A stretch of 64,000 nucleotides of DNA from positions 54,950 to 118,949 of the IMG/VR virus record IMGVR_UViG_3300045988_123324; one strand, written 5' to 3'. The position numbers and the translations under genes are program-made. This stretch comes from a virus. The notes under the pieces were generated by a model. That model saw only the letters and a list, made by a program, of their open reading frames with translations. It did no database searches and had not been told where the DNA came from. Below are positions 1 to 64,000 of this stretch, one piece after another; position 1 is the stretch's first letter, and the number at the start of each line of letters is the position of its first letter.

Positions 1-544
1 TCCCTTCAAAGTCCTTTCGTGCTTCAAACAGATTCCACTGTGTCTGCGCTGGTGTTGCACCATTCACACGTTCAATCTCAATATAGTTATCAATTCCATA
101 CCGTGTCATAAACCCCATTAGATTTGTGCGATAATAATTTGTTGACCGAGAGAACAATTCATAATTATCTTCCCTCTCTCCCTTATAGTTATAAAGGCTG
201 ATAACAGGTGCATAGAAAGAATCATTCACTCGTGTAACCATCTGCGGGAATGGATCAGATGCAAACTTCTTTGCAGCTTCACATAGCGGGCATCCATCAC
301 CAAGGCAACTAACCTCCACTGGATATGTTTTTCCATTCTTACGAGTCATTCGTACTGTATGGGTGCTATAAATCTCAATGTCCTCTGGTTTATCAACAAG
401 CATCCGAACAATAGTGTGTGCCTTATTCTCCTTTAGCTGTACCTTATTCAAAAACTTTCGTGTAGTATTCTCAGCATGTGTATTATCATTCTTTGTTCGC
501 TTATCAAGTCTCGCGTTCATTTCTTCAAAACTAATTCTCGCCAT
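1..544 (-). CDS. ssDNA-binding protein, T4 gp32-like (partial; C-terminus runs off the window start)
   Basis: Minus-strand frame is open from ATG 542-544 (MARISFEEMNARLDK...) to the window edge. AHTIVRMLV...H...CLGDGCPLCEAA resembles the gp32 OB fold with its Zn-binding Cys cluster. It lies next to the primase. Confidence 0.45.
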   Translation of the reverse strand, partial: MARISFEEMNARLDKRTKNDNTHAENTTRKFLNKVQLKENKAHTIVRMLVDKPEDIEIYSTHTVRMTRKNGKTYPVEVSCLGDGCPLCEAAKKFASDPFPQMVTRVNDSFYAPVISLYNYKGEREDNYELFSRSTNYYRTNLMGFMTRYGIDNYIEIERVNGATPAQTQWNLFEARKDFEG

Positions 545-546
545 AA

Positions 547-1554
547 TCAAATTCCTCTTTCTTCTTTACAATAATTCATAAAATCATCAAATGTTTCTAA
601 ATAACCATAGTCATTTATATCTTTTCCTTTTTCCTTTATGACTAATTTAGATATAAATTTATTTCTATCCAATTTTCTGCACAGCTTATTGCTCGCCATT
701 TCTCCTGCTGAATCATTATCCAGACATAATATTATCCTCCTGTAGTCCAGCTCCCTTAACATATTTATCTGATAATCACTGCCTGTACCTAACAAGGCAA
801 CAGCAGGTTTACCCCATTTAACCAACATAAGTGCATTTAGTATGCTTTCACACACATATAGTTCAACAGATTTAGAAAAATTCTTTAACACTTGATATAT
901 CCCATATAAAGGCTTATCAACACCATCTGGTATATAAAATCTTTTTCCTCTAACACTTCTCTTAACAATAAACAAGGATCTTCCTTTTGTGTCGTGTACT
1001 GGAAAGGTTATGCAGTCAGTCAACTTATCATATCCAACATCATAGTCAACAATCTGTTGATATTCCAGATACCGTTCTTTCATATATGGATGTATAAAGG
1101 AATATTTTGCTAGCTCATCTTCACTAACATATTCTTGTTTCTTTTCTGTACTTTCTTGCTTGATTGGTGTAAAGAAACAAGCACGATTGTCAACGTCAGA
1201 TGTAAACCTATCTATTAACCACCTAGCACCAAATGCACCACCGTCATTTAAGCCAAAACAATGAGAAATGAATTTTTCTATTGTGACCTTTTCATGACAA
1301 CTGAAACAATGACAATATCCAATAGGTATAACCCTATTTATTTTCTTTATTTCTCTTGTTGTCATTCCCATAGACGGCTTCTTCTCTATGCCGCCACCAT
1401 GATACGGGCAAGTAAGCATTATGCTTCCAGTATTTGCAGTCTTATAATTTATATCATGGAGAAGATTACTGCCTGACATCCTAAGTTCTGTTTGTAATAA
1501 TCTTAATATATCAGGAATATTAGCCAAAATTGGCACATCATCAACTATTATCAT
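547..1554 (-). CDS. DNA primase (CHC2 zinc finger plus Toprim, DnaG-like)
   Basis: CPYHGGGIEKKPSMG...CHCFSCHEK zinc-finger motif. Toprim-like YVCESILNALML...LLGTG...LCLDNDSAGE. Confidence 0.85.
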   Translation of the reverse strand: MIIVDDVPILANIPDILRLLQTELRMSGSNLLHDINYKTANTGSIMLTCPYHGGGIEKKPSMGMTTREIKKINRVIPIGYCHCFSCHEKVTIEKFISHCFGLNDGGAFGARWLIDRFTSDVDNRACFFTPIKQESTEKKQEYVSEDELAKYSFIHPYMKERYLEYQQIVDYDVGYDKLTDCITFPVHDTKGRSLFIVKRSVRGKRFYIPDGVDKPLYGIYQVLKNFSKSVELYVCESILNALMLVKWGKPAVALLGTGSDYQINMLRELDYRRIILCLDNDSAGEMASNKLCRKLDRNKFISKLVIKEKGKDINDYGYLETFDDFMNYCKEERGI

Positions 1555-1735
1555 TGCTATCCTCTAATATATCATATTTAACACTGACCCGTGTTTTCAA
1601 TATATCAATCAGCGTATCTTTTATGTAATCATTCCATGAATTTAAGTTGCACTTTTCTTCTGGAATGACAAGAGTTATTTCTTTTGGTAGATGCTCTGTA
1701 ACACTCTTCCAATCAAGACTTGCTTTAACTTCCAT
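1541..1735 (-). CDS. hypothetical protein (64 aa)
   Basis: ORF preceded by AGGAGGTG and a TTGACT-N17-TATAAT promoter at about 1760-1790. It overlaps the primase start. Confidence 0.5.
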   Translation of the reverse strand: MEVKASLDWKSVTEHLPKEITLVIPEEKCNLNSWNDYIKDTLIDILKTRVSVKYDILEDSNDNS

Positions 1736-1848
1736 ATAATCACCTCCTGCTAAAAGATGATTATATCACAAAAAGCTGAAAAAGTCAATCTATCACAGCA
1801 AGTAAGATTCCAATTATTGCAAAAACAACAACTGTCCCAAATATCATT

Positions 1849-2724
1849 TTAGAACAACTCCTTCATTGTTTCCTTGATCTTATCTGTAACCATAACATTC
1901 AATAACTTAAAATTAACATTTGGATTCTTATACTTCTTAACGAAGTTATACGTTTCTTCTTTTACAAACTCACGCCACACAACGCCAATAAGTCTAGGAA
2001 TCATTTTACTGTTCCACTCACCAGCATCATTCACAATCTTCTCATACTCTTTTCGGATAAACTGCTCTGTGCAAAAGTTATCAACTATATCCTTTTCAAC
2101 ACTCTTACCATCAATAGGTTTATTTGCTTTCTTTGTCTGCTTAAACTCCCCGCGAACTATCTTAGCCCATGTAGTTCGACCATATTTATTTGTGTAGTCA
2201 TATCGCTTTACACAAATACCCTCGCCAAGATTTCCTTCTGTTTGTAGAAATGTGCATTTATCAACATATTCTCTTACTTGTTCCTCTGTCGGATTTTCAG
2301 GTTTTGCAATCAGCGGAATATACTCAATTCCAAATTCTTCGAGCATCGGAACATATTCTTCATAAGCAAGATATGAGCCATCCTCTCGCATAACATCAAA
2401 AACATACAGCTTTCTCCAAGCATCCTCTTCGTATGTGCGAATATGGTGCTTTACAAGCCATTCACCATACAGATAAACATTTGTGTGTTTCTCAAAAAAC
2501 TTCTTGAATTTTTCTTGGGATAATACATAAGCATATGATCCTGCATTATCATTTTCTATAGTAAGTTGTCTGTTTCTGCTTCCTCCACATACAACACCAT
2601 CTTTATCAAACAGCACCATGTTACTTCCATCCAACTTCGTAAACAGATACACAGTTCCATTAAGTATTCCTTCAACCTCTGACGTTCCAAGTCTTTCGAC
2701 ATGCTGATACTTCTGATAAATCAT
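1849..2724 (-). CDS. ATP-dependent RNA ligase (Rnl2-like, RNA_ligase family)
   Basis: Nucleotidyltransferase motifs: FTKLDGSN (motif I, KxDG), YLYGEW (III), EGICVK (IV), AKIVRGEFK (V). Size is 291 aa. Confidence 0.65.
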   Translation of the reverse strand: MIYQKYQHVERLGTSEVEGILNGTVYLFTKLDGSNMVLFDKDGVVCGGSRNRQLTIENDNAGSYAYVLSQEKFKKFFEKHTNVYLYGEWLVKHHIRTYEEDAWRKLYVFDVMREDGSYLAYEEYVPMLEEFGIEYIPLIAKPENPTEEQVREYVDKCTFLQTEGNLGEGICVKRYDYTNKYGRTTWAKIVRGEFKQTKKANKPIDGKSVEKDIVDNFCTEQFIRKEYEKIVNDAGEWNSKMIPRLIGVVWREFVKEETYNFVKKYKNPNVNFKLLNVMVTDKIKETMKELF

Positions 2725-2734
2725 AAATATACTC

Positions 2735-2917
2735 CTATCTAATTATTTTATACGCAGACCACGCTATTGCTCCAAACAATGCGTGATTAACAATAGTAAA
2801 CTCTGTTCCAATAAGTAGATTGCTTAATGCAAAAACTGTGCCGAATATGAAGAAATAAATCATTAAAGACACTAGAACTACTGATATTTCATAAGCAATT
2901 TTATTCAAAAGTTCCAC
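2735..2917 (-). CDS. small membrane protein
   Basis: 60-aa ORF with two hydrophobic helices (VVLVSLMIYFFIFGTVFAL, ALFGAIAWSAY). Confidence 0.4.
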   Translation of the reverse strand: MELLNKIAYEISVVLVSLMIYFFIFGTVFALSNLLIGTEFTIVNHALFGAIAWSAYKIIR

Positions 2918-3345
2918 ATCTTTCTTGCTTTAATAAGACTGTCAATATCTGTAAAATAGTTATTAAGAGATTGGCTTTCAATAAAGCCGAGAACTTCTTT
3001 AAGATCTGATATTCGTCTGTAATCATCTTCAAATAGCGCCTCTGCTTTTAATCTGTTTATTTCACTTGAGACAGTCTTTGCCAGTTTCTTTCTCATTTTT
3101 CTATATCTATTTGCAACATTTATCTGCAAATGGCATTTACACGGCTTTTCATTCTTTCGCAATTTATATGCTGTCATTCTATGTAATTTGCCACAAAACA
3201 AGCACTTACATATGCACCTGTGTCGCGTTCTTCTACTTTCATTGGTATAAAACATATCTTCTAATACGATATACCCATTTATAATTTTCCCCTTTAGCTT
3301 ACTTATTCGCGGTTTATTTTTAGGTTTTTCCCCTACAAAAATCAT
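2905..3345 (-). CDS. Cys-rich (zinc-ribbon-like) protein
   Basis: HRCICKCLFCGKLH...KPCKCH Cys/His cluster. Co-directional with the replication genes. Confidence 0.45.
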   Translation of the reverse strand: MIFVGEKPKNKPRISKLKGKIINGYIVLEDMFYTNESRRTRHRCICKCLFCGKLHRMTAYKLRKNEKPCKCHLQINVANRYRKMRKKLAKTVSSEINRLKAEALFEDDYRRISDLKEVLGFIESQSLNNYFTDIDSLIKARKMWNF

Positions 3346-3357
3346 ATAATCACCAAC

Positions 3358-4641
3358 TTAAAACATATGCTTCAATTCACTTTTTAGTTCTTCCAACTCT
3401 TCCTTTGACGTATCGTCACTCTCAATATCTTCAAGGCTAGGAATAAACGTATAACTCATTCTATCAATATCAAAACTATACGTATATGTTTTCCCAGCAA
3501 TATTCCCACGATTCTTTGATATATAGAATTTCAGTGCATTTTCTGACTTATTGATTGACACCATCTTTGTTGCCGCCCTGCTTACATCATAGCTATCGGC
3601 AATAGACTCTGAATCATCAAGCGCCTCATCTTCTGAACGCTTTTCTGAACTTCGTCTACGCGACTGTGCAACAACAACAACAGGAATCTTAAAGTCATTA
3701 GACAGTCTCAATAACTGCCTAGCAGCCATACCCATCTTTGCACTGATTGACAACTTCCTTGTGTCACCATCTGGTTCAATATATACAAGACCATCAATAA
3801 ACAATATATCAAGTCTCTTTGATTTAATAAACTGTCTACATTTTGAAATGGTTATATTACCATCAAAATCTTCACTGTCTGCAACAAATACGTGTTCCTC
3901 TGATAGGTTCAGTTCATCAAAATACTTTTCATACCCATTGATTAGTAGCCCCTTTTGCATGGCAGAATTAGAAAAATGTGTTCTCGAACTATCCCACCTA
4001 AAACCAATGGACTGCGTGCTCATCTCTGGGGAAATAAACCCAACTCTATTCCCCAGCTTTGATGCGTGTTCCGCACACATAGTAAGAGCGACACTCTTTC
4101 CCACGTTCGATTTAGCGAAGAACACAAACAATTCTTCACCACGTTGAAACCCAAGTAGATCTTCATTCAATTCCTTAAATGGTATCTCAATAAAGCTACT
4201 TTCAGGATCTCTCTGTCTACGTTTCCATTCCTCTAGCCTTGACCTGTCATGAATGATGTCAGTACATGAAAAATCCTCTTGTGGTTGTAGCTTATCAATC
4301 TGCGATAACAGATATTTGCTTGCTTCATTTGCATTTTTCTCATAGAGTTTTGATGCTTTATTTATAACATCCACCGCTCTGTTAAACAATACTTGCTCTC
4401 GAAGATCATCAACTATAGATTTATCTGTCTGTGTTACAATAAAAAATTCAAAGTTAGGAAATTTCTCTATAAACTTCTCTTTATCTGGGACACTACCATA
4501 TTTTTTATAGAAGTCACTTAGGTATTGGAACTCTTTCTTTACCCTAGGAAGATATTCCTCTGTAATCAGATTATCTTCAACTATATTAAAGCTCTTGTCG
4601 GAGAGGATTTTATTGATTAGCTGATATTCTCCTACGCTCAA
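3358..4641 (-). CDS. replicative DNA helicase (DnaB-like)
   Basis: Walker A FFAKSNVGKS, Walker B LDILFIDGL, and the RecA-like C-terminal domain pattern ...VVVVAQSRR. Size is 427 aa. Confidence 0.85.
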   Translation of the reverse strand: MSVGEYQLINKILSDKSFNIVEDNLITEEYLPRVKKEFQYLSDFYKKYGSVPDKEKFIEKFPNFEFFIVTQTDKSIVDDLREQVLFNRAVDVINKASKLYEKNANEASKYLLSQIDKLQPQEDFSCTDIIHDRSRLEEWKRRQRDPESSFIEIPFKELNEDLLGFQRGEELFVFFAKSNVGKSVALTMCAEHASKLGNRVGFISPEMSTQSIGFRWDSSRTHFSNSAMQKGLLINGYEKYFDELNLSEEHVFVADSEDFDGNITISKCRQFIKSKRLDILFIDGLVYIEPDGDTRKLSISAKMGMAARQLLRLSNDFKIPVVVVAQSRRRSSEKRSEDEALDDSESIADSYDVSRAATKMVSINKSENALKFYISKNRGNIAGKTYTYSFDIDRMSYTFIPSLEDIESDDTSKEELEELKSELKHMF

Positions 4642-4644
4642 TGT

Positions 4645-5343
4645 TTATTCTCTCCTTTCATACGTTGCAACTCCTTTTCTTCTTCCATCGCCCTTGAGTT
4701 CAATTACTATATCCGTACAAGCCCTATCTGCAATTCTGCTGTTTATTTTATATAGTTCATCTGGATGCAGATTTGAACTATATAGCGTAGACAACGATTT
4801 TGCATATCTTGTGTTGATTATATTGGTAAGTACAGATATGTCATACTCTGAAGTTCTTACTGCTCCAATATCATCTAATATACACAACTCTCTTTTCATC
4901 AATGCCGAAATATGCTCATTTGCAGTTTCTCTATCTTCAAAGTTCTTTGCTGTCAATAGGAACGTCGGAATAAATTCAAACCAACACCTATCGGAAAATT
5001 CATTTCCTACACATATAGTAGCCATATAGGATTTCATTAACTTTGTCAGCCACTCAGTCTTTCCATTCCCATAATTATAGCTCCAAAGATATAATGTTCT
5101 TCCATTCTTTACAAAGTTTTCTATATCATCTTTTATCTCTGCCAAAGTTGTAAAAGCATCTATATCTTCAACTGATGGAAATAACTTCTTAGCCACTTCA
5201 TATCTTTCTGGCAAATTACTTGTTTTCAGTAGGTAATAAAATTCTGGCTGAATCGTACATGACGGATCACATCCAAGTTTTTTCTCCCTTGGACACCCGC
5301 CCTTAAACACACAATTCTCTGTGTATCTATATTCCAATAACAT
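4645..5343 (-). CDS. helicase loader (DnaC/IstB-like AAA+ ATPase)
   Basis: Walker A YNYGNGKTEW and Walker B LCILDDIG. It lies immediately downstream of the DnaB-like gene. Confidence 0.7.
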   Translation of the reverse strand: MLLEYRYTENCVFKGGCPREKKLGCDPSCTIQPEFYYLLKTSNLPERYEVAKKLFPSVEDIDAFTTLAEIKDDIENFVKNGRTLYLWSYNYGNGKTEWLTKLMKSYMATICVGNEFSDRCWFEFIPTFLLTAKNFEDRETANEHISALMKRELCILDDIGAVRTSEYDISVLTNIINTRYAKSLSTLYSSNLHPDELYKINSRIADRACTDIVIELKGDGRRKGVATYERRE

Positions 5344-5385
5344 TACCTCCTCTCATATAGATTCTACCACAATACAAAAAGAAGG

Positions 5386-5595
5386 TCAAGTGTTTTCTTG
5401 ACCTAATTCATAGTAATCTTTCATTTTCTTTGATCGCCGTATTGCCAACTGTAACTTTGAAATCAATTCCTCTTTCACAACACCATATTCCATTGACTTT
5501 ACCATATCTATAATACTTTTATATGGTGCTCTAATTACTATGGTGTCAGAAGCACAATCAGCAAACACGCTCGTTTCAATCACTATATTCTCCAT
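5386..5595 (-). CDS. hypothetical protein (start uncertain)
   Basis: ORF overlapping the thyX stop. The MENIVIET start has a poorly spaced RBS. Confidence 0.25.
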   Translation of the reverse strand: MENIVIETSVFADCASDTIVIRAPYKSIIDMVKSMEYGVVKEELISKLQLAIRRSKKMKDYYELGQENT

Positions 5596-6214
5596 ACTCC
5601 TTATAAATATCTTCAAAAAACACTGGATACATTCCATGCACAAGTTCAAGCAGATCATACATAACCACACGAATATCTCTTTGTGCATGACTATCCAGCC
5701 GTAGAGTTAGAATATGTCGGAGTTCTCTAAAATTAACGTGCATAAATATAGTAGTTGCTAGGCTCTGTGGAAGTACACTCCTTGCAACCTCTGCCGACAC
5801 CTTATCTTCTTGAATCATCTTCATGTAGGCTGTTTCTGCCATCAACATACTTGTATGCCATGTAGCGTATGCGTGATTATTAAGTCCTTCTGGGACGATT
5901 ACCTTGATTTCACCAGACTTATTATAGTTACAGTATCTTGTAGATTCTATGCAAAATGTGGCAAGCCTATGTCTTGTTAGTTGTGCCATTGTCGCTCTGT
6001 CGATAACTAACTTTATAGTCACGCCTGCAAACTCAATCGGTGTTAAGTGTCTATTTTTAATAAGGAATCTAACTATTTTCTCTGCGCTACCCACTGAAAT
6101 CTTATCTCCACTCTGATAGCAATTCCTTGCAGCTTGTTCAACTGTATTTAAGGCTTCGTCATACGAAATAGGATTTATTAGTTCAACACTTTTCTTAACT
6201 TTAAGCACTTTCAA
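5576..6214 (-). CDS. thyX: flavin-dependent thymidylate synthase
   Basis: ThyX signature LTRHRLATFCIESTRY (RHRxxS...S.RY). Size is 212 aa. Confidence 0.9.
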   Translation of the reverse strand: MKVLKVKKSVELINPISYDEALNTVEQAARNCYQSGDKISVGSAEKIVRFLIKNRHLTPIEFAGVTIKLVIDRATMAQLTRHRLATFCIESTRYCNYNKSGEIKVIVPEGLNNHAYATWHTSMLMAETAYMKMIQEDKVSAEVARSVLPQSLATTIFMHVNFRELRHILTLRLDSHAQRDIRVVMYDLLELVHGMYPVFFEDIYKEYGEYSD

Positions 6215-6743
6215 TCTCCTTTAGTCTACCTACTGCTATGTTGTAGTATTTTGGGTCAATTTCACACCCAACAAAATCTCTATTTAGTTTCTTACACGCA
6301 ATGGCTGTTGTTCCAATTCCAAATGCAAAATCACACACAACTTCTCCTTGTTTTGACGAATTTTCAATAAGAATTTCCATCAATTCCACTGGTTTACTTG
6401 TATCATGAAGGTTATTTCCATGTTCATCCTTTAATTTTACGTTCGGAACATCAAGAACATCGGCGGTTCCACAGTTATTTATTTTTACCGCTTTTCCTTT
6501 TCTGAAAAATAGTATATACTCGAAACTATTCATGTAGTACAGTCCAGCAACCTTGTTTCCCTTATTCCATATAAGAGATTTTATGAAATGGAAACCACAA
6601 TTTTGTGCAACCGTTAAAAACTCGTACAAATTTGTATGGTTACACATAATATAGCAATGTCCACCATCTTTTAGTACCCTAAAACATTCTGGAAACCACT
6701 CTTCACATTTAACATTATTGTGTCTAAAAACAGTCCCGTCCAT
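6201..6743 (-). CDS. DNA methyltransferase (N6_N4_Mtase, beta class), C-terminal 180 aa
   Basis: C-terminal SAM motif VCDFAFGIGTTAIACKKLNRDFVGCEID. The DPPY motif lies in a separate upstream frame (6751-6888). Confidence 0.7.
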   Translation of the reverse strand: MDGTVFRHNNVKCEEWFPECFRVLKDGGHCYIMCNHTNLYEFLTVAQNCGFHFIKSLIWNKGNKVAGLYYMNSFEYILFFRKGKAVKINNCGTADVLDVPNVKLKDEHGNNLHDTSKPVELMEILIENSSKQGEVVCDFAFGIGTTAIACKKLNRDFVGCEIDPKYYNIAVGRLKEIESA

Positions 6744-6750
6744 ACCACGC

Positions 6751-6888
6751 TTAGTTGCGAGAAATCCATGATTTTATGCAATTACCTCTTGCAGTAATCT
6801 TATATGGAGGGTCACATACAATTAAATCTACAGACTCATCTTTTATCTGTTTAAAGAAGTCCACGCAATCTGCATTTTCAATAATCAT
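6751..6888 (-). CDS. N-terminal fragment of the same methyltransferase (DPPY motif), out of frame with 6201-6743
   Basis: MIIENADCVDFFKQIKDESVDLIVCDPPYKITARGN... terminates at TAA 6751-6753. The frames switch near an ATAAAAT run. Confidence 0.55.
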   Translation of the reverse strand: MIIENADCVDFFKQIKDESVDLIVCDPPYKITARGNCIKSWISRN

Positions 6889-6956
6889 TTTTTATACCAA
6901 CAACCACATCATACAGAACGTATATAAAAAACACAGATGTAAACAGATACACTATA

Positions 6957-7202
6957 TCAAATATAATCATGCTCAATCACCGAAAACCTCTGAACAACAT
7001 CTAGCCAACCACCATTTTTTCCTTCTTCATAAGCCTCTGTAAATGCTTTATCAAAGTTATTCTTGTTCTTTATGTCAGAATATTCAAACATCATCTGCTT
7101 AATATCCTTATAGATATTTGGTCGCTTTCCACTTACATATTCGTCAACCATTTCACTGATTCTATTGTATAAGTTTCCTACCTGTACTTTCAATTTCACC
7201 AT
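6957..7202 (-). CDS. hypothetical protein (81 aa)
   Basis: ORF in a co-directional gene array. Confidence 0.45.
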   Translation of the reverse strand: MVKLKVQVGNLYNRISEMVDEYVSGKRPNIYKDIKQMMFEYSDIKNKNNFDKAFTEAYEEGKNGGWLDVVQRFSVIEHDYI

Positions 7203-7221
7203 TCTCCTTAATCAAAAACAA

Positions 7222-7608
7222 TCAATCAATTTTCTCTTTCGCAAGTCCTCTCCTACGAATGATCTTAATTGCCAAATCTACTGGGCTATTTTCTCCATAC
7301 TGTAGCCTATGAGGGCTTCCAGACGCTCTAAGCCTTGTACCATTCTTCAACTCAACTGTAGTACCTGTAATAACATACCACTTCTCTTTTGTATTGACAA
7401 TAACCCCCATCGCTGTCACCACATCAATGTTAGTGTTATCCACAAGCATATTAAATCCATACAGAGAGCCACATTTATAAATATCTGTGTTTCCCATATA
7501 TGTATAGATTCCATCTTCCTCACCAACGAAGATAAGTCCAGTATCCTTTGCTGAACACACACCGACAAGCATCATCATTGCAAATACAAATGATACAATC
7601 GTTTTCAT
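7222..7608 (-). CDS. secreted protein or lipoprotein candidate
   Basis: Start is placed at MKTIVSFVFAMMMLVGVCSAKD (signal peptide). This ATG is 1 nt after the upstream stop. Confidence 0.5.
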   Translation of the reverse strand: MKTIVSFVFAMMMLVGVCSAKDTGLIFVGEEDGIYTYMGNTDIYKCGSLYGFNMLVDNTNIDVVTAMGVIVNTKEKWYVITGTTVELKNGTRLRASGSPHRLQYGENSPVDLAIKIIRRRGLAKEKID

Positions 7609-7609
7609 T

Positions 7610-8074
7610 TTAAAGTCCTTTCTTGAACAGTCGAATATTTTCTTTTCCAATAGGATCAATCACAGCATAGTCACCACTCGTTTCATTTGCTGTGTATGAA
7701 CTCCTGCCGTGTGTAAAATAGTATGTCTTACCACCAATATATCCTGCAAAGAACGCTGGCTTCCAGACGCCGCCAATCCTCACTTCAACCTTTGTGTCAA
7801 CAGGGATGCGTTCCCAATCAACACCAGACGCATCAAAGCATGGAGGAATCAACTTTGAAACATTATCAATAGATTCATATAGTGCTGGATAATCCCACAC
7901 CTTATCAATCTTAACCTCACGGAGAGGGATTATCTCTGTCTTTAGATACAGATAGCCACCAAATGCTATGCCGATCTGCCCAGTTGTGAGCCTAACTATT
8001 GATCTATCTGGTACATTTTCACTTGTAATCGGCTTTCCTTCATTGTCATACCCATAAATAAAAAAGTTCTTCAT
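7610..8074 (-). CDS. hypothetical protein
   Basis: GAGGAG RBS 8 nt upstream of ATG 8072-8074 (MKNFFIYGY...). Confidence 0.5.
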   Translation of the reverse strand: MKNFFIYGYDNEGKPITSENVPDRSIVRLTTGQIGIAFGGYLYLKTEIIPLREVKIDKVWDYPALYESIDNVSKLIPPCFDASGVDWERIPVDTKVEVRIGGVWKPAFFAGYIGGKTYYFTHGRSSYTANETSGDYAVIDPIGKENIRLFKKGL

Positions 8075-8078
8075 TCTA

Positions 8079-8213
8079 TCACTCCTCACTCAATACTACA
8101 ATTCCAATAAACATCATGTTTAAAATATCTTGCAACAGTCTAATTTCTGTCACCTCTCCAAATATAGCGGAAAGAAGAATTAATGATCCAAGAATCTTAA
8201 AAATGGTTTTCAT
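8079..8213 (-). CDS. small hydrophobic peptide (44 aa)
   Basis: ATG overlaps the dut stop (ATGA). Sequence MKTIFKILGSLILLSAIFG... It falls below the ORF-track cutoff. Confidence 0.3.
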   Translation of the reverse strand: MKTIFKILGSLILLSAIFGEVTEIRLLQDILNMMFIGIVVLSEE

Positions 8214-8653
8214 TTTCCCGTGCTCCCAATTCCACCAACTCTTGTTCCAGTAGGGTTATCATCATCTGTTGTAAAATACTTCATAAAAATACCCTGTGCA
8301 ATCTTTGCCATCGGAGGAATTACTTGTGTTTTATTCCCAATGTTTGTAATGGCAATATGGATATGCCCCTCATTATCTGTATTATTATAGTACGAAGAAT
8401 CAATAATTCCTGTCCCGTTACTCAAAACAAGCTGTTGCTTAAACCCCATCGAGCTACGAACGTACATCATAAGGACTTCATCTTCTGGAAAACAAGCCTT
8501 GATCCCTGTCTCAAAATACACAGTCTCCTGCGGTTTTATGTATGTGTCATAGTTTCTTGTGATATGAAAGTCATATCCACAACTACCAGTATCATTTCTT
8601 GTTGGTATCTTTGCTACATCTTCATACCCTGTTACTACTTCAAATTTACGCAT
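8210..8653 (-). CDS. dut: dUTP diphosphatase (trimeric dUTPase)
   Basis: Motifs GSCGYDF, GIIDSSYY, and the C-terminal RVGGIGSTGK. RBS GGGGGT precedes the second ATG. Confidence 0.85.
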   Translation of the reverse strand: MRKFEVVTGYEDVAKIPTRNDTGSCGYDFHITRNYDTYIKPQETVYFETGIKACFPEDEVLMMYVRSSMGFKQQLVLSNGTGIIDSSYYNNTDNEGHIHIAITNIGNKTQVIPPMAKIAQGIFMKYFTTDDDNPTGTRVGGIGSTGK

Positions 8654-8894
8654 TTTTACCCCCATATATTTTTATCTCACCAGAACCTTGTGTATCTACT
8701 GAGTGCAAAATTCCCATGTCTGCAAGGATGCTACTTAAAAGACTTGTTACAGTTTCATCTTGTGTATAAATAGTTCCTTTCCCTTCATCTATGAGGTCTT
8801 GAATGGCTTTCCTTGCTTTATTCTTGCTAGTCAAAGCTATACTAGCAAGTTCCGTAGATGTGATTCCCACTCTGTAACCCCCTAAAGAAAGCAT
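8646..8894 (-). CDS. small winged-helix-like protein (start uncertain)
   Basis: GITSTELASIALTSKNKARKAIQDLIDEGKGTIY. It is either an independent MLSLGG start or a frameshift continuation of 8842-9210. Confidence 0.35.
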   Translation of the reverse strand: MLSLGGYRVGITSTELASIALTSKNKARKAIQDLIDEGKGTIYTQDETVTSLLSSILADMGILHSVDTQGSGEIKIYGGKNA

Positions 8895-9210
8895 GGATAT
8901 GGTCAACAAGCACGCCCATATTCTGAAAATCAACATATTTATGAAATACTGGATTTGCATAATCAATTTTTCCGTTCTTTTTGCATTTAAAGAACATAAG
9001 CTCACAGTAGTTGTCAAGCTTTGCTAAACTACAATGGTATACAGTTCCACGAAACTCAATACCCTGATAGAGAGCACCAGTAAGACCAATACCACTACTA
9101 GATGGAAGGAAAGTATATTCCCTATTCTCTTCCTCTTTGCGTCTGCGATCTTCCCGATCTTTTGATTCAAACTCAATCCATGCAGGATCTTTTGTATAAT
9201 CATATGCCAT
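8842..9210 (-). CDS. hypothetical protein
   Basis: AAGGTGG RBS before ATG 9208-9210 (MAYDYTKDPAW...). Confidence 0.45.
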   Translation of the reverse strand: MAYDYTKDPAWIEFESKDREDRRRKEEENREYTFLPSSSGIGLTGALYQGIEFRGTVYHCSLAKLDNYCELMFFKCKKNGKIDYANPVFHKYVDFQNMGVLVDHIHAFFRGLQSGNHIYGTC

Positions 9211-9234
9211 TTCAATAACCACCTTTCATTGACT

Positions 9235-9263
9235 ATTATATAGCATGTTTTAATTTTTGTCAA
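9235..9263 (-). promoter_or_regulatory. sigma-A-type promoter
   Basis: Minus strand TTGACA (9258-9263), 17-nt spacer, TATAAT (9235-9240). Confidence 0.55.
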
Positions 9264-9290
9264 GAAAAAAGTGCAAGAATTTCTTGCACC
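9264..9290 (-). terminator. intrinsic terminator after nrdG
   Basis: Minus strand GTGCAAGAAATTCTTGCAC followed by TTTTTT. Confidence 0.6.
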
Positions 9291-9749
9291 TTAAAAATCT
9301 TTTCCTCTGTATAAAATTCTTTGATTTGAACTGCCCCTAAACTCAAGGTTTAAGTCTCTTAGTTCGTCAACATATCTTCCATCTACCAAGACATCTATAT
9401 ACTTTAGTATTTCATCCTTTCCGTTGACTTTTAGTTCTTCTAGTGTATATCCCGTGTAACACCACTTCTCCTTATTATCTATGCTTTTAGCCAATTTTAG
9501 TATAGTAGAATAGTTTTCATCTGCTAATGGCTCTCCTCCAAGAAATGAAACTCTTTCAATGTATGGTCTTGATACAAGGTAAAAAAACTTATTTTCTATT
9601 TCACTTGTCCAAATCTTTCCTTCTTGGAAGTTCCATGTTGTCTGATTAAAGCAATTTTTACAATGAAAATGGCATCCTTGCACAAACAGTGCAACACCAA
9701 TTCCACGCCCGTTGCTTATATCCATATCTCTTAAACTAGCATATCTCAT
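9291..9749 (-). CDS. nrdG: anaerobic ribonucleotide reductase activating protein (radical SAM)
   Basis: GCHFHCKNCFN Cys motif. Size is 152 aa. It overlaps the nrdD stop. Confidence 0.85.
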   Translation of the reverse strand: MRYASLRDMDISNGRGIGVALFVQGCHFHCKNCFNQTTWNFQEGKIWTSEIENKFFYLVSRPYIERVSFLGGEPLADENYSTILKLAKSIDNKEKWCYTGYTLEELKVNGKDEILKYIDVLVDGRYVDELRDLNLEFRGSSNQRILYRGKDF

Positions 9750-10749
9750 GATTATCTAAGTGAACATACCTTTCTTTTATTTCTTGTGTACGTCCTTGAT
9801 TAAAGAAATTGGTGCTCAAATATCCACAAACCCTGCGTGTTATATTCATCTTCTCATGGTTTGTGTTGCCACAATTAGGACATCTCCAATCTAGCTTTCC
9901 ATTATTATCGTAAATCTCAAACTCTCCTTCATACATACACTCATGACAGTAGTCGGATTTTGTGTTTATTTCTGCATATTGAGACGTTTCATAAATATAC
10001 TTTATGAACTGTAACAGTGCTTCTACATTATTCATCATGTTTGCACTCTCACAGTATGAGATGTTTCCTCCACCACTCAGTAATTGAAACTTAGACTCAA
10101 TAGCCAGCTTATCAAACGGATTTATCTCTTCCCCAACAAATACATGATATGAGTTTGTGATGTAATTTCTATCAGTTATTCCTTCAATCTTTCCAAACCT
10201 ACTTTGTAGACACTTAGCAAACTTATATGTGGTGGATTCTATTGGAGAACCATAAGGAGAATAATCAATATCTTCTTCTTCTTTCCATTTATTGCAAGCA
10301 TCATTAAGTTTTTGCATAACAGTAAGACCGAACTCTTCTCCTTCTGCATTGTCCGTATGTGAATGTCCAGTCATATACTTTACACACTCATATAAACCAG
10401 CATATCCTAGACTTACGGTTGCATACCCGCCTTTAATAAGTCTATCTATTGTTTCACCCGTCTTTAATCTTGCAAGCGCACCATGTTGCCATAAAATAGG
10501 TGCAACATCTGATACTGTTCCAAAAAGTCTGGATAATCTTTCCTTATGCGCCTTGTGACAAAGCTCCATTCTTTCTTCAAGTATATCCCAAAACAGATCT
10601 TTATCACCACCAGAAGATAACGCCACATCTGGTAGGTTTAATGTAACGACTCCACAATTAAAGCGACCCCAATACTTCTTACCTTTTACCCAATTATTTG
10701 CATTTGCAATGTTTGTTTCTACTCTATCTTTGGTTAAAAAACTTCTGCA
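9736..10749 (-). CDS. nrdD: anaerobic ribonucleoside-triphosphate reductase, exon 3
   Basis: The frame is open upstream of the track ORF to CRSFLTKDR... It has the C-terminal Zn site CHEC...CPNCG and the glycyl-radical region RRVCGYL. Confidence 0.85.
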   Translation of the reverse strand, partial: CRSFLTKDRVETNIANANNWVKGKKYWGRFNCGVVTLNLPDVALSSGGDKDLFWDILEERMELCHKAHKERLSRLFGTVSDVAPILWQHGALARLKTGETIDRLIKGGYATVSLGYAGLYECVKYMTGHSHTDNAEGEEFGLTVMQKLNDACNKWKEEEDIDYSPYGSPIESTTYKFAKCLQSRFGKIEGITDRNYITNSYHVFVGEEINPFDKLAIESKFQLLSGGGNISYCESANMMNNVEALLQFIKYIYETSQYAEINTKSDYCHECMYEGEFEIYDNNGKLDWRCPNCGNTNHEKMNITRRVCGYLSTNFFNQGRTQEIKERYVHLDNHEIC

Positions 10750-11508
10750 CGTTTTTATCCTATGTCACCATAGGCACTGACTATATCATAACATAGTAAC
10801 CCATGTTCTCATACGCTTCCAGCGGTGCTTATCCCCACCGTACCATCGAGTCAACCTCCCGATGCCGAGTTATTCCCTCGAAAATAGTCGATGAACTTTA
10901 TTCAACAACAAATTCCCAATCAGTATAGTTATTTCTGCTACCACTCAGAAATGTTTTGATTCTATGTCTTTCAACACCTGTAATTCTTTGTGCTTCCCGC
11001 ATAGAACTACAGTGGATTATTTCTCCTGTATATTTATTTTTCACAACAAGATTAACACTTTTCTTACTCAAGTAATACCCATTATCATAAGCGTGTTTTA
11101 TATTTTTACTATGAGTGGAACGCTCTAGGTTTTCAAGTCTATTGTCTGATTTATTACCATTTATATGATTTACAACCTGTGGATTTCCTAAAAATGTTTC
11201 CCCCATAAGCCTATGAACACGTTTCCTATACCTTTTCCCACGAATATGTAGTACACAGTGCTCATATAAATCTGTTCCAATATAAGATGAAATTAGTCTC
11301 ATTGTTTCCTTATTTAATATTTTTCCGCTTTTACTGATTGCATATTTATCGAATCTCTTTATGGTAGTAAATTCTTCGTTGTTGAATCTTAGCACAGACT
11401 CAAGTTTATTATTACTCATAATTAACTCCTATCTGTTAGCATGGCTCATGCCACACACCCAGCAAGCAACTGGTTCATATAAGTTTTACATGGGCTACAT
11501 TTACACTT
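10750..11508 (-). mobile_element. group I intron 2 in nrdD (759 nt) carrying an HNH homing endonuclease ORF
   Basis: It splits ...SCMG | CRSFL... The 5' exon ends in U and the intron ends in G. P7-like GACUAU...GAUAUAGUC core lies after the ORF. Confidence 0.8.
10898..11419 (-). CDS. HNH homing endonuclease (NUMOD4 plus HNH_3 type), intron-encoded
   Basis: FDKYAISKSGKILN (NUMOD4-like). VHRLMGETFLGNP..VNHINGNKSDNRLENLE (HNH). Confidence 0.8.
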   Translation of the reverse strand: MSNNKLESVLRFNNEEFTTIKRFDKYAISKSGKILNKETMRLISSYIGTDLYEHCVLHIRGKRYRKRVHRLMGETFLGNPQVVNHINGNKSDNRLENLERSTHSKNIKHAYDNGYYLSKKSVNLVVKNKYTGEIIHCSSMREAQRITGVERHRIKTFLSGSRNNYTDWEFVVE

Positions 11509-11817
11509 ACCCATACAACTCCAAACATCACCTTTGTTCTTTTTCATAACTTTAGCAGAGATGTAGTCTGGAACAAGTCTCTTTGCAGTGCATTTTGCTG
11601 CAAGTTTTGTTAAATACCAATATGGAGCATCTTCTGTTGTATTATCTTCATCAAGAACATAAAGGAGCTTTGGAAAAGCAATAGAAAACCTCTGCCCAAC
11701 GCTGTTTTTCATACCATCAATGCGCTGTTTGAAAAACTCCTCAATTAACATGGCAAGCTCTTCTTTATATTCTTGTTCTTCTTGTGTATACATATATATG
11801 CTTAAAAATGGCGATTG
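11509..11817 (-). CDS. nrdD: anaerobic ribonucleoside-triphosphate reductase, exon 2
   Basis: The frame begins QSPFLSIYMY... and ends ...VWSCMG. The 309 nt are in frame with exons 1 and 3. Confidence 0.8.
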
Positions 11818-12132
11818 CGGATGCCATCAATCCGTAGACTATATCTTCACCATATCACCATGTTGGTGACTTAGGTGCGGTGCGCTTCGGGTAATGAACT
11901 TTCACCACTACCCTACTCTACTCATTTACTCCCTAATAAATTATTAGGTACACTTTCGATAGTCGTTGCACTTTTCTGCTTTCACAGACTTAGCACAGGA
12001 TTAGTTCCCTTCCCCTGTTAGCATGATACCGAGTTGTCATTTCCTACAACGCCTAAACGTGTATCATACACCCTAGATTTCTAAGTTCACACCGTTCAAA
12101 TATAGTGTTTCCACCATACCGAGCCAATCTTA
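11818..12132 (-). mobile_element. group I intron 1 in nrdD (315 nt, no ORF)
   Basis: It splits ...MTNVNG | QSPF... The 5' exon ends in U and the intron ends in G. Core ACGACUAUCGAAAG ... GAUAUAGUC matches that of intron 2. Confidence 0.75.
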
Positions 12133-12984
12133 ACCATTAACATTGGTCATACTATTTAGTTGATAATTAAATGTCTGAACACTATCACTTACTTCCTTCT
12201 TTATATCAATATCTGCAAACTTATTTGCCTGTTCCTCCGATAAGCCATTTTCTATGTACTTTTTATAATATAGTTTTCTGCTATCTCTTACAAATGGCGA
12301 TAAATGTCCCAAACAAACAGAAGCACCACCGTAACTCATAGAAGTAACTGCAAGTATTATTTGTGTTGCTATGGTAGTCGCAGTTAAAAGTCTGTGTGGT
12401 TTATCAATTCTAACACCGTTTATTACTGTACCATTTTGTAACATATCATCAAGATTTATTAACTCGCAATTATGTATTCTCTGGCAACTATAGTCCATAT
12501 CGTGTATATGGATGACACCATCGTTATGTGCTTGAATAACATCTGGTGAGAATATATATCGCTCTGCAATATCCTTGCTGACAACTCCTGCTATATAATC
12601 CCTTTTAGTGCTAACAAGAAGTGAGTTTTTATTTGAGTTCTCTTCTTTCCAATATTCACTTTTATCCCCGATCAAGTCCTTTAGTTCTTCATCCACAGTG
12701 TTCTTTGATCTTTGAAACTCTCTGATACTCCTATATCCTTCATAGGACTTTGCTGTTAGCTTTTGCTTATGCGAGATTAGCTTTGAGAATACAAGCGTCT
12801 CTATCTCTTGTATAGTTACAAGTTCCTTGTCTGATTCTATCAGCTCATTTTCAATTTCATCTGCTATATTATTTGCGATCTTTTCTGAATAAACATTTCC
12901 TGCTCTCATGGCTTTTAGTATAGCAACACTGATTTTATTCTTATCAAAAGCAACTATTCGTCCGTCACGTTTTTCTACTTTCAT
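12133..12984 (-). CDS. nrdD: anaerobic ribonucleoside-triphosphate reductase, exon 1 (ATP-cone plus N-terminal part)
   Basis: MKVEKRDGRIVAFDKNKI (ATP-cone). The reading frame stops right after the conserved NG. Confidence 0.85.
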
Positions 12985-12996
12985 TTAATTCCTCCC

Positions 12997-13368
12997 TCAA
13001 AATGCCATGTCATATCTTATGTTTTCTTCTTTTTCTTTTCTTACAGTTGCATACTTCTTTAGATTTTCTTCATATGCTATGCTCCTATATCCGTAAGTTA
13101 TGCTTCTTACAACCTGTTCTATTCTTGCTTCTTCTGGAAACTTCTCAAGAACATTTAGTTGCATATTCCATGATATTTTTGAAGGAAACAGGTGTTTCTC
13201 TCTGCACATATCTAAAAACACATTTAACTGTAAGAGTAGCTTTTTGTCCTTGCCAAATCGTTCAGCAGCCATTTCCCTAAGACCAACCTTCTTTGGTTTT
13301 TCAGTCTTTGACTTCTGAATACGCATTGGCTTTGGTTTAACTAAACTCAAGTCACCAAACAGAGCCAT
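12997..13368 (-). CDS. hypothetical protein, possibly a DnaD-like replisome organizer, with a conserved C-terminal tail
   Basis: AAGGAG RBS. The C-terminal RKEKEENIRYDMAF is near-identical to the tail of the 56311-56745 product. Confidence 0.5.
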   Translation of the reverse strand: MALFGDLSLVKPKPMRIQKSKTEKPKKVGLREMAAERFGKDKKLLLQLNVFLDMCREKHLFPSKISWNMQLNVLEKFPEEARIEQVVRSITYGYRSIAYEENLKKYATVRKEKEENIRYDMAF

Positions 13369-13389
13369 TTAATCACTCCTTAGACATAA

Positions 13390-13408
13390 AAAGGGCTTAT
13401 AGCCCTTA
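13390..13408 (-). terminator. intrinsic terminator or attenuator hairpin inside a 5' leader
   Basis: Minus strand AAGGGCU-AUA-AGCCCUU followed by UUUAU, located 10 nt upstream of the RBS of 12997-13368. Confidence 0.5.
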
Positions 13409-13521
13409 TTGATTTTGATGTTATATGTAGCCCAACCACGCTACATACCGTATGAACCTACCCGCGCTTCCTTTCATATATGTTGTGTAGCAAACTGTTC
13501 ATTCCTCAACATCATGTATAT

Positions 13522-13550
13522 ATTTTACCACAAATCTATCTCGCAGTCAA
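13522..13550 (-). promoter_or_regulatory. sigma-A-type promoter with extended -10
   Basis: Minus strand TTGACT, 17-nt spacer, TGgTAAAAT. Confidence 0.5.
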
Positions 13551-13563
13551 TAGCCTCATGTAA

Positions 13564-13773
13564 TCACTTTTGTAAAGACTCTGCTGTGTCCAAAATCTGT
13601 TCATCAACCTTGCTGTTGCAATAGTCATATAACTTATCAACATATTCTTTCTTTTCATCATCACTCATGTTTTCTGTATTTGCTTCTACAGACATTTCAT
13701 AAGTAAAAAATGAATCTCCTAGTTTTTCTGACCGTCTGCTTGCAACTGTGACTTTTGTAATTCGTTCCATCAT
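13564..13773 (-). CDS. hypothetical protein (69 aa)
   Basis: ORF overlapping the upstream stop (ATGA). Confidence 0.45.
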   Translation of the reverse strand: MMERITKVTVASRRSEKLGDSFFTYEMSVEANTENMSDDEKKEYVDKLYDYCNSKVDEQILDTAESLQK

Positions 13774-14111
13774 TTATTTTTCTCCCTAAAAGATACTGAA
13801 TATGTTCTTGAAACATCGACACAACCAGAAAATTCTTCTGCTGAAATTTCCCCACTAGCCAGAGAATCTTCTAGTTTTTCTTCATCAATTACTGTTTTTA
13901 GTAACCACTTTGCACCTATCTTCTTGGCAATCTCTGTTGCCTTTTCTTGATTTAGTCTCTGCGTGACACGCTCTTTTACTAATGCAACATATCTTTCTCC
14001 ATCTGAACTTCCTTCTCCTGCCGACTTAATATCAGCTTTCAGATCATTCAACTCTTTTGTGAGTTCAGTAATATGCTTATTTAGTTCAGCGGCTCTATCA
14101 ATCTTGTTCAT
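13770..14111 (-). CDS. hypothetical coiled-coil protein
   Basis: 113-aa ORF with an N-terminal heptad-like region. Confidence 0.45.
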   Translation of the reverse strand: MNKIDRAAELNKHITELTKELNDLKADIKSAGEGSSDGERYVALVKERVTQRLNQEKATEIAKKIGAKWLLKTVIDEEKLEDSLASGEISAEEFSGCVDVSRTYSVSFREKNK

Positions 14112-14605
14112 TATTTATCCTCTGTGTATAGATGCAGTCTCATAGCCCACTTAATTGGAACAAATTTTGTCTTAAACCACAACTTAATACGTTTTGTATT
14201 CAACTTATCAACACTGCACGGAAACTCAATTTTCTTACTACTTTCATTACAGTGAAAGTACAAATCATCCATTGGTTCTTTAAACACATATGCATTATTA
14301 TATCGAGCAACACCATTTTCCATGAAAACAGAAGGGCATCGTATATTTTGCTTAACCCCATCAAATGATTCCTTCCATTCCCAATCTTCTACTGTAAGAT
14401 TTGTAAGTGGTTTATAGTCAATAAGATCACAAATAATGTCCTTAACGTATGCTATAGACATTCCAGAATGTCCCTGTTTCTCAAGAACTTTAATGACTTC
14501 TAAAATATTTTCATTTATTCGTCTTTGTAGCTCTTTTTCACTATCACCATCACAACTATTCTCAATAATTTCTAGTTCTCTCTTAGCAAATTCGTAAGCT
14601 GACAT
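14111..14605 (-). CDS. hypothetical protein (164 aa)
   Basis: ORF in a co-directional array. Confidence 0.45.
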   Translation of the reverse strand: MSAYEFAKRELEIIENSCDGDSEKELQRRINENILEVIKVLEKQGHSGMSIAYVKDIICDLIDYKPLTNLTVEDWEWKESFDGVKQNIRCPSVFMENGVARYNNAYVFKEPMDDLYFHCNESSKKIEFPCSVDKLNTKRIKLWFKTKFVPIKWAMRLHLYTEDK

Positions 14606-14607
14606 AA

Positions 14608-15126
14608 TTACCCCTTTACATAAACAGTTGTTGTATACCTTCCTTTTTGGATTGCCTCTGATTCTGAATCTACAAAAATATCAATAACATTTCCACCCAT
14701 TCCTCCGCGATCTTCCACAACGAAATCTTTTCCGTTAATTTCTACAATCGTACCTAGTGGAAGAGAATTACACGCAACTGTTCTCCCCGCAACTGGATAT
14801 GCACCGCTTGCTGTGTTGTTTCCAGTATGCGTATAATGAGTGATTTCAAACACAGCAGCTTCACCCTGCTCACTCTTTTCCTCTTCTCTCTTTACTTCCA
14901 TATTTTGCTTTTCTTGTTGCTCAATATAGAGTAAATCATTGATTCTTTGTAGCTCAACTTTCATTTCTGTAAGTTCCTTTTCGTTATCATATAACATCTG
15001 TTGCTGTTTGTCAACAGTTTTTTCCAGTTCTTCCTTCTGATTTTCTATTCCAATCACTATAAACATACTTATACTCAAAAGTATTACCAATATAGCATAC
15101 TTAACATATTTATTTACCCGTGTCAT
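14608..15126 (-). CDS. membrane-anchored 3D-domain (RlpA-like double-psi barrel) protein
   Basis: N-terminal TM segment, a coiled coil, and the C-terminal TASGAYPVAGRTVACNSLPLGT...VVEDRGG...IDIFVDS. Confidence 0.6.
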   Translation of the reverse strand: MTRVNKYVKYAILVILLSISMFIVIGIENQKEELEKTVDKQQQMLYDNEKELTEMKVELQRINDLLYIEQQEKQNMEVKREEEKSEQGEAAVFEITHYTHTGNNTASGAYPVAGRTVACNSLPLGTIVEINGKDFVVEDRGGMGGNVIDIFVDSESEAIQKGRYTTTVYVKG

Positions 15127-16834
15127 TCACATTCCCCTTTTCTATATTTCCTTCGCCTGTTAGCATATATCTAATAACATCTTTATTTCTTACGTCATAT
15201 TTAGCATCAACAATAGAATCGGACATAACACCCTTTTTCATAACAAGTTTATGGATGTATTCATCTATTGTGTCTTTTGCCATAAGTGTAATTATATTAA
15301 TTGAAGATGTTGTACCTATTCTATGTGCTCTATCTTCTGCTTGTTCTTTTGCCGCCCTAGTATATGGCTCATCCATGAATATAACTGTTGTCGCTTTTGT
15401 AAGCGTCAATCCAGTACCCATAGCAGCTACAGTTCCTATCAGTATATGACAACTATCATCTTCCATGAATTTCTTTTTCTGTCTTTCCCTATCCTTCACC
15501 TTGCCAGTTATTACAGCCATTTTGTATTCTTGTAGTTCTCGCTCAAGAATATCTGTTACTATTGTCCAAGATGAAAATATTAGACAGCTATCTCCATTAT
15601 CAACAATCTCTTTTACAATCTCTTTTAATCTATCAATCTTTGCAGATTCATGTATCGTTGATGAAAGTATTGAAGTATCTGCTGTTGCCTGTCTTAGCCT
15701 TATCATCTGTCCTAGTGGATCTGGTGACAGACTAATCTCGTCAATATTCTCCATAATCATCTTTAATACATCATCATAGATTTTTCTTTGCTTTTTCCCA
15801 AGTTCTACATATTCATCAATATATATCTTTGGGGGAAGATTTAATACATCAGACTTTTTCTTTCGCAAGCTAACTGAATCAAGTTTTTGTTGTAACTCAC
15901 TAAGATTTTTATAAGAAACTACCTCATATCCCCCAAAGCCCCCATAATTTGCATAGCGGTGAGAAAATCCATATAAATTTGATTTTTCTTTATCAACCAG
16001 TTTCAACGGAACATACAAATCAAGAGGACTATTCATCAACGGTGTACCAGTAAGTCCATAAAAATATTTTACATACTTAGATAGTAATAACAATGCTTTT
16101 CCTTGTTGGCTTGAGCTACTTTTGCAACACTGAATTTCATCGAATATAATCATCTCGATTACATTCTTCTTCATTAGATCTTTTAGCTTATCTCTTATCT
16201 CCTTATTTCTAAGAGATTCTACATTGGTAACAAGGAAAAATTCATTAAAGTCATTTAGGTCATCTAGCTTATCTTTTGTGCTACCAGATACCCATGTCCC
16301 TTTTTTATTTTTTCTGCTCCCAATCACTTTGACACTAGAAGTTGTGTGTTGTTCAACCTCATTCTTCCACGTATATTTCATGCCGTTTATGCCAGAAATA
16401 ACTAAACAGTGTTTAACCTGACCAAGTTCTTTTCTCTTGAGTGCCACAGCAATAGTAGTCAACCCTTTACCCATACCCATGTCATATAGCAATAAGTATT
16501 TATCAAAAGACAACAACTCATCTATTCCTTCTTTTTGATATGGATATGGTTTTGTTTTTAATTCTTTGGCAAGAGTATGTTTTACAATAACTTTCTCCCC
16601 AAATTTTTTATTATTTACTGGCTCACCAACAACATCAAAAGATTCCAGCCGTAGTTTCTCCTGGAGTTTTGACAATACATCAAATGGCATCTCCCAACTC
16701 TTGTCTTTTGGATTATATACACGCTCTGGAAAACTTCTGATAACATCTACAATGATCGCTTTATACGGAAATGAAACAAATATACTCTGTTCACATGATA
16801 GCTTTTTTGGCTCTCCATATCTTACAGAAATCAT
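15110..16834 (-). CDS. SNF2-family helicase
   Basis: Motifs DMGMGKGLT (I), IFDEIQCCK (II), LTGTPLMNSPLDLY (III), and C-terminal GTGLTLTKATTVIFMDEPYT...QAEDRAHRIG. Confidence 0.85.
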   Translation of the reverse strand: MISVRYGEPKKLSCEQSIFVSFPYKAIIVDVIRSFPERVYNPKDKSWEMPFDVLSKLQEKLRLESFDVVGEPVNNKKFGEKVIVKHTLAKELKTKPYPYQKEGIDELLSFDKYLLLYDMGMGKGLTTIAVALKRKELGQVKHCLVISGINGMKYTWKNEVEQHTTSSVKVIGSRKNKKGTWVSGSTKDKLDDLNDFNEFFLVTNVESLRNKEIRDKLKDLMKKNVIEMIIFDEIQCCKSSSSQQGKALLLLSKYVKYFYGLTGTPLMNSPLDLYVPLKLVDKEKSNLYGFSHRYANYGGFGGYEVVSYKNLSELQQKLDSVSLRKKKSDVLNLPPKIYIDEYVELGKKQRKIYDDVLKMIMENIDEISLSPDPLGQMIRLRQATADTSILSSTIHESAKIDRLKEIVKEIVDNGDSCLIFSSWTIVTDILERELQEYKMAVITGKVKDRERQKKKFMEDDSCHILIGTVAAMGTGLTLTKATTVIFMDEPYTRAAKEQAEDRAHRIGTTSSINIITLMAKDTIDEYIHKLVMKKGVMSDSIVDAKYDVRNKDVIRYMLTGEGNIEKGNVNDTGK

Positions 16835-17094
16835 TCATCTTCATCCTCTATCTCATATGATTCTAAATGGACAGAATCCTTATCTACTTCTACAATTTCG
16901 TCTGAAAATTCTAGCCCATGAAGTAACTCATTCTTGTGCCGTTTCCAAAACTTCTTTGCTTCTTTCTTCGATTCAAACAATCCAGTGATTCCCTCTCTAA
17001 GAGGAAACCACTGTAAATAAATATCGTCAGCATAGCAAAGAATCCTATCATTATTTGCATTTACACCGTCTGCAACAATGTTAAATGTTGTCAT
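16831..17094 (-). CDS. hypothetical protein
   Basis: GGGAGAAG RBS before ATG 17092-17094 (MTTFNIVADG...). Confidence 0.45.
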   Translation of the reverse strand: MTTFNIVADGVNANNDRILCYADDIYLQWFPLREGITGLFESKKEAKKFWKRHKNELLHGLEFSDEIVEVDKDSVHLESYEIEDEDE

Positions 17095-18760
17095 AAAACT
17101 TCTCCCACTTTGTATTACCACTCCTATATACTTTGCAAGCACCCAACTTCAACATAACATAATCTTCTTTATTTGGTGCATCTTTGTCATATGCTTCTTG
17201 CAACAATTCTGGAAAGTCTCTTTTAAGATTTTTAAGTCTACAAGCCTCTCGTTTTATTTCTTTCCCGCCGATATACCAATAGTATCGCGGAGTACACTGA
17301 CCACTGTTTGTAAAACCAAGTCTCTCATAAATATTTCCAACGAAATAGTCATTCATGCTATAGCTAAGAATATAGGTTGGTTTATAGTCTTTTTCAAATG
17401 CTTTCAACAATTTATTTGCACCACCAACAACAGTATAACCATCTTTAACACAATATCTGTGCAATTCATATTGCCCCTCTTTAGTTTTATTCATTCGTAG
17501 TTTTCCAAATGACATTACCGCAAGCAATTCATCGTTATGAAATAATCCATAATTTATCTTCATTGTTGCTTTATTTGCACCTTGTATATGATACTTGTCA
17601 ACAAAATCACAAGCAACCTCATCATCAATAATTGAAACAACACACTTTCTTGCAAAAATCTTATTTTGTGCGGCAATAAGCGACTTAATATACATTTTTA
17701 TTTTCTCTTTATTATTTTCCCAGTCTACATCAAATATTGTAATAAGATGTATACCTGATTTCTTTGATTCCAAAAACTTATCTCTATGATAATATTTATC
17801 TTTATCAGAGTAGATACTTCCGTAGGTTGAGTGGAAAGCAGATCCACAATATTCAATTCCAATATTCTTTTCTGCTATCAAAATATCAATTTCCTTCCCG
17901 TGCAAAATCTTTCTGTCATGCTTTATGGTATCTACGCCAATATCAGCCACAAAATCTCCTATTTCATTTTCTGCCTTTGACCCGTTGTGTGAAACACTAT
18001 TGCACCCACAAGAACTAATAAACCCATTTTTTACTTTATATGGATCATAGATTCTCTCATTTCCGCAATCACATTTAAACTTCCACATAGCCCTTCCATT
18101 AATATATCCTGCATACTCAACCGCAACCAACATATTAAATCTACGATCTTTTATATCAATAAGATTTTCTCTTGCTAGTTCTCTTCGCAAGCATCCACAA
18201 GACCTTGTTACACCGTCAACTAAATATGCACGGCTTACAATCTTTGTGTTTCCACAGTCGCACTGGCAGAACCAATATGGCATACCGTCTTTTACGTGAT
18301 GAATATAAATAGGTTTAAGCCTATCAAATTTATCTTTTGATAAATCCTTATATTTCCCAGTGTTTAATTCTTTTGCATTTTTTGATGCAATTTCCTTATG
18401 TAGGCAACCGCAAGACTGAGTGTTTTTTGTTCTAAGATTACCTGCACTAACAACAACTTCATTCCCACACTCACACTTGCACCTATATTTATTACCTTCA
18501 AGTCTTTCAATAGGCATTAACCTACCACAGGGTACACCAACAAGAGATTTGACTAGCTTTTCTTGTGGCTTGTAGCACTTTCCACAAGATACAATCCTCT
18601 TATTCGTTAGATGGCTATATCTAATTACTTTTTCTGTGCCACAATCACATCGACAAAGATAGTAAAACTGGTATCTCGAATCTTGATGGTCAAAGGCAAT
18701 TATTTTCAGTCTTTCAAACCTTTCTCCAATATGAATATTTGGATCTGTCTTTTTTCTCAT
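17081..18760 (-). CDS. free-standing homing-endonuclease-like protein: four tandem zinc-ribbon modules, a Vsr/DUF559-like nuclease and a GNAT-like C-terminal domain
   Basis: Four repeats of F.rL....(W/Y).C.C(D/E)CG......L......SCG(C/K)C. These are followed by GKEIDILIAEKNIGIEYCGSAFH and then YHIQG...VVGGANKLL. Confidence 0.6.
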   Translation of the reverse strand: MRKKTDPNIHIGERFERLKIIAFDHQDSRYQFYYLCRCDCGTEKVIRYSHLTNKRIVSCGKCYKPQEKLVKSLVGVPCGRLMPIERLEGNKYRCKCECGNEVVVSAGNLRTKNTQSCGCLHKEIASKNAKELNTGKYKDLSKDKFDRLKPIYIHHVKDGMPYWFCQCDCGNTKIVSRAYLVDGVTRSCGCLRRELARENLIDIKDRRFNMLVAVEYAGYINGRAMWKFKCDCGNERIYDPYKVKNGFISSCGCNSVSHNGSKAENEIGDFVADIGVDTIKHDRKILHGKEIDILIAEKNIGIEYCGSAFHSTYGSIYSDKDKYYHRDKFLESKKSGIHLITIFDVDWENNKEKIKMYIKSLIAAQNKIFARKCVVSIIDDEVACDFVDKYHIQGANKATMKINYGLFHNDELLAVMSFGKLRMNKTKEGQYELHRYCVKDGYTVVGGANKLLKAFEKDYKPTYILSYSMNDYFVGNIYERLGFTNSGQCTPRYYWYIGGKEIKREACRLKNLKRDFPELLQEAYDKDAPNKEDYVMLKLGACKVYRSGNTKWEKFYDNI

Positions 18761-18856
18761 TTTTATCTCCTCCTTGTATTATAATAACACAAGTTGGAAA
18801 TGTTGTCAACAAAAAAAAATAAGACCCATTTCTGAGTCCTATTTTTGTTGTATTCA

Positions 18857-20074
18857 TTAATAATGTGGATCGTAAACTCCTTCGACCTTCTGCTTGCCAG
18901 ATGCTCTTGAAATCATCGTAAGTTTGTAATATGGATACTTTGGATGATTCTCGTAGTCTGTTAGGAAGTTGACTGTTAGTCCGAATGAACCAAAGTCCGT
19001 TCCAATAAGTCCACTGAGATCGCCGTCTGGTGTAATCTTGACGTGCCATGCCTCAAGATTGTAAAGTCCACCTATGTTTGGATCGCCCACGAATAGTAGT
19101 TCGCCCTCAATGTCTCCTGCATTTCCACCAGAAACAGTTGGGAACGCAGCCTTTGGAACAGTGGCAGAAACCTTTACGATGTCACCAGTCTTAATGCGAC
19201 TACCATCACGAATCTTGATAATACCAGCTCTGCTTTCCTGTGCATCCGTGAGGTAATCCTTACCGTCTTCATATATGCCGATTGATGCTGTTAGGACTGC
19301 TTCATTCATGTTTGCGTTTGCTGTGAATGTTTCACCAACACCAACAGTTGCTTTGATCGTTGCGCCGCTTGCAAGTGTAAATGTCTTTGTTAGTGTGCTT
19401 GCTGTTGTGACATTGAATGTCTGTGGAGCACCAACAAGTCCTTCCCTCACTTCTAGTGTTAGACCATCAAGATCACCACTTGCAGTTGGAGCAGTCTTTA
19501 CTGTGATAAATACACGAACATCATCTGTTCCAGAAAATGCGCCAGTTGATAATTCAAGAATACCGCCACCGTTATCCTTTAGTGTGTCATCTGGGTTCGT
19601 TGTTGTCTGAATACTCATATCAGATGTAACTGTTTTTGCCTTAAATGATGCAGGGATTGTGTTTGCAGGTTTAACTTTAATGTTACTTACATCAAAGTAT
19701 CTGTTTCCATCTGCGTCCGCAAGTTGAATGATTCCTGGAACACTTATTACTGTGTAAGGTTCATCAACAAGTGTCTTTGCCTGTTGCACTTGAACATTCT
19801 CTACACCGAAAAGACCGAGAGCAAGATTATATGGGTTATACTCATTAAGTGTTAGCTTTGCGCTAGGCTTAATTGCAGTAATAACAGAAGCCATTAGCTC
19901 GCGCTTCTTGTTCATTGAGCTGTTCTTCTCTACCTTATCAACGTCATTGGAGATTGTAAACTCCTCTACATTTCCAAGGTGGTGAAAGCCATTCGTATCG
20001 TCATTTCTCTTAAAGTAGAGAACGCCAGCCCCTACCATGAGATCTTCGGATACGCTAAATGCCTGATTTGACAA
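18857..20074 (-). CDS. virion structural protein (tail-tube or Ig-like domain candidate)
   Basis: 405-aa T/S/G/V-rich protein at the distal end of the head module. No specific motif was recognised. Confidence 0.35.
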   Translation of the reverse strand: MSNQAFSVSEDLMVGAGVLYFKRNDDTNGFHHLGNVEEFTISNDVDKVEKNSSMNKKRELMASVITAIKPSAKLTLNEYNPYNLALGLFGVENVQVQQAKTLVDEPYTVISVPGIIQLADADGNRYFDVSNIKVKPANTIPASFKAKTVTSDMSIQTTTNPDDTLKDNGGGILELSTGAFSGTDDVRVFITVKTAPTASGDLDGLTLEVREGLVGAPQTFNVTTASTLTKTFTLASGATIKATVGVGETFTANANMNEAVLTASIGIYEDGKDYLTDAQESRAGIIKIRDGSRIKTGDIVKVSATVPKAAFPTVSGGNAGDIEGELLFVGDPNIGGLYNLEAWHVKITPDGDLSGLIGTDFGSFGLTVNFLTDYENHPKYPYYKLTMISRASGKQKVEGVYDPHY

Positions 20075-20088
20075 AAGCTATTCCTCCT

Positions 20089-20565
20089 TTATTTATACCA
20101 TTCTATATTTATAACTAACCGATGCTGACTTACATTCATGTTTTCGTTCTCATCACCATCGCTCAAAATTCCTTGTAATGTTAGTTTAGACCCTATTCCT
20201 CTTTTTTGTAGATCTAGGTTAAACTTCCATAATAATTCACAAAATTCATTTTCAACATCATACATTTGCTTATAATTATTATCATTCATATCATATGCTG
20301 ATGTTGCTTGATTTGTAACATATATATCAACCCATAGCTCTACTATCGCGCCGTGTACTGATGCTTGTTTTCCAGCATCTTCTTCTGAACCAAATATTAT
20401 CCATATCGCAGGAAATTCACCTGTGTTCCCTTTTCCGACACGAATTTTAAGATTATCTCTATCTGTCATTCTATCAAATGGTCTTTTCCCATTTTTATAT
20501 TTATATGACTTTAGAAAATCTCTTAATCGTACTGCTATGTTATACCACTGTAAATCCTTTATCAT
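20089..20565 (-). CDS. head-tail joining or completion protein candidate
   Basis: Called from its position in the morphogenesis array. Confidence 0.35.
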   Translation of the reverse strand: MIKDLQWYNIAVRLRDFLKSYKYKNGKRPFDRMTDRDNLKIRVGKGNTGEFPAIWIIFGSEEDAGKQASVHGAIVELWVDIYVTNQATSAYDMNDNNYKQMYDVENEFCELLWKFNLDLQKRGIGSKLTLQGILSDGDENENMNVSQHRLVINIEWYK

Positions 20566-20568
20566 AAT

Positions 20569-20958
20569 TTAATTCCTTGAAATAGGCATTATTGCAGGAA
20601 ATGTTCTCTTTTTTAGCTTTTTGCCATTGGTAAATGTGTCTGCACTCAGTTGCTTTAATAAATCATCAAGTAACTCCTTGAATAATTTATATTTAAGTGC
20701 AAAACTATCATTATCAGCGCTCTTTCCAAGAGAAAACTGTGCCTTTCCCCAAGCCGCTGTCATATATGCCCAGAACATCCCTAATTGACTTACAAGAAAA
20801 GGTGTAGGTGTAGCAATTTGTTCTGGTTCAACACCATAACTCATAGCTATTGATTCTACATATGATGATGAGTCTCTAATTATCCTTGGAGTTACATATG
20901 TTTTTAATAGCGCGTCATCTAACATTTTTGTGTTAAAATAAACTCTATAATTTTCCAT
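20569..20958 (-). CDS. head-tail connector candidate
   Basis: Called from its position in the morphogenesis array. Confidence 0.35.
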   Translation of the reverse strand: MENYRVYFNTKMLDDALLKTYVTPRIIRDSSSYVESIAMSYGVEPEQIATPTPFLVSQLGMFWAYMTAAWGKAQFSLGKSADNDSFALKYKLFKELLDDLLKQLSADTFTNGKKLKKRTFPAIMPISRN

Positions 20959-21499
20959 CTAGTAACCTCCTGACTCCATCTTCAAATATATCATTCACCT
21001 TATCTATTGACTGGCTATAAGCATTTCCAAGAAAATCTTCGCCTCTCATACCCCTGATACTTCTCAGTACCCATTCTGTTGGTTCTAATGGTGGTTTAAA
21101 TCTTTTTCGATTAGTCCAAGGATTTATTACGCCTTTTTTAGAAAACCAGTGTAGTGCTTTTGCTCTCCTAGGAAATATTCTGCTATGTCTTATACCATAT
21201 AATCCAGTTCCTTCAAGAACCCATTTCCCATGTGGAGCAAGTTTTGTGTCAATATATACTCTGCCTATTCGCCCCTCTCTTGCTCTTGGCAAGACCATAT
21301 ATCTAATAGCACGTTCAAGATTTCCAGTTCTACTTGTAAAATCATGATTGCTTCGTGCTTTATCGCGAATATATTCACAAGAATCATGTAGACAGGACTT
21401 TAAGTACCTGTCTACATCGTCTTGTGTTAGAGTTATATCAGCCCGAACGCCTCCGCTATATACCACATCAATATGTGGTAATTTAGTTGGCACGCCCAT
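20945..21499 (-). CDS. HK97 gp10-like head completion protein
   Basis: TSRTGNLERAIRY...G..HSRIFPRRAKALHW pattern typical of the gp10 family. It lies directly after the capsid gene. Confidence 0.5.
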   Translation of the reverse strand: MGVPTKLPHIDVVYSGGVRADITLTQDDVDRYLKSCLHDSCEYIRDKARSNHDFTSRTGNLERAIRYMVLPRAREGRIGRVYIDTKLAPHGKWVLEGTGLYGIRHSRIFPRRAKALHWFSKKGVINPWTNRKRFKPPLEPTEWVLRSIRGMRGEDFLGNAYSQSIDKVNDIFEDGVRRLLDGKL

Positions 21500-21501
21500 T
21501 C

Positions 21502-22560
21502 TTAGTCAATCTTTGCGATAAGAATTGAGCCAGCACCACCATCAACGTCTGCGCCGAATGAAGGAAGACAAATCTGTGATACAATAACTTCGCGGTTTAC
21601 TGGATGGTCAATGAGACGTGTGTAAACTGCAACGCCCGTATCTGTAATTCTTGTATTCCCAGAAGTCTTTGCGTCTGTAAGAAGATCAATTTCCTCTGGT
21701 GTGGTACCAAATACCATGTTTCCTAGCTTGCCGCCAACAGGAAGGAGTGTGCAAACGCCCTCTGGATAGAATGGCTTACCAGCACCGCCAACTTCATCTG
21801 CATATGCAGCATCATTGATAAGAACTTGTAGACCAGTTGCATTAAGAATCAGATCCTTAACCTGTGGTGATGTTACAAGCTGATTTCCAATATTTGTTGC
21901 TGTTGGATAGAGAATAGCAATAGTTGATTCGCTCTTCTTAATGAGATTGAATGTCTTTGTATTCATTACAACATATCCCATTGGAACATGGAACTCTGTA
22001 CGGAAGTAATCAACCCAATCAATGAGATCCTGAATAGGCTTGCTGTGTACTGGATCAGTCCATGCAACACTTGCCTTAACATTCTGCTTTCTGCTGAGAT
22101 TGTAGTTATAGTCTAGCTTTACACCGTTGCCGTCAATCTTAACGTGACCCGTGGAAATAAGCTCCATAGCCATTCTCTCACGAGTTGCGCGAGAGCCGCG
22201 AAGAAGATTACCTGCATCATCAAAGATGCGTGTTACATAGCCACGAAGAATCTGGTCATTGCTGATTGCAAGAATCTGCTGACGAGTTTCCTCATCGACC
22301 TTCATTCTCTCACGGAAGAAAGGCATCTTCTGCTTTGTAACTTCGATTGAGAGACGATCTCTGTAAGTTGCCTGTGTGTCAAAAGCACTAGCCTTTAGAC
22401 GAACAGGAAGTCCAGCGCGACCGCCGACCTTGCTAAGTTCTAGCCCCTGAATCTTTGTTGCAGGGAAAAGCATTTCTCCCATATATGCTGTCTGATCTGC
22501 CTTTGAGTTATCCCAATATGCTAGAATATTAGCAGGTGTTATATAATCAAAAAAATTCAT
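21502..22560 (-). CDS. major capsid protein (lambda gpE / Phage_cap_E family)
   Basis: N-terminal ...YMGEMLFPATKIQGLELSKVGGRAGLPVRLKASAFDTQATYRDR matches the E-family signature as remembered. Size is 352 aa. Confidence 0.7.
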   Translation of the reverse strand: MNFFDYITPANILAYWDNSKADQTAYMGEMLFPATKIQGLELSKVGGRAGLPVRLKASAFDTQATYRDRLSIEVTKQKMPFFRERMKVDEETRQQILAISNDQILRGYVTRIFDDAGNLLRGSRATRERMAMELISTGHVKIDGNGVKLDYNYNLSRKQNVKASVAWTDPVHSKPIQDLIDWVDYFRTEFHVPMGYVVMNTKTFNLIKKSESTIAILYPTATNIGNQLVTSPQVKDLILNATGLQVLINDAAYADEVGGAGKPFYPEGVCTLLPVGGKLGNMVFGTTPEEIDLLTDAKTSGNTRITDTGVAVYTRLIDHPVNREVIVSQICLPSFGADVDGGAGSILIAKID

Positions 22561-22587
22561 ACTATTAAAATTCCTCCTTTATGTTAA

Positions 22588-23328
22588 TTAGTCCTTGCGA
22601 CCAAATACAATGTGTGGTAGCTTTGCCTTAACTGCACCACCAGGTTCGCCCTGTGGTAGATTATCCACATTAATGTATCCGTGAATAATAAGTGCGCCAG
22701 TAGCTTCGCCCTGTGTTACATCTACGCTATGATAAAGGATTCCGTCAATATCACTAGAAACTGCCATAGCGCCACCACCAGCAAGAGGAGCTGATGCAGC
22801 GACCGCCGCAACTGTATCTTCATCTACACCAGAAACAAGTTCTGCAACTACATATGTGTTTGCCTCTGTGTCATTGTTGATAAGCTCAACTAGCTTTCCA
22901 TATGTTGTCTTAACTGTGCCGTCTGCCTTGCAAGCGAGATTAACCTTGATTGCCTTTGTAACACCACCAGTAACCTCAACAGAAGCATTTGATACTGCAT
23001 GACCAGTTGGAACATAAAATTCTACTGTATGTGCAACTGCGCCATCCTGCTTTGCTGTTAGTTTAACACTTGCATTAACTGTTAGTGCCGCCCGTGTTAC
23101 TGTTGGTACAACTTCCTTTGCAACCTGCTGTGGGTTGACAAGCAAGCTACCGCTTGAACCATAAAGATACGTGCCATAGGGGATAATATAACGCCCCTTG
23201 TCTGTTGGCTGTAGCCCCGCAACTGTGTCCTTGTTTACTGTGACAGGGCGTGCAATATACCCTTCGCCAACAAGAAGTAGTTCCTTATCGAAACCATCAA
23301 ACTTCTTTGTCTTAATTTGTATTGCCAT
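22588..23328 (-). CDS. head decoration or auxiliary capsid protein candidate
   Basis: 246-aa A/V/G/T-rich protein immediately upstream of the capsid gene. Confidence 0.35.
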   Translation of the reverse strand: MAIQIKTKKFDGFDKELLLVGEGYIARPVTVNKDTVAGLQPTDKGRYIIPYGTYLYGSSGSLLVNPQQVAKEVVPTVTRAALTVNASVKLTAKQDGAVAHTVEFYVPTGHAVSNASVEVTGGVTKAIKVNLACKADGTVKTTYGKLVELINNDTEANTYVVAELVSGVDEDTVAAVAASAPLAGGGAMAVSSDIDGILYHSVDVTQGEATGALIIHGYINVDNLPQGEPGGAVKAKLPHIVFGRKD

Positions 23329-23349
23329 ATTTTATATGACCTCCTTTGT

Positions 23350-24417
23350 TTATGTTTTATTCCACAATGTCTTACCACACCTATATACAAGAAATCCATT
23401 ATAGTTATAGGATGTCGGTTCGACTTGCCCCATTTCTTTGTACCCAAAGTTTTGTAACCATAACCCATTATCCCAATCATTATCGGTTGTGGTAATCGTT
23501 GACCTTGGTACAACTCTATTCTCATTGTTTGTAACAATGTCAAATATTCTGCTAAAAATTTCTTTTTTATTATTTAAATAATCAATATCAAAAATAGTTA
23601 TCAGCCTTATTCCAAGAGACTTTGCTAAAAGGAACTTGTCTCTGTGGTAATATTTATCTTTATTTGAAAAAGTTCCATTCTCTGTGGCGTGACACCAACT
23701 ACCATTATACTCAATTCCGATTCTTAATTCTGGTATGTATATATCTATTTCTTTTCCATTTAAGACTCTTGACTTTTTAATATCAATACCAAGCAAAATT
23801 CCTTGAAGATATTCAAATAATTCAACCTCTGGTTTTGATGTTTTATTAAGCATCCTCAAACATCCGCAACTCGTTGTGTGTCCAGATTTTAAGTGGTCTA
23901 TTGCAACAACAGTTTCATTGCCACAGTCACATTTACATTTCCAAAATGTTTTAGTATCAACATGATCTTCAGATAAAACTAATAATCTATTAAATCTCAT
24001 TCCAGTTAAATCAACAAAATTACTTCTTCTTTTATTTTTTAGACAACCACAAGATTTAACAGTTCCAGAAACAAGTCTATCTTGCACAACATCAATCGTT
24101 CCACCGCAATCACATTTACAGTGCCAGTATGATCTTCCTTTACGGCGTTTATCTTTCTTATACCCAAGAAATGAATCAACAATAAGATTTCCAAACCGTT
24201 TTCCAACCATATTGGCAGTATTTGCTTCTCTTGCCCTTTCTACTGTTATACATCCGCAAGATTTGACATGACCGTTTCTAAGATGTGCTGTTTTAACAAA
24301 CACTTCATTACCACAATCACACTCGCATCTCCAATACTTTGCACCATCTTTAGAATATGCAAACTCAATCACAGTGAGGTTATTGAACTTTTGTCCTGTT
24401 AAATCTATCAATTTCAT
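23350..24417 (-). CDS. free-standing homing-endonuclease-like protein: three tandem zinc-ribbon modules plus a Vsr/DUF559-like nuclease (paralog of 17081-18760)
   Basis: Three W.C.CDCG...SCGC modules followed by GKEIDIYIPELRIGIEYNGSWCH...DKYYHRDKF. It is inserted between the scaffold and decoration genes. Confidence 0.6.
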   Translation of the reverse strand: MKLIDLTGQKFNNLTVIEFAYSKDGAKYWRCECDCGNEVFVKTAHLRNGHVKSCGCITVERAREANTANMVGKRFGNLIVDSFLGYKKDKRRKGRSYWHCKCDCGGTIDVVQDRLVSGTVKSCGCLKNKRRSNFVDLTGMRFNRLLVLSEDHVDTKTFWKCKCDCGNETVVAIDHLKSGHTTSCGCLRMLNKTSKPEVELFEYLQGILLGIDIKKSRVLNGKEIDIYIPELRIGIEYNGSWCHATENGTFSNKDKYYHRDKFLLAKSLGIRLITIFDIDYLNNKKEIFSRIFDIVTNNENRVVPRSTITTTDNDWDNGLWLQNFGYKEMGQVEPTSYNYNGFLVYRCGKTLWNKT

Positions 24418-24472
24418 GTGCATACATCCTTTCAAATATTTCTATTTTACTATATATGCACTACTTTGTCAA

Positions 24473-25237
24473 TCAACCAAACATATCTCCTAATGACTTT
24501 GTTTCTCCATTTCCACTCTGACCCTTCTTATCTGCGATCATAGCCTTAACGAAGTCATCTACGCCACTATCATCTTTCTTTCCCCCATTTGCGCCAGAAC
24601 CACTTCCAGCACCACCACGGGTCTCTTTCTGTACGAACTCTGGATTAGCCTTTGCCCAATCTGCAATACCATCTACAACAGAAATTTCATTTCCTGCGGC
24701 ATCCTTCATTGTAAGTGTTGAACCATCCTTATCAACGTCAACCTTCCCAAAGAATAGGTCAATCATCTGCTCTGGCTTGATTATCCGATTTGATACAAGG
24801 GCTTTCTGTATGGCATCACGCTTTACTGCATTAATTCGCTGTGTCTTTTCACTCTCAAGCTGATCTGAAAGTTCCCTCACAGTTGTATTTGCCTTTTCAA
24901 GCTCTCTTTGAGCCTTTGTGAAATCACGCTTTAGGATTTTAATTTCTTCTGGTGTTGTTCCACCACCAGCTTCCTTTACGAGCTTGTCCTTGACATCATC
25001 AAGCATCTTGTCAAAATCCTCTGTTTCAAGATTGAGATCAAATGCCTTTGAAACAATGTCAAACTTTTCTGATGTTTCCTTTAGCTTTGCTTGTTCATCT
25101 TCAAGCGTCTTTACCTTCTTATTCGCCGTGTTGAGTAGCTTAGTAATCGCATTAAATTCCTTTGTAATGGTTGCTACCTTTTCCTTGTTCTCTTCTCCCT
25201 CAAGACCAAGTGCTTTAATAAGTTCTTCCAGTGTCAT
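24473..25237 (-). CDS. scaffolding protein
   Basis: Acidic coiled-coil protein of 254 aa located between the portal and capsid genes. Confidence 0.55.
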   Translation of the reverse strand: MTLEELIKALGLEGEENKEKVATITKEFNAITKLLNTANKKVKTLEDEQAKLKETSEKFDIVSKAFDLNLETEDFDKMLDDVKDKLVKEAGGGTTPEEIKILKRDFTKAQRELEKANTTVRELSDQLESEKTQRINAVKRDAIQKALVSNRIIKPEQMIDLFFGKVDVDKDGSTLTMKDAAGNEISVVDGIADWAKANPEFVQKETRGGAGSGSGANGGKKDDSGVDDFVKAMIADKKGQSGNGETKSLGDMFG

Positions 25238-25318
25238 GTTCTTCCTCCATTTTGTCCTAATATAATTCTAATTTATATTATACTGTATTTCTATACAAAT
25301 GTCAACAACTATGTGTCA

Positions 25319-26821
25319 TTACATACCAGTTGGTTGAACAACGCTTACCTGTCCTGGTTCTAGTGGCTGTTTTCCTGTTGGACTCTTTTCCACACTTTCA
25401 ACAAGTTTATCCACAATATTTGCATCAACATCTTTAAGCGTTGCTCTTACAACTTGCTTACGCATTTCTTCATTATACTCTTCAGAGATATTCATTGTTA
25501 GTGCTGATGTTGCATTAGCAAGTGTTGTAGCGGCATCAATAATACCATATTGATTATTATACACAACAGAAAATTCTTTCATATCTTCATTCATATATTT
25601 TGAAAATACATACATTATAGACTTTTCTGCTTCTTGTAAACCTTGTCCTAATTCGCTAATAGTTTGAAATAGCTGTTGATTATCCCACTCACGAGCGGTT
25701 CCACTAACATTATACTGATTTACGCCAGTAGTCATTTGTAGTGTTGCCATCCTATAAATTTCCTTTATGCAGAAATTTATCTCATTCATGATAATATCGC
25801 TAGAATCTGATGGTGGAGTTATAAACTCTGGCTTTGCCGCGCTTTTTCCTCCACGATACATTATCATGTCGGCAGTACCATATCTTAATGGTTCATCTCC
25901 ATTTTCATAATCATCTTCATCTGCGATTGGATATGTGAGTAATGAAAATGCTTGTGCTCTATTTCTTTCTCTAAGCTCTGAGCACGCATTATATAGGGCA
26001 TGATTCGTTCTTGCTATAGCATACAGATCCGACTGTGGTATTAAATTATTACTGTCATTGATAGCCCCATATAAAGGTATTATTGGAATGATTCCAACAG
26101 GATTCTGGAAGGACTGTGTTTCGCCATCAACAACTTTCTTACATACCGTATTTGTCCACGTCCATGTCTCTGGTTTATTTACCGCATTTCCGTCTTTATC
26201 AAGAACATAATTATCTATAGTATATGAAATACTGACAAGTCTGCCAAGTTTATCAGTATACCAGTTTGTTACTTGTGCAGGACTTACAAGATAGAGATAA
26301 GGATATAGTCGCTGATCCACAACGTCTTTTTCTGTAAGTAATCTATCTTCTTCTACTTGTTCCATGTCTACAACAATAAACTCAACACCATGTAGTTTTG
26401 CCCTAATTGCCGCCTTTTTCATAAATCTTGTAAGTGTTGTCTTTTTTCCATCAACATCTTTTTCAAACAAAGATGCAGTTGAAGATAATCCACTTCGCAT
26501 TGGCTCTGTCTTAAATATAGGATTAACATGAGCATCTACAACTGGTTTTACATAGTTAATAAAATAGCTCATATTCTTTCTTCGCACATATTTTTCTGTT
26601 CTTTCACTAGGATGTGGAATAAGATATTCTCCTGTCTCAAATCCACCAGATGCCCTATATGCGTTATCGAGAAGTTCATATTTTCCTATTAGTTGTCCAT
26701 TGTAACTAGCAAGCATAGAAAGTTGTTTTATTAGTTCACTTTGTTGTTCTTCTACTTCTAAAAACGTATGAACTGAACCGCCAGCTTCTAATACTGTTCT
26801 TTTTTCTCCTATTTGTGACAA
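25319..26821 (-). CDS. portal protein
   Basis: 500-aa protein directly after terL. TTG start with AGGAGG 6 nt upstream. Confidence 0.6.
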   Translation of the reverse strand: MSQIGEKRTVLEAGGSVHTFLEVEEQQSELIKQLSMLASYNGQLIGKYELLDNAYRASGGFETGEYLIPHPSERTEKYVRRKNMSYFINYVKPVVDAHVNPIFKTEPMRSGLSSTASLFEKDVDGKKTTLTRFMKKAAIRAKLHGVEFIVVDMEQVEEDRLLTEKDVVDQRLYPYLYLVSPAQVTNWYTDKLGRLVSISYTIDNYVLDKDGNAVNKPETWTWTNTVCKKVVDGETQSFQNPVGIIPIIPLYGAINDSNNLIPQSDLYAIARTNHALYNACSELRERNRAQAFSLLTYPIADEDDYENGDEPLRYGTADMIMYRGGKSAAKPEFITPPSDSSDIIMNEINFCIKEIYRMATLQMTTGVNQYNVSGTAREWDNQQLFQTISELGQGLQEAEKSIMYVFSKYMNEDMKEFSVVYNNQYGIIDAATTLANATSALTMNISEEYNEEMRKQVVRATLKDVDANIVDKLVESVEKSPTGKQPLEPGQVSVVQPTGM

Positions 26822-26839
26822 ATTATTCCTCCTCTCTTA

Positions 26840-28588
26840 TTAGAATCCTACAATTCTTGTTGCATCACTTATTTTTGACTTTGGTTGCATATACATCACA
26901 CCATACCTAAGTGCATCACAATTATGTATAATAATATCTGACGTAGTGACTGCAAAACAATGAGTATCTTCTACCTCCATATTATATACATCTTCGTTTT
27001 CATGTTTATCTATATGAACAAGTTTTGTATGTGATACTGATGTTTTAATCAAATCTTCTGTTGTAATGTCTTTTGCCTCTACCCAACCACGATTTACTGT
27101 CAAAATCCTATGATCTGGTGTAACATTCAATATGTCTCTTGTATCAAATACAAGAGAAATTACTTCTGTATCTTTTCTTGTCATATGAACATCAAAGAAT
27201 CTTCTCGTGCAACAATATCCATTTTCATCACATGTGATAAGTTCTCCTGTTTTTCCAACGAGATCTTCTATTGGTATATAACCTTCTGTTGTATTTATCA
27301 ATGTATCACCAGTTATGCAGGCGTGATCGTCAACCTTACGAGGAAGATCGACTCCCCTAAGTTGCGCTTTCTCATCCCAAACGTATGTCTGTAGCTCTCT
27401 TATGAGATTTTCACACTGTTCCTCTATCAATATTTTTCCTTGTCCCATGTCAGACGCAACTGTCCTTATTCCTGGGAGAACATCATTTATAGCATTTTTT
27501 GTTTTCATGTGAAATCTTCGTGCCTGTAGTTTAAAACTACTTGCAGAAGGGTCAACAACTACAACAATCTGTCTGTATGTTCTCTGTGTTAATTCTGTTT
27601 CTTCGTTTATAAAATCTCTTAGATCATTTACATATTCTATATCTGTTTTTTGTGCTTCTTGGTTTCCGTCCTCTTCTTTTACTGCGGCTCGTCCATCAAA
27701 ATAATATTCTTTGCATACATATATAGTATTATCTATGGTCTTACCGAGCAGTAAAAATGCTGTCGGGTTTGCTGTGCCTATATCACAACACACACACCAA
27801 TCTATTATATCTTCATACGGAATATCCGATTGCTTTATGACATGTTCTTTTTTCTTAAACATATCATATATCAATCCGTCTGCAACCACCCATTTGCCTT
27901 CAATGTATCGTTTTGCAAACACGCCACTAAAATTTTTCTTATATCTATCAAGAACATCTTGTGGTAATGATAAATTATCTTCCATATTAAAATGAACGTA
28001 TAATCCATCTTTCTCTCTTAGTTTCTTTAATACATTCTTATAAAACCAATGATGTGGAGAAGATGGGTTACAATTTATAAACAACTTTGCTCCATCAATA
28101 GATAAACGAGATACTGCTTGATTGTAAAAAGACTCTGGCATTAGAACTGCTTCGTCTAGCAAAAGACCTGCAAGTGTCATACCTTGAATGAGATCTTGTG
28201 ATGATTCGTCCTTACCACCAAAGATAAAGAAGTAATTTACTACCTCACACTTAATTATTTCTATGTAGTTCTCTGATCTGTGTTCAATAACATCATAATC
28301 TAATGCCATAAGCATCTGTTTCAATGTCATAAGCACGTTTCTTCTGAACGATCCTACTGATTTACCACACATCGCAGCATTTTGTTGATTAAACGTGTTC
28401 ATCATAAACAAAACAAAGGATAACGCCATGCTTACTGTCTTTCCGCTGCGAATCGCGCCGTCAGCAATAAGCATAAACGAATCATTTACTGGCGATTTTT
28501 CTGTCCACCAACTTAGAACCTTTAATTGCTTGTTTGAAAAGGGTTTAAATTTAAATGCTGATAATTTCAGTTTCTTGTTATTAGCCAT
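26840..28588 (-). CDS. terL: terminase large subunit (contains a mini-intein)
   Basis: Walker A DGAIRSGKT, Walker B LLLDEA, and nuclease motifs ...VVVDPS... and DDHA|intein|CDALRY. Confidence 0.85.
   Translation of the reverse strand: MANNKKLKLSAFKFKPFSNKQLKVLSWWTEKSPVNDSFMLIADGAIRSGKTVSMALSFVLFMMNTFNQQNAAMCGKSVGSFRRNVLMTLKQMLMALDYDVIEHRSENYIEIIKCEVVNYFFIFGGKDESSQDLIQGMTLAGLLLDEAVLMPESFYNQAVSRLSIDGAKLFINCNPSSPHHWFYKNVLKKLREKDGLYVHFNMEDNLSLPQDVLDRYKKNFSGVFAKRYIEGKWVVADGLIYDMFKKKEHVIKQSDIPYEDIIDWCVCCDIGTANPTAFLLLGKTIDNTIYVCKEYYFDGRAAVKEEDGNQEAQKTDIEYVNDLRDFINEETELTQRTYRQIVVVVDPSASSFKLQARRFHMKTKNAINDVLPGIRTVASDMGQGKILIEEQCENLIRELQTYVWDEKAQLRGVDLPRKVDDHACITGDTLINTTEGYIPIEDLVGKTGELITCDENGYCCTRRFFDVHMTRKDTEVISLVFDTRDILNVTPDHRILTVNRGWVEAKDITTEDLIKTSVSHTKLVHIDKHENEDVYNMEVEDTHCFAVTTSDIIIHNCDALRYGVMYMQPKSKISDATRIVGF
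26921..27319 (-). mobile_element. 133-aa mini-intein (Hint domain, no endonuclease) in the TerL nuclease domain
   Basis: It begins CITGDTLINT and ends DIIIHN, followed by +1 Cys. It contains a TPDH block-B-like motif and interrupts the conserved DDHA-x-DALRY motif. Confidence 0.8.
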
Positions 28589-29258
28589 CTTCCTTTAATG
28601 CCTCATCAAGGTCACTATACACATTATCACCTGTCCATGTATCATCAATTCTTCCAGTAATGGCATCGAGTATTCTGCTATCTTCTTTTGCCTTATTATC
28701 CTTCTCTGCTTGCCACTCCATAAAGTCTTTTATTTTATCCCAACATGAAAGTTTATCTACAAGCTGTATAGTAACTCCATCTTTACCCTGTTTGATACTA
28801 CTGACAAGAGACATATCCAAATCTTTACTGTTATTTAAGAATACTCTGCTTCTTTTATTTGTGATTGGTTCGCCAGTATCCATATTTAGAACTGGATTTC
28901 CTTCTTTATCAAGAACTGGCTTTTCTTCTTCCTCTACTCTTACATAATCTCCTATATTTGCATTTGCAGCTTTTAGAAGAAATTCTATGTACTGTGTTGG
29001 ATCAATATCAAAACCAACTGACATTATCTTTCTTGCTCGCTTTATCGCCGCTCTAATATGTGGTCTTTGTAGTAGTTCACAAGCCTTAACTCTTGATGTT
29101 GTTATATTATCCATATTATATGCCTTGCGATAACTCTGAGCACCGTTGTATGATTCTAAATACAGAAGTAGGAATGTCTTTTCATTCTCAGTCATATCAC
29201 TTCCAAATATTTCTTCAAAAATTTTATCATTTACAACTTCTTTTACGTCTTTTCCCAT
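28581..29258 (-). CDS. terS: terminase small subunit
   Basis: NGAQSYRKAYN....RVKACELLQRPHIRAAI pattern (Terminase_2-like). AAGGAG RBS. Confidence 0.7.
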   Translation of the reverse strand: MGKDVKEVVNDKIFEEIFGSDMTENEKTFLLLYLESYNGAQSYRKAYNMDNITTSRVKACELLQRPHIRAAIKRARKIMSVGFDIDPTQYIEFLLKAANANIGDYVRVEEEEKPVLDKEGNPVLNMDTGEPITNKRSRVFLNNSKDLDMSLVSSIKQGKDGVTIQLVDKLSCWDKIKDFMEWQAEKDNKAKEDSRILDAITGRIDDTWTGDNVYSDLDEALKEDG

Positions 29259-29288
29259 ATGCAATCTCCTTTCTAAATATTATATTTA

Positions 29289-29317
29289 ATTATAACACAA
29301 TTAATTTGTAAAGTCAA
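29289..29317 (-). promoter_or_regulatory. sigma-A-type promoter for terS
   Basis: Minus strand TTGACT, 17-nt spacer, TATAAT. Confidence 0.6.
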
Positions 29318-29321
29318 TAGA

Positions 29322-29356
29322 AAACACAAAAAGCCCACCATTTCTGGTGAGCCTTA
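29322..29356 (-). terminator. intrinsic terminator
   Basis: Minus strand GGCUCACCA-GAAA-UGGUGGGCU followed by UUUUGUGUUUU. Confidence 0.7.
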
Positions 29357-30050
29357 TGCGGAAAGGAGACAATTAAAATGAACTAGGACTTCATAAGACT
29401 TTCGCCTTACTCCGTCTGTGAGACTAGGCAGGTAAACGCGAATACCATTTTGCCTAGAGAACACACACGTCTGTCAAAGAACCACTTTATAAGATGTGGT
29501 AGAAATACTCCGTGTAAGTCATTTCTATAGCGGCTACATACCCAACGCGCTTTCCACATCCAGTAGCCATTGCAACAACACCATTATCTTGTTGCTCCCA
29601 ATCTAGGTTGAAACCTTATCTTCTCTGTAGCAGGATTTTTGGATTTGCACCAAAGTCTTACAACTGGTTTTGTTGTATGTTCTTCTGTTAAACTAAATCC
29701 GCATGGTCGGGCATACAGGTAACGCTCCTGTGTCTTGGGTTTATAAGACCCCTGCACTCACTTTTGTGCTAATGCCCAATATTTCTTATGTAGCCCCACC
29801 CATCGCCCATAAGTTGAAGCCATTCTGACATTCTGCTTTGAGTTGTCAAGCATGCGCTTCCTCCTGCTGTTTGTACTTTTGGCTTTTATTATCTAGGCAC
29901 AGCCTACTCGCACATCATTTTGTTATATATCAGTATTTTGTTTTGCTGTTTGTGCCTACTCACAAGACGCTTATGGACACCTGCTGTGTTAGATTTGATT
30001 TCAGTTCAAATTTATAAATGATTTGCTGTCTGCGTCTTTATGTATATATC
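29357..30050 (-). ncRNA. about 700-nt ORF-free structured region downstream of the DUF2828 gene (candidate large ncRNA or structured 3' UTR)
   Basis: There is no ORF of 60 aa or more on the minus strand. Many complementary segments are present (AAGACGC/GCGUCUU, CUAGGCA/UGCCUAG, GGAUUU/AAAUCC). No internal promoter was seen, and it ends at a strong terminator. Confidence 0.5.
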
Positions 30051-31598
30051 TTACCACATCTTTTTACTGTTGTCAACCCTAATTTCAAAAATTTTATCAA
30101 CAATTTCGTATCGTGGTAAATTAAGTTGCTTTACAAGAGCCTTATACGGATCTAGCTCACTTGACATCACCATATCCATAAGATTCTTGCTGAATCCACT
30201 GATAAGAATTACTCCATTTTCATTCTGCGTGAGAGGTACTGTGTTTGTCCTAGAATTTACGTTCCAGAAAACTAACTTTGGAAGTTTATATCCTTCCTTC
30301 TTGTACTTTTCCGCTATGGTTTCAAACAACGCTTTATTGCCCTTTTCATTGTAATATCCTTGCGCCATGTTGAACTCCATATCACTCACAATTAGTACAG
30401 TCTTTGGCATATCTTCTTGTGATACGCCATTCTTTACTGCGGTGTCAAGAATAAGATCAAAAACACTCTCAATATTCGTACTTGAAATATCATCATATTT
30501 TGCAAGATATTTGAGCTTATCATGAAGATTATCAAGATGTGATACATCAATCAACTTAGCCCATGAACTAAACGTGATGAACTTGTCTTTGAACGCTCCT
30601 TCATTATTCTCTGCACAATAAAGAGTGATTGCATCTGCAACTTCAAGTGCGGTAAGACCTGACTTATCAACTGGAACAGTCATAGATCCGCTACCATCAC
30701 GAACAACAACAGTATCGCTAAACCCATTACACTTATCCTGTGCTTTCCATAGTTGCTCAAGTGTCTCGTCATAATCCTTATGCACGGCACACCATTCACC
30801 AAACTCTGCGTAAGCATGGACAATATCATGGAGAAACATAGCGTTTGCATTGATCTTTGTCTCACCCTTCTTGAGTGATTCAAGATACTTTTCTCTGCGC
30901 TCCCCATCATGACGCTCAAACGCATTACGATAGTTTACATTAGCCTTTGATGGAACTGCTGAGTAGTCAATTTCTCCCCACTCATTTTCAGACATCTTAC
31001 GCTCAACAACATCAATATATGCACGTAGTTCTGATAAAATCTTTCGATATTCGCTCTTTAGCATACCAAGATAATTGCAGATCATCTTTGCTTTTGCACA
31101 AGTTTCTTTACTGCTTGCATTGATGCTAGGAAGCCATTTTGCCAGGAGTGATACAGATTTCTTATCATCCATATCTTGCATATCATTCACAAGTTGCTTG
31201 TCAATCTTATCTAAAATCATATTGCGAATAAAATCATTGTCTGTACGATAGGCAATATCTACGTAATCATCCCATCGACCATATTCCGCAATATCAACTT
31301 CCTTAATAAAGATATTGGCAAGATCAACATCATATGAGATAAGTTCAAGCACAAAGTCTCTAAATGATTTACGCTCGCCGATTCCTTCTCGAACATCCCT
31401 AAGATAAAGAAGCCACTTGAGCGTCAGCTTTTCATCCTCATTGAGTGCTTGCTTAAACAAGTCCTTATCAATAGTCTTTCTAAATGAAGGTACTTGAAAA
31501 TTTAGATCAACTAACTTACTTCCAGATGTTTTAAATCCAACAGCACCATTCTCTGTTACTGACTTTTCGTCATTCTCAATCATTTTCATAAAATCCAT
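30051..31598 (-). CDS. DUF2828-family protein with a C-terminal vWA domain (Ro60/TROVE-like architecture)
   Basis: N-terminal VTENGAVGFKTSGSKLVDLNF (DUF2828 signature as remembered). vWA MIDAS motif VVVRDGSGSM. AGGAGG RBS. Confidence 0.65.
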   Translation of the reverse strand: MDFMKMIENDEKSVTENGAVGFKTSGSKLVDLNFQVPSFRKTIDKDLFKQALNEDEKLTLKWLLYLRDVREGIGERKSFRDFVLELISYDVDLANIFIKEVDIAEYGRWDDYVDIAYRTDNDFIRNMILDKIDKQLVNDMQDMDDKKSVSLLAKWLPSINASSKETCAKAKMICNYLGMLKSEYRKILSELRAYIDVVERKMSENEWGEIDYSAVPSKANVNYRNAFERHDGERREKYLESLKKGETKINANAMFLHDIVHAYAEFGEWCAVHKDYDETLEQLWKAQDKCNGFSDTVVVRDGSGSMTVPVDKSGLTALEVADAITLYCAENNEGAFKDKFITFSSWAKLIDVSHLDNLHDKLKYLAKYDDISSTNIESVFDLILDTAVKNGVSQEDMPKTVLIVSDMEFNMAQGYYNEKGNKALFETIAEKYKKEGYKLPKLVFWNVNSRTNTVPLTQNENGVILISGFSKNLMDMVMSSELDPYKALVKQLNLPRYEIVDKIFEIRVDNSKKMW

Positions 31599-31799
31599 GT
31601 TTTATTCCTCCTAGACACTAAATAGTCAAACTGCTGTAAATGCCTAAATACTCAAGACAGTATCTTGTTAGCTGATTTTAGGTCAGCACAGAATGATTGC
31701 TGTTACTGCCTTTTATTTCATATATTCTCTGGTAGGCAATTATATCCTACTACAAGTCCGCAAACTTGTCAGCCTATTAAATGTTTCAGAGAAAAATTA

Positions 31800-31886
31800 T
31801 GGTGCTGACAGCGAGATTCGAACTCGCACCCACTTAACTAGAACGGTTTTTGAGACCGTCGTGTCTGCCAATTCCACCATGCCAGC
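31800..31886 (-). tRNA. tRNA-Leu (anticodon CAA), type II with long variable arm, CCA encoded
   Basis: GCTGGCA...ACGGT-CTCAAAA-ACCGT...GCGAGTTCGAATCTCGC-TGTCAGC-ACCA folds as a cloverleaf. Confidence 0.85.
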
Positions 31887-31898
31887 ATTATATCATAT

Positions 31899-32138
31899 TC
31901 AAATTCCAAAGTCAAGTCTTTCTTTTGGAATTTCTTGTTCGTATTCTGTACGATAGATTACAACCTTTTCTGCATCATACTTATTATATAACCCAGTTGA
32001 TAGCAAAATCGCATCCATCTCAGTGTGTACTTCACATAGGATCATATTTCCGTGTGTTTCTACATTACTGCATAAAGTTTCTAGCTTTTCTACAAGCTCT
32101 TTGTTTACTTCTTTATAGTAAGATTTAACGAGAATCAT
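31899..32138 (-). CDS. hypothetical protein (79 aa) between tRNA genes
   Basis: AAGGAAGAAG RBS before MILVKSYYKEV. The longer track ORF would overlap tRNA-Arg. Confidence 0.4.
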   Translation of the reverse strand: MILVKSYYKEVNKELVEKLETLCSNVETHGNMILCEVHTEMDAILLSTGLYNKYDAEKVVIYRTEYEQEIPKERLDFGI

Positions 32139-32162
32139 ATTATCTTCTTCCTTATTAACAAA

Positions 32163-32238
32163 TGGTACGCCTAGAGGAACTCGAATCCCCGACAAGTGCT
32201 TTAGAAGAACACTGCTCTTCCAACTGAGCTATAGGCGT
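32163..32238 (-). tRNA. tRNA-Arg (anticodon TCT), CCA encoded
   Basis: ACGCCTA..GCTC-AGTTGGAA-GAGC..GTGTT-CTTCTAA-AGCAC..GGGGA-TTCGAGT-TCCTC-TAGGCGT-ACCA. Confidence 0.85.
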
Positions 32239-32242
32239 ATTA

Positions 32243-32318
32243 TGGAGCTTCTAGCTAGGATTGAACTAGCGACCTACTGATTACAAATCAGTCGTTCTAC
32301 CAACTGAACTATAGAAGC
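32243..32318 (-). tRNA. tRNA-Gln (anticodon TTG), CCA encoded
   Basis: GCTTCTA..GTTC-AGTTGGTA-GAAC..ACTGA-TTTGTAA-TCAGT..TAGAAGC-TCCA. Confidence 0.85.
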
Positions 32319-32319
32319 A

Positions 32320-32603
32320 TGGTGGAGCTGACGGTATTGAAACCGTGTCCAGAGACTACTTTCATATAAACCTTATACACGCTTGTTGAAAAGGTTTTGG
32401 TAGATTAGGTCTACCAGCCCAATGACATAGTTGGTTTTATTAGACCACTAACAACATAACCAACTAGAAAAGTTATTAGTAGTTGCTTTTAAGCCGCTAG
32501 GCTGTAAACTTCGTTTTCGTCAGTTCTTTTGTTTGCTGTTTTACTGGTACGCCCCAGACGTGAGTTTATATGTAGTTTTCCTCTGTCGAAACCTTTCAGC
32601 CCC
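32320..32603 (-). ncRNA. ssrA: tmRNA (284 nt), tag ORF ANKRTDENEVYSLAA
   Basis: The 5' end GGGGCUGAAAGGUUUCGACAGAGG and the 3' end GGUUUCAAUACCGUCAGCUCCACCA form the tRNA-like domain. Internal GCA AAC AAA AGA ACU GAC GAA AAC GAA GUU UAC AGC CUA GCG GCU UAA. Confidence 0.85.
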
Positions 32604-32621
32604 GTTACAGTTCTTATTATA

Positions 32622-33365
32622 TCACTGTGAAACATCTTTGTCAAGCATTTTTTCTGCTTTTTCTTTTGATTCTTTTATTATAGAAATATCTCTCTCGCAA
32701 TCTGCCTTTATAAATCTTAGATTGATTCCATTTTTCTTGCAAGTCTTAATAAATTTTCTATATTCTATTTCACTCACAAGATTACTTCTCCCATTTATTG
32801 CTTCAACAATATAATCATCTAAGTAAAATACATCAACATTCTTTATTGGTGATACATTCATATTTTGGCTATATGCAAAAGTATAAACAGCACACATCAA
32901 AGAAAGTTCAAGTGCGTTTATCTCTGTAATCTTAAAGAAAGGCTCTTGGTATGTAATTTCTCCATTCTTAACAACTGTATAAGAACAAACATTCTTGTAA
33001 TTGCCTAAATATATCTTTAAGTAATCTTCTTCAAAAAATAATCTAATTTTCTTTCTCTTCTTTCTCTCTATTATTCTATATTCCTCAGACAGTCTATATA
33101 CTATATCTCTTTTGGCAAGACGATCTGTCATTAAAGAAAGTTGTTCTCTAAAATCTTCAAGACTATATGTATCTTTATACAAATTGCAATCGTGACAAGA
33201 AGGATTCAAGTTACTTTCATCATCAGTACCACCTTTACGTACTGCTAAGATATGATCTACTCTTAGATTTTTTCTATCTTCTATGAGTTTTCCACAGTAT
33301 GCACACCTCTTACCATACTTCATCCACACATTCTGTCTTGTTTTATCTTGTATTTTGCTTCGCAT
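32622..33365 (-). CDS. HNH endonuclease-domain protein
   Basis: CAYCGK...LRVDHILAVRKGGTDDESNLNPSCHDCN (HNH with Zn Cys pairs). The C-terminal 170 aa are unassigned. Confidence 0.75.
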   Translation of the reverse strand: MRSKIQDKTRQNVWMKYGKRCAYCGKLIEDRKNLRVDHILAVRKGGTDDESNLNPSCHDCNLYKDTYSLEDFREQLSLMTDRLAKRDIVYRLSEEYRIIERKKRKKIRLFFEEDYLKIYLGNYKNVCSYTVVKNGEITYQEPFFKITEINALELSLMCAVYTFAYSQNMNVSPIKNVDVFYLDDYIVEAINGRSNLVSEIEYRKFIKTCKKNGINLRFIKADCERDISIIKESKEKAEKMLDKDVSQ

Positions 33366-33405
33366 ATTTAACCTCTTTACATTGCAGACAATTTCTCTTT
33401 TATTG

Positions 33406-33435
33406 ATTATATCACAAGGTAAATGCTTCTGTCAA
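33406..33435 (-). promoter_or_regulatory. sigma-A-type promoter for the HNH-tmRNA-tRNA transcription unit
   Basis: Minus strand TTGACA, 18-nt spacer, TATAAT. Confidence 0.55.
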
Positions 33436-33519
33436 CACATATTTTCCATTATCTGTCAAGTAGGTATAGTTATCCTTAAACCAACATACATATATTTTTA
33501 TTTCATATTATTAAACTCC

Positions 33520-34145
33520 TAACATCGTTTACGTACTTTGTACTTCAACTCGTTAGGGCTACACAAACCTCGTTTGCTCCGCACTCTCTTCTCTATTTAT
33601 TTTCTGTATTTTTTTTTCTCTGTGTAACTTAACTTTTTAGGTAAACCCTCAATGGGAATTTCACTAGATTTAGGCTATTAGAGGGCATAGTACACCACCT
33701 AGGAAACAAAAAAGACGCTAAAAATGGACGCACGAATACACCGCAAAATGCAGTGTAATTACGATCCATAATTAGTTCTTAGTTGTTTCTCTAGGTGTCC
33801 TAACATACATACATAATCAATGAGATTTCACTGAGTTTGAGTATATCGTCAGGGTTCTGTTTTTACAGAACTAGACTTACTGTTAAGCATTTAAGCAGTC
33901 CTCATGCCAGTAAGCCGACCACCCTACCGAAGTAGCCTGCTCCCAACCTAACCGATTATAGCCGTTACCGCAGCATATTATTTACATAATATGTCCTCTG
34001 TACGCCAGAGGAAGTCCCCATTTTAAGTGTCGCGGCTGGGATAGACCGCGTGTCCGTATGTCTTACCCTCCAGTTTAGATTTTATCTTACTATATCACTA
34101 GACCCATTAGCGAACATAGCCTTGCTAGGTAAGCCCCAATATTTA
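33520..34145 (-). ncRNA. about 620-nt promoter-driven ORF-free structured region (candidate large ncRNA)
   Basis: A consensus promoter points into it and no ORF was found. Hairpins include CUAC-UUCG-GUAG, CAUAUUAU-GUAA-AUAAUAUG, GUUCUG-UAAAAA-CAGAAC and CGCGG...CCGCG. Confidence 0.5.
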
Positions 34146-34157
34146 GTTTGTATATGC

Positions 34158-34186
34158 ATTATATCACAGAAAAAACCGCTTGTCAA
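34158..34186 (-). promoter_or_regulatory. consensus sigma-A promoter facing the ORF-free region
   Basis: Minus strand TTGACA (34181-34186), 17-nt spacer, TATAAT (34158-34163). Confidence 0.65.
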
Positions 34187-34219
34187 CAGTTTTTTAAAAT
34201 TTTTTTTATTAAATTAGTA

Positions 34220-34248
34220 TTGACAAACTGATTTTATTTTGATATAAT
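34220..34248 (+). promoter_or_regulatory. consensus sigma-A promoter (divergent partner)
   Basis: TTGACA, 17-nt spacer, TATAAT. Confidence 0.65.
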
Positions 34249-34319
34249 GAACAACAATAAGTGCTGTCCGCAAAGTATGATAGCACAGAAGGTAAATTTT
34301 GTCAATAGTAGGAGGAAAT

Positions 34320-34553
34320 ATGAAACAGAAATATAGGACGGCAATCTACAATATTGCACACAACATTCCAGACAGCCTAAAAGAAAATGAAGAATATGTG
34401 CATCTTATTGCAAGACATTTAATGAAAAGACTTTATGATTTAACGGATATTAGTTATATATTTGTTGTTATTAATGAATTAGCAAATGGAACAAAGCATA
34501 AAAAGGATAAAGAAGTTATAAGACACTTTTATACTGAGTTAAGTGTGATATAA
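34320..34553 (+). CDS. hypothetical protein (77 aa)
   Basis: AGGAGG RBS before ATG 34320. Confidence 0.5.
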   Translation: MKQKYRTAIYNIAHNIPDSLKENEEYVHLIARHLMKRLYDLTDISYIFVVINELANGTKHKKDKEVIRHFYTELSVI

Positions 34554-34572
34554 AAATTTTCTGAAAATTATA

Positions 34573-34601
34573 TTGACATTAGCCATAATTTGTGCTATAC
34601 T
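34573..34601 (+). promoter_or_regulatory. sigma-A promoter with extended -10
   Basis: TTGACA, 17-nt spacer, TGcTATACT. Confidence 0.6.
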
Positions 34602-34636
34602 CTAATATAGAATTATATGTGGTCTTGGAGGAAGAT

Positions 34637-35167
34637 ATGATACAAAAACACACAGGAAGTAAAAATGTTCAAGGAACGATTACTTTGAACAAGACAGCAC
34701 TTTCTGATATTGGTGAGTTATACAGACTTATGCCCTCTGCTGCGCGAATTTGGTTCTTGCTTATCGCTTACGCAGACGATAATAATGCAATTATAACAGA
34801 TACTTCGACAATATCAAAAATGCTTGGAATGGATATTAAGAGAGTAGAATGTGCGTTACACAAGCTAGTTGAGAATGGTTATATTACAATTATTCTTGTA
34901 AAACTAAGGCATGAAAATGATTTGATTGGCGTACAGCATGATGAAGAAATGTACGAAAACACTGAAAAAGAAGTTTGGCGTGTTGTGCGTGAGAAATATC
35001 TAGGAACAATTAAATTCTCTGAGAAGAAACTAAAGATACGAATAAATGAAAATATAGTACAGTGTAGCAATAATCAGAGAAACAATATACTTATTGGCTT
35101 AGACAAAGATGGAAAAGTGTTTTATGACACAAGGATTAGGGATAACGAAATTATTTGGGAACTTTAA
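34637..35167 (+). CDS. winged-helix DNA-binding protein (regulator or replication-initiator-like)
   Basis: GGAGG RBS. ...IWFLLIAYADDNNAIITDTSTISKMLGMDIKRVECALHKLVENGYI. Confidence 0.5.
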   Translation: MIQKHTGSKNVQGTITLNKTALSDIGELYRLMPSAARIWFLLIAYADDNNAIITDTSTISKMLGMDIKRVECALHKLVENGYITIILVKLRHENDLIGVQHDEEMYENTEKEVWRVVREKYLGTIKFSEKKLKIRINENIVQCSNNQRNNILIGLDKDGKVFYDTRIRDNEIIWEL

Positions 35168-35179
35168 GTGAGGGAAGAC

Positions 35180-35350
35180 ATGAAATTACAGAACACAAAT
35201 ATAAATATCAGGGTTACAAAGAAGATGCGCGAACAGTTAGTTGAGATCTCAAAAGAGCGTGGAGTAAGCTATTCTTCTGTGCTACGTAAAATGATTAAGG
35301 AATATATTGCAAGGAATGGGGAGATTGATCTCCTTGATGAGGACGAGTAA
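35180..35350 (+). CDS. ribbon-helix-helix (CopG/Arc-like) protein
   Basis: NINIRVTKKMREQLVEISKERGVSYSSVLRKMIKEY. Confidence 0.6.
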   Translation: MKLQNTNINIRVTKKMREQLVEISKERGVSYSSVLRKMIKEYIARNGEIDLLDEDE

Positions 35351-36150
35351 TGTTTGAGCATGAGAGACTTCTATCTTCAAAACTAGAAGAAAATGTGTTT
35401 TCGTTTCGCGCAAAGAAAGACAAAATATTTTTAGTCACCTTATCAGACTTACACGTTGGAGCAGGGGATAGGAATTATATCAAGGAAATAATAAAGTTTA
35501 TTTTATCTGTACCAAATATGTATGTAGTCCTTGGTGGAGACATGGTAAATAATACAACAAAAACTTCAAAGGGAACTACACTTGAGGAATATGCAAGTGG
35601 ACAAGAACAAATAAATCTATTGGTGGAATATTTGAAGCCTCTTGCTGATGATAATAGAATTATTGCCGTTGTTGGTGGGGGAAATCATGAAAGACGGTCA
35701 TATAATGACTGCTTTATCTCTCTACCACAGATGATTGCAACACTTCTTGGGATACCAGATCTATATGTTGGAGAATTTGGCATTGGATATATCAATGTAA
35801 ACAAAAACTGCTATATGTACGGTGTTGTCCACCAACACAGAAAGACAAGAAACTATTATGAGCACATGAATATGGATATTCTAATCATGGAACATACGCA
35901 TGAACTAGATATTCGTCAAAAGCTAGTAATGGAACACAATAAATATGCAAAAAAGACTTATCTAAAACTTATATATGAAGTAGACAATGGTTCTGCTCTT
36001 GCGTTGCCGTCCTATGCAAAATTTGCAGGATATAGACCACTGCCAGTTGGATGCTATATCGCTGAACTTAGTGGGAACAGCAGGAATATAACTATGTGGA
36101 AGGATGTTGATTTATATAATGCAATCAAGCAAGGCTATCGAACCAATTAA
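35350..36150 (+). CDS. calcineurin-like metallophosphoesterase
   Basis: Motifs LSDLHVGAGD, LGGDMVNN, GGGNHE, and MEHTH. Confidence 0.75.
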   Translation: MFEHERLLSSKLEENVFSFRAKKDKIFLVTLSDLHVGAGDRNYIKEIIKFILSVPNMYVVLGGDMVNNTTKTSKGTTLEEYASGQEQINLLVEYLKPLADDNRIIAVVGGGNHERRSYNDCFISLPQMIATLLGIPDLYVGEFGIGYINVNKNCYMYGVVHQHRKTRNYYEHMNMDILIMEHTHELDIRQKLVMEHNKYAKKTYLKLIYEVDNGSALALPSYAKFAGYRPLPVGCYIAELSGNSRNITMWKDVDLYNAIKQGYRTN

Positions 36151-36550
36151 ACAATTTAAGAGTATAAGAGAACTAAAAGATTGTGCTAAGTGGTGGCAAA
36201 AAAGACTGTTTTTGGAGAACTGGTTTATAAAGTATGAACTTGTGGATAAGCGACTTGCAAAAGAAAGTGGAGAACCTATTGATGGATATTGCCAATTTTC
36301 AGTAGAAAACAAGGAAGCAAAGATAGTTATTTCAAATATGCCAACAGAAGAAGGTATCGTTGAATTTTCAGCAGAACTCACACTTGTTCATGAGCTTTTA
36401 CATATAAAAAGAGAGTATTTGCCAAGGTCATACAGTGAAGAAGACGTTGAATCTTTTGAAGATATTTTACTCCATCAAAGCCAAGAAGAAATGGCTAAGA
36501 CACTTCTTCTAACAAAATATGGCATTGAAAAGGATTGGTTTTTAAGATGA
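36119..36550 (+). CDS. putative zinc metallopeptidase (HExxH)
   Basis: TLVHELLHIKREY motif. The start is uncertain because no clear RBS was found. Confidence 0.45.
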   Translation: MQSSKAIEPIKQFKSIRELKDCAKWWQKRLFLENWFIKYELVDKRLAKESGEPIDGYCQFSVENKEAKIVISNMPTEEGIVEFSAELTLVHELLHIKREYLPRSYSEEDVESFEDILLHQSQEEMAKTLLLTKYGIEKDWFLR

Positions 36551-37215
36551 GATTTGACAATGACAAGGAAATCAACCTAAAAAACAACAAGGAAAGAGAT
36601 AGATTCTACAAGAAAATGTCTGAGGAACAGAAGCTATTCTTTCATTCTATTAAAGGAAACATCTTTACTTTTTGCGAAGCCGTTGCGGGAACAGGTAAAA
36701 GCCATGTTTCTGTCGCGGCTATGGTTGATATGCTTGCAAATGGAGAAATAGATAAAATCGTTTACATTCAAAAAGCATCTGAAAGATATTTAGAGCATGG
36801 ATTTCTTCCTGGTGGCATTGAAGAAAAAACAGAAGCACTTTGGACACCATTTTATGACGCTATGCTAACATTAGGATACTTCCCAGAGACAGTAAGTAGG
36901 ATGGTACAACAAGGCATTATTCAACTAACAACGGATTCAACCCTACGTGGCATAAATCTTGAGAACGCAGGAGTAATACTGGACGAATGTGAGTCGATGG
37001 ATACAGAAACACTTAAATTGATTTTTACCAGGTGTCATGATTCATGTCACGTAGTAATGATTGGGGATATTAAACAAAAAGATAACAGAGGACGAAATGA
37101 CTATTTCGTTGCCTATGGAGACTATTTAGCAAACAGTAAATTAGGAAACAAGTGCTATCTAACGAAGAACTATAGAGGAAAGTTTAGTCAGTTAGCAGAG
37201 GATTTTGGGGGTTAA
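36547..37215 (+). CDS. PhoH-like ATPase
   Basis: AVAGTGKSHV (Walker A), GFLPGGIEEK, VILDECESMD (Walker B), and IGDIKQKD. Confidence 0.8.
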   Translation: MRFDNDKEINLKNNKERDRFYKKMSEEQKLFFHSIKGNIFTFCEAVAGTGKSHVSVAAMVDMLANGEIDKIVYIQKASERYLEHGFLPGGIEEKTEALWTPFYDAMLTLGYFPETVSRMVQQGIIQLTTDSTLRGINLENAGVILDECESMDTETLKLIFTRCHDSCHVVMIGDIKQKDNRGRNDYFVAYGDYLANSKLGNKCYLTKNYRGKFSQLAEDFGG

Positions 37216-37217
37216 TC

Positions 37218-37397
37218 ATGAATAAATACAGAGTAGCATTTAATGTAGACGGTAAGATTAATTATATAACCGTTGACGCGACGTATTATGTGAGACAAGA
37301 AGGATTTGTTGATTTTATAAGGATCAAAGAAGATGGAGACGATGAAGAAGTGTTTTCTATCAAGATCGACCACGTTATCAGTATTTTAAAATCTTAA
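37218..37397 (+). CDS. hypothetical protein (59 aa, below the track cutoff)
   Basis: The ATG is 3 nt after the phoH-like stop, with a GGGGG RBS. A hairpin terminator follows. Confidence 0.4.
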   Translation: MNKYRVAFNVDGKINYITVDATYYVRQEGFVDFIRIKEDGDDEEVFSIKIDHVISILKS

Positions 37398-37420
37398 CCA
37401 AATTTTAATTTAGAGATGTA

Positions 37421-37449
37421 TTGACATCTCTATTTTTATATGTTAATAT
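37421..37449 (+). promoter_or_regulatory. sigma-A promoter whose -35 sits inside a terminator-like palindrome
   Basis: TTGACA, 17-nt spacer, TAATAT. TAGAGATGT-a-ttg-ACATCTCTA followed by TTTTT overlaps the -35. Confidence 0.55.
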
Positions 37450-37476
37450 GTAGACATAGAAAGAGAGGTAATAGAA

Positions 37477-37731
37477 ATGGCAACCATGATTTTATCAGTG
37501 ATTTTTGTTTTTGCATCAACATATCTTTTTAAGAACAAGAAGTACATTCTTGGACTGGTTAGTTTCCTTATCGGCGGGGCATTTGCTCTATTTACACAAA
37601 ACCCACCATCTGTGGTGTTCCTTGCACTGCTTATTGCTTGGTTTACCACACCAGTAAAGCCGACCAAGGCAACAAAGAAAAGCCCAGTGGGGGGTTTCAG
37701 AAAGCCCACCATGAGTTATATGATGAGGTAA
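37477..37731 (+). CDS. membrane protein (84 aa)
   Basis: GAGAGG RBS. Three hydrophobic helices and a basic C-terminus. Confidence 0.55.
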   Translation: MATMILSVIFVFASTYLFKNKKYILGLVSFLIGGAFALFTQNPPSVVFLALLIAWFTTPVKPTKATKKSPVGGFRKPTMSYMMR

Positions 37732-37733
37732 AT

Positions 37734-37919
37734 ATGAGGGATTATACAATAAAATCGTGCAGTAGTGATATATCCTTTTGTGCAGGAAACTGCTCAAACA
37801 TGGACTGTGACAGAAACATGGATGGTGCGTTATTCAACAGAGCAAAGAGAGCAAAAGATTTTTACTATGCAGTATGCGATTTTAGCAAAGAATGTAGTAA
37901 ATATAAGGAGAAGAAATGA
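37734..37919 (+). CDS. Cys-rich small protein (61 aa)
   Basis: MRDYTIKSCSSDISFCAGNCSNMDCDRN...CDFSKEC. Confidence 0.45.
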   Translation: MRDYTIKSCSSDISFCAGNCSNMDCDRNMDGALFNRAKRAKDFYYAVCDFSKECSKYKEKK

Positions 37920-38230
37920 ATTTCCATTGGTTGACAGGTCACAAATATAAGCTAAAAAAGCTATTATATCGTGCAGTGATTGAAAACAGTTATGGGGCGA
38001 ACTATTATAGAATAACAGCATTTGGCTACTATGTATGTAGCTGTGGAAAAGCAAAGATAGAGCCACTAAACATAACTGATATGTCAATGGACGAAAAGAG
38101 ATTTGAAGACAAAGTGAACTATCTTCGCTCACTTGGATACGTAGACGATATGGAATTTTATGGGTGGTTAGCAAATGAAGCATCCGACGAACAAAAGACA
38201 GAGGATACTAATACAGAAGAGAAAGAATAG
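37916..38230 (+). CDS. hypothetical protein with an acidic tail
   Basis: ATGA overlap with the upstream stop. Confidence 0.45.
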   Translation: MNFHWLTGHKYKLKKLLYRAVIENSYGANYYRITAFGYYVCSCGKAKIEPLNITDMSMDEKRFEDKVNYLRSLGYVDDMEFYGWLANEASDEQKTEDTNTEEKE

Positions 38231-38420
38231 AATTTTATTTAATAGAATACGTGGATATAGGTATGTAGTACCTATATGGTATAAAAATGGTGTCCCAAAG
38301 CGGTACTATTTTCAGTCAAAATACTGGAAAAACCAAGCCAACAGATACATTCGGCGCAAGAAATTAAGTAAAATCAAGCAATATAAAAAAGAATACCCAT
38401 ATATATGGAAGATATGGTAA
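38175..38420 (+). CDS. highly basic K/R/Y/W-rich protein (81 aa)
   Basis: ORF overlapping the upstream gene by 56 nt, followed by a hairpin at 38419-38455. Whether it is coding is uncertain. Confidence 0.35.
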   Translation: MKHPTNKRQRILIQKRKNRILFNRIRGYRYVVPIWYKNGVPKRYYFQSKYWKNQANRYIRRKKLSKIKQYKKEYPYIWKIW

Positions 38421-38455
38421 TAAGGCAACAGAACAACAGGTTGCCTTATTGCTTT
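38419..38455 (+). terminator. hairpin terminator (weak U-tract)
   Basis: AATAAGGCAAC...GTTGCCTTATT. Confidence 0.45.
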
Positions 38456-38465
38456 ACAGCAAATA

Positions 38466-38494
38466 TTGACATTTATCTTTAACCATGATATAAT
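38466..38494 (+). promoter_or_regulatory. sigma-A promoter with extended -10
   Basis: TTGACA, 17-nt spacer, TGaTATAAT. Confidence 0.6.
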
Positions 38495-38530
38495 AGTAAT
38501 ATAATACTTATAGAAAGGTGGAGATAATTT

Positions 38531-39220
38531 ATGCTAATGGAAGAAGATCTTTTAGCACTATCAACATTAGTGAGCAAGCTACAGATTGAGGGTTATGACG
38601 TAGCAACACTAAAGGAGATACTCAAGAAAGAGCGCAAGAAGCTCAATGAGAGACAGGCAGAGGACTTAAAGTTATACTTCCCAATCAAGTCTAACGTAGG
38701 TGTCCGTGTTTCAGAGATTGAGTATGGCTATCGCAATCTACGTCTCAATGTACTTATTGAACTTGAGCGTGAGACAGGTGTCTTTGACATCAACAGCAAG
38801 CCAGAGCTATTTGAGAGCATCATCCGCAACACACTAATGCAGTGTGCGAGAAACATCAAGGCAGAATACATTAAGGAAGTAGCAAAGCTAACTGCTGGCA
38901 CTACACCTCCTGCAAGTTCTACCAAGACAGCGAGTGCATCTAATCCAATCGTACTAACAATAGGTTCTAACTCACTACAAGTTGAGACAGGTACTATTGA
39001 CACAGCAGTAGCATGGCAGATCAAGAAGATTGAAGATCATAGCGGCGTAAGCCTAGATGGTACACATAGTGCAACAACGGCAACAGCAAGCGCACCAATC
39101 AAAGTAACACTTTGGGACGGCGTAAGCACAGGCACAGAAGTAACACTAGAAGCAGTAAGCGGCAACTGGGACGGCAGCTCAATCAGCGGGGCGAGTGTGG
39201 CAATCACTGGTGGCGTTTAA
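38531..39220 (+). CDS. hypothetical protein with a T/S/A/G-rich C-terminal half
   Basis: AAGGTGGAG RBS. Size is 229 aa. Confidence 0.5.
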   Translation: MLMEEDLLALSTLVSKLQIEGYDVATLKEILKKERKKLNERQAEDLKLYFPIKSNVGVRVSEIEYGYRNLRLNVLIELERETGVFDINSKPELFESIIRNTLMQCARNIKAEYIKEVAKLTAGTTPPASSTKTASASNPIVLTIGSNSLQVETGTIDTAVAWQIKKIEDHSGVSLDGTHSATTATASAPIKVTLWDGVSTGTEVTLEAVSGNWDGSSISGASVAITGGV

Positions 39221-39279
39221 CAAGTATTCATGGAGGGGGCAGGAATGTCCTCTCTTTTTAATATAGAAGGAGGAATAAG

Positions 39280-39666
39280 ATGTATATAAAACAAACAGCA
39301 GAAATGCTAGGAGTAGAACTCAATGAATATTTTGAAGTATATGACGAAGCAAACACACTAAAGGGACAATACTGCTTTGATGAAATAGGTTTCCCAGACA
39401 GTCATATACTACTAAACATACTCAATGGAACATATACAATGAAGAAGAAAAAGTTCAAGCCTAAAAACGGGCAAGAATATTTCTTCTTCGCGCCAGACGG
39501 GAACTTTTCGGGGGGAATAAACAAAAAAGAATGGAATGATTCCCTCATAGATCTAGAACATTATTACACAGGTAATATATATAGATCAAAAGAAGAAGCA
39601 AAAAGATATAAAGATGAACTAATGAATAAACTAAGAGAAGAATACACAGGAGAAGAAAGAGACTAA
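39280..39666 (+). CDS. hypothetical protein (128 aa)
   Basis: AAGGAGGA RBS. A terminator follows. Confidence 0.5.
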   Translation: MYIKQTAEMLGVELNEYFEVYDEANTLKGQYCFDEIGFPDSHILLNILNGTYTMKKKKFKPKNGQEYFFFAPDGNFSGGINKKEWNDSLIDLEHYYTGNIYRSKEEAKRYKDELMNKLREEYTGEERD

Positions 39667-39683
39667 AACAGTCTCTTTTTTTA
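39658..39683 (+). terminator. intrinsic terminator ending the plus-strand module
   Basis: AGAGAC-TAAAACA-GTCTCT followed by TTTTTTT. Confidence 0.65.
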
Positions 39684-39685
39684 TT

Positions 39686-40008
39686 ACAGATAAAAGTAAA
39701 ATACAAAAATTCAAAAAATTATAGAAAGCCTACCAAAACAATTAGAATGTCATTAACAGTAAAAAGTTTTTCTCAAACTTGAAAAAATTATAGTGAGTGG
39801 ATATTACTGCTAAGAACACAGCAAAATATTTAATGGTATTGACAGCAAAAGTCAGTTTTCAGATCTCAAAAAATTAGAGAGAGTGGATGGTTTAGACGTG
39901 TCAACACAGTAAAAAGTTTTTTTCTAAATACCAAAAAATTATAGAGAGTATATTAAAGGTATATACAGATAAAACTCTTTTTCAAATTTTCAAAAAATTA
40001 TAGAGAGC
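39686..40008 (+). repeat. five direct copies of a roughly 45-bp AT-rich repeat
   Basis: ACAG(A/T)AAAAG-T-rich-CAAAAAATTATAGAGAG units start at 39686, 39756, 39842, 39906 and 39965. Confidence 0.8.
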
Positions 40009-40190
40009 CTAGAGATACCCCACAGCCGACCCAAACTTGAATCCTACCCCCTCCTCCTTCATGTATGGAGAGCGCACCGGCTGCGTTCATGATTGACGCA
40101 AGAGCTGCTGCGTTCGTGAATGAGAAAAGCTGCGGCTGATTCGTTTTGTCTGACAATTTATCTATGGGCGGGCAGGGAATTTTCAGACAA

Positions 40191-40220
40191 TAAAAAAGAG
40201 AACGGATTTTCTCCGTCCTC
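40191..40220 (-). terminator. intrinsic terminator
   Basis: Minus strand GAGGACGGA-GAAAA-UCCGUUCUC followed by UUUUUU. Confidence 0.6.
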
Positions 40221-40230
40221 TAATTGAGAA

Positions 40231-40497
40231 TCAGACTTCTTCACCAATCCTTTTGAGAATGGTTATCACAGTCGCATCGGTGAAGTCTCGACGAAAAATC
40301 CGAACATATGAACTCTCAGCCGCCCGCTCGATATCGTCGAACATATCGCCGACAGAATAAATCTCGTCGTTAGCATAGGCGCGAAGCGACGTGCCGTCAT
40401 CCGTCGTGCCGATCTGGTAGGTGTCCACGTAATCCAGCCCTACCACGCGCACGATAGCACCATCAAAAACAGCCGCCTTGATCTCTGCAAGTGTCAT
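40231..40497 (-). CDS. hypothetical protein (GC-rich island)
   Basis: 88-aa ORF whose GC content is far above its surroundings. Confidence 0.5.
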   Translation of the reverse strand: MTLAEIKAAVFDGAIVRVVGLDYVDTYQIGTTDDGTSLRAYANDEIYSVGDMFDDIERAAESSYVRIFRRDFTDATVITILKRIGEEV

Positions 40498-40589
40498 TAT
40501 AAACCCATCCTAAAATAGCCATAAATTGCCCTAGAATCGTTCTAACGCCGCCGCCTATAGGAATGTATAGGCGGCAACGCTAAACCCGA

Positions 40590-41090
40590 TCAAACGACAA
40601 GATAAGTAATGCGGTGGTGACTTGTCATCCCGTGGCTAGGATGATGCACCTTGAGACCAATCCCAAACCGCCCGCGATAAGCCTCGCGGTATCCCGTCCC
40701 CTTGCGTGACACGTAACCACGCGCAAGCGCGGAATGATGCACAGTCAGCCCGTTATCGCCTGCCATGTCATGTAGCATTGCGACAAGCACCTTGCGGCAC
40801 TCGTCAACGTCCTCGCACGCCTCACGCATGATCTTAATGTACTCGTTGAGACGTTCCGTCGGATACGATGTCCCATGCGGGCGGTATCCGCATGAGATAA
40901 CCAACCCATAGGGCGCACCGTCGATCTGGTCGAAACTGTAATAGTCACAGTTCCAACCATACACGCCCGCGCTATAGGCATAAGGCGTGACCTTGCAAAG
41001 TCGCTCCACCTCCTGCATCGCGCAATACGGCAAAGAGATGAGATGTGCCGCGCTTTCGCGGATTGATTTCTGTGTGACCTGTACTTTCAT
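40590..41090 (-). CDS. hypothetical protein (GC-rich island)
   Basis: 166-aa ORF with a GGAGGAAG RBS. Contains SAGVYGWNCDYY, and no family was assigned. Confidence 0.5.
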   Translation of the reverse strand: MKVQVTQKSIRESAAHLISLPYCAMQEVERLCKVTPYAYSAGVYGWNCDYYSFDQIDGAPYGLVISCGYRPHGTSYPTERLNEYIKIMREACEDVDECRKVLVAMLHDMAGDNGLTVHHSALARGYVSRKGTGYREAYRGRFGIGLKVHHPSHGMTSHHRITYLVV

Positions 41091-41149
41091 TTCAATCTTC
41101 CTCCTTGTGTTTCATGTGAAACATTAAAACTAGATTAGAAACGGCTGCG

Positions 41150-41509
41150 TTAACTGTTGGAATACCGCATGTCGCGGCAAAATGCCAACACGCGCTGGAT
41201 GTGTTGGAACAGGTGATGATCGCGGAACTCACGCTCTCCTGTCTTGCGCCCGCCTTGATCGCGCACATAGATATACTCTACGATTGCGCCCGTCTCGTTG
41301 CAACGGGCAAACGTCGCGCCGTCTACTGGTGATACGTCGTAGACGTAGGCACGCGTGCCGTCGGCGCGGGCAAAGTCAACGTCGATGTATTCCGCGCCGA
41401 AATTATCGACATAGTGACGTGCTGTCATGTGGAGACCGCACGCCTCGAAAGAGACTTTCGTCATCGATGCCGTGGGACGCCCGAAAGCGTCGTTACCCAT
41501 CATTCCCAT
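41150..41509 (-). CDS. hypothetical protein (GC-rich island)
   Basis: AAGGAGGA RBS. Size is 119 aa. Confidence 0.5.
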   Translation of the reverse strand: MGMMGNDAFGRPTASMTKVSFEACGLHMTARHYVDNFGAEYIDVDFARADGTRAYVYDVSPVDGATFARCNETGAIVEYIYVRDQGGRKTGEREFRDHHLFQHIQRVLAFCRDMRYSNS

Positions 41510-41916
41510 GGTAATTCCTCCTTCCCCTCATAGAGGGGACTAGTGTTGATCGGGCTTATCGCCCCTTGCGATATACGTATTATATCACAGCTTAACAGTA
41601 TAATGCAATAGGCAATTTGAGATTTTTTGAAAACCTGTAAAGCCTTCTGGTACGTCCCGATATATCCGTAATGACACGTTTTCGATTTTTCCTATATAAT
41701 GGTAGGTTTTTGTTCAATTTTTGCACTCAAAAACGCTGGATCCCTTATGGCTGTAGGGCTGCTGGCTTTAGCGATAGCGGATAAAAAAGAAGGGGAAAAT
41801 TACAGTAAAAAGGGAAGAAAAATCGTAGAAAAACCCCTTGCAATCTCCATACGTCCCATGCTATAATAGGCGTAGCCGATCAACAGAGACAGCCCGACAC
41901 GGGCAGGAGGTACACC

Positions 41917-42126
41917 ATGTATGATTTTCTGATTATCAATGGCGGTATGATGATTGCCAAGGTCAATGGCATGTGGCTACACAACGGCGCGGCGGTTGAC
42001 CCCCGCGCAATCATCCGTGACCTTGCGTCAAGGCAGGACGAGGTAGGGATTATCGCCTACAGAGCCGACGGTATCGCCGATGCCTACGACTACGTAGGAG
42101 GTCGGCACTATACTGATAGGAGGTGA
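41917..42126 (+). CDS. hypothetical protein (GC-rich island)
   Basis: AGGAGG RBS. A TTGCAA-N18-TATAAT promoter lies upstream at about 41838-41867. Confidence 0.5.
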   Translation: MYDFLIINGGMMIAKVNGMWLHNGAAVDPRAIIRDLASRQDEVGIIAYRADGIADAYDYVGGRHYTDRR

Positions 42127-42131
42127 TTAGC

Positions 42132-42383
42132 ATGACGTATCACATCCACGTTAATAGCCGCGACGCGGCGTGGCACATCGCCGATAATCTCACGCCTTGT
42201 GACTACCTGCTGGTAGACACGGCGGCGGGATATCCCGTCTACGAGACAACAGACGGGGGCGGCGCATGGATTAGTGACCTAGGGACGCGCTTAGAGGTCA
42301 CACACGCGGCAACAGGTGACAGCCACATCGTGTGGATTGACCGCACGACACGGCGTGACTACATCCGCGACGATGATTATTGA
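42132..42383 (+). CDS. hypothetical protein (GC-rich island)
   Basis: AGGAGGTG RBS before ATG 42132. Confidence 0.5.
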   Translation: MTYHIHVNSRDAAWHIADNLTPCDYLLVDTAAGYPVYETTDGGGAWISDLGTRLEVTHAATGDSHIVWIDRTTRRDYIRDDDY

Positions 42384-42395
42384 TCTCAACTACAG

Positions 42396-42420
42396 CCCCT
42401 CTTCGGAGGGGTTTTCTTTT
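42396..42420 (+). terminator. intrinsic terminator with UUCG loop
   Basis: CCCCTC-TTCG-GAGGGG followed by TTTTCTTTT. Confidence 0.7.
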
Positions 42421-42489
42421 GCGCTGCTATTGAGAATGATTCTCTTTCTTGTTGTAACCGATCTGGTTACAGCGATAGCGGAAAAATAG

Positions 42490-42765
42490 AAAAACTGAAA
42501 TTTTTCTGAAATAAAGAAAAATCAGAAAATTCCCTGATAGTCTGAATCTCAAAAATTTTCAGAATAATCTATATATAGTAGAATAGTCATACAATAAGAA
42601 TAGTCCGAAAACTCAGTTACCTAAATAGTCTGAAAATGTGAATCGTCTGATAATAAGAATCGTCACGCAATTCCAATTATCTGATTATTCAGTTATCTGA
42701 AAATTCTGTTATCTGAATCGTCTGAAAATTCCATTAGTTAGTAGAGCGAATAGTCTGAATACTCT
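42490..42765 (+). repeat. about 11 direct copies of GAAT(A/C)GTCTGAA-like iterons
   Basis: Examples: ATAGTCTGAATC, AATAGTCCGAAAA, ATAGTCTGAAAAT, AATCGTCTGATAA, GTTATCTGAAAAT, AATCGTCTGAAAAT, AATAGTCTGAATA. Confidence 0.75.
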
Positions 42766-42775
42766 CTGTATATAT

Positions 42776-42886
42776 AATTGTTATATAATTGTTAGTGGGG
42801 TCTTGATGGGGTCTGTAGCCGCCCTATATAATTGTTTACCTATTCTAGTGGGGTTTATATAATTGTTACGTAAAATCAGTGGGGAA
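42776..42886 (+). repeat. bipartite motif AATTGTTA-N(0-10)-GTGGGG(TC), cluster A (4 copies)
   Basis: AATTGTT(A/T) at 42776, 42787, 42830 and 42861. GTGGGG at 42795, 42849 and 42879, plus GATGGGGTC at 42805. Confidence 0.75.
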
Positions 42887-43082
42887 TGGTTTTGTAACCA
42901 AGCTAAGTTTACATTTAACCACTAAAAGCACTCTACCATAAATGAAAATCGATAAAACCCCCCCTATAGGGATACAACCCCTAAAAATTAGGTGCTCATC
43001 CATAAATGCCATTTATGGTAATTCTGCCTTTTCCAAGAATTAAACTCATTATAGTTTACATTAAACCGCCTTAAACAGGTAG

Positions 43083-43117
43083 TTATCCACTGTTTTCTGT
43101 TGATAACCTGTTGATAA
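43083..43117. promoter_or_regulatory. three DnaA-box-like 9-mers
   Basis: TTATCCACT (43083-43091, plus strand). TTATCAACA twice on the minus strand (43098-43106 and 43109-43117). The consensus is TTATNCACA. Confidence 0.5.
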
Positions 43118-43229
43118 CTACTGTTTCTGCAAAAATTTGCCTAGGTTTTGCCAAAGAAATTTGCCAAGTGACGCTATTTTTTGCTAATTCACCAATGACA
43201 ATAAAACTTGTCATTTCTACTGTCTACTA

Positions 43230-43700
43230 TATGCTATTATCTCTACTATATCTTATTTATCTATATTCTATTACTAATCTTTTTTCTTTCTTTGTTTTCT
43301 CCCCCGATGGGTTCTTCTCTTTCTGTATCTACTGGTTCTTTTCTCTCTTTTATTTTTCCCCCGACTTTTTCCCTATTTCTTTTCTCTATGTCTAATCTTT
43401 TCTTCCTTCTCTTTTCTCCCATGAACGGGTTCTTTTCTCTCTCTCTTTTATCTTTTCCCGCCGTGAAAGTGTTATTCTCTCTTCCTCTTTTCTCCCCCGA
43501 AACCTATTTTCTTTCTTCCCCTCCTATGTGCTATTATCTTTTCTCTTCCCTCTATGTTTTATTTCCTCCTATGACTTTCCCCTGCTGTGATCTCTGCTAT
43601 CTTTCCTTATATGGCTGTCTCTTTCTCTCCTATCTTCCCCCGACGGGTTCTTTGTTCATTGTAGCTTTTCCGCTGTGATCTCTCTTTCCCCCGATCTGCC
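43230..43700 (+). repeat. about 470-bp polypyrimidine (plus-strand) tract with a recurring TCCCCCGA(N)GGGTTCT motif
   Basis: Motif copies: TTTCTCCCCCGATGGGTTCTT, TTTTCCCCCGAC, CTCCCATGAACGGGTTCTT, TTCTCCCCCGAAAC, CTTCCCCCGACGGGTTCTT, TTTCCCCCGATC. Confidence 0.75.
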
Positions 43701-43804
43701 TTTTCACCGCCCTAGGGGTTCTGTTACACTCTGTTAGGCTCTATGTGTCCAATTCTATGGTTAATGTCATACCGTGATACCTACGTCCTATTTTTCTTGC
43801 CAAT

Positions 43805-43975
43805 TCATTTTTTGAATACGCCCTTCCTAGGAAAATCTTTCTTATGCCTGTTTTGAATCCGCCCTCCTTTTTGAAATCGCCCCTTCCCTTGAATCCGCCG
43901 CATATATTAAATGAATCACCCCCCTACACCTTTTAGAATAGCCCCTCTATGCCCTTAAAATACCCCTAGAATCGC
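43805..43975 (+). repeat. six to seven copies of TTTTGAAT(N)CGCCC(C)TTCC-like iterons spaced about 18-23 bp apart
   Basis: GAATACGCCC, GAATCCGCCC, GAAATCGCCCC, GAATCCGCCG, GAATCACCCCCC, GAATAGCCCC, GAATCGC. Confidence 0.7.
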
Positions 43976-44056
43976 TTTTAATGCCCTGCCTATACCTAGT
44001 ATACCCCTTGCGTTTTTAGACGCTTAAAAGGGCTATCTTTTGATAGCCACTCGTTG

Positions 44057-45139
44057 TTAAACTTTGCACCTTGTCAATACCGTTTGCTTTGTTCCATTGT
44101 ACTCTCTGAACTCCTTTACCGTCCCTTTTAGCGTGATCTCTGTTTCTGCATCCAGTTCTTCAAGTGCTTCCCTAGGTGTCGTTTTCCATACATAACAGAT
44201 TCCGTTAGCATCCGCGAACTGATAGAAAACGCTCGTCCCGTATTGTGTAGCAAAAGCTGTTTTTCTTTTCAGTGTTACGCTAACTTCTACCTTGTCACCG
44301 ATGTTTATGTTAGCGAATTTATCTGTGTAGGAAATGCTGTTTGCTAGGTGTTTTGCGTATGCGCTAGGAATAAACGCTATATATCCTAACTCCTTATCGC
44401 TTGCATATCCGTCCTTCAAGATTGATGTGACATTGTTCCAAAATGCATTATCCTCATCGTTCTTGCTAATCCACCAAGCAATCATGTCCTCAACGATCTC
44501 TTTGTTGTTCTCGTACTTGCTTGCCTCCTTCCAATAGATTCTTGCACACTCTGTTTTTGTGGAATCCTTCTTGTACTCCGCAGCATCCGATGTGGAGATG
44601 TAGCCCTTCTCCTTAATCACGCTGTGTGCTATCGTCAAGAAATTCTTAACGTCGTAGTAGTTCTTTCCAAGCATCGGGATGAAGTCTTGATAGTCATATC
44701 TTGATACTTCATCAACTTCATCCATCCACTTCATCATCTTGTTAAGGTCTGTTTCCACATTGTTCAGATAATCCTTGACACAAGCCATCCCGATCTGCAC
44801 AATCTCTCCCGTGGAGATGTTTTTTAGTATTAAGAACTTCTTTCTGTTTCTTTCCTTCCCACAATGGTCACAGTGGGACGTGTGCTCCCAGTACTCTTTT
44901 GGGACTTCATCAACCCCGCCGCCGTTGATTGTCACATGGTTTAACTTGATCTGCTTTACTGCCAAGACTTCATAACCACCAACAAGCGGCTTGTCTCCTT
45001 CAACAGTGAAGGTAACAATCGGGAACTTCCCTTCATACAGGCTTTTGGAAACAACATTGATAACAATGTTATCGCCGTACTTCTCTGCCTTTTTGGTAAA
45101 GGCTTCAAACATTTCTACAGGAAGTGTATAGGTGCTCAT
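44057..45139 (-). CDS. hypothetical protein (360 aa) with a Cys cluster HCDHCGKERNRKKF
   Basis: AAGGAG RBS before MSTYTLPVEMF. It has its own promoter. Confidence 0.55.
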   Translation of the reverse strand: MSTYTLPVEMFEAFTKKAEKYGDNIVINVVSKSLYEGKFPIVTFTVEGDKPLVGGYEVLAVKQIKLNHVTINGGGVDEVPKEYWEHTSHCDHCGKERNRKKFLILKNISTGEIVQIGMACVKDYLNNVETDLNKMMKWMDEVDEVSRYDYQDFIPMLGKNYYDVKNFLTIAHSVIKEKGYISTSDAAEYKKDSTKTECARIYWKEASKYENNKEIVEDMIAWWISKNDEDNAFWNNVTSILKDGYASDKELGYIAFIPSAYAKHLANSISYTDKFANINIGDKVEVSVTLKRKTAFATQYGTSVFYQFADANGICYVWKTTPREALEELDAETEITLKGTVKEFREYNGTKQTVLTRCKV

Positions 45140-45179
45140 AATCTTTTCTCCTTGAATAGTTTTCCCTATCGACAAGTAT

Positions 45180-45208
45180 AATATAACACATGATTTATTG
45201 CGTGTCAA
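45180..45208 (-). promoter_or_regulatory. early-type sigma-A promoter
   Basis: Minus strand TTGACA, 17-nt spacer, TATATT, followed by TATACTTGTCGA. Confidence 0.6.
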
Positions 45209-45218
45209 TACTTTTTAT

Positions 45219-45249
45219 AAAAAAAAACACCGCCCTGTTACAGGCGGTA
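45219..45249 (-). terminator. intrinsic terminator
   Basis: ACCGCC...GGCGGT hairpin followed by a U9 run. Confidence 0.65.
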
Positions 45250-45255
45250 TCTTTA

Positions 45256-45621
45256 TCACTCCATGAATCGTGCTACGTGCTTAAAATCCTCCTCGTCAAG
45301 ATTCGTCATACTTCTCTTTTTCCCTGTCATGAGATTTATTATGTGGAAGTCTCCATCATTGTTCACAGCGTCCCACAAACAGACATATCTTTTGTGTTCC
45401 TCCTTTATATTCTCAATAAGGATGCCCTTCTCTTGCGTAAATGTAACATCTCCAATAGAGAAGATATGTGCCTTTGCAGCCTTCTCAACGATCTCCTCTT
45501 TCGTGAAGGAGAGTGCCGCGCGGACGTAGCATCCTTTGTACTCCCCGTAAGGTGCAAAGTCGATCTCAATAGCCTTGCTTGCGTCCAGCAGCTCTGCGAC
45601 TTTGTTCATGTTGATGTTCAT
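45256..45621 (-). CDS. hypothetical protein (121 aa)
   Basis: AAGGAG RBS. It has its own promoter and terminator. Confidence 0.5.
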   Translation of the reverse strand: MNINMNKVAELLDASKAIEIDFAPYGEYKGCYVRAALSFTKEEIVEKAAKAHIFSIGDVTFTQEKGILIENIKEEHKRYVCLWDAVNNDGDFHIINLMTGKKRSMTNLDEEDFKHVARFME

Positions 45622-45664
45622 AATATTTTCTCCTTTTCTTCTAGGTGATCTCTTAACTGTTTAC

Positions 45665-45693
45665 ATTATACTTCATTACTGGTTATGTGTCAA
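45665..45693 (-). promoter_or_regulatory. early-type sigma-A promoter
   Basis: Minus strand TTGACA, 17-nt spacer, TATAAT. Confidence 0.6.
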
Positions 45694-45703
45694 TAGGTTT
45701 TTG

Positions 45704-45735
45704 AAAAAAAATAGGGAAGTTTTTATGCTTCCCTA
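45704..45735 (-). terminator. intrinsic terminator
   Basis: TAGGGAAG...CTTCCCTA hairpin followed by a U8 run. Confidence 0.65.
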
Positions 45736-45744
45736 TCGTCTCTG

Positions 45745-46152
45745 TTACTTAATGCCGTAGTAGTTCATCTCACACTCGTTAATCCAGTTAATGAACGTGT
45801 CCTTGTCTAGGTTTTCCCTTCTCACAGTAACGCCGTTGCGTTCCATGTAATAGCTCCCCTGCTCTTTGTCTGCATCGTACACTGAACGGTATTCGCTTCC
45901 ATCCTTGCGAATCTTTACCTTCTCATAGTAGATGCTATTCCCTTCCTTGCGAACACTAATCTGTAATGACGCGGTGTCAATGACAATCCCGCTTGCAGCG
46001 TTCGCAAGTGCCGATACCTTCCAATAGGGAAAGCTCTGATCTCCCAGCATAAAATCATCCGCCGTGTCCTCCCTGTTAAACTTGATGCTAACGCGGTTGA
46101 TAACCACGCTAACACCATAGGCGCAACGGATTGCATCTTCAATCTTCTTCAT
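45745..46152 (-). CDS. hypothetical protein (135 aa)
   Basis: AAGGAGGA RBS. Confidence 0.5.
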   Translation of the reverse strand: MKKIEDAIRCAYGVSVVINRVSIKFNREDTADDFMLGDQSFPYWKVSALANAASGIVIDTASLQISVRKEGNSIYYEKVKIRKDGSEYRSVYDADKEQGSYYMERNGVTVRRENLDKDTFINWINECEMNYYGIK

Positions 46153-46198
46153 GGTAGTTCCTCCTTGACTCTAGGGCTTAATGTTTAACTCTATAAGT

Positions 46199-46227
46199 AT
46201 AATATCATAGTGAATTGGTTAAGTCAA
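46199..46227 (-). promoter_or_regulatory. early-type sigma-A promoter
   Basis: Minus strand TTGACT, 17-nt spacer, TATTAT. A TATTATACTTGTCGAA copy lies immediately upstream. Confidence 0.55.
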
Positions 46228-46251
46228 TTCGACAAGTATAATACATCCAAC

Positions 46252-46285
46252 AAAAAAAATAGAGAAGTTTTTTAGACTTCTCTAT
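46252..46285 (-). terminator. intrinsic terminator
   Basis: ATAGAGAAG...CTTCTCTAT hairpin followed by a U8 run. Confidence 0.65.
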
Positions 46286-46291
46286 TCTATC

Positions 46292-46837
46292 TTAAATCCT
46301 CCTTCCATCTTCCATATACATATCATCACAGTTTATCAGTATCTCTCTGATATACTCGTCGCTTTCCATCTCTTCTATATACTTATATCCCTCTTCTTCC
46401 AGCGTGTCCCTAACGCTCTTATACCATTCCTCGACGGCGTTCTGTAGCTTCTCCCACTCATCATCATAATATTCTTGACTGTCATAGCATGTATCTGCAT
46501 CAATGTCAATATCAACCGTGTATGATGTGTGCCATACGTATTTTGGGAAAATATTGATAATCGTGTTTTCTGTATCCTTGACAAGGTGCGCGAATGGCAT
46601 CTTGTCGATCTCATGTCCTTCAATCCGTCCCGTAAAGCGCAATCCGTCTCCTTGCCTGTAACAAAGAGAATATTCAAGGTCAAAAGACATCCCCGCAAGT
46701 TCCTTGAGTCTTTCTCTTAGATAATCTTCAAGATCACTGCTATAGTCATTGTATTGCCTATATTCGTCAATAAGACGTTCCTGCACGTCCTCAGACAGTT
46801 CCTCAAACGTATATGCCTTAATTGTGATCTCTTTCAT
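46292..46837 (-). CDS. acidic protein (181 aa), of the kind seen in plasmid leading-region or anti-restriction loci (weak call)
   Basis: MKEITIKAYTFEELSEDVQERL... It is very D/E/Y-rich and ends YMEDGRRI. Confidence 0.45.
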   Translation of the reverse strand: MKEITIKAYTFEELSEDVQERLIDEYRQYNDYSSDLEDYLRERLKELAGMSFDLEYSLCYRQGDGLRFTGRIEGHEIDKMPFAHLVKDTENTIINIFPKYVWHTSYTVDIDIDADTCYDSQEYYDDEWEKLQNAVEEWYKSVRDTLEEEGYKYIEEMESDEYIREILINCDDMYMEDGRRI

Positions 46838-46839
46838 GG

Positions 46840-47088
46840 TTACATCTCCTTCATAAGCATATCCAGCGCATCTGCATGGACATAGTGAATTACTGCATCG
46901 GGATACTCTTCCAAGAATCTGTTTGTGTATTTGCTTGTCGTTCGCGAAAACTTCTCCTCTCTCACAAACATATCTCCCGACTCTCTCACATACACCGCAA
47001 TAGGCGTTTCATAACTCTGAAATACTATCGCTTTCTTTGTATGAATAACGAACTGATTCTTGACACCGCAAAAGTTTTCTGCTTTCAT
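46840..47088 (-). CDS. hypothetical protein (82 aa)
   Basis: GGAAGGGAG RBS before MKAENFCGV. Contains SYETPIAVY...FSRTTSKYTN. Confidence 0.45.
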   Translation of the reverse strand: MKAENFCGVKNQFVIHTKKAIVFQSYETPIAVYVRESGDMFVREEKFSRTTSKYTNRFLEEYPDAVIHYVHADALDMLMKEM

Positions 47089-47090
47089 TT

Positions 47091-47390
47091 TTAGCTCTCC
47101 CTTCCTGTCAATGCACATAGCATCTCATACAATACATTATCAATATACTCTTTATTCCTTGCTTGTACCTCCTTATTGAGATAGAATGCTACAAGCGCAT
47201 CCAGCCCCCTGATAAACGGTGCGCCGTCAAGCCCTCCTACATAAAGAGTTTTCCCGCTAAACCATGTGTCTGATTCAGTGCTAGGTGCGATCTCTATGAG
47301 TGTATCATAGACGTTATTCCCTAATGAGTGAGAAAACAAGTCAAGGTAAATATTCATTCCGTTGACTTTCGTTTCATAGTACCGATTCAT
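47091..47390 (-). CDS. hypothetical protein (99 aa)
   Basis: GGAGGAG RBS. Confidence 0.45.
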   Translation of the reverse strand: MNRYYETKVNGMNIYLDLFSHSLGNNVYDTLIEIAPSTESDTWFSGKTLYVGGLDGAPFIRGLDALVAFYLNKEVQARNKEYIDNVLYEMLCALTGRES

Positions 47391-47391
47391 T

Positions 47392-47769
47392 TCAGTTCTC
47401 CTCCATGTACTTTTTCAAACACTCAACGAAAAATTCAACATCTGCATCCGTCTGATAGTATTCGCCGCGAAAAGCCGCTGTACTCATCCGATCTACAATA
47501 TCAAAAGCTGTATTATAGATACACTCAACGATAAACAGTTCGGGGTTCTCTGCATAAGAAGTAGTGATATAATACTTCTTAACGGCTTTTTGCACGTCAT
47601 CAAAATAGGTGTTTATAAAATTTATGCAATTATCCCTTCCATACATATAAGCACCTGCTTCAAGGTCATTGCCAAAAATGCAATCTGCTTCTTCTCCATA
47701 CTCACAGCCGATCAATACGTCTGCTTGTGCAATCATCTCGTTTGCTACATACTTTTCGAAAGCATTCAT
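47392..47769 (-). CDS. hypothetical protein, paralog of 48540-48944
   Basis: AGGAGG RBS. MNAFEKYVANEMI... aligns with MNALEKWIVEDMI... Confidence 0.5.
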   Translation of the reverse strand: MNAFEKYVANEMIAQADVLIGCEYGEEADCIFGNDLEAGAYMYGRDNCINFINTYFDDVQKAVKKYYITTSYAENPELFIVECIYNTAFDIVDRMSTAAFRGEYYQTDADVEFFVECLKKYMEEN

Positions 47770-47815
47770 AGTTTTTACCTCCTGCCTTTCGGCTCTAGTT
47801 CCTTTCGACAAGTAT

Positions 47816-47844
47816 AATATAACATATCCTGCATATAATGTAAA
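47816..47844 (-). promoter_or_regulatory. early-type sigma-A promoter
   Basis: Minus strand TTTACA, 17-nt spacer, TATATT, followed by ATACTTGTCGAAAGGAAC. Confidence 0.55.
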
Positions 47845-47916
47845 GTTAGAAGTTTATTAAATCGCGCAAGGGATTTAATATGCAAAAAGGACTGTCTATA
47901 AAGACAGCCCTTCTTC

Positions 47917-48144
47917 TCATTCGTCATACAGATTCATAATGTCTTCAAGTTCAAACCAGATAAAGTCATTCACTTGCGTGTCTGTAGGGATTTCGTCTGA
48001 AAATGTTTCTTCAATGATCTGCATCGCCTCTTCTTCCCTTCCTTGTTTGATAATCTCGTCAAGTGTACCCATTGCACCGCTCCACGATTCGTCATAGAGT
48101 TCATAGAGACTGTCAAAATTCATTTCTTTTCGTACCGTTAGCAT
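47917..48144 (-). CDS. acidic small protein (75 aa)
   Basis: AGGAGG RBS. Confidence 0.45.
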   Translation of the reverse strand: MLTVRKEMNFDSLYELYDESWSGAMGTLDEIIKQGREEEAMQIIEETFSDEIPTDTQVNDFIWFELEDIMNLYDE

Positions 48145-48155
48145 TTTACATCCTC

Positions 48156-48341
48156 CTAATAGTAATGCCCTTCACACTCATAGACAAGCTTGTTTTCTTC
48201 AAGCAGCTTCATGATCTCATGATATACCATGCGATCAAATTCTTCAATCGTCCCTGCATAAAACATCGGGACTTTAATTTTCACCTGCATAAGGAATGGA
48301 TAACCGCAATTATCTTGATCTTCATTCCAATCCTCCCACAA
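48156..48341 (-). CDS. hypothetical protein (start codon uncertain, TTG)
   Basis: The frame lacks an ATG. A well-placed AGGAGG-N8-ATG at about 48371 is in a different frame. Confidence 0.35.
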   Translation of the reverse strand: MWEDWNEDQDNCGYPFLMQVKIKVPMFYAGTIEEFDRMVYHEIMKLLEENKLVYECEGHYY

Positions 48342-48386
48342 ATAAATTCCGCTCCCTGTCTCTTCTTCAACATTTTTATTTCCTCC

Positions 48387-48491
48387 TTATTTGATATAAG
48401 CCCTCGTATACTTCAAGAATGTGCCGTCTGCATCCTGCACCTCACACAGTACAGGTTTTCCGAACAGCTTGTGACGAATCCATTTAAACAT
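48387..48491 (-). CDS. small protein (34 aa, below the track cutoff)
   Basis: AAAGGAG RBS 7 nt before ATG. MFKWIRHKLFGKPVLCEVQDADGTFLKYTRAYIK. Confidence 0.3.
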   Translation of the reverse strand: MFKWIRHKLFGKPVLCEVQDADGTFLKYTRAYIK

Positions 48492-48539
48492 TTCATATCT
48501 CCTTTACAGGAAGGGCTTTCGCCCTTCCCCTGCACGTCC

Positions 48540-48944
48540 TTAATCTGCAATGGCTTCTTTCAGTTCTGCCTTGATCTGCTTTATGACCTCCTCAGTATAT
48601 TCCACCTCCTCATTCCAGTTTTCCCGAACCCATTCAGATTCACTAATCAACCTGCTTGCAGCGTTGAGAACGATCTTCACCATGAAAGCACATTCATTTT
48701 CAAAGGGATTTGGATATTCACCGAAATTGAACTCATAGTCCTCCATCTCGTCTTTCAGTTCGTTCCAGTAGGTGTTAATCCACTCCCTAGCATCGCTGTA
48801 ATAGGCGTAACAAGTGATAACGCCGTTATAGTTATCCTCCTCATAGAGAAGATAGGCAAGGTCACAAGGATAACCGCCTAAGTCCTCCACGCCGTCAAGA
48901 CGTTCAATCATATCTTCTACAATCCACTTTTCCAATGCGTTCAT
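48540..48944 (-). CDS. hypothetical protein, paralog of 47392-47769
   Basis: AAAGGAG RBS. It has its own promoter. Confidence 0.5.
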   Translation of the reverse strand: MNALEKWIVEDMIERLDGVEDLGGYPCDLAYLLYEEDNYNGVITCYAYYSDAREWINTYWNELKDEMEDYEFNFGEYPNPFENECAFMVKIVLNAASRLISESEWVRENWNEEVEYTEEVIKQIKAELKEAIAD

Positions 48945-48988
48945 TTTTGATCTCCTTTTCTGATAGGTGATTAACTTCTATGTGTATA

Positions 48989-49017
48989 ATGTAACACATA
49001 ATAGGTAGGTAGTCAAA
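48989..49017 (-). promoter_or_regulatory. early-type sigma-A promoter
   Basis: Minus strand TTGACT, 17-nt spacer, TACATT. Confidence 0.5.
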
Positions 49018-49028
49018 TTAGAGTTTCA

Positions 49029-49214
49029 TTAACGCATAACAATCTTTACGCCGTGAGAAGTAAATCGTTCATGAAACTTCATTCTCTCCACAATGTCAAC
49101 AATCACACATTCTGCATCCATCCACTCACCAAAACTTGATCTCTTGTATGTGTGAGTGACAGTTCCTTTTGGACTGTAAACCTTAATGGTTTTTGCCTTG
49201 TCAATGGTTTTCAT
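49029..49214 (-). CDS. hypothetical protein (61 aa)
   Basis: AAGGAG RBS before MKTIDKAKT. Confidence 0.45.
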   Translation of the reverse strand: MKTIDKAKTIKVYSPKGTVTHTYKRSSFGEWMDAECVIVDIVERMKFHERFTSHGVKIVMR

Positions 49215-49265
49215 GGCTTCTCCTTTTCCTAGGGACTGCCTTGTTAGACAGTCCCTAACTACCAA

Positions 49266-49517
49266 TTAGATAACTACAGTGCGGTACTCATTCGGCTTCT
49301 GCTGAATGAGTGCAAGACGCTTTCCGTCCTCATTGTAAAACGTGATCTCTCCATCAAACGAATCCACAAAATCCTGCCATTTCTTGTAGGAAATGACTTT
49401 GCCGTTGCACTCATAACCAGTGCTTGCACTCGTATATGTTTTTTCTCCTTCCTTGTTGGAGAATACCGCCGAATAAATGTTAGAAATGAGAGAATCAAAC
49501 TTGATAATGTTTTTCAT
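49266..49517 (-). CDS. hypothetical protein (83 aa)
   Basis: AAGGAGG RBS before MKNIIKFDS. Confidence 0.45.
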   Translation of the reverse strand: MKNIIKFDSLISNIYSAVFSNKEGEKTYTSASTGYECNGKVISYKKWQDFVDSFDGEITFYNEDGKRLALIQQKPNEYRTVVI

Positions 49518-49565
49518 GGTAGTACCTCCTTGCGCTTTCGCGCTGTCAATGTTTATCATGGTTAT

Positions 49566-49594
49566 AATATAACATAGTAAAAGTTAGCTGTCAA
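49566..49594 (-). promoter_or_regulatory. early-type sigma-A promoter
   Basis: Minus strand TTGACA, 17-nt spacer, TATATT. Confidence 0.6.
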
Positions 49595-49602
49595 TACTTT
49601 TG

Positions 49603-49637
49603 AAAAAAAAATAGAGAAAAGCATAAAAACTTTTCTC
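49603..49637 (-). terminator. intrinsic terminator
   Basis: GAGAAAAG...CTTTTCTC hairpin followed by a U9 run. Confidence 0.65.
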
Positions 49638-49646
49638 CATCCTTTA

Positions 49647-49904
49647 TTACTTGCACTTCTCCACGATCTCATGAATGATATCGCATATCATGACTTTCTT
49701 TTCTTTTGCTCGTGACTTTACCCATTCAAGGTCATATGCATATACGGCTGTATGCTTCACGCCTAGACGCTTATTCCGCGCCTTTACATATTCTCGTAGA
49801 TAATCCCTCTTTTCCTGCTTCTTTGCTTCCTTGCAGGCGGGACAAACATAGGAACGTGACGCGCCGTCGAACTCTTTTCCACACTTAGAGCAATGTTTAA
49901 TCAT
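49647..49904 (-). CDS. zinc-ribbon protein (85 aa)
   Basis: CSKCGKEF...YVCPACKEAKK. Confidence 0.5.
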   Translation of the reverse strand: MIKHCSKCGKEFDGASRSYVCPACKEAKKQEKRDYLREYVKARNKRLGVKHTAVYAYDLEWVKSRAKEKKVMICDIIHEIVEKCK

Positions 49905-50236
49905 GCCGCCGCCTCCTTCTTCTTATCCTTCACGAAGCAGGGGATGCCGTTCTGCATCTCAAAGGCAGGCTTCCTATCCTTCATCTCCTTGTCACTCTTG
50001 AAAAGATAGTCCATATCCTTCCCAGCCGTCGCAGCCTTCCCCTTCTCTGCCTTTGCCGCCGCATCCAGACGCCTAAAATAGTCCTTCATACGGCTATAGG
50101 GCTTCCCCTCCTTCTGCTCCTGCACCTTGCCATGACGGATAGAGAGCGTAATGCTCCCGTCCTTGCTCGTGCGCTTAACAATCGTAACGCCCTTTGCATT
50201 GATGATCTCGCCGATAGTAAAGTTCTTGTTCTGCAT
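49901..50236 (-). CDS. basic protein (111 aa)
   Basis: AAAGGAG RBS. The C-terminal half is K-rich. Confidence 0.45.
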   Translation of the reverse strand: MQNKNFTIGEIINAKGVTIVKRTSKDGSITLSIRHGKVQEQKEGKPYSRMKDYFRRLDAAAKAEKGKAATAGKDMDYLFKSDKEMKDRKPAFEMQNGIPCFVKDKKKEAAA

Positions 50237-50271
50237 GATGATTTCTCCTTTTCTTTTATAAACCTAGTGGA

Positions 50272-50655
50272 TTATTCCACTTCTAAACCAAGCTTTTCCT
50301 GATAACCATTGTCATAAACCCATGCCGTAAAGTCGGCAATGTCATAGGCAATAACATGATTATAATATGTCTCAATATTGCCCGAATGAATCTTCCCATT
50401 CTGAATCCAGAACCCATCCGAATCGAATGAGAAGTCAAACACAATTTTAGGATATAGTTCCTTGAAAGAATCTCCACACACTTTTTTGAAATTCTGCATT
50501 GGATAAAACTTATCCTCATACTGATTATCTTCAAGGTATTCATTCCATACTCTGACAACATCTTTATAATAGCACTCGTTTTCGATCTGCTCCTGCAAGT
50601 CAAGGAGAGCGTTCTCCCTGACTGCATCCGCTTTCGGCGTTGTTAGTGTATTCAT
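50272..50655 (-). CDS. hypothetical protein (127 aa)
   Basis: AGGAGG RBS 8 nt before ATG (MNTLTTPKADA). Confidence 0.45.
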   Translation of the reverse strand: MNTLTTPKADAVRENALLDLQEQIENECYYKDVVRVWNEYLEDNQYEDKFYPMQNFKKVCGDSFKELYPKIVFDFSFDSDGFWIQNGKIHSGNIETYYNHVIAYDIADFTAWVYDNGYQEKLGLEVE

Positions 50656-50669
50656 GTCTTTGCCCTCCT

Positions 50670-50792
50670 TCACGCCGCCTTATTCAGCTTTTTCAGACTG
50701 TCAAGCAGCAAGTGCTTGCTTTTTGTCTGAAAAACGATCTTGCGATCTTTTCTAATGATGTACCATCCCATGACATAGTTCCAGCTTAACAT
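50670..50792 (-). CDS. small protein (40 aa, below the track cutoff)
   Basis: MLSWNYVMGWYIIRKDRKIVFQTKSKHLLLDSLKKLNKAA. It is the first ORF after the promoter at 50836-50865. Confidence 0.3.
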   Translation of the reverse strand: MLSWNYVMGWYIIRKDRKIVFQTKSKHLLLDSLKKLNKAA

Positions 50793-50835
50793 TTTAATCT
50801 TCTCCTTTTATAGATGTTATCGCTTAACTGTATAT

Positions 50836-50865
50836 ACTATATCATATACAGTTATTGCTTGTCAA
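50836..50865 (-). promoter_or_regulatory. early-type sigma-A promoter
   Basis: Minus strand TTGACA, 18-nt spacer, TATAGT. Confidence 0.5.
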
Positions 50866-50880
50866 TACCTTTTTGAAAAA

Positions 50881-51129
50881 TTAATATGGAAAATGTACAT
50901 CATAATAATCATATATCTTTTCGGTAAACGCTTCATCTCCTAGCAGCTCTACATTTACAATAGCATCGACAACCAGACTTGCAAGAAGTCTGTTTGACAT
51001 TCTCTTTCCCTCGATTACTTCCCATCCAGCATGGGATATAGCTCTCACGCAAGCAGCATATAACTTCTCGTGCGCGTCTGCATCCATCTTGTTGATAATG
51101 CTTTCTGCTTCAATATACAGTTCATCCAT
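50881..51129 (-). CDS. hypothetical protein (82 aa)
   Basis: AAAGGAGGA RBS. Confidence 0.45.
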   Translation of the reverse strand: MDELYIEAESIINKMDADAHEKLYAACVRAISHAGWEVIEGKRMSNRLLASLVVDAIVNVELLGDEAFTEKIYDYYDVHFPY

Positions 51130-51144
51130 TTTCTGTTTCCTCCT

Positions 51145-51300
51145 TTAATTGACTCTTTTAAGATTCTCAATGATAAATTCCAGTTCATTCAGACAGCCCG
51201 CATAAAACGCTTTTTGCTTTTCCGTCTTTGCAGCTTCACTGTTACGTTCCGCATTTTTCATGCGGTGCTCGTAGTAGTTAATCAGTTCTTCAATCTTCAT
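51145..51300 (-). CDS. small protein (51 aa)
   Basis: AAGGAGGA RBS before MKIEELINYYEH. Confidence 0.4.
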   Translation of the reverse strand: MKIEELINYYEHRMKNAERNSEAAKTEKQKAFYAGCLNELEFIIENLKRVN

Positions 51301-51343
51301 TCTGTTCCTCCTTGTGCTCTGCACTGTTCCTTTCGACAAGTAT

Positions 51344-51372
51344 AATATAACATATCCTTGACTATGTGTCAA
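51344..51372 (-). promoter_or_regulatory. early-type sigma-A promoter
   Basis: Minus strand TTGACA, 17-nt spacer, TATATT, followed by ATACTTGTCGAAAGGAAC. Confidence 0.6.
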
Positions 51373-51381
51373 TACTTTTAC

Positions 51382-51413
51382 AAAAAAATAGACTAGCTTT
51401 TTCTGCTAGTCTA
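51382..51413 (-). terminator. intrinsic terminator
   Basis: TAGACTAGC...GCTAGTCTA hairpin followed by a U7 run. Confidence 0.65.
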
Positions 51414-51419
51414 ATTGCG

Positions 51420-51722
51420 TTATGCAAGGTCTGAGAATGCTTCTTCCAGCTTGCTTTTGTAGTCCTTGATGATCTCCACAATCATATTATGTACGTGTGC
51501 GTCAATCACCTGCACTTGCGTTAATGATGCGCTATCTTCATCTCCTGCAAGGGCATCGAACTGTACCGTGCTTGCCATACCTGCCTGTATAACAATAGGA
51601 CTGATTCGCGTGTAATCATCAACGCCGCTAGGGTCTGTTAGGTCTAATTGATCTAACAGCTTCTCAACATCGTGGAGACGGTTTTTAATTGCATTCCCTT
51701 GATTCAATAGTTCATCCGTCAA
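51420..51722 (-). CDS. hypothetical protein (100 aa)
   Basis: ORF overlapping the upstream gene by 11 nt. Confidence 0.45.
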   Translation of the reverse strand: MTDELLNQGNAIKNRLHDVEKLLDQLDLTDPSGVDDYTRISPIVIQAGMASTVQFDALAGDEDSASLTQVQVIDAHVHNMIVEIIKDYKSKLEEAFSDLA

Positions 51723-52071
51723 TATTCTTCACCTCTTCATAATCAAAAAACGCCTTAACTGATTCTACCTCAATATCAATCTTCCCATTGTTGTATGTTG
51801 GAACAATGGTATAATATGTGTCGTTGTTTTCCTTCCCTGCCACACGCACACGCATTTCTACTAATGCGCCGTTGATTGTACTGTATTCGTAGCACCTGCC
51901 ATACTTCATGATAACATTGATATCATGCTTTAATTCCGCGCCTGTGATCTCACCTGCATTGAATCGAATCAGACTTTTGATCTTCCTAATCGACTCAATA
52001 TCAAAGCGTGGATTCTCAATGTGATAATTCTTCTCTGTTCCTTCAACGTGCTTTTCAGTCTTAATATACAT
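51712..52071 (-). CDS. hypothetical protein (119 aa)
   Basis: AAGGAAGGA RBS. Confidence 0.45.
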   Translation of the reverse strand: MYIKTEKHVEGTEKNYHIENPRFDIESIRKIKSLIRFNAGEITGAELKHDINVIMKYGRCYEYSTINGALVEMRVRVAGKENNDTYYTIVPTYNNGKIDIEVESVKAFFDYEEVKNIDG

Positions 52072-52086
52072 AGTAATTTCCTTCCT

Positions 52087-52299
52087 TTAAAATGTTTCAC
52101 ATGAAACAATGTGCATAAAATCTTCAACAAGCGGTACGATATACTGTTTGTTATTCACAGTATAGAATCCCTTGTTTTCTTCATAAATCCATTCGGCGCG
52201 GCTGTTTTTGCCAATGAACTGAATCATGCACTCACCTGCATTGATCTTGACATTTTTAAGGGTTTTTGCGAACTCGTTGAGTTCCATTCTTGCGTTCAT
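52087..52299 (-). CDS. hypothetical protein (70 aa)
   Basis: GGAAGGAAG RBS. Confidence 0.45.
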   Translation of the reverse strand: MNARMELNEFAKTLKNVKINAGECMIQFIGKNSRAEWIYEENKGFYTVNNKQYIVPLVEDFMHIVSCETF

Positions 52300-52353
52300 G
52301 TTTAATCTTCCTTCCTGTCATGGAGAGTGGATTAAACCACTCTCCTATTTCCT

Positions 52354-52713
52354 TCACAGTGTGATATAAGGCACGCCTTCTTCTCTAAGTTTTTCCATAA
52401 ATGCCTCTTTACCGAGGCGTTCTTTCTTATCAACAATTTTCCCCTGTTCTGATATTTCAATGTTTCCAGCCCCGAACTCATAAAGGAATACTGCCATGAA
52501 TGAATTTCTATACTCACATCCCTTCATGATAGCGATACTTGCAATTTTATCATCCTGCATGATGAGAATTGCGTGATGCTTGTTGACGATCTGAATCTCT
52601 TTTGCCTTCTCCACGTCTCTAAGTCGCGGCTTTTCAAACGTGTCCTTCCCGTCAAGTTTTACGCTATCCGCGAAAAACAAAAGGTTTTGCATAATCACGC
52701 GGTCAATCTTCAT
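52354..52713 (-). CDS. hypothetical protein (119 aa)
   Basis: AAGGAGGA RBS. Confidence 0.45.
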   Translation of the reverse strand: MKIDRVIMQNLLFFADSVKLDGKDTFEKPRLRDVEKAKEIQIVNKHHAILIMQDDKIASIAIMKGCEYRNSFMAVFLYEFGAGNIEISEQGKIVDKKERLGKEAFMEKLREEGVPYITL

Positions 52714-52764
52714 GATGTTCCTCCTTGCCTTGTTAGGCTTTCAGTGTTTTAACTTGTGCCTATT

Positions 52765-53196
52765 CTAACATGGCAAAAAGGACTTGTCAAGCCTTTTGAG
52801 AAAATAAATTTTCGTCGCGTGATCTGCCTTTATCTTGCCTTGCAAGACTAGGTTTATCACCGCCCCTGCTATCATGTCACGCTTGCTATAATATAGTTTA
52901 TACATAACCGATAAGGTGTTATCACTAACTTTTTCTTCCTTATATATGGAAGGAAGATATTTTTTATAAAAGGCGTGGGACTTCTCTAAGCCCGTGGTTA
53001 TGCACATTACATCCCTTTTCTGTATCAGTTTATCGAATAGCTCTAATGCCGCCATATCCTTAAATATTTCCTTGTTATATATAAAATATAATGGTTTACA
53101 TTTAACTTCAAATAGTCCTTTTGGCTTCTGCAAGTCCTCTAAGATGTTGCGGCTGTAGGTGTAGCCGTCTTTTGGCTCGTCAAATTTTAGTCCCAT
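52765..53196 (-). CDS. hypothetical protein (143 aa)
   Basis: AAAGGTG RBS before MGLKFDEPK. It overlaps the upstream stop. Confidence 0.45.
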   Translation of the reverse strand: MGLKFDEPKDGYTYSRNILEDLQKPKGLFEVKCKPLYFIYNKEIFKDMAALELFDKLIQKRDVMCITTGLEKSHAFYKKYLPSIYKEEKVSDNTLSVMYKLYYSKRDMIAGAVINLVLQGKIKADHATKIYFLKRLDKSFLPC

Positions 53197-53798
53197 ATCC
53201 AGCACCTTTTTAGCCTGTCAAAGTGATATTTCCAAAAAATATTATGCGTGCAAAGGCTTATGTCTCTAAGGATTGCGCCGATCAATTCAAGATTTTTTAT
53301 ATTTTTTTCAAAAGAGGTATTGACATTATACCAATCATGGTTTATATTATACTCAACAAGCGGGATAAAGCCCGCAAGGTCAACATAGAAAGAGAGGTCA
53401 CAAGGTATGGTTTTCAAGGTTTTTGTCGCTAGGAACTCCCTAGCAAGTGGATTCACTTCACGGTCAAGATGCACGACGCGAAAGCGCGATAGTAGCGGAG
53501 GCGGTACGTCATCGGTGCTAGGCGCGACGGCGAACAGCCTGATCGGGCGCGTGCAGTCCTCCAGCGGTTTCAGTAGTGCCAGCGCGGTCGGGACGATGAT
53601 CTCGTGCAGGAAGATTGTTGCCGCGCTCTCCTCCTCGTATATGCGAGTAATTGTTATAATTGTTTCCCTGCTACAGGTGGGGAAGTCAAAGAAATTGTTA
53701 TTGTCTACTAGTGGGGTCAAGAATTGTTTCACCTTGTCTGGCGAGTTTGTCACGAACAGAACTGCGCGTGAATTGTTTATGTCAATCGGTGGGGTCAT
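53187..53798 (-). CDS. clamp-loader delta-prime-like subunit (AAA+ lacking Walker A)
   Basis: IFLHEI...ALALLKPLEDCTRPIRLFAVAPSTDDVPPPLLSRFRVVHL resembles the NALLKTLEEP...SRC region. The start is placed at MTPPIDINN. Confidence 0.5.
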   Translation of the reverse strand: MTPPIDINNSRAVLFVTNSPDKVKQFLTPLVDNNNFFDFPTCSRETIITITRIYEEESAATIFLHEIIVPTALALLKPLEDCTRPIRLFAVAPSTDDVPPPLLSRFRVVHLDREVNPLAREFLATKTLKTIPCDLSFYVDLAGFIPLVEYNINHDWYNVNTSFEKNIKNLELIGAILRDISLCTHNIFWKYHFDRLKRCWIWD

Positions 53799-54264
53799 TT
53801 TCAAGAACCTCAAAGAAATTGTTGATCTGGTCTTGAAGGGTTTGATTCGGATTGTCCTCAAAAACGATGTTATTGTCCTCGTTGATAAATTGTTTCAAGT
53901 AGACACTGTAAATGTTTCTGAACGTGACCTTTGTTACTGCTCCCGTGTCCGCGCTAATTGTTATGTCAACAAGGTGGGGTTGAAAAGGACTCCTGCGCGA
54001 ATTGTTACTGTTGCGTGCATGGGTACTAGAGTACCTGTCCATGATCGTGTGATAAATGTTTGTGAACTGCTCAATCGTCATTGTTCTTCCTCCTATTATA
54101 ATTGTTATGTGAGATTGATGGGGTCGTGTGCGCGTGAATTGTTATGTAAAAGTGGTGGGGTCTAATTGTTATATACAAGTGGGTGGGTCTATAATTGTTA
54201 CATGGAAGTTGATGTGTATAGCTGACACACTAGACTGTAATTGTTATGTATGACTTGGTGGGTA
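53649..54264 (+). repeat. bipartite motif AATTGTTA-N9-10-GTGGGGTC, cluster B (at least 10 copies, all in the same orientation)
   Basis: Full copies at 53693-53718, 53771-53796, 53956-53981, 54100-54125, 54137-54162, 54164-54189 and 54239-54264, plus partial copies. Confidence 0.8.
53782..54081 (-). CDS. hypothetical protein (99 aa) whose coding sequence contains several iteron copies
   Basis: AGGAGG RBS 7 nt before the ATG. Confidence 0.5.
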   Translation of the reverse strand: MTIEQFTNIYHTIMDRYSSTHARNSNNSRRSPFQPHLVDITISADTGAVTKVTFRNIYSVYLKQFINEDNNIVFEDNPNQTLQDQINNFFEVLENDPTD

Positions 54265-54267
54265 TTG

Positions 54268-55233
54268 TTAGCCTATAATCTTAGTCAACTCTGCCAATAA
54301 CAGCTTATCAACAATGGGATTGTTTCGCCCATAATACTGTAAGTCAACCATCATGTCTCGTATCTTCTTGATAATTGTTACGTCAGCATCCGTCAGTCCG
54401 TCTAGTTCTTCCTTATATGCTTCTGGAATGTCTATCATCTCAAAGTCCTTTGTAAGAACATAAATATTCACATCCAAAATAAATGAGAAGAACTGTTCAA
54501 TGTATGTCTGTGCATTGACTATACTCTGTATGTCAGATACAACATGAACAATGTCTTTATCTAGCACATGAAAAAGCATATTAAAGTAGTTATCGTAAGT
54601 ATCTGCCATGAGTGTTTCTTTGATGTTAGCCAGGGTAATGTCTCTGTATGAACATTGTTCTAGATATGCAACAGCCTGGCGCATACTACCCCTAGCCATT
54701 TTTGAAACCACCCCTAGTGCTTTCTCATCGTATTTGAACCCACCCCTATCGCATATGAAACGTAGCCTATTTTGAATAGCCCCACTATCAATGGGTTTGA
54801 ACTCATAGACCTTACACCTATTGAATATAGTCCTAGGTACTTTATCAATCTCAGTCGTACATAGAATGAATACTAGGTAGCTAGGCACTTTTTCGATGTG
54901 TAAGAGTAGCTTGGAAATGGCGATCTGGCTAAGAAGGTGACATTCCTCCCAGACAATAACCTTTCTGTCTTTTGTGAGTGGTCTGACTTTTGAATCTGCT
55001 AAAATCTTCTCCACATCCTCTGCACTACACATACCAGAATCAATCTCATATATCTCTGCATTAAGTTCTCTAGCAAAGATTCTTTGTATTGACGTTTTGC
55101 CTTCGCCCGAGCCACCACAGAACAAATAAGCAGGTTTAGGGTCTTTAACATCGTGTCTGAGTGCATCTATAATTGAATCCTGCCCTACTACTTCATCAAA
55201 TGTTTTTGGTCTGTATTCTTCATTCAGATTCAT
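54268..55233 (-). CDS. clamp-loader ATPase (DnaX gamma/tau or RFC small-subunit-like)
   Basis: YRPKTFDEVVGQ, CGGSGEGKTS (Walker A), VIVWEECHLL (Walker B), LCTTE (sensor 1), and FNRCKVYEF (SRC-like). Confidence 0.8.
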   Translation of the reverse strand: MNLNEEYRPKTFDEVVGQDSIIDALRHDVKDPKPAYLFCGGSGEGKTSIQRIFARELNAEIYEIDSGMCSAEDVEKILADSKVRPLTKDRKVIVWEECHLLSQIAISKLLLHIEKVPSYLVFILCTTEIDKVPRTIFNRCKVYEFKPIDSGAIQNRLRFICDRGGFKYDEKALGVVSKMARGSMRQAVAYLEQCSYRDITLANIKETLMADTYDNYFNMLFHVLDKDIVHVVSDIQSIVNAQTYIEQFFSFILDVNIYVLTKDFEMIDIPEAYKEELDGLTDADVTIIKKIRDMMVDLQYYGRNNPIVDKLLLAELTKIIG

Positions 55234-55510
55234 TCTCTAACTCCTGTATCCTGGCAATAAGAACGTCTACTGCATCATCTCTTAAATACAAAATACCTGC
55301 AACATGCTGTGGTGTATAAACGTATCCAACCTGTTCCCTATACTGTTTAAGTTCTTCCTTGTCTGATCTAAACTTTTCACAGTAGTAATCAAAGGTGTTC
55401 ATGATTTCATGTGCTCTATCCCTTAAAGGAACAAGTTGATTTTCATAATTTCTGCATTCTTCTCGTGAATCAAACATCTTACCATCTTCTGCAATAAATG
55501 CTTCTCTCAT
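55220..55510 (-). CDS. hypothetical protein, paralog of 55507-55863
   Basis: Shared blocks: F(D/T)S/TxEEC..YE and YLRDDAVD(V/I)LI..I..LENE. Confidence 0.5.
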   Translation of the reverse strand: MREAFIAEDGKMFDSREECRNYENQLVPLRDRAHEIMNTFDYYCEKFRSDKEELKQYREQVGYVYTPQHVAGILYLRDDAVDVLIARIQELENESE

Positions 55511-55863
55511 TTCTTTTCCCCCAACTTATTTTCCAACCGATGTACTTCGTTTTCAAGAATACGGATATAGTCAATAAGAATATCAACCGCATCGTCTCTT
55601 AAATAACTTATGCCATATGAGAAGTCACCACAGAATACTGCATCACCATACCTTGTTGGTCTATCTTTCTCTGCAATATAATCATCATCCAATGACTTGT
55701 CATGAGCATAGTCAAGGTACCATTTCATAACAAGATCTGCATGTGCTTTAAGTGGTGGGTCTACGAACTTTTCGTTATACTTTTTCTTTTCAAAACTGCG
55801 TTCATATTCGAGACACTCTTTCTCTGTGGTAAATTCTTTCCCGTCAAATGCCAAATAAGTCAT
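55507..55863 (-). CDS. hypothetical protein, paralog of 55220-55510
   Basis: AGGAGG RBS before MTYLAFDGKEF. Confidence 0.5.
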   Translation of the reverse strand: MTYLAFDGKEFTTEKECLEYERSFEKKKYNEKFVDPPLKAHADLVMKWYLDYAHDKSLDDDYIAEKDRPTRYGDAVFCGDFSYGISYLRDDAVDILIDYIRILENEVHRLENKLGEKK

Positions 55864-55935
55864 AATATTTCCTCCTGTAAGTATCAATTAACTGCACTTA
55901 CTGTAGCAGATACTAGACTAAAAGTCAAGAAGTTT

Positions 55936-56295
55936 TCACCAATCATCAGACGCACAAGACTCTCTCACATTTGCATCAAAATAATAAAGTGTTGATGGCG
56001 GCATATCTTCCCAATTATCAAGAAGTTTTGGGTTTATAATAACATAGATACAGAAAGGTGTTTTCATAGTACCTACATACTCAAGCTCCTGTAATCTATC
56101 TAGGCTTTCTTGAAGTTCTTCGACACTAACATTGACAAAATTTGCTAATTCTAGCATACCAAACTTGGCGGTGTTTTCCTTATCAACAACAGACGAAAGT
56201 CTAATAATTATTGCTATATCTTCATGCGTTAGCTTGCCCTCCTTATTGTGTTCAAATAGCTTAGACAAGTATTCTTTTGAAAATTGTAACTTCAT
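55936..56295 (-). CDS. winged-helix-like protein
   Basis: GGAGGG RBS before MKLQFSKEY. Confidence 0.45.
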   Translation of the reverse strand: MKLQFSKEYLSKLFEHNKEGKLTHEDIAIIIRLSSVVDKENTAKFGMLELANFVNVSVEELQESLDRLQELEYVGTMKTPFCIYVIINPKLLDNWEDMPPSTLYYFDANVRESCASDDW

Positions 56296-56310
56296 AATAA
56301 ATCCCTCCAA

Positions 56311-56745
56311 CTAAAATTCTAAATCATATCTGATATTTTCTTCTTTTTCTTTTCTCATATATGAACTATCCTGATCTACTTCATTATTCTCGAATAGTTC
56401 TAGTGTATCACTAAATATCTTCTTTCCTTTAGATACCATATATGGATTAACAAAGATTTTTATTCTATTGTTTTCCTTGCGAAGCATTTTTATTAGCCCA
56501 GCACTTTCAATGTTCTTTAGGTATTCATAAATGTCCCACCTATTCACATCAGCACTTTCAGCAAGTTTTGGAACGCTTAAAGATATTTCATAACTATATC
56601 CTTTTATGTAATTTAACATGACAAAGAATATTTTATGCTCGCTTTTTGATAACTTATGTTCATTAAGTGTATCATACAACTTCTTTGTTAAAAATACAAC
56701 AGTTTCGCCTGTATCATAGTCAACTATCTTCTTATTGTTCATCAA
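56311..56745 (-). CDS. winged-helix DNA-binding protein (replication initiator or organizer candidate) with a conserved C-terminal tail
   Basis: KLSKSEHKIFFVMLNY...VPKLAESADVNRWDIYEYLKNIESAGLI. The tail is RKEKEENIRYDLEF. Confidence 0.5.
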   Translation of the reverse strand: MMNNKKIVDYDTGETVVFLTKKLYDTLNEHKLSKSEHKIFFVMLNYIKGYSYEISLSVPKLAESADVNRWDIYEYLKNIESAGLIKMLRKENNRIKIFVNPYMVSKGKKIFSDTLELFENNEVDQDSSYMRKEKEENIRYDLEF

Positions 56746-56752
56746 TCATTTA

Positions 56753-57001
56753 CTACTCCTTTTCTATATAATCTATTTGTATTAAACCCCTTGTTTTATA
56801 AATACATCCCTTATCGTGTAACTTTTTTAGCATCAACAATAGGTATGGGTACGCATAATCAAGTTTAACTGATAGGTCTTTCACAGAACAAAATCTGACA
56901 ATTCCACTATCATCTGCCATAACCCACAACTTCCATAAAAGATGTAATTCACTCTTGTTTTCAATCTTGTTGATAATACCTTCTGGAACTGTTATTCGCA
57001 T
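56753..57001 (-). CDS. small winged-helix-like protein (82 aa)
   Basis: GGAGG RBS. It is the first gene downstream of the palindrome array. Confidence 0.45.
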   Translation of the reverse strand: MRITVPEGIINKIENKSELHLLWKLWVMADDSGIVRFCSVKDLSVKLDYAYPYLLLMLKKLHDKGCIYKTRGLIQIDYIEKE

Positions 57002-57164
57002 ATATTAACCTCCGACATAAAGTTTTTATTATATAAAATAACTACTAATCATCATTCAAACAAAAAGCCGTAAATACATAACGGCAATCTGTTTGAACAA
57101 TAAGAATATGTAAATTATAACATAAAAAAGTGATTCAGTCAAGTCATTTCTGTATTTACATCAC

Positions 57165-57284
57165 TGGGAAAAACACACTGGGATTTTCCCATAGTATGGG
57201 ATTTTCCCATAGATATTAAGAAGTTACTGGGATTTTCCCAGAACTACTATGGGATTTTCCCAGTACGGTTCTGGGATTTTCCCA
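57165..57284. repeat. five perfect copies (plus one degenerate) of the near-palindrome TGGGATTTTCCCA
   Basis: Perfect copies at 57179, 57197, 57228, 57250 and 57272. The variant TGGGAAAAACACA is at 57165. Confidence 0.85.
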
Positions 57285-57329
57285 TAGTCTGATCGGCTCG
57301 CACTTAGAGTCACAAGGGCTGGCGGGTTC

Positions 57330-57540
57330 CTAATAATATATAATAAATTAAATAAATTAAAGAATAAGAGCATTGGTCGGAATAAATTCCTCCCGAATGC
57401 CCTTGGGGAATCCTCTAGTGATTATAAAATATTCCGAAATTTTATACTAAATTATAAAATATTTATATTAAATTAAAAGATAGATATATTTAATCCTATA
57501 AATAGTCTTAAATATATCTATAGAAAAATTACGAGCTAGT
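57330..57540. repeat. very AT-rich tract with short direct repeats (candidate DNA-unwinding element)
   Basis: ATAAATTAAATAAATTAAAG. ATTATAAAATAT occurs twice (57421 and 57450). TAAATATATCTATAG is also present. Confidence 0.5.
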
Positions 57541-57653
57541 GGGAAGAATATGCGCGGAGCGTCAACACAAATGCACGCACCGAAAGAGACTTTAACCAGC
57601 CAAGAATAGTTATAGGTTCTTTCTCATAAATAGTCCAGTCATAGTCTAGCCAA

Positions 57654-58049
57654 TCAACAAAGCTCATGTTCATACTCCATCTCATACAACTTCTTTATAA
57701 CCCTACACATAGAATCAAGTACACGTTCTTCAAGAGCGGAATACTTACCAAAGTCAATATCTTCTTCCCAAAACCTTCTTCTTCCTTCCCTTATTAACTC
57801 ATCCTTCGTATTTTCGATCCACTTATCTACACTCTCAAAATCCTTTACTTTTATAAACCTGTAGAGTGCATAATTAGGGTTGCCAGAGAGTAACATAGCT
57901 TTACTTAGCTCTTCCAAAGTAAAGGTTATTCCATCTTTCTTCTTCCCGTCGTGTCTCCATATACAAAACACACCATCTTTAAGTGTCCCTCTTGCATAAG
58001 AATAGTCTCCTGCAAACCTTCCTTTTCCTCGATCTGAATAACTAGCCAT
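57654..58049 (-). CDS. hypothetical protein (131 aa)
   Basis: GAGGAGG RBS. Confidence 0.45.
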   Translation of the reverse strand: MASYSDRGKGRFAGDYSYARGTLKDGVFCIWRHDGKKKDGITFTLEELSKAMLLSGNPNYALYRFIKVKDFESVDKWIENTKDELIREGRRRFWEEDIDFGKYSALEERVLDSMCRVIKKLYEMEYEHELC

Positions 58050-58244
58050 ACTTATTACCTCCTCATGTCACTACAGTACCACAATGCTTTATTTGTGTCA
58101 ATACTAAAATATTAGCTGTTTTAAGACAGTCAAAATTCTTGACGCAATAGTTTATACCTATTTTATATTTTGAGCCGTCCTGCGTTAATTTAACCGCCTT
58201 AAAACAAGTTTTGTGATGTAAAATTATCAAAAAAAAAAGACCAG

Positions 58245-58565
58245 CTAAAAACTGATCTTTATTTCTGAGAAAATAACAGCAAGGTCAATCGGAAGCCACC
58301 CGAGATGTATCTCCCTTAGTTTCTCAACATCAATGTCTTTGTTACACCTAATTCCTTCATCACACAGTTCAAATGCGTCTCCTAGTTCATCCATAGCCTT
58401 ATATACTTCGTCCCTTGAGAAGTAAAAGAATATTTTCCTGTGGCTTCTTTTTTGTATTTCTCTAGCATAATCTTCTATTACAGAAAATGGAACATACGTG
58501 ATTCCTTTCTCAAGTGCTTGTATGAACACACTTCCAATAACGGTTTCAACTGGAATTTCAACCAT
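58245..58565 (-). CDS. hypothetical protein (106 aa)
   Basis: The MVEIPVETV start overlaps the upstream stop (ATGGTTGA). Confidence 0.4.
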   Translation of the reverse strand: MVEIPVETVIGSVFIQALEKGITYVPFSVIEDYAREIQKRSHRKIFFYFSRDEVYKAMDELGDAFELCDEGIRCNKDIDVEKLREIHLGWLPIDLAVIFSEIKISF

Positions 58566-58812
58566 TCCTTTCCACCATTCCTGCTTCAATGAGATCCATG
58601 ACAACATCTGGAACATAAATAACTGTGCTATCTTCAATATCTTCAGTGTCAAATTCAGATATACTTATTACTGGTTCACAAAAACACGGTACACGAACAG
58701 TGTACTCGAATTTACTGTTGTTTCCTTTGTAGACAAAGAAATTATTTTCACTGACAAAGCCAAACTTAGTGAGTTCTTCCAGTCTGTCTTTCTTTACCGC
58801 TAGTATAGCCAT
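58558..58812 (-). CDS. hypothetical protein (84 aa)
   Basis: AAAGGAAA RBS-like sequence. ORF in a co-directional array. Confidence 0.4.
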   Translation of the reverse strand: MAILAVKKDRLEELTKFGFVSENNFFVYKGNNSKFEYTVRVPCFCEPVISISEFDTEDIEDSTVIYVPDVVMDLIEAGMVERNG

Positions 58813-58906
58813 AATAATTTCCTTTCTGTATAACTCGTTTTAAGCCTATTGAAATCTTCAACGCGACACTTAGTACCTATTTTATATTTTGAGCAGTCCT
58901 ACGAGG

Positions 58907-61078
58907 TTATACACGCCCACAATTAAGTTCATAAATATAATCGCACACACGATTATACGACGCATCCGCAACATAATCTCCATAGTATTTTTTATACATC
59001 TTGAACTTATTATAAGACGGATATTTCAGTTCATGGTCTCCTGCAAGAAGTTTAATGCCAACATACTCATCCTTGAACCTCTGCACAATCTTACAGATCT
59101 GATAGTAGTCAGTCTTGACCTTGAACATCTTGCCATTGTTGTCTGTGATAACAAAGCCCTCAACGCCCTCAATATCTTTTAGTTTTGCTATGTCAGACTT
59201 GCGGGTGTACTTAGTATGCACACTCTTGAACTTAAAACTGTCAATAAACTTAAACAGATCAGATACTTCATTTGCTTCAACATAGTGCTTTCTATAACTG
59301 ATTTCATTATAGACAATCGCAAGAAGTATAACAAACTTCTTATCATACTTTATGACGTGAGGATCTTTCTCTGTATTTACTACCTCAAACAAGATAGATA
59401 CATTCTTGTCTTGCAGATACTTTACTAGGGCTTCTTCGTCCCTAATCAGTGGTCTAAGCATCTCCTCAAAGAGTTTAGAGTGTTCTCCTTCCTCTCCAAG
59501 CATTGACTTAGAACAAAAGAGTAGCTTTCCTTCATCTTGTCCAAGGATGCCCAAGAATCCATCTTCTTTTTCTGTTACACAGAATGGTTCTTCAAACATA
59601 GCAAGAGTTGGCTTATACTCATCGGGTTCATCTGAATCGAAATCAATATTAAAGAATTTATCAAATCCTCTTGCTACAATTCGATTCGTCTTAGTATTGA
59701 TGAATATACCTCTTGCTTTGACAAGAATATCATCCCACACCTCAGAGTGAAATGCTGTCTTGGTGAAGTTAAATGAAGAAATATCACCAAACTTCTTTTC
59801 TTTCACCCACTTGCTTGCTCTGAATACTCTAACGAGTTGTTCAACTGTATTAATATGATATTTTTGTGGATATTTATGTACTGCACGAACAAACATATCA
59901 TCACTAATAATATTATTCGGTACTGCAATACAATGCTTTTCATCCTTGTAAAGCTGCAACACCTTCAAGTCACCACCAAGTTCAGGAAAGCCACAGACAT
60001 TATAGGACTTCTTACCTACCTTAATAGGTACATCGTCATTATTTCTGTGTCCAAACACTTGCACGTCTTCACTATCCATCATAAAGCTGTCAAATTCTTC
60101 AACAACAGCTTGCATATCTTCATACTTACCAATTCCGTTGACAAGCATATCGTCAGAATCATAAGCATTGAACATATAAGGAACACCAGCATGAGTGACC
60201 CAATATGTAGTTCCATAATAATTGAACTTAGCAAAACTTGTGCAAGCCCACAAGAACTCTTTGAGCATATTGTCAGTAACACCATTCTTCTTGAAGTCTT
60301 TGAGCGTATTCTTGAAGAACTCAGTCTTGCTTACATCTTCTCCTCTAAGATATTGCATGATTCGCTTCTCATGGTTTCCGAGAAGAAGATAGAAGTTATC
60401 GTCATGACAATGTTCATACAAGAACTCAAAAACTTTATAGTTTTCAATGCCCCTGTCAAAATAATCTCCAACAAACACAACGGCGTCACTTTCAAAATCA
60501 ACACAATCCATATACTTCATTAATGCTGTGTAGCAACCATGTATATCTCCAATAATATGTACTCTATTATACTTATTGAAGTCAAGTGTCTGTGTCTTGC
60601 TGTCAATAAAATCTTGAAAGTCATCTGGCTTAATGGCGCGAACACCAGAAGGAAGAGATTCTTTATTCATCTTAGAAATAACTTCCTTACCAACATGAGG
60701 GTAGTTAAACCTAAGAAGGTCATCGCTGATACAATCTTCCATGCTCTTATCAAAGTCAATCACAGTCATTCGATAGAAATACTTCTTGCAAAGAGCTTGA
60801 TAAGGTTTGATAGACTTTCTTGTAAGATGTGTAGCGTCAACAATAGTAAGTTCTCCATGAGCCATACGATATTCAAGGTCTGCAAAGAGGTTCTTCCATG
60901 CCTGTGCATTTACCTTTTGACTGATTCCATATCTACCAGTATTAAGGCTATACACAGGAGAAGAAAGTTTAAGTCTGTAATCGTCAGACGAAAGTGTGAA
61001 AGGTGTTAAACCATTCTCTTTCACAAAAGAGCTTTTTCCCGCTGACGGATACCCTCTAAGAATAAATAGCTGTCTCAT
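58907..61078 (-). CDS. trifunctional RNA repair enzyme, bacterial Pnkp-like (5' kinase, metallophosphatase and ligase/adenylyltransferase domains)
   Basis: N-terminal P-loop GYPSAGKSS. Middle HIIGDIHGC, VGDYFDRG and LGNHE (lambda-phosphatase type). C-terminal VTEKEDGFLG (KxDG motif I). Confidence 0.7.
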   Translation of the reverse strand: MRQLFILRGYPSAGKSSFVKENGLTPFTLSSDDYRLKLSSPVYSLNTGRYGISQKVNAQAWKNLFADLEYRMAHGELTIVDATHLTRKSIKPYQALCKKYFYRMTVIDFDKSMEDCISDDLLRFNYPHVGKEVISKMNKESLPSGVRAIKPDDFQDFIDSKTQTLDFNKYNRVHIIGDIHGCYTALMKYMDCVDFESDAVVFVGDYFDRGIENYKVFEFLYEHCHDDNFYLLLGNHEKRIMQYLRGEDVSKTEFFKNTLKDFKKNGVTDNMLKEFLWACTSFAKFNYYGTTYWVTHAGVPYMFNAYDSDDMLVNGIGKYEDMQAVVEEFDSFMMDSEDVQVFGHRNNDDVPIKVGKKSYNVCGFPELGGDLKVLQLYKDEKHCIAVPNNIISDDMFVRAVHKYPQKYHINTVEQLVRVFRASKWVKEKKFGDISSFNFTKTAFHSEVWDDILVKARGIFINTKTNRIVARGFDKFFNIDFDSDEPDEYKPTLAMFEEPFCVTEKEDGFLGILGQDEGKLLFCSKSMLGEEGEHSKLFEEMLRPLIRDEEALVKYLQDKNVSILFEVVNTEKDPHVIKYDKKFVILLAIVYNEISYRKHYVEANEVSDLFKFIDSFKFKSVHTKYTRKSDIAKLKDIEGVEGFVITDNNGKMFKVKTDYYQICKIVQRFKDEYVGIKLLAGDHELKYPSYNKFKMYKKYYGDYVADASYNRVCDYIYELNCGRV

Positions 61079-61323
61079 TTTTGAACCCTTTCTATGTACT
61101 TGCTAAGTACATCAACCATTATATATGCAAGAGATAGATTGATGGCGATTTTCTTGTTTTTATGCTCATCTACAATAGCATACCCACCAGTATTTGATTT
61201 ATGATAAACCTGTTCAAGAATACCATCCCGCAAATGAATGATATTTTCAAGAGTTTTTGTTCTCTCTTCGTATCTTTTTAGTTCTTCTTTTACTTCTTCA
61301 TAATTTTCCTTAGTGATTTTCAT
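61075..61323 (-). CDS. hypothetical coiled-coil protein (82 aa)
   Basis: AAGGAG RBS. Confidence 0.45.
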   Translation of the reverse strand: MKITKENYEEVKEELKRYEERTKTLENIIHLRDGILEQVYHKSNTGGYAIVDEHKNKKIAINLSLAYIMVDVLSKYIERVQK

Positions 61324-61359
61324 TCGTCAAACATCTCCTTGAAAAACAATTATGAAACA

Positions 61360-61560
61360 AAATACTTATTGACATACTCCCCACGGCTAAAGCCTTGGAG
61401 ATTCTGAAGTGACTAACGTTTTCTGCCCTCTCGCGAGGGACTTACGAGAACTCCTATCATTGGACAATGCCCTGCCCAATTTTATATATTTAAGCCGTTT
61501 CTGATACTAAACGCAGCCCTTCACTGTGTATATTCGCCGCCGCATTTCGGTCGCGGTCAT
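61360..61560 (-). ncRNA. candidate omega RNA (reRNA) of the TnpB element, spanning the tnpB 3' end and right end
   Basis: By analogy with IS200/IS605 TnpB. The structured tail ...CCCUCGCGAGAGGG... and CUCCAAGGC-UUUA-GCCGUGGGG lies just after the stop codon. Boundaries are approximate. Confidence 0.4.
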
Positions 61561-62605
61561 GATGCTTTCCACAAGAAGGACAGTTCCACTGTCGGATTCT
61601 CAAATCTTTAATTTCAGTGTTTTGATACCCACAACCATTACAAATCTGACTAGAAGGATAAAATTTATCTACTCGTACAATTTGGGTACCGAATTGTGGT
61701 GCTACGTATTCCAGTATACTCAAAAATTCCGCAAACCCATAGTCCATAACTTTCTTTCCGTGGTTTTTCTGCATCCATCTCATATTTAAATCCTCAAAAC
61801 AAAGGATTGAATACTTCATGCAAAGTTTTCTCGCCAGTTTCCAGTGATAATCTCTTCTTTGATTGGCAATCTTTCGATGAAGCCTTGCAAGTTCAAGTTT
61901 TGCTTTTCGGCGATTATTTGAACGAGGACGCTTCAAAGACAGTTTGCGATTTGCTCTTGCTACAGCAATTTTTTGCTTAAAAAAGAAGTTGGGTGCGGAA
62001 ATATCATCTTTTGGACTCTCTGCCACTAGCATTTTTCCTTTGAAACCAAAATCGAAACCGATGCTTTCACCCAGTCTAGTTTCTGTTTTGGTTTCTTTGG
62101 TGTCACATACAAGATATACAAAGTAATCTCCGCAAGAGTCTCTCTTAATAGTAAGTAGCTTGATTTTTCCTTCTATTTCACGGCTCTTCGAGAATTTGTA
62201 TTCCTTACCTGCAATTTTAATTTTATTGCCTTTGATGAGGTTTTGTCCAACCATATCATAAGAGAAAGATTTATATTTTCTCAGTCTACGAAATTTTGGT
62301 GGTGCGCCCTTCTTCTTTCTCTTTAGATTGCTCCACCAAAGTTTGTATGCTCTATGGATGCGTTCTGTAATGTTCTGTATGGCATGAGCAGGAATCTCAT
62401 TCCAAAAATTATATTTTGCTATGTTATTTTTAAGTTTTGTTAGATGTTTTGAGAGTTTATATTTGTGCAATGATTTCTTATAAAGCTTATAATATCGTCT
62501 ACAAAGAGCAATGCAATGATTATATACATTACAGGCTATCAATAACTGATGATCTAAATGTTTTGTCTTTTTCTGGTGATACAACTTAAACTTGTAAGTC
62601 TTCAT
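61490..62605 (-). CDS. tnpB: TnpB-family RNA-guided endonuclease (IS200/IS605 accessory, no TnpA nearby)
   Basis: MKTYKFKLY N-terminus. RuvC residues IGFDFG (D), CFEDLN (E) and HDRDRNAAANI (D). Zinc ribbon CNGCG...CPSCG. Confidence 0.85.
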   Translation of the reverse strand: MKTYKFKLYHQKKTKHLDHQLLIACNVYNHCIALCRRYYKLYKKSLHKYKLSKHLTKLKNNIAKYNFWNEIPAHAIQNITERIHRAYKLWWSNLKRKKKGAPPKFRRLRKYKSFSYDMVGQNLIKGNKIKIAGKEYKFSKSREIEGKIKLLTIKRDSCGDYFVYLVCDTKETKTETRLGESIGFDFGFKGKMLVAESPKDDISAPNFFFKQKIAVARANRKLSLKRPRSNNRRKAKLELARLHRKIANQRRDYHWKLARKLCMKYSILCFEDLNMRWMQKNHGKKVMDYGFAEFLSILEYVAPQFGTQIVRVDKFYPSSQICNGCGYQNTEIKDLRIRQWNCPSCGKHHDRDRNAAANIHSEGLRLVSETA

Positions 62606-62631
62606 ATCTTTCATGCCCCCTTATACTATAC

Positions 62632-62660
62632 AATATAGCATAAGAAGTCTGCTATGTCAA
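62632..62660 (-). promoter_or_regulatory. sigma-A promoter upstream of tnpB
   Basis: Minus strand AAAAAGGTA-TTGACA, 17-nt spacer, TATATT. It has the same upstream context as the early promoters. Confidence 0.55.
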
Positions 62661-62685
62661 TACCTTTTTTGACTATACCTATAAT

Positions 62686-63396
62686 TTATTTTTCTACACC
62701 ATTATAGATCCCCTCCACATCAATATACAACTTCTTATCAACCATTTTAATGTAATTAAGTTCAAGGATCTCACTTAGTTTCCTTGACTTAGGAAAACTT
62801 TTCTTGATAGCTTTTAGGGGGATAATCCTACTGAATGTATCAATGTCCACGCCACTCATAAATGGTACTTCATAGGTTCTGTCCTTGGTGACAATATATA
62901 CACTACTTCCATCATGCAATGCCTTAAAATTATATTCTCTCTCTGGTATCTCACATTTAAGGTAGTTATTGTGAACTGATACTGCACGACCTTTAGCAAA
63001 TTTGAACTGCGTGAGATAGTCAAGATCAACACCTACATCTTTTAGGTGTGATTCTAAATCTCCCTGTTCTGATACAAGAATTACTGGTTTCTTTGCTTCT
63101 GTGACTACCTTAATCGCAGGAGAAAAGTCAGCGTCACTTGTAAAGATTGCAAATCCATCCATAAGAGGTTCTTCATAGACAGCCTTAACAATCGCTGCGG
63201 TCATGAATGTATCTGCACTATTCTTTCCATAAAAACATTGAACAAAGTTCATGTTGTAGTTATCTGCATAGGATGGTTTAAACTTTGCAAACACATCAAT
63301 CTTTGCAATATGATTCAGCAGTCTAAGTTGTTTAATGCCATTCCGTACAGTTCTTACACTAACATTCTCGCCGTCAATAAATGCGTGTAGTCTCAT
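62686..63396 (-). CDS. NYN-domain (LabA/PIN-like) protein
   Basis: LHAFIDGENV and AIFTSDADFSPAIKVVTEAKKPVILVS. Confidence 0.7.
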   Translation of the reverse strand: MRLHAFIDGENVSVRTVRNGIKQLRLLNHIAKIDVFAKFKPSYADNYNMNFVQCFYGKNSADTFMTAAIVKAVYEEPLMDGFAIFTSDADFSPAIKVVTEAKKPVILVSEQGDLESHLKDVGVDLDYLTQFKFAKGRAVSVHNNYLKCEIPEREYNFKALHDGSSVYIVTKDRTYEVPFMSGVDIDTFSRIIPLKAIKKSFPKSRKLSEILELNYIKMVDKKLYIDVEGIYNGVEK

Positions 63397-63650
63397 GCTG
63401 TTACCTTCTTGTAAAACTCAATGAACTCCTCAACAACATCATACACATAATCAGCGTCAACCAATCCATCATGTGACATATAAAAGCATATTTCATAGGC
63501 TCTTTCAAAAGCATCATTCATGATCTCTTTGTTATTAAAACCAGTTTCTAGGCACAGACAGTCAACAACATTTTTCTGCCATGTTTCATATGCTTTGATT
63601 CCTGCACGGTTAGCATCATGACGCTCTTTCATCAGATCTTCATAGGTCAT
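63393..63650 (-). CDS. hypothetical protein (85 aa)
   Basis: AAGGGAG RBS before MTYEDLMKER. Confidence 0.45.
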   Translation of the reverse strand: MTYEDLMKERHDANRAGIKAYETWQKNVVDCLCLETGFNNKEIMNDAFERAYEICFYMSHDGLVDADYVYDVVEEFIEFYKKVTA

Positions 63651-63699
63651 AAAAACAGCTCCCTTCATGGCTATATACTACCACAAAGAGAGCATCATG

Positions 63700-64000
63700 T
63701 CAACACATTTCCAAAATATATTTTTCAATATCATCCCAGTTTAGACCATCTCTACAAGCAGGAAATGATCTATCGTCGATATAAACATCAACAAATACTT
63801 TTGGCGAGATAGAAGAGTAAGGATATTTTTGCATCCACTCAGAAATAGATTCGTCTAGGTCAACATTCACTGCATCGACCTCTAGCCCATACTCCAATAG
63901 ACATTCGATAGCTATATCAAGGTCAATGTCAGTTCTGCAAGTGAAAAGAACAATCTTCCCACCTGCTTTTTTATACTTCTTCATTACCTCAATAGCTCTA
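63700..64000 (-). CDS. HAD-like hydrolase or nucleotidase (partial; N-terminus beyond the window end)
   Basis: The frame is open to the window edge. ...GGKIVLFTCRTD...EYGLEVDAVN...PKVFVDVYIDDRS resembles a HAD cap plus motif III/IV. Confidence 0.45.
   Translation of the reverse strand, partial: RAIEVMKKYKKAGGKIVLFTCRTDIDLDIAIECLLEYGLEVDAVNVDLDESISEWMQKYPYSSISPKVFVDVYIDDRSFPACRDGLNWDDIEKYILEMC

What the first reader, a model, noticed from the sequence alone, without database searches (positions are those of the whole stretch)
29322..31598. Ro60-like (DUF2828 plus vWA) protein followed by a co-transcribed ORF-free structured RNA of about 700 nt
The 515-aa protein has the DUF2828 N-terminal signature (TENGAxxxxTSG..L(V)D) and a vWA MIDAS motif (DGSGSM). 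That is the domain logic of Ro60/Rsr, which works as an RNP with Y RNAs. Directly downstream, before the only terminator (29322-29356), lie about 700 nt with no minus-strand ORF and no visible internal promoter. This stretch contains many long-range complementary segments (AAGACGC/GCGUCUU, CUAGGCA/UGCCUAG, GGAUUU/AAAUCC, GACAGACGUGUG pairings). tRNAs and a tmRNA sit just upstream. Known bacterial Rsr loci pair the protein with short Y RNAs of roughly 100-200 nt, so a partner of about 700 nt would be a different kind of RNP. I cannot tell from the sequence alone whether this RNA belongs to a known large-RNA class such as ROOL or GOLLD, which are reported near tRNAs in phages.
Basis: partly seen in the sequence, partly recalled or inferred. 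Interest (0 to 1): 0.85.

Follow-up and report, generated by a model that had tools for sequence, protein, structure and literature searches.

The report
Phage Ro60-like protein with small partner RNAs
The 700-base stretch after this phage's Ro60-like gene is not one giant RNA but a string of small RNA genes, and two of them belong to a widespread, apparently undescribed hairpin family that sits beside this protein family in phages and gut bacteria and is probably its RNA partner.

Summary
The protein (30051..31598, minus strand) is DUF2828+DUF7788. Its predicted fold matches only Ro60 rings at full length, so the reading of the protein holds.

The reading of the RNA does not hold. A strong promoter, conserved in relatives, overlaps the stop codon. 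No Rfam large-RNA or Y RNA model matches. In 12 related phages the stretch behaves as independent modules: two hairpin RNAs (U1, U2), two further hairpins, a tRNA-Ile(UAU)-like gene, a cloverleaf element, two more structured blocks and a terminator. These modules are present or absent separately.

The real finding is the hairpin unit. It has a 7-bp closing helix of free, fully covarying sequence. NN-ACAGCAA lies directly 3' of the 5' strand, followed by a variable interior, the 3' strand and a G. Four copies flank the gene, and one abuts its ribosome-binding site.

The link to the protein was tested in two directions:
- RNA first: 92 of 113 bacterial genome loci found by the RNA pattern alone encode a DUF2828 protein within 8 kb, 91 of them on the same strand.
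- Protein first: units lie next to the gene in all eight cultured phages checked, including FelixO1 and Listeria, Staphylococcus and Mycobacterium phages.

Longer family members carry a YrlA-type tRNA-like core. The most likely reading is Y-RNA-like partners and an autoregulatory operator. Binding is inferred, not shown.

The parts
30051..31598 (-). Gene for a 515-aa Ro60-like ring protein (DUF2828 + DUF7788/vWA with MIDAS motif DGSGSM)
   Evidence: ORF; Pfam; PHROG 850; AF2 model; Foldseek top hits are all Ro60; 711 phage records hold a homolog.
31744..31772 (-). Promoter-like site upstream of unit Ua and the gene (CTGACA-17-TAGGAT; TTGACA in relatives)
   Evidence: Scan, 9/12 match; conserved in relatives. 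Weak evidence.
31653..31712 (-). Unit Ua: AAGGCAG + UAACAGCAA + interior + CUGUCUU + G (one G-U pair)
   Evidence: Pattern scan; model R1 22.7 bits, E 0.04, third best hit in the window; sequence.
31611..31646 (-). Unit Ub: a mini-unit in the 5' UTR (UAGGCAU + UUACAGCAG + 12 nt + GUGUCUA + G). Its closing G is the first base of the Shine-Dalgarno GGAGG (31611..31607). The start codon is at 31598.
   Evidence: Sequence; conserved in all clade relatives; R1 15.6 bits, E 1.2. The operator role is inferred.
30048..30076 (-). Promoter P1: TTGACA-17-TGgTAAGAT. The -10 box starts with the stop codon TAA. The predicted transcription start is about 30041.
   Evidence: Scan, 10/12 match with TG; conserved in 14 related loci.
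29963..30038 (-). Unit U1 (76 nt): AAGACGC + AGACAGCAA + 52 nt + GCGUCUU + G
   Evidence: Perfect 7-bp helix; R1 43.5 bits, E 2.4e-6, best hit in the 64-kb window; present in all clade relatives.
29893..29958 (-). Unit U2 (66 nt): UAGGCAC + AAACAGCAA + 42 nt + GUGCCUA + G. It differs from a U1-type helix by two compensatory pair changes.
   Evidence: R1 35.3 bits, E 1e-4.
29785..29860 (-). Block A3: two hairpins (29860..29816, with an apical loop of variable length, and 29813..29785). They are preceded by a conserved AGGAGG-N6-AUG that opens no conserved reading frame.
   Evidence: Alignment fold with one covarying pair, GAAGC/GCUUC versus GAAGU/ACUUC; reading frame not conserved. Function unknown.
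29704..29778 (-). tRNA-Ile(UAU)-like gene with encoded CCA and non-canonical D loop (AAAAGUGA) and T loop (AGCGUUA)
   Evidence: Rfam tRNA 47.2 bits; missed by ARAGORN; 6 of 19 pairs covary in 4 homologs; relatives carry a canonical tRNA-Ile(UAU) at this position.
29626..29702 (-). Block C: a cloverleaf-shaped tRNA-like element starting right after the CCA. It has a bulged acceptor stem and no canonical loops.
   Evidence: The MFE structure is a cloverleaf; 92-96% identical, with sharp borders, in 9 relatives; no Rfam tRNA hit at E<=10.
29493..29599 (-). Block D1: three-hairpin structured element, present only in some relatives
   Evidence: No covariation, because the sequences are too similar.
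29357..29492 (-). Block D2: structured element. It contains a long hairpin (29471..29414) with a conserved loop UUCGCGUU, a GAAA-capped hairpin, and a CUCCUUUCC tract (29368..29360).
   Evidence: z = -3.6; 8 of 37 pairs show compensatory change in 5 sequences; only its 3' 60 nt is present in some relatives.
29321..29355 (-). Intrinsic terminator that ends the small-RNA/tRNA transcription unit
   Evidence: conserved.
29289..29317 (-). Promoter of the small-terminase gene (context boundary; not part of the element)
   Evidence: 11/12 match with TG; Terminase_2 gene downstream in relatives.

Best explanation
SHOWN
- The gene encodes a Ro60-fold ring protein of the DUF2828/DUF7788 family.
- Four copies of one RNA module flank the gene on its own strand.
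- The module has a 7-bp closing helix whose sequence is free but always complementary. NN-ACAGCAA lies immediately 3' of the 5' strand. A variable interior, the 3' strand and a G follow.
- Two copies (Ua, Ub) lie in the leader. The closing G of Ub is the first base of the Shine-Dalgarno sequence.
- Two copies (U1, U2; 76 and 66 nt) are the first products of a separate strong promoter that overlaps the stop codon.
- That promoter's transcript of about 715 nt also carries two hairpins, a tRNA-Ile(UAU)-like gene, a cloverleaf element and two further structured blocks, and ends at the terminator.
- The module and the protein gene are tightly and specifically linked across phages of Gram-positive, Gram-negative and actinobacterial hosts and in gut Firmicutes genomes.

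INFERRED
- The ring protein binds the helix-plus-ACAGCAA module.
- Binding at Ub represses the protein's own translation.
- U1 and U2 are stable Y-RNA-like partners, released from the precursor by tRNA-processing enzymes. They gate or retarget the ring as Y RNAs do for Ro60.
- Longer family members carry a YrlA-type permuted tRNA-like domain, which could bring in tRNA-binding or RNA-decay/repair factors.
- The likely role in infection is RNA surveillance or counter-defence. A Felixounavirus gene product described as Ro60-like counters the ppl defence system.
For: PROTEIN
- Pfam DUF2828 + DUF7788. All seven best PDB fold hits are Ro60, aligned at full length.

THE MODULE IS REAL
- Of 75 distinct ANACAGCAA sites in loci chosen by the protein, 48 have a perfect Watson-Crick 7-mer partner for the 7 nt just upstream. 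All 48 are followed by G. Another 14 have one G-U pair. Controls with a shifted 7-mer give 0-2.
- All 7 pairs covary: 95.7% of cells paired and 38 double-sided changes, with 0 of 500 shuffles as high.
- A covariance model was built from 24 units of unrelated phages, with the homologs of the window's own U1 and U2 left out. Run over the whole 64-kb window, it ranks U1, U2 and Ua first to third and Ub fifth.

LINK TO THE PROTEIN
- In 32 DUF2828 loci there are 88 units on the gene's strand, 0 on the other strand and 0 inside the gene. 59 lie within 250 nt of a gene end, against 8% expected.
- RNA-first scan of 185,579 species' genomes: 92 of 113 loci encode a DUF2828 homolog within 8 kb, 91 on the same strand. 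74 of the 113 have no tRNA gene nearby.
- An RNA-first scan of IMG/VR shows the same enrichment.
- Units lie next to the gene in FelixO1, Listeria LP-048, Enterococcus VRE9_4, Mycobacterium AvadaKedavra, Staphylococcus S-CoN_Ph9, Campylobacter Los1, Bacillus PBC2 and Vibrio PVA23. The homologs tested by Pfam (six of these phages and one Anaerotruncus protein; VRE9_4 and PVA23 were not scanned) are all DUF2828+DUF7788, not TROVE.

Y-RNA LIKENESS
- Members of 114-126 nt hold a T arm, an acceptor hairpin and a D arm in YrlA order. They score 28-44 bits on Rfam YrlA.

OWN PROMOTER AND MOSAIC STRUCTURE
-.

LITERATURE
- Ro60 genes sit next to their Y RNA genes (PMC4201824).
- A phage Ro60 binds two adjacent Yrl RNAs (PMC12135203).
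- Bas63 gp130 is described as Ro60-like and counters ppl. Its partner RNAs were only guessed at (PMC11482910).
Against: - There is no binding, expression or processing data. Everything about the RNA-protein contact is inferred from co-location.
- The canonical Ro-binding motifs (GGUCCGA; GNCGAAN0-1G) are absent.
- The window's units get no Rfam YrlA or Y_RNA hit even at E<=10, and U1 and U2 lack a tRNA-like domain.
- The protein is not detectably TROVE by sequence: there is no Pfam TROVE hit and no Ro60 hit from a family profile against PDB sequences.
- In many bacterial loci there is a single unit upstream of the gene. That fits a purely cis-acting leader as well as it fits an sRNA.
- Only a minority of units have an obvious promoter directly upstream.
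- The roles of A3, C, D1 and D2 remain unexplained.
- The statistics count related loci, so the p-values overstate independence.
Confidence: 0.6

Rival explanations
1. The units are only cis-acting operators or leader elements of the DUF2828 mRNA. They would give autogenous or other translational control and would not be stable trans-acting Y-like RNAs.
For: - Ub abuts the Shine-Dalgarno sequence.
- In many lineages a unit ends 12-25 nt before the start codon.
- In bacterial loci the usual layout is one unit 26-500 nt upstream of the gene.
Against: - U1 and U2 lie downstream of the gene behind their own strong promoter.
- Tandem arrays of 3-6 units occur.
- Units lie within 45 nt downstream of the gene's end in Staphylococcus and Mycobacterium phages.
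- Some members carry a complete YrlA-type tRNA-like domain.
- The two roles do not exclude each other.
Confidence: 0.17
2. The units are recognised by something other than the neighbouring protein. Examples are a host RNase or processing machinery that punctuates tRNA/sRNA precursors, or another phage factor. The link to DUF2828 would then be indirect.
For: - Units are interspersed with tRNAs in FelixO1 and Bacillus PBC2 arrays.
- ROOL and GOLLD RNAs share such arrays.
- No binding data exist.
Against: - 74 of 113 RNA-first genome loci have no tRNA within 8 kb, yet 92 of 113 have the protein gene.
- Strand and distance coupling to the gene is strict.
- The single-stranded motif is invariant across hosts as different as Mycobacterium, Campylobacter, Listeria and E. 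coli. That argues for a co-travelling reader encoded by the phage or the locus.
Confidence: 0.12
3. One reading: the whole 700 nt is one large structured RNA that partners the Ro-like protein.
For: - There is one promoter and one terminator, so a primary transcript of about 715 nt is likely.
- The overall fold has z = -5.75.
Against: - Modules are gained and lost independently in relatives. Between the units and block C there are one to four tRNAs. C, D1 and part of D2 are optional.
- An internal tRNA with encoded CCA would be excised.
- All supported pairings are local.
- No large-RNA family matches.
Confidence: 0.03
4. The stretch hides a small protein gene, for example the 31-codon ORF 29758..29853 with a strong AGGAGG ribosome-binding site.
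For: AGGAGG-N6-ATG and the first three or four codons (MLD...) are conserved in 10 relatives.
Against: - Indels shift the reading frame while the nucleotide sequence downstream stays conserved. Predicted products range from 18 to 50 aa with unrelated C-termini.
- The other small ORFs are broken by stops in relatives.
Confidence: 0.03

Closest known systems
Bacterial Ro60 (Rsr) with YrlA/YrlB or Yrn1 Y RNAs (Chen et al. 2014, PMC4201824; Rfam RF02553)
   Same: - A ring-shaped HEAT-repeat plus vWA protein.
- Small RNAs encoded next to the gene on the same strand, often in tandem.
- The RNA is closed by a helix formed from its 5' and 3' ends, with a conserved motif on the 5' side.
- Some family members carry the same permuted tRNA-like domain (T arm, acceptor hairpin, D arm).
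- Other members lack that domain, as YrlB does.
   Different: - The protein is DUF2828/DUF7788, not Pfam TROVE, and is similar to Ro60 only at fold level.
- The recognition module is a 7-bp helix of free sequence plus NN-ACAGCAA and a 3' G, not GNCGAAN0-1G or GGUCCGA.
- The window's units are shorter (36-76 nt).
- One unit sits on the gene's own ribosome-binding site.
- The Rfam YrlA model does not detect the window's units.
Thermus phage phiLo Ro60 with Yrl1/Yrl2 (PMC12135203; PDB 9L5Y)
   Same: - It is the best structural match of the model (E 1e-8, TM 0.56-0.61).
- It is a phage-encoded Ro60 with two adjacent Y-like RNA genes.
- A role against host defence has been proposed for it.
   Different: - phiLo Ro60 was identified as a Ro60 homolog by a UniProt database search, and its RNAs carry the CGAA motif.
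- Sequence identity to the window protein is 14-15%.
- The phiLo RNAs lie upstream only.
Bas63 (Felixounavirus) gp130, 'Ro60-like' counter of the ppl defence system (PhageMaP preprint, PMC11482910)
   Same: - It is probably the ortholog of FelixO1 ORF86. That gene is a DUF2828/DUF7788 homolog of the window protein and lies directly upstream of the tRNA array.
- FelixO1 has four units in the first kilobase of that array. The region is conserved in 260 records.
   Different: - The authors only suggested that some annotated tRNAs might be Y RNAs. The units found here lie between the tRNAs.
- Orthology of gp130 with ORF86 rests on gene position and taxonomy. I did not verify it on the Bas63 record.
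ROOL and GOLLD large RNAs of phage tRNA regions (Rfam RF03087, RF02032)
   Same: They share the same genomic habitat. ROOL (L074, L042) and a sub-threshold GOLLD match (L064; 103 bits against a gathering score of 150) occur in phage tRNA arrays that also hold units.
   Different: There is no match in the window at the gathering threshold, or at E<=10 on 29200..30150. The window's stretch is a mosaic of small elements, not one ornate RNA.
Translational operators bound by the protein they regulate (for example phage T4 RegA and gp32, MS2 coat protein, ribosomal-protein leaders); from general knowledge
   Same: A small helix-plus-motif element overlaps or abuts the ribosome-binding site of the gene for the presumed RNA-binding protein (Ub).
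   Different: The same module also occurs as free-standing tandem RNA genes and with tRNA-like cores. Repression has not been tested.

Membership tests
Ro60/TROVE protein family | Ring of HEAT-like helical repeats followed by a vWA domain with a MIDAS motif (the fold) | tested here: met
   AF2 model with pLDDT 81 and pTM 0.78. The top 7 Foldseek PDB hits are all Ro60, with 512-590 aligned columns and E 1e-8 to 9e-6. DGSGSM is invariant in 35 homologs.
Ro60/TROVE protein family | Sequence-level match to the TROVE domain or to solved Ro60 chains | tested here: not met
   Pfam gives DUF2828 + DUF7788 and only a sub-threshold vWA_Ro60 hit (16.8 bits against 27.7). There is no TROVE hit. phmmer and a family profile against PDB sequences find no Ro60.
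Ro60/TROVE protein family | Binds Y RNA and misfolded RNA | not testable with these tools
   Needs RIP/CLIP or EMSA.
YrlA / Y RNA (Rfam RF02553, RF00019) | Covariance-model score at or above the gathering threshold | tested here: not met
   No hit in the window at the gathering threshold, or at E<=10 on 29200..30150. Longer relatives elsewhere score 26-44 bits against a gathering score of 69.
YrlA / Y RNA (Rfam RF02553, RF00019) | 5' and 3' ends pair to form the closing helix; gene adjacent to the Ro gene on the same strand | tested here: met
YrlA / Y RNA (Rfam RF02553, RF00019) | Conserved Ro-binding motif GNCGAAN0-1G (bacterial) or GGUCCGA (metazoan) in the 5' strand | tested here: not met
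   Sequence inspection shows the conserved element is NN-ACAGCAA. The motif definition is from PMC4201824.
YrlA / Y RNA (Rfam RF02553, RF00019) | tRNA-like domain (T arm, acceptor hairpin, D arm) | tested here: not met
   Absent from Ua, Ub, U1 and U2. Present in other members of the same unit family: L056, L113, FelixO1 6421-6545, PBC2 459-576, AvadaKedavra 3980-4105.
ROOL / GOLLD / HEARO / OLE large RNAs | Rfam covariance-model match | tested here: not met
   The same search does find ROOL, and a sub-threshold GOLLD match, in other loci, so those two models were seen to work in this setting.
tRNA (for 29778..29704) | Cloverleaf with covarying arms, 7-nt anticodon loop, CCA end | tested here: met
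   Rfam tRNA 47.2 bits against a gathering score of 29. 6 of 19 pairs are compensatory in 4 homologs. ACCA is encoded.
tRNA (for 29778..29704) | Canonical D loop (GG) and T loop (UUCRANY) | tested here: not met
   The D loop is AAAAGUGA and the T loop is AGCGUUA, both invariant in homologs. ARAGORN does not call it.
ACAGCAA-helix unit (family defined here) | 7-bp closing helix + NN-ACAGCAA + interior + 3' strand + G, on the strand of a nearby DUF2828 gene | tested here: met
   U1 scores 43.5 bits, U2 35.3 and Ua 22.7 with a model trained on units from unrelated phages. Ub is a shortened variant (15.6 bits; motif ends in G; two G-U pairs).

The most novel reading that the evidence does not exclude
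DUF2828/DUF7788 proteins and the ACAGCAA-helix RNAs would form a distinct, widespread branch of Ro-type ribonucleoproteins, found in many phage lineages and in gut Firmicutes. This branch would have its own RNA recognition code and an autoregulatory copy on the gene's leader. It would also have interchangeable RNA 'cargo' interiors that range from bare hairpins to permuted tRNA mimics and whole embedded tRNAs. Phages would use it to manage damaged RNA or to disarm host defences such as ppl.
Probability: 0.5. Interest if true: 0.75.

Novelty: new variant of a known kind. Interest (0 to 1): 0.62.

Why it matters
Homologs of this protein are present in 711 of 50,697 deposited phage genomes. These include Felixounaviruses, Listeria, Staphylococcus and Campylobacter phages, and mycobacteriophages. 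Most are annotated only as 'hypothetical' or 'RNA-binding protein'.

One probable ortholog, Bas63 gp130, has an anti-defence phenotype. Its RNA partners have only been guessed at (PMC11482910).

A precise and easily searched RNA module next to these genes provides three things:
- a concrete candidate ligand for binding and structural work;
- a way to annotate hundreds of overlooked small RNA genes, some of which are currently miscalled as tiny ORFs;
- a second, independent 'recognition code' to compare with classical Ro60-Y RNA pairs.

For this window specifically, the analysis replaces a claim of a giant RNA with an ordinary but informative sRNA/tRNA operon.

Tried and rejected
- Rfam scan of the whole window at gathering thresholds, and of 29200..30150 at E<=10. 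No ROOL, GOLLD, HEARO, OLE, Y_RNA or YrlA match; only the tRNA hit.
- blastn of the 760-nt stretch against 50,697 phage records: no match.
- A second internal promoter (29849..29822, 10/12 match). Rejected: its 'TTGACA' is the 5' strand of a hairpin whose loop length varies, so the -35/-10 spacing is not conserved.
- The small ORF with a strong ribosome-binding site (29758..29853). Rejected: the reading frame is not conserved. The other small ORFs are broken in relatives.
- A third 'CAAACAGCAGG' site in A3 as a further unit. Rejected: it has no complementary partner, and the motif is not conserved in relatives.
- First IMG/VR pattern scan with only the 16-nt 5' half. Most of its 120 loci were chance matches, although it did reveal the family.
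- Sequence and profile searches against PDB chains: no Ro60.
- Looking for A3, C, D1 and D2 outside the window's clade: none found in 2.26 Mb of fetched loci.
- Guessing the Bas63 accession returned a different phage.
- The Ro60 review (PMC10870794) and the supplement of Chen et al. 2014 are not held in the library.
- The idea that an A just before the helix pairs across a bulged G was considered. It does not hold for U2.
Full report
WHAT IS AT THE COORDINATES

The minus strand of 29200..32700 reads, in order of transcription:
- an HNH-endonuclease-like ORF;
- a 12/12 promoter and a tmRNA (32603..32320);
- tRNA-Thr and tRNA-Arg;
- a small ORF;
- a promoter and tRNA-Leu (31886..31800);
- the 515-aa gene (31598..30051);
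- about 730 nt without a long ORF;
- one intrinsic terminator (29355..29330);
- a promoter, then the small and large terminase genes.

Sources; the terminase identities come from relatives. An identical protein is on record as 'DUF2828 family protein, Myoviridae sp. ctqfO1'.

THE PROTEIN

- It carries Pfam DUF2828 (2.9e-33) and DUF7788 (4.5e-46). A vWA_Ro60 hit is below threshold. It matches PHROG 850, 'RNA-binding protein'.
- Sequence searches against solved structures find no Ro60, either with the single sequence or with a 35-member profile.
- The AlphaFold model built on that alignment has pLDDT 81 and pTM 0.78. Its seven best PDB matches are Ro60 chains aligned over the full length: Thermus phage phiLo, Deinococcus Rsr and human Ro60. 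Isolated vWA domains come only after these.
- The MIDAS residues D301, S303 and S305 are invariant.
- The protein is therefore Ro60-like in fold, but it belongs to a separate sequence family.
- Homologs occur in 711 phage records, all below 37% identity to this protein.

THE 700 NT IS NOT ONE RNA

- Promoter: TTGACA-17-TGgTAAGAT at 30076..30048 is a strong promoter. Its -10 box begins with the stop codon. It is conserved in 14 related loci. In L002 the coding sequence ends earlier, so there it lies wholly downstream of the gene.
- Rfam: the only hit in the stretch is a tRNA at 29778..29707.
- Relatives: I collected 12 further loci of the same clade, at 74-95% protein identity, and mapped the window's segments onto them. 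The order is constant, but the modules are gained and lost independently:
  - U1 and U2 are always present.
  - A3 is usually present.
  - Extra hairpin units and one to four tRNAs follow. The last is always tRNA-Ile(UAU), or the window's odd version of it.
  - Block C is absent in two loci.
  - Block D1 is complete in only four, and the 5' half of D2 in only five.
  - The last 60 nt of D2 and the terminator are always present.
- All supported base pairs are local.
- The small ORFs are not conserved. The one with a strong ribosome-binding site changes reading frame among relatives while its DNA stays conserved.
- The promoter and terminator do imply a primary transcript of about 715 nt. It is a precursor of several small RNAs and a tRNA.

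THE HAIRPIN UNIT

U1 (30038..29963) and U2 (29958..29893) share one design:
- a perfect 7-bp closing helix (AAGACGC/GCGUCUU in U1; UAGGCAC/GUGCCUA in U2);
- A-N-ACAGCAA immediately after the 5' strand;
- 42-52 nt of unrelated interior;
- the 3' strand;
- a G.

A loose pattern scan of IMG/VR showed the same design in many unrelated viral contigs.

I then tested the design without selecting on complementarity. The sample was loci chosen only because they encode the protein.
- Of 75 distinct ANACAGCAA sites, 48 have a perfect Watson-Crick partner for the preceding 7-mer within 20-140 nt. All 48 are followed by G. Another 14 have a single G-U pair.
- Taking a 7-mer shifted by 9, 15 or 25 nt gives 0-2 perfect partners.
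- Across 20 different helices, every one of the 7 pairs shows changes on both sides. 95.7% of cells are paired, against 25-44% when the partner is slid by 1-3 columns.

A covariance model was trained on 24 units from other phages, leaving out the homologs of the window's U1 and U2. It was run over the whole window on both strands without filters. The results were:
- U1: 43.5 bits, E 2e-6;
- U2: 35.3 bits, E 1e-4;
- Ua (31712..31653): 22.7 bits, E 0.04, the third-best hit;
- Ub (31646..31611): 15.6 bits, the fifth-best hit.

Ub is a shortened unit. Its closing G is the first base of the GGAGG ribosome-binding site, 13 nt before the start codon. It is conserved throughout the clade.

LINK TO THE PROTEIN

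Protein-first test, in 32 loci:
- There are 88 units on the gene's strand, none on the other strand and none inside the gene.
- 59 lie within 250 nt of a gene end, where 8% would be expected.

RNA-first test, scanning one genome for each of 185,579 species with AAGACRCANACAGCAA-N30-60-GYGTCTTG:
- The scan returned 113 loci, mostly gut Clostridia MAGs and isolates such as Oribacterium, Faecalimonas and Anaerotruncus.
- 92 of them encode a DUF2828 homolog within the 8 kb fetched, 91 on the same strand. The unit usually lies 26-500 nt upstream of the gene.
- 74 of the 113 have no tRNA gene in the fetched stretch. The link is therefore to the protein, not to tRNA arrays.

Cultured phages (annotation):
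- FelixO1: four units between the first tRNAs downstream of ORF86.
- Listeria LP-048: three units immediately upstream.
- Enterococcus VRE9_4: one unit upstream.
- Mycobacterium AvadaKedavra: units within 45 nt downstream of the gene's end.
- Staphylococcus S-CoN_Ph9: three units immediately downstream.
- Campylobacter Los1: two units upstream.
- Bacillus PBC2: six units upstream.
- Vibrio PVA23: one 6-bp version over the start codon.
- The six phage homologs scanned with Pfam (all but VRE9_4 and PVA23), plus an Anaerotruncus homolog, are DUF2828+DUF7788 and none is TROVE.

RELATION TO Y RNAs

- Units of 114-126 nt enclose a T arm, an acceptor-like hairpin and a D arm in that order. This is the permuted tRNA-like layout of YrlA.
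- Rfam's YrlA model aligns to that core at 26-44 bits, below its 69-bit threshold. It does not align to the closing module.
- In AvadaKedavra, three units follow the gene. The middle one has the YrlA-like core and the motif variant UAGCAGCAA.
- The known Rsr-binding motif GNCGAAN0-1G (PMC4201824) is absent.
- The family therefore shares the architecture and the gene linkage of Y RNAs, but it has a different closing module. The window's own units lack the tRNA-like core, as YrlB does.
- No Rfam family covers the short units. I found no description of them in the held literature. The PhageMaP preprint calls Bas63 gp130 Ro60-like and only suggests that some downstream tRNA genes might be Y RNAs.

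HOW IT MOST LIKELY WORKS

Shown: the protein fold, the RNA module, the strict co-location and co-orientation, the separate promoter, and the mosaic structure of the stretch.

Inferred:
- The ring protein recognises the end of the helix together with the single-stranded ACAGCAA.
- Binding at Ub occludes the ribosome-binding site and limits the protein's own synthesis.
- U1 and U2 are made in excess from P1 and freed when RNase P and RNase Z cut out the tRNA. They form the working RNP.
- By analogy with Ro60-Y RNA, they would control access to the ring or tether it to other factors.
- The purpose during infection is open. RNA quality control or repair is one option: Listeria LP-048 has an RtcB-like ligase 1.3 kb downstream of the gene. 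Counter-defence is the other (Bas63 gp130 against ppl).

I put 0.6 on 'the units are the protein's cognate RNAs'. I put less on any particular downstream function.

WHAT REMAINS UNEXPLAINED IN THE STRETCH

- A3: two hairpins behind a conserved AGGAGG-N6-AUG with no conserved reading frame.
- tRNA-Ile(UAU)-like gene: it has invariant non-canonical D and T loops, but all four arms covary.
- Block C: a sharply bounded cloverleaf that is 92-96% conserved and is not recognised as a tRNA.
- Blocks D1 and D2: D2 has clear compensatory changes.
- All of these are confined to the window's clade.

VERDICT

The protein is Ro60-like and the neighbouring DNA very probably encodes its RNAs. The '700-nt partner' is a composite sRNA/tRNA operon with its own promoter.

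The interesting content is the ACAGCAA-helix unit family, which is widespread, specific to this protein family and apparently undescribed. It is a new variant of the Ro60-Y RNA theme, and it is directly testable.

Noticed in passing
window 29704..29778 (-); also L006 3995-4070, L155 2753-2828, L004 5323-5398: A tRNA-Ile(UAU)-like gene with invariant non-canonical D loop (AAAAGUGA, no GG) and T loop (AGCGUUA) and an encoded CCA. All four arms covary. 96%-identical copies occur in otherwise diverged phages, while close relatives carry a canonical tRNA-Ile(UAU) at the same position. ARAGORN misses it.
   Followed up: partly
window 29626..29702 (-): A sharply bounded element, 92-96% conserved, that starts right after the tRNA's CCA. 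It folds as a cloverleaf (bulged acceptor stem, 6-bp 'anticodon' stem, loop AAAACCA, T loop UGCAAAU). The Rfam tRNA model does not detect it.
   Followed up: partly
window 29357..29492 (-), also 29493..29599: Structured blocks D2 and D1. D2 has 8 of 37 pairs with compensatory change in 5 sequences and a conserved loop UUCGCGUU. A CUCCUUUCC tract (29368..29360), which resembles the 3' end of 16S rRNA, lies just before the terminator. No known family matches, and the blocks are confined to this phage clade.
   Followed up: partly
window 29785..29873 (-): A conserved AGGAGG-N6-AUG followed by two conserved hairpins. The downstream reading frame is not conserved (predicted products of 18-50 aa with unrelated ends). 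This could be a decoy ribosome-binding site or a regulatory hairpin.
   Followed up: partly
window 32320..32603 (-): A phage-encoded tmRNA (Rfam 79.5 bits). A perfect 12/12 sigma-70 promoter with TG extension (32644..32616) precedes it, and tRNA-Thr and tRNA-Arg follow directly. An HNH-motif ORF lies upstream at 32622..33365.
   Followed up: no
window 26840..28588 (-): The large terminase ORF appears to contain a mini-intein (…DDHA/CITGDTLI … IIHN/CDALRYG). Relatives have Hom_end/LAGLIDADG/Intein_splicing hits or a split terminase at the same place.
   Followed up: no
L074 4082-4706, L042 1-552 (ROOL); L064 1447-1903 (GOLLD, 103 bits, below threshold): ROOL and GOLLD-like large RNAs lie in the same phage tRNA arrays that contain ACAGCAA-helix units. 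tmRNA genes are also there (L074, L106).
   Followed up: no
L186 2042-4301 (Anaerotruncus sp. MC2020); L244 2640-3647 (Oribacterium asaccharolyticum): In bacterial chromosomal loci the unit+DUF2828 pair sits next to divergently oriented genes for WYL/WCX-domain proteins, which are putative ligand-sensing regulators. This suggests a regulated stress or defence operon.
   Followed up: partly
L171 778-900 (Bacillus phage PBC2); L057 360-459; L117 1443-1541: Some units enclose what looks like a whole or nearly whole tRNA in normal order (D arm, anticodon arm, T arm) instead of the permuted YrlA-type core. In PBC2 the enclosed sequence is annotated as tRNA-Ile. That record also lists its tRNAs on the strand opposite to the one on which they fold.
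   Followed up: no
L168 4001-4090 and 4220-4348 (Staphylococcus phage S-CoN_Ph9); L164 5619-5870, 6105-6269, 6414-6644 (FelixO1 ORF91, 92, 94): Deposited annotations place tiny 'hypothetical protein' CDSs over the units and over tRNAs. These are probably miscalls.
   Followed up: no
L056 2610-2661: A sub-threshold match to the type-P1 twister ribozyme (34.7 bits, E 8e-4) inside a phage tRNA array.
   Followed up: no
480 distinct units across all fetched loci: The base just before the closing helix is A in 76% of units, and the base after the closing G is U in 60%. About a quarter of the units have a -10-like hexamer 4-10 nt upstream, so many may start at or near the helix.
   Followed up: partly

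Follow-up and report, generated by a model that had tools for sequence, protein, structure and literature searches.

Two co-oriented arrays of a bipartite DNA motif, one of them running through clamp-loader genes, are conserved in related metagenomic phages and may be replication sites

Background

Why would a phage run the same short DNA motif many times, always in one orientation, through two of its protein genes? This question is raised by a 64-kb stretch of viral DNA (IMGVR_UViG_3300045988_123324:54950-118949), referred to below as the window. An initial annotation, made by inspection of the sequence, had reported there an array of at least 10 bipartite motifs running from the gap after a clamp-loader ATPase gene into the 5' end of a delta-prime-like gene, and had likened it to iterons, centromere-like sites or a nucleation array. 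We analyzed how the motif is distributed, whether it is under selection in related phages, and which of the possible functions agrees best with its layout and its gene context.

Definition and distribution of the motif

The two-box array is real and far above chance. Copies were found where inspection had placed them, and the pattern AATTGTT-N8-14-KGGGK has 13 matches in the window versus 0.22 expected from dinucleotide shuffles, none of the 100 shuffles reaching 13. The unit, AATTGTT(A)-N10/11-(G)TGGGGT(C), is 26 bp long and is composed of two boxes, called here the A-box and the G-box. By itself AATTGTT is not over-represented (29 occurrences in the whole window versus 26.5 expected); 19 of these 29 fall in the two arrays described below, all on the + strand. 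A position-weight matrix (PWM) was derived from 12 copies and both strands of the window, i.e. 64 of the 119 kb of the genome, were scanned with it. All matches of at least 14 bits lie within 53658-54264 (array A) or 42776-42886 (array B) and all are on the + strand, which confirms the single orientation reported earlier. Within the 64-kb window the motif is confined to these two clusters and is not scattered at the frequency expected from composition. The observation is stronger than first reported, array B being a second cluster that had not been seen. The features are listed in Table 1.

Table 1. Copies of the motif in arrays A and B, the region that holds array B, and the genes at array A (positions in the window)
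Feature	Position	Strand	Details
Non-coding hub holding array B	42414..44056		1.6 kb, gene-free
Array B, two interleaved copies	42776..42813	+	Order A-box, A-box, G-box, G-box (AATTGTTATATAATTGTTAGTGGGGTCTTGATGGGGTC); offset 11 bp, 11-bp gaps
Array B, copy 3	42830..42855	+	PWM 24.5 bits
Array B, copy 4	42861..42886	+	PWM 26.9 bits
Delta'-like clamp-loader subunit	53187..53798	-	203 aa; 23 homologues; Foldseek RFC/delta' matches
A-box only (AATTGTT)	53649..53655	+	In delta'-like CDS; 9 bp before the next copy; kept in all relatives (8)
Full copy, AATTGTTT-N10-GGTGGGGA	53658..53683	+	In delta'-like CDS, read FPTCSRETII; PWM 20.2 bits; in all relatives
Full copy	53693..53718	+	In delta'-like CDS, read LTPLVDNNNF; PWM 27.7 bits
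A-box only, degenerate G-box GGCGAGTT	53722..53728	+	In delta'-like CDS
Full copy	53771..53796	+	PWM 27.6 bits; arrangement shared by relatives
ORF99, 99-aa orphan	53782..54081	-	Whole gene in array A; AGGAGG ribosome-binding site; 31 homologues
Weak copy, G-box GAAGGGTT	53817..53842	+	In ORF99; PWM 14.1 bits; conserved
A-box only	53888..53894	+	In ORF99
Full copy	53956..53981	+	In ORF99 (QPHLVDITIS); PWM 26.1 bits; degenerate in L243/L145/L247 clade
Copy, G-box CATGGGTA	54000..54025	+	In ORF99 (THARNSNNS); PWM 23.6 bits; no G-box in L243/L145/L247 clade
Intergenic copy	54100..54125	+	PWM 29.0 bits; copy adjacent to ribosome-binding site in all relatives
Intergenic copy, closest to consensus	54137..54162	+	PWM 32.8 bits; preceded by GCGCGTG
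Intergenic copy	54164..54189	+	PWM 29.3 bits
Weak intergenic copy, G-box GATGTGTA	54193..54218	+	PWM 18.7 bits
Intergenic copy	54239..54264	+	PWM 28.3 bits; ends 4 bp from the clamp-loader stop codon
Clamp-loader ATPase (DnaX-like)	54268..55233	-	Pfam DNA_pol3_delta2 (1.6e-12), AAA, DNAX_ATPase_lid

A sequence logo drawn from 75 distinct instances, taken from the window and from nine related loci, shows an invariant AATTGTT followed by a weak A-T-G-T extension, a free spacer and (G)(T)G-GGG-T-(C), with a weak GCGCG just upstream of the G-box. Between the end of the A-box and the G-run there are 13 bp in 41 cases and 14 bp in 28, i.e. the geometry is fixed within 1 bp. The half-sites had been described as one helical turn apart, which is incorrect: the gap between the boxes is 10-11 bp, but their centres are about 18.5 bp or about 1.75 helical turns apart. 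About one third of the clustered A-boxes stand without a G-box, and conservation extends to these A-box-only copies too.

Array A (53649-54264) contains nine strong copies together with weak and A-box-only copies, giving about 14 A-boxes. It covers the gap between the clamp-loader gene and ORF99, the whole of ORF99 and the 5' end of the delta'-like gene, whose first 50 codons or so hold two A-boxes besides three full copies. Relative to these genes all copies are antisense, and the motif is translated in different frames, as had been noted, the A-box being read AAC-AAT-T (NNS/NNF), A-ACA-ATT (TI) or AA-CAA-TT (KQF). Two copies are placed at gene starts: the A-box of the copy at 54100 ends 5 nt before the Shine-Dalgarno sequence of ORF99 (- strand), and the G-box of the copy at 53771 both adjoins and overlaps the end of ORF99 and the start codon of delta' (ATGACCCCAC, - strand). 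The spacings of the intergenic copies (27, 29, 35, 37, 42 and 46 bp) are out of helical phase; over the whole array the spacing is irregular (9-104 bp), with repeats that are not contiguous and not phased. An AT-rich unwinding element is absent from array A, which adjoins the most GC-rich 150 bp of the region (33-41% AT). A half-copy at 54373 is not conserved in relatives and is probably a chance occurrence.

Array B consists of four copies, the first two of them interleaved, and this interleaved layout is conserved in L139, L163, L245 and L248, the four relatives in which array B was found (see below). Its spacings (11, 43 and 31 bp) correspond to about 1, 4 and 3 helical turns. The array lies in a non-coding hub bounded on one side by the terminator of a + strand gene block and on the other by the stop codon of a 383-aa - strand gene, the two units being convergent. 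The hub carries at least four other repeat families, and easily melted AT-rich stretches flank the array, at 42502 (12th among the least stable 100-bp stretches of the window) and 43200 (5th). DnaA boxes at 43079-43121 were discarded, as they are not conserved in L139 or L163. No relatives of the 383-aa gene were found in IMG/VR by peptide patterns, and an Rfam search of 40000-57500 gave no match.

Several features that seemed to accompany the motif were examined and rejected. A strand-specific avoidance of stray A-boxes (1 observed versus about 13 expected under low-order models) is explained by composition, since an order-4 Markov model expects 2.2. The Chi-like GCGCGTG is found beside only 3 copies in array A, another 3 occurrences lying in the GC island, and relatives carry GCGCGCG or CTGCGCG in its place. 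A CRISPR array does not fit, the interior of the repeat being variable and the gaps between copies running from overlap to about 75 bp.

Conservation in related phages

Searches of GenBank phage DNA for near and distant matches found none to either array. By exact-pattern scans and protein look-ups we recovered nine related metagenomic phage loci. Five carry array A only (L244/L002, from IMG/VR, 118 kb; L243, 111 kb; L145, 107 kb; L247; L192) and two carry array B only (L139, L163). Both arrays are present in L245 (126 kb) and L248 (103 kb), 9.6 and 8.0 kb apart respectively; these are the sole relative loci long enough to span both, the shorter ones covering A or B. There are no matches outside the two arrays in the 20-kb loci of L245 and L248, and in every related locus the copies are antisense to the genes. 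None of about 200 unrelated control loci, drawn in by single chance matches, has clustered matches, and a loose pattern scan of IMG/VR returned single chance matches only. An exact motif within a 75-bp tandem repeat of L168, an unrelated 43%-GC contig that has no proteins in common with the window, was treated as chance.

Pairwise diversity was calculated from an alignment of eight array A sequences in which the box positions were set from the window alone. For the intergenic part it is 0.05 in boxes versus 0.39 outside (p < 5e-5), and for the third codon positions of ORF99 and delta' it is 0.05 versus 0.33 (permutation p = 5e-5). Conservation had been proposed to act on the DNA and not on the protein, and the wobble positions bear this out. 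The spacers are the most variable class, even where amino acids change: between LTP and N-N-F the delta' proteins have LVD, QDL or SDL (LTP-LVD-NNF, LTP-QDL-HNF, LTP-SDL-HNF), and a spacer in ORF99 reads HLVD or HQFY. In the copy at 53693, six of the nine spacer positions differ from those of L001 and the boxes are intact. Selection at the DNA level is well supported, because the boxes are near-invariant at wobble and intergenic sites while the spacers turn over.

The identity of delta' to that of the window is 77% in L248, 69% in L245 and, at its lowest, 63% in L243; down to this level the relatives keep the motif in the regions covered, and no case was seen of the proteins being kept and the motif lost. 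Individual copies come and go: the number of intergenic copies is 2-6 across relatives, the flanks also drift, and two copies internal to ORF99 have decayed in the clade formed by L243, L145 and L247. The three delta' copies and the copy beside the ORF99 ribosome-binding site are universal among the aligned relatives. Array B forms a conserved island whose flanks barely align. These sites exist, at only two loci in 64 kb; they are polar and are kept by DNA-level selection.

In favour of a repeat without function, left over from the local spread of a small mobile or slippage-generated element, is the variation in intergenic copy number between relatives. Strong purifying selection on exactly the two boxes, wobble positions included, largely refutes this reading; moreover the spacing of the boxes is fixed, and both loci are kept in relatives whose flanks cannot be aligned. 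We give it almost no credit.

Genes at the arrays and candidate binding proteins

The gene directly upstream of array A in the direction of transcription was correctly assigned to a clamp-loader ATPase, as seen from its Pfam matches (Table 1). The 203-aa delta'-like protein has no Pfam or PDB sequence match; its AlphaFold model (pLDDT 76-84, residues 31-110) is matched by Foldseek to small subunits of RFC and to E. coli delta' (1jr3_E, 8val_E) with a probability of 1.0, so that the predicted fold agrees with the delta-prime-like label. The 99-aa ORF proves to be a real gene, with its ribosome-binding site, its homologues and an excess of substitutions at third codon positions. It is unusually conserved, most homologues being 94-100% identical (80-90% for delta'). 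A long antisense ORF (53407-54165) was rejected as coding, the wobble sites of ORF99 being its first codon position.

At higher coordinates than array A lie genes for a NYN nuclease, TnpB and a Pnkp-type RNA repair enzyme, followed by a three-gene block encoding winged-helix (wHTH) proteins. About 25 small unknown genes separate the clamp-loader operon from the hub. Below the hub is a + strand block with an exonuclease, PhoH and an island of about 50% GC and, further down, tRNAs, terminase, portal, capsid, helicase, NrdD, helicase loader, DnaB and primase. GC skew tracks transcription and gives no independent origin signal.

We searched these genes for a protein that could bind the motif. The neighbouring wHTH proteins, hinted at in the initial annotation, are poor candidates for the binder: in L145, L243, L244, L247 and L248 the three-gene block is missing from that position, other genes replacing it, and array A is kept. 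The trio (55936-57001), which has weak TrmB and Rep3 WH1 matches, was also discarded as leading binder on account of its own setting, behind five TGGGAAAATCCCA palindromes and a near-consensus promoter; such palindromes are what wHTH proteins acting as dimers naturally bind. Further off, at 34592-35167, an HTH_36 protein is a paralogue of the wHTH type, and nothing links it to the motif. No Pfam or PHROG DNA-binding domain was found in the conserved neighbours, small ORFs included, and none of these, nor ORF99 or delta', shows an initiator-like domain. ORF99 was rejected as a RegA-like or other known DNA or RNA binder: it has no Pfam or PHROG match, and its AlphaFold model (pLDDT 79) has no PDB or BFVD match.

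The comparison with RegA arises from a likeness at the RNA level. The A-box with its weak 3' extension, AATTGTTATGTAA, is identical over 13 nt to the SELEX consensus of T4 RegA, AAUUGUUAUGUAA (PMC3014915), and the motif could be an operator read in the transcript by an RNA-binding translational repressor. The clamp-loader operon setting (T4 regA follows the clamp-loader genes) and the copies at the translation starts of ORF99 and delta' agree with this. However, the RegA-like sequence is read on the + strand, antisense to all three genes; only its 7-nt core is invariant, positions 8-13 being weak; array B lies in untranslated DNA; and ORF99 has no match to Pfam Translat_reg, its model being unlike 1REG or any solved structure. 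The G-rich second box and the non-coding second locus likewise have no counterpart in RegA. Since the motif is antisense and no RegA-like protein is present, we treat the likeness as chance, and an RNA operator appears very improbable.

Partition systems have co-oriented direct-repeat arrays that are bound by small adaptor proteins and split in two blocks. In R1 parC, the tubC of pBtoxis and c-st, and F sopC, co-oriented repeats, often in two blocks, nucleate a higher-order complex. The two loci per genome would suit a centromere-like array of this kind, or sites where a protein that coats or condenses DNA is nucleated. Against this, the ORFs of the window that were searched include no ParA, ParM or TubZ-like gene, and no partition NTPase or adaptor gene is adjacent; the array A repeats are not contiguous and not phased, and one array lies in essential coding sequence. 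The lineage of TerL is lytic or pac-type, and functions of a plasmid-prophage were not seen. A role in partition or genome organisation is thus improbable.

Possible functions of the arrays

The polar two-box site, its many repeats, its two loci and the selection acting on it together argue for a specific DNA-binding protein that assembles a higher-order complex. That such a protein binds, what its identity might be and that it serves replication are points that we infer. Most likely the arrays are docking sites for a phage DNA-binding protein in replication or its control. In its specific form, this reading makes them iteron-like replication sites, with two nucleoprotein complexes arranged like oriL and oriR of Bacillus phage SPP1; we put its probability at somewhat less than 40%.

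Each unit would be bound in one orientation by a sequence-specific, phage-encoded protein that has two reading heads, or by two proteins acting as a pair. The 14 or so A-boxes of array A and the four units of array B would then nucleate two large nucleoprotein complexes, 8-11 kb apart, serving replication in a layout like that of SPP1. Array B would be the origin-like site, with its gene-free hub, near-integral helical spacing and easily melted AT-rich flanks. Because array A has no unwinding element and is unphased, it would be an auxiliary or control site, acting through initiator titration, handcuffing or a polar block to the replication fork. Its occupancy would probably also throttle the expression of the downstream clamp-loader subunits, because array A covers the ribosome-binding site of ORF99, the start codon of delta' and the stretch that transcription crosses on leaving the clamp-loader ATPase gene.

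A replication role is favoured by the location of array A within a cluster of replication genes. Other observations point the other way. No initiator was found in the window ORFs searched. Both arrays are about 38-53 kb away from the genes for helicase, loader and primase in the window, so that neither adjoins an initiator-helicase module as in lambda or SPP1. Array A has no AT-rich element and its spacings are unphased, unlike those of plasmid iterons, which are repeated in phase with the DNA helix (PMC5043065).

The closest likeness is with SPP1, whose gp38 protein binds direct repeats at two sites about 13 kb apart, oriL within gene 38 and oriR in a long intergenic region (PMC6316719). In both phages two separate clusters of direct repeats lie about 10 kb apart in one genome, one in the coding sequence of a replication gene and the other in an intergenic region that ranks among the longest, beside AT-rich DNA. 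However, oriL lies in the initiator's own gene next to the loader and helicase genes, whereas array A lies in ORF99 and the delta'-like gene, far from the helicase genes, and lacks an AT-rich element. Sequence similarity to SPP1 is absent, nor was a gp38-like protein found. In lambda, the ori iterons lie inside gene O (PMC5043065), which is likewise a case of repeated replicon-specific sites embedded in coding sequence, but these are inverted repeats bound by dimers. With plasmid iterons (P1 oriR/incA, RK2, R6K; PMC5043065) the arrays have in common many co-oriented direct repeats, and in P1 a further array, incA, lies apart from the origin and serves control. The iterons of plasmids measure 17-22 bp and are contiguous and phased, whereas the units here are 26-27 bp with a free spacer of 10-11 bp, the spacing of array A is irregular, copies are interleaved in array B, and there are additional A-box-only copies.

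Polar fork barriers provide a further comparison. RTP-Ter of B. subtilis and Tus-Ter of E. coli are asymmetric bipartite sites whose orientation matters, and here the copies at the two loci all have the same polarity. Ter sites occur singly or in pairs and not in arrays of 4-14, and no RTP or Tus homologue was seen.

Control of transcription, taken alone, is a close rival and accounts for the layout nearly as well, although we would still call it rather unlikely. The sites would be the operators of a phage regulator, or roadblocks; they would adjust how strongly ORF99 and delta' are expressed compared with the clamp-loader ATPase, and at array B they would stop read-through between the convergent gene blocks. 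Otherwise they would be phage-specific promoters. In every relative a copy lies 5-10 nt upstream of the ORF99 Shine-Dalgarno sequence and another over the delta' start codon; array A is in the path of transcription, without a sigma-A promoter of its own on the - strand, and array B is located between convergent units next to terminators. Sigma-A promoters as such were rejected: on the + strand, TATAAT matches coincide with A-boxes mainly in array B, and the - strand has no consistent promoter. Read on the - strand, GACCCCAC-N10-TAACAAT might represent an upstream activator box and a weak -10, a layout like that of T4 middle promoters, and in this reading of the sequence AACAAT would retain two bases of the -10 hexamer, the A at -11 and the T at -7. 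A promoter class would nevertheless be expected across many operons, and none is present elsewhere in the 64 kb. At least 10 promoters in tandem within 600 bp, half of them in coding sequence, would be odd; the array B copies, read on the - strand, point at no gene; a transcript from the copy nearest ORF99 would begin at or inside its Shine-Dalgarno sequence; and the A-box-only copies are conserved too.

We also considered a previously undescribed system, in which ORF99 would be the two-headed binder, or one of two proteins, that reads the polar sites. These would mark or limit replication, as an origin or a polar fork barrier, and would at the same time gauge the expression of the clamp-loader subunits. 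ORF99 is proposed as binder by analogy with origins that lie within the gene of their initiator, since it is located entirely inside the array. We hold this to be unlikely, though less so than a role in partition.

Conclusion

The arrays are genuine, conserved and dual-coding, and they are a variant of the iteron or binding-site-array theme, not a new category. The dual coding is in itself worth attention: about 400 bp of two protein genes hold at least eight copies of the signal, in three frames, and the resulting selection on wobble positions can be measured. If the arrays are origin or control sites, they would give a first handle on the initiation of replication in an uncultured clade of gut Firmicutes phages of about 103-126 kb that encode their own clamp loader, together with a new bipartite recognition code with which to fish for the binder. 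If their role is regulatory, they would reveal how the ratios of clamp-loader subunits are set by a phage. Either way, the two arrays, being short, can serve directly as probes in pull-down and titration experiments.

Composition and motif-like sequences around array A

The composition of the delta'-like gene, which lies on the - strand in the clamp-loader operon together with array A, the larger cluster of the bipartite motif, was analyzed. Its region 53450-53600 is the GC peak of the neighbourhood (59-67% GC), with a GC skew opposite to that of all other - strand genes. A + strand ORF of 252 codons (53407-54165) is open antisense through ORF99 and the 5' half of delta', and stays open in two related metagenomic phage loci (L145 and L002). 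We considered this ORF as a coding sequence; the substitution phase in its ORF99 part argues against it, and the ORF is probably a by-product of GC-rich, G-box-rich sequence.

Two resemblances to the motif were observed. The A-box with its extension, AATTGTTATGTAA (54137-54153), matches the T4 RegA RNA SELEX consensus aaAAUUGUUAUGUAA at 13 nt, all of them identical; it is antisense to the genes at this position, and equivalent copies were found in L145 and L248. The second is a tandem repeat (unit of about 74-84 bp) at 10050-10680 of L168, a contig of 43% GC (Ga0222716_10004549), in which every unit holds CAATTGTTA-N10-GTGGGGTCA, the exact bipartite motif. No proteins are common to L168 and the window and the contig is unrelated, the motif being there by either chance or convergence.

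Repeat families, putative operators and the AT-rich gap

The gene-free hub (42414-44056) contains several repeat families besides array B, the second motif cluster. They are listed in the table, together with the TnpB genes.

Coordinates of the hub repeats and of the TnpB genes
Feature	Sequence	Coordinates	Remarks
GAATAGTCTGAAAAT-like units	window, hub	42480-42765	resemble a CodY box
TTTGCCA, 4-7 copies	window, hub	43125-43180	also present in L139 and L163
Polypyrimidine tract, 450 bp	window, hub	43280-43700	with TCCCCCGA(T/C)GGGTTCTT repeats
TTGAATNCGCCC, 5-6 copies	window, hub	43809-43970	
TnpB (IS605 OrfB / Cas12f-like)	window	61490-62614	
TnpB (IS605 OrfB / Cas12f-like)	L245	1874-2983 and 6691-7713	
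TnpB (IS605 OrfB / Cas12f-like)	L248	6953-7870	

Three wHTH genes (57001->55936) are headed by a near-consensus promoter, TTGACT-17-TGTTATAAT, at about 57115-57150. Immediately upstream of it, at 57180-57290, the 13-bp palindrome TGGGAAAATCCCA occurs five times in full and once in part. This ensemble looks like a self-contained repressor-operator module.

The 100 bp of lowest stability in the entire window start at 57422 (89% AT), within 57340-57530. The equivalent non-coding gap of L145 is at 3930-4750. The contigs of two IMG/VR relatives, L243 and L244, begin inside the equivalent gap, which suggests that some 2-3 kb upstream of array A the genome ends, a terminal repeat has its boundary or the assembly breaks.

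A split gene, a GC-rich island and a variable zone

NrdD (anaerobic ribonucleotide reductase) is present as two ORFs (9736-10626 and 12130-12984). A gene for an HNH endonuclease lies between them (10898-11419), and the interruption is probably of the intron or intein type. Several more large HNH and homing endonuclease genes are found amid the structural genes (17081-18760, 23350-24435 and 32622-33365).

The region 40000-42400 is an island of about 50% GC within a phage of 35% GC, probably of foreign origin; both of its strands carry ORFs, and the heptamer GCGCGTG occurs in it three times. The TnpB genes are inserted upstream of the clamp-loader operon, at places which differ among relatives. 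The stretch from Pnkp to the clamp loader is thereby marked as a variable island, in which a SocA_Panacea protein (L245) and a YonV_C protein (L247) are also encoded.
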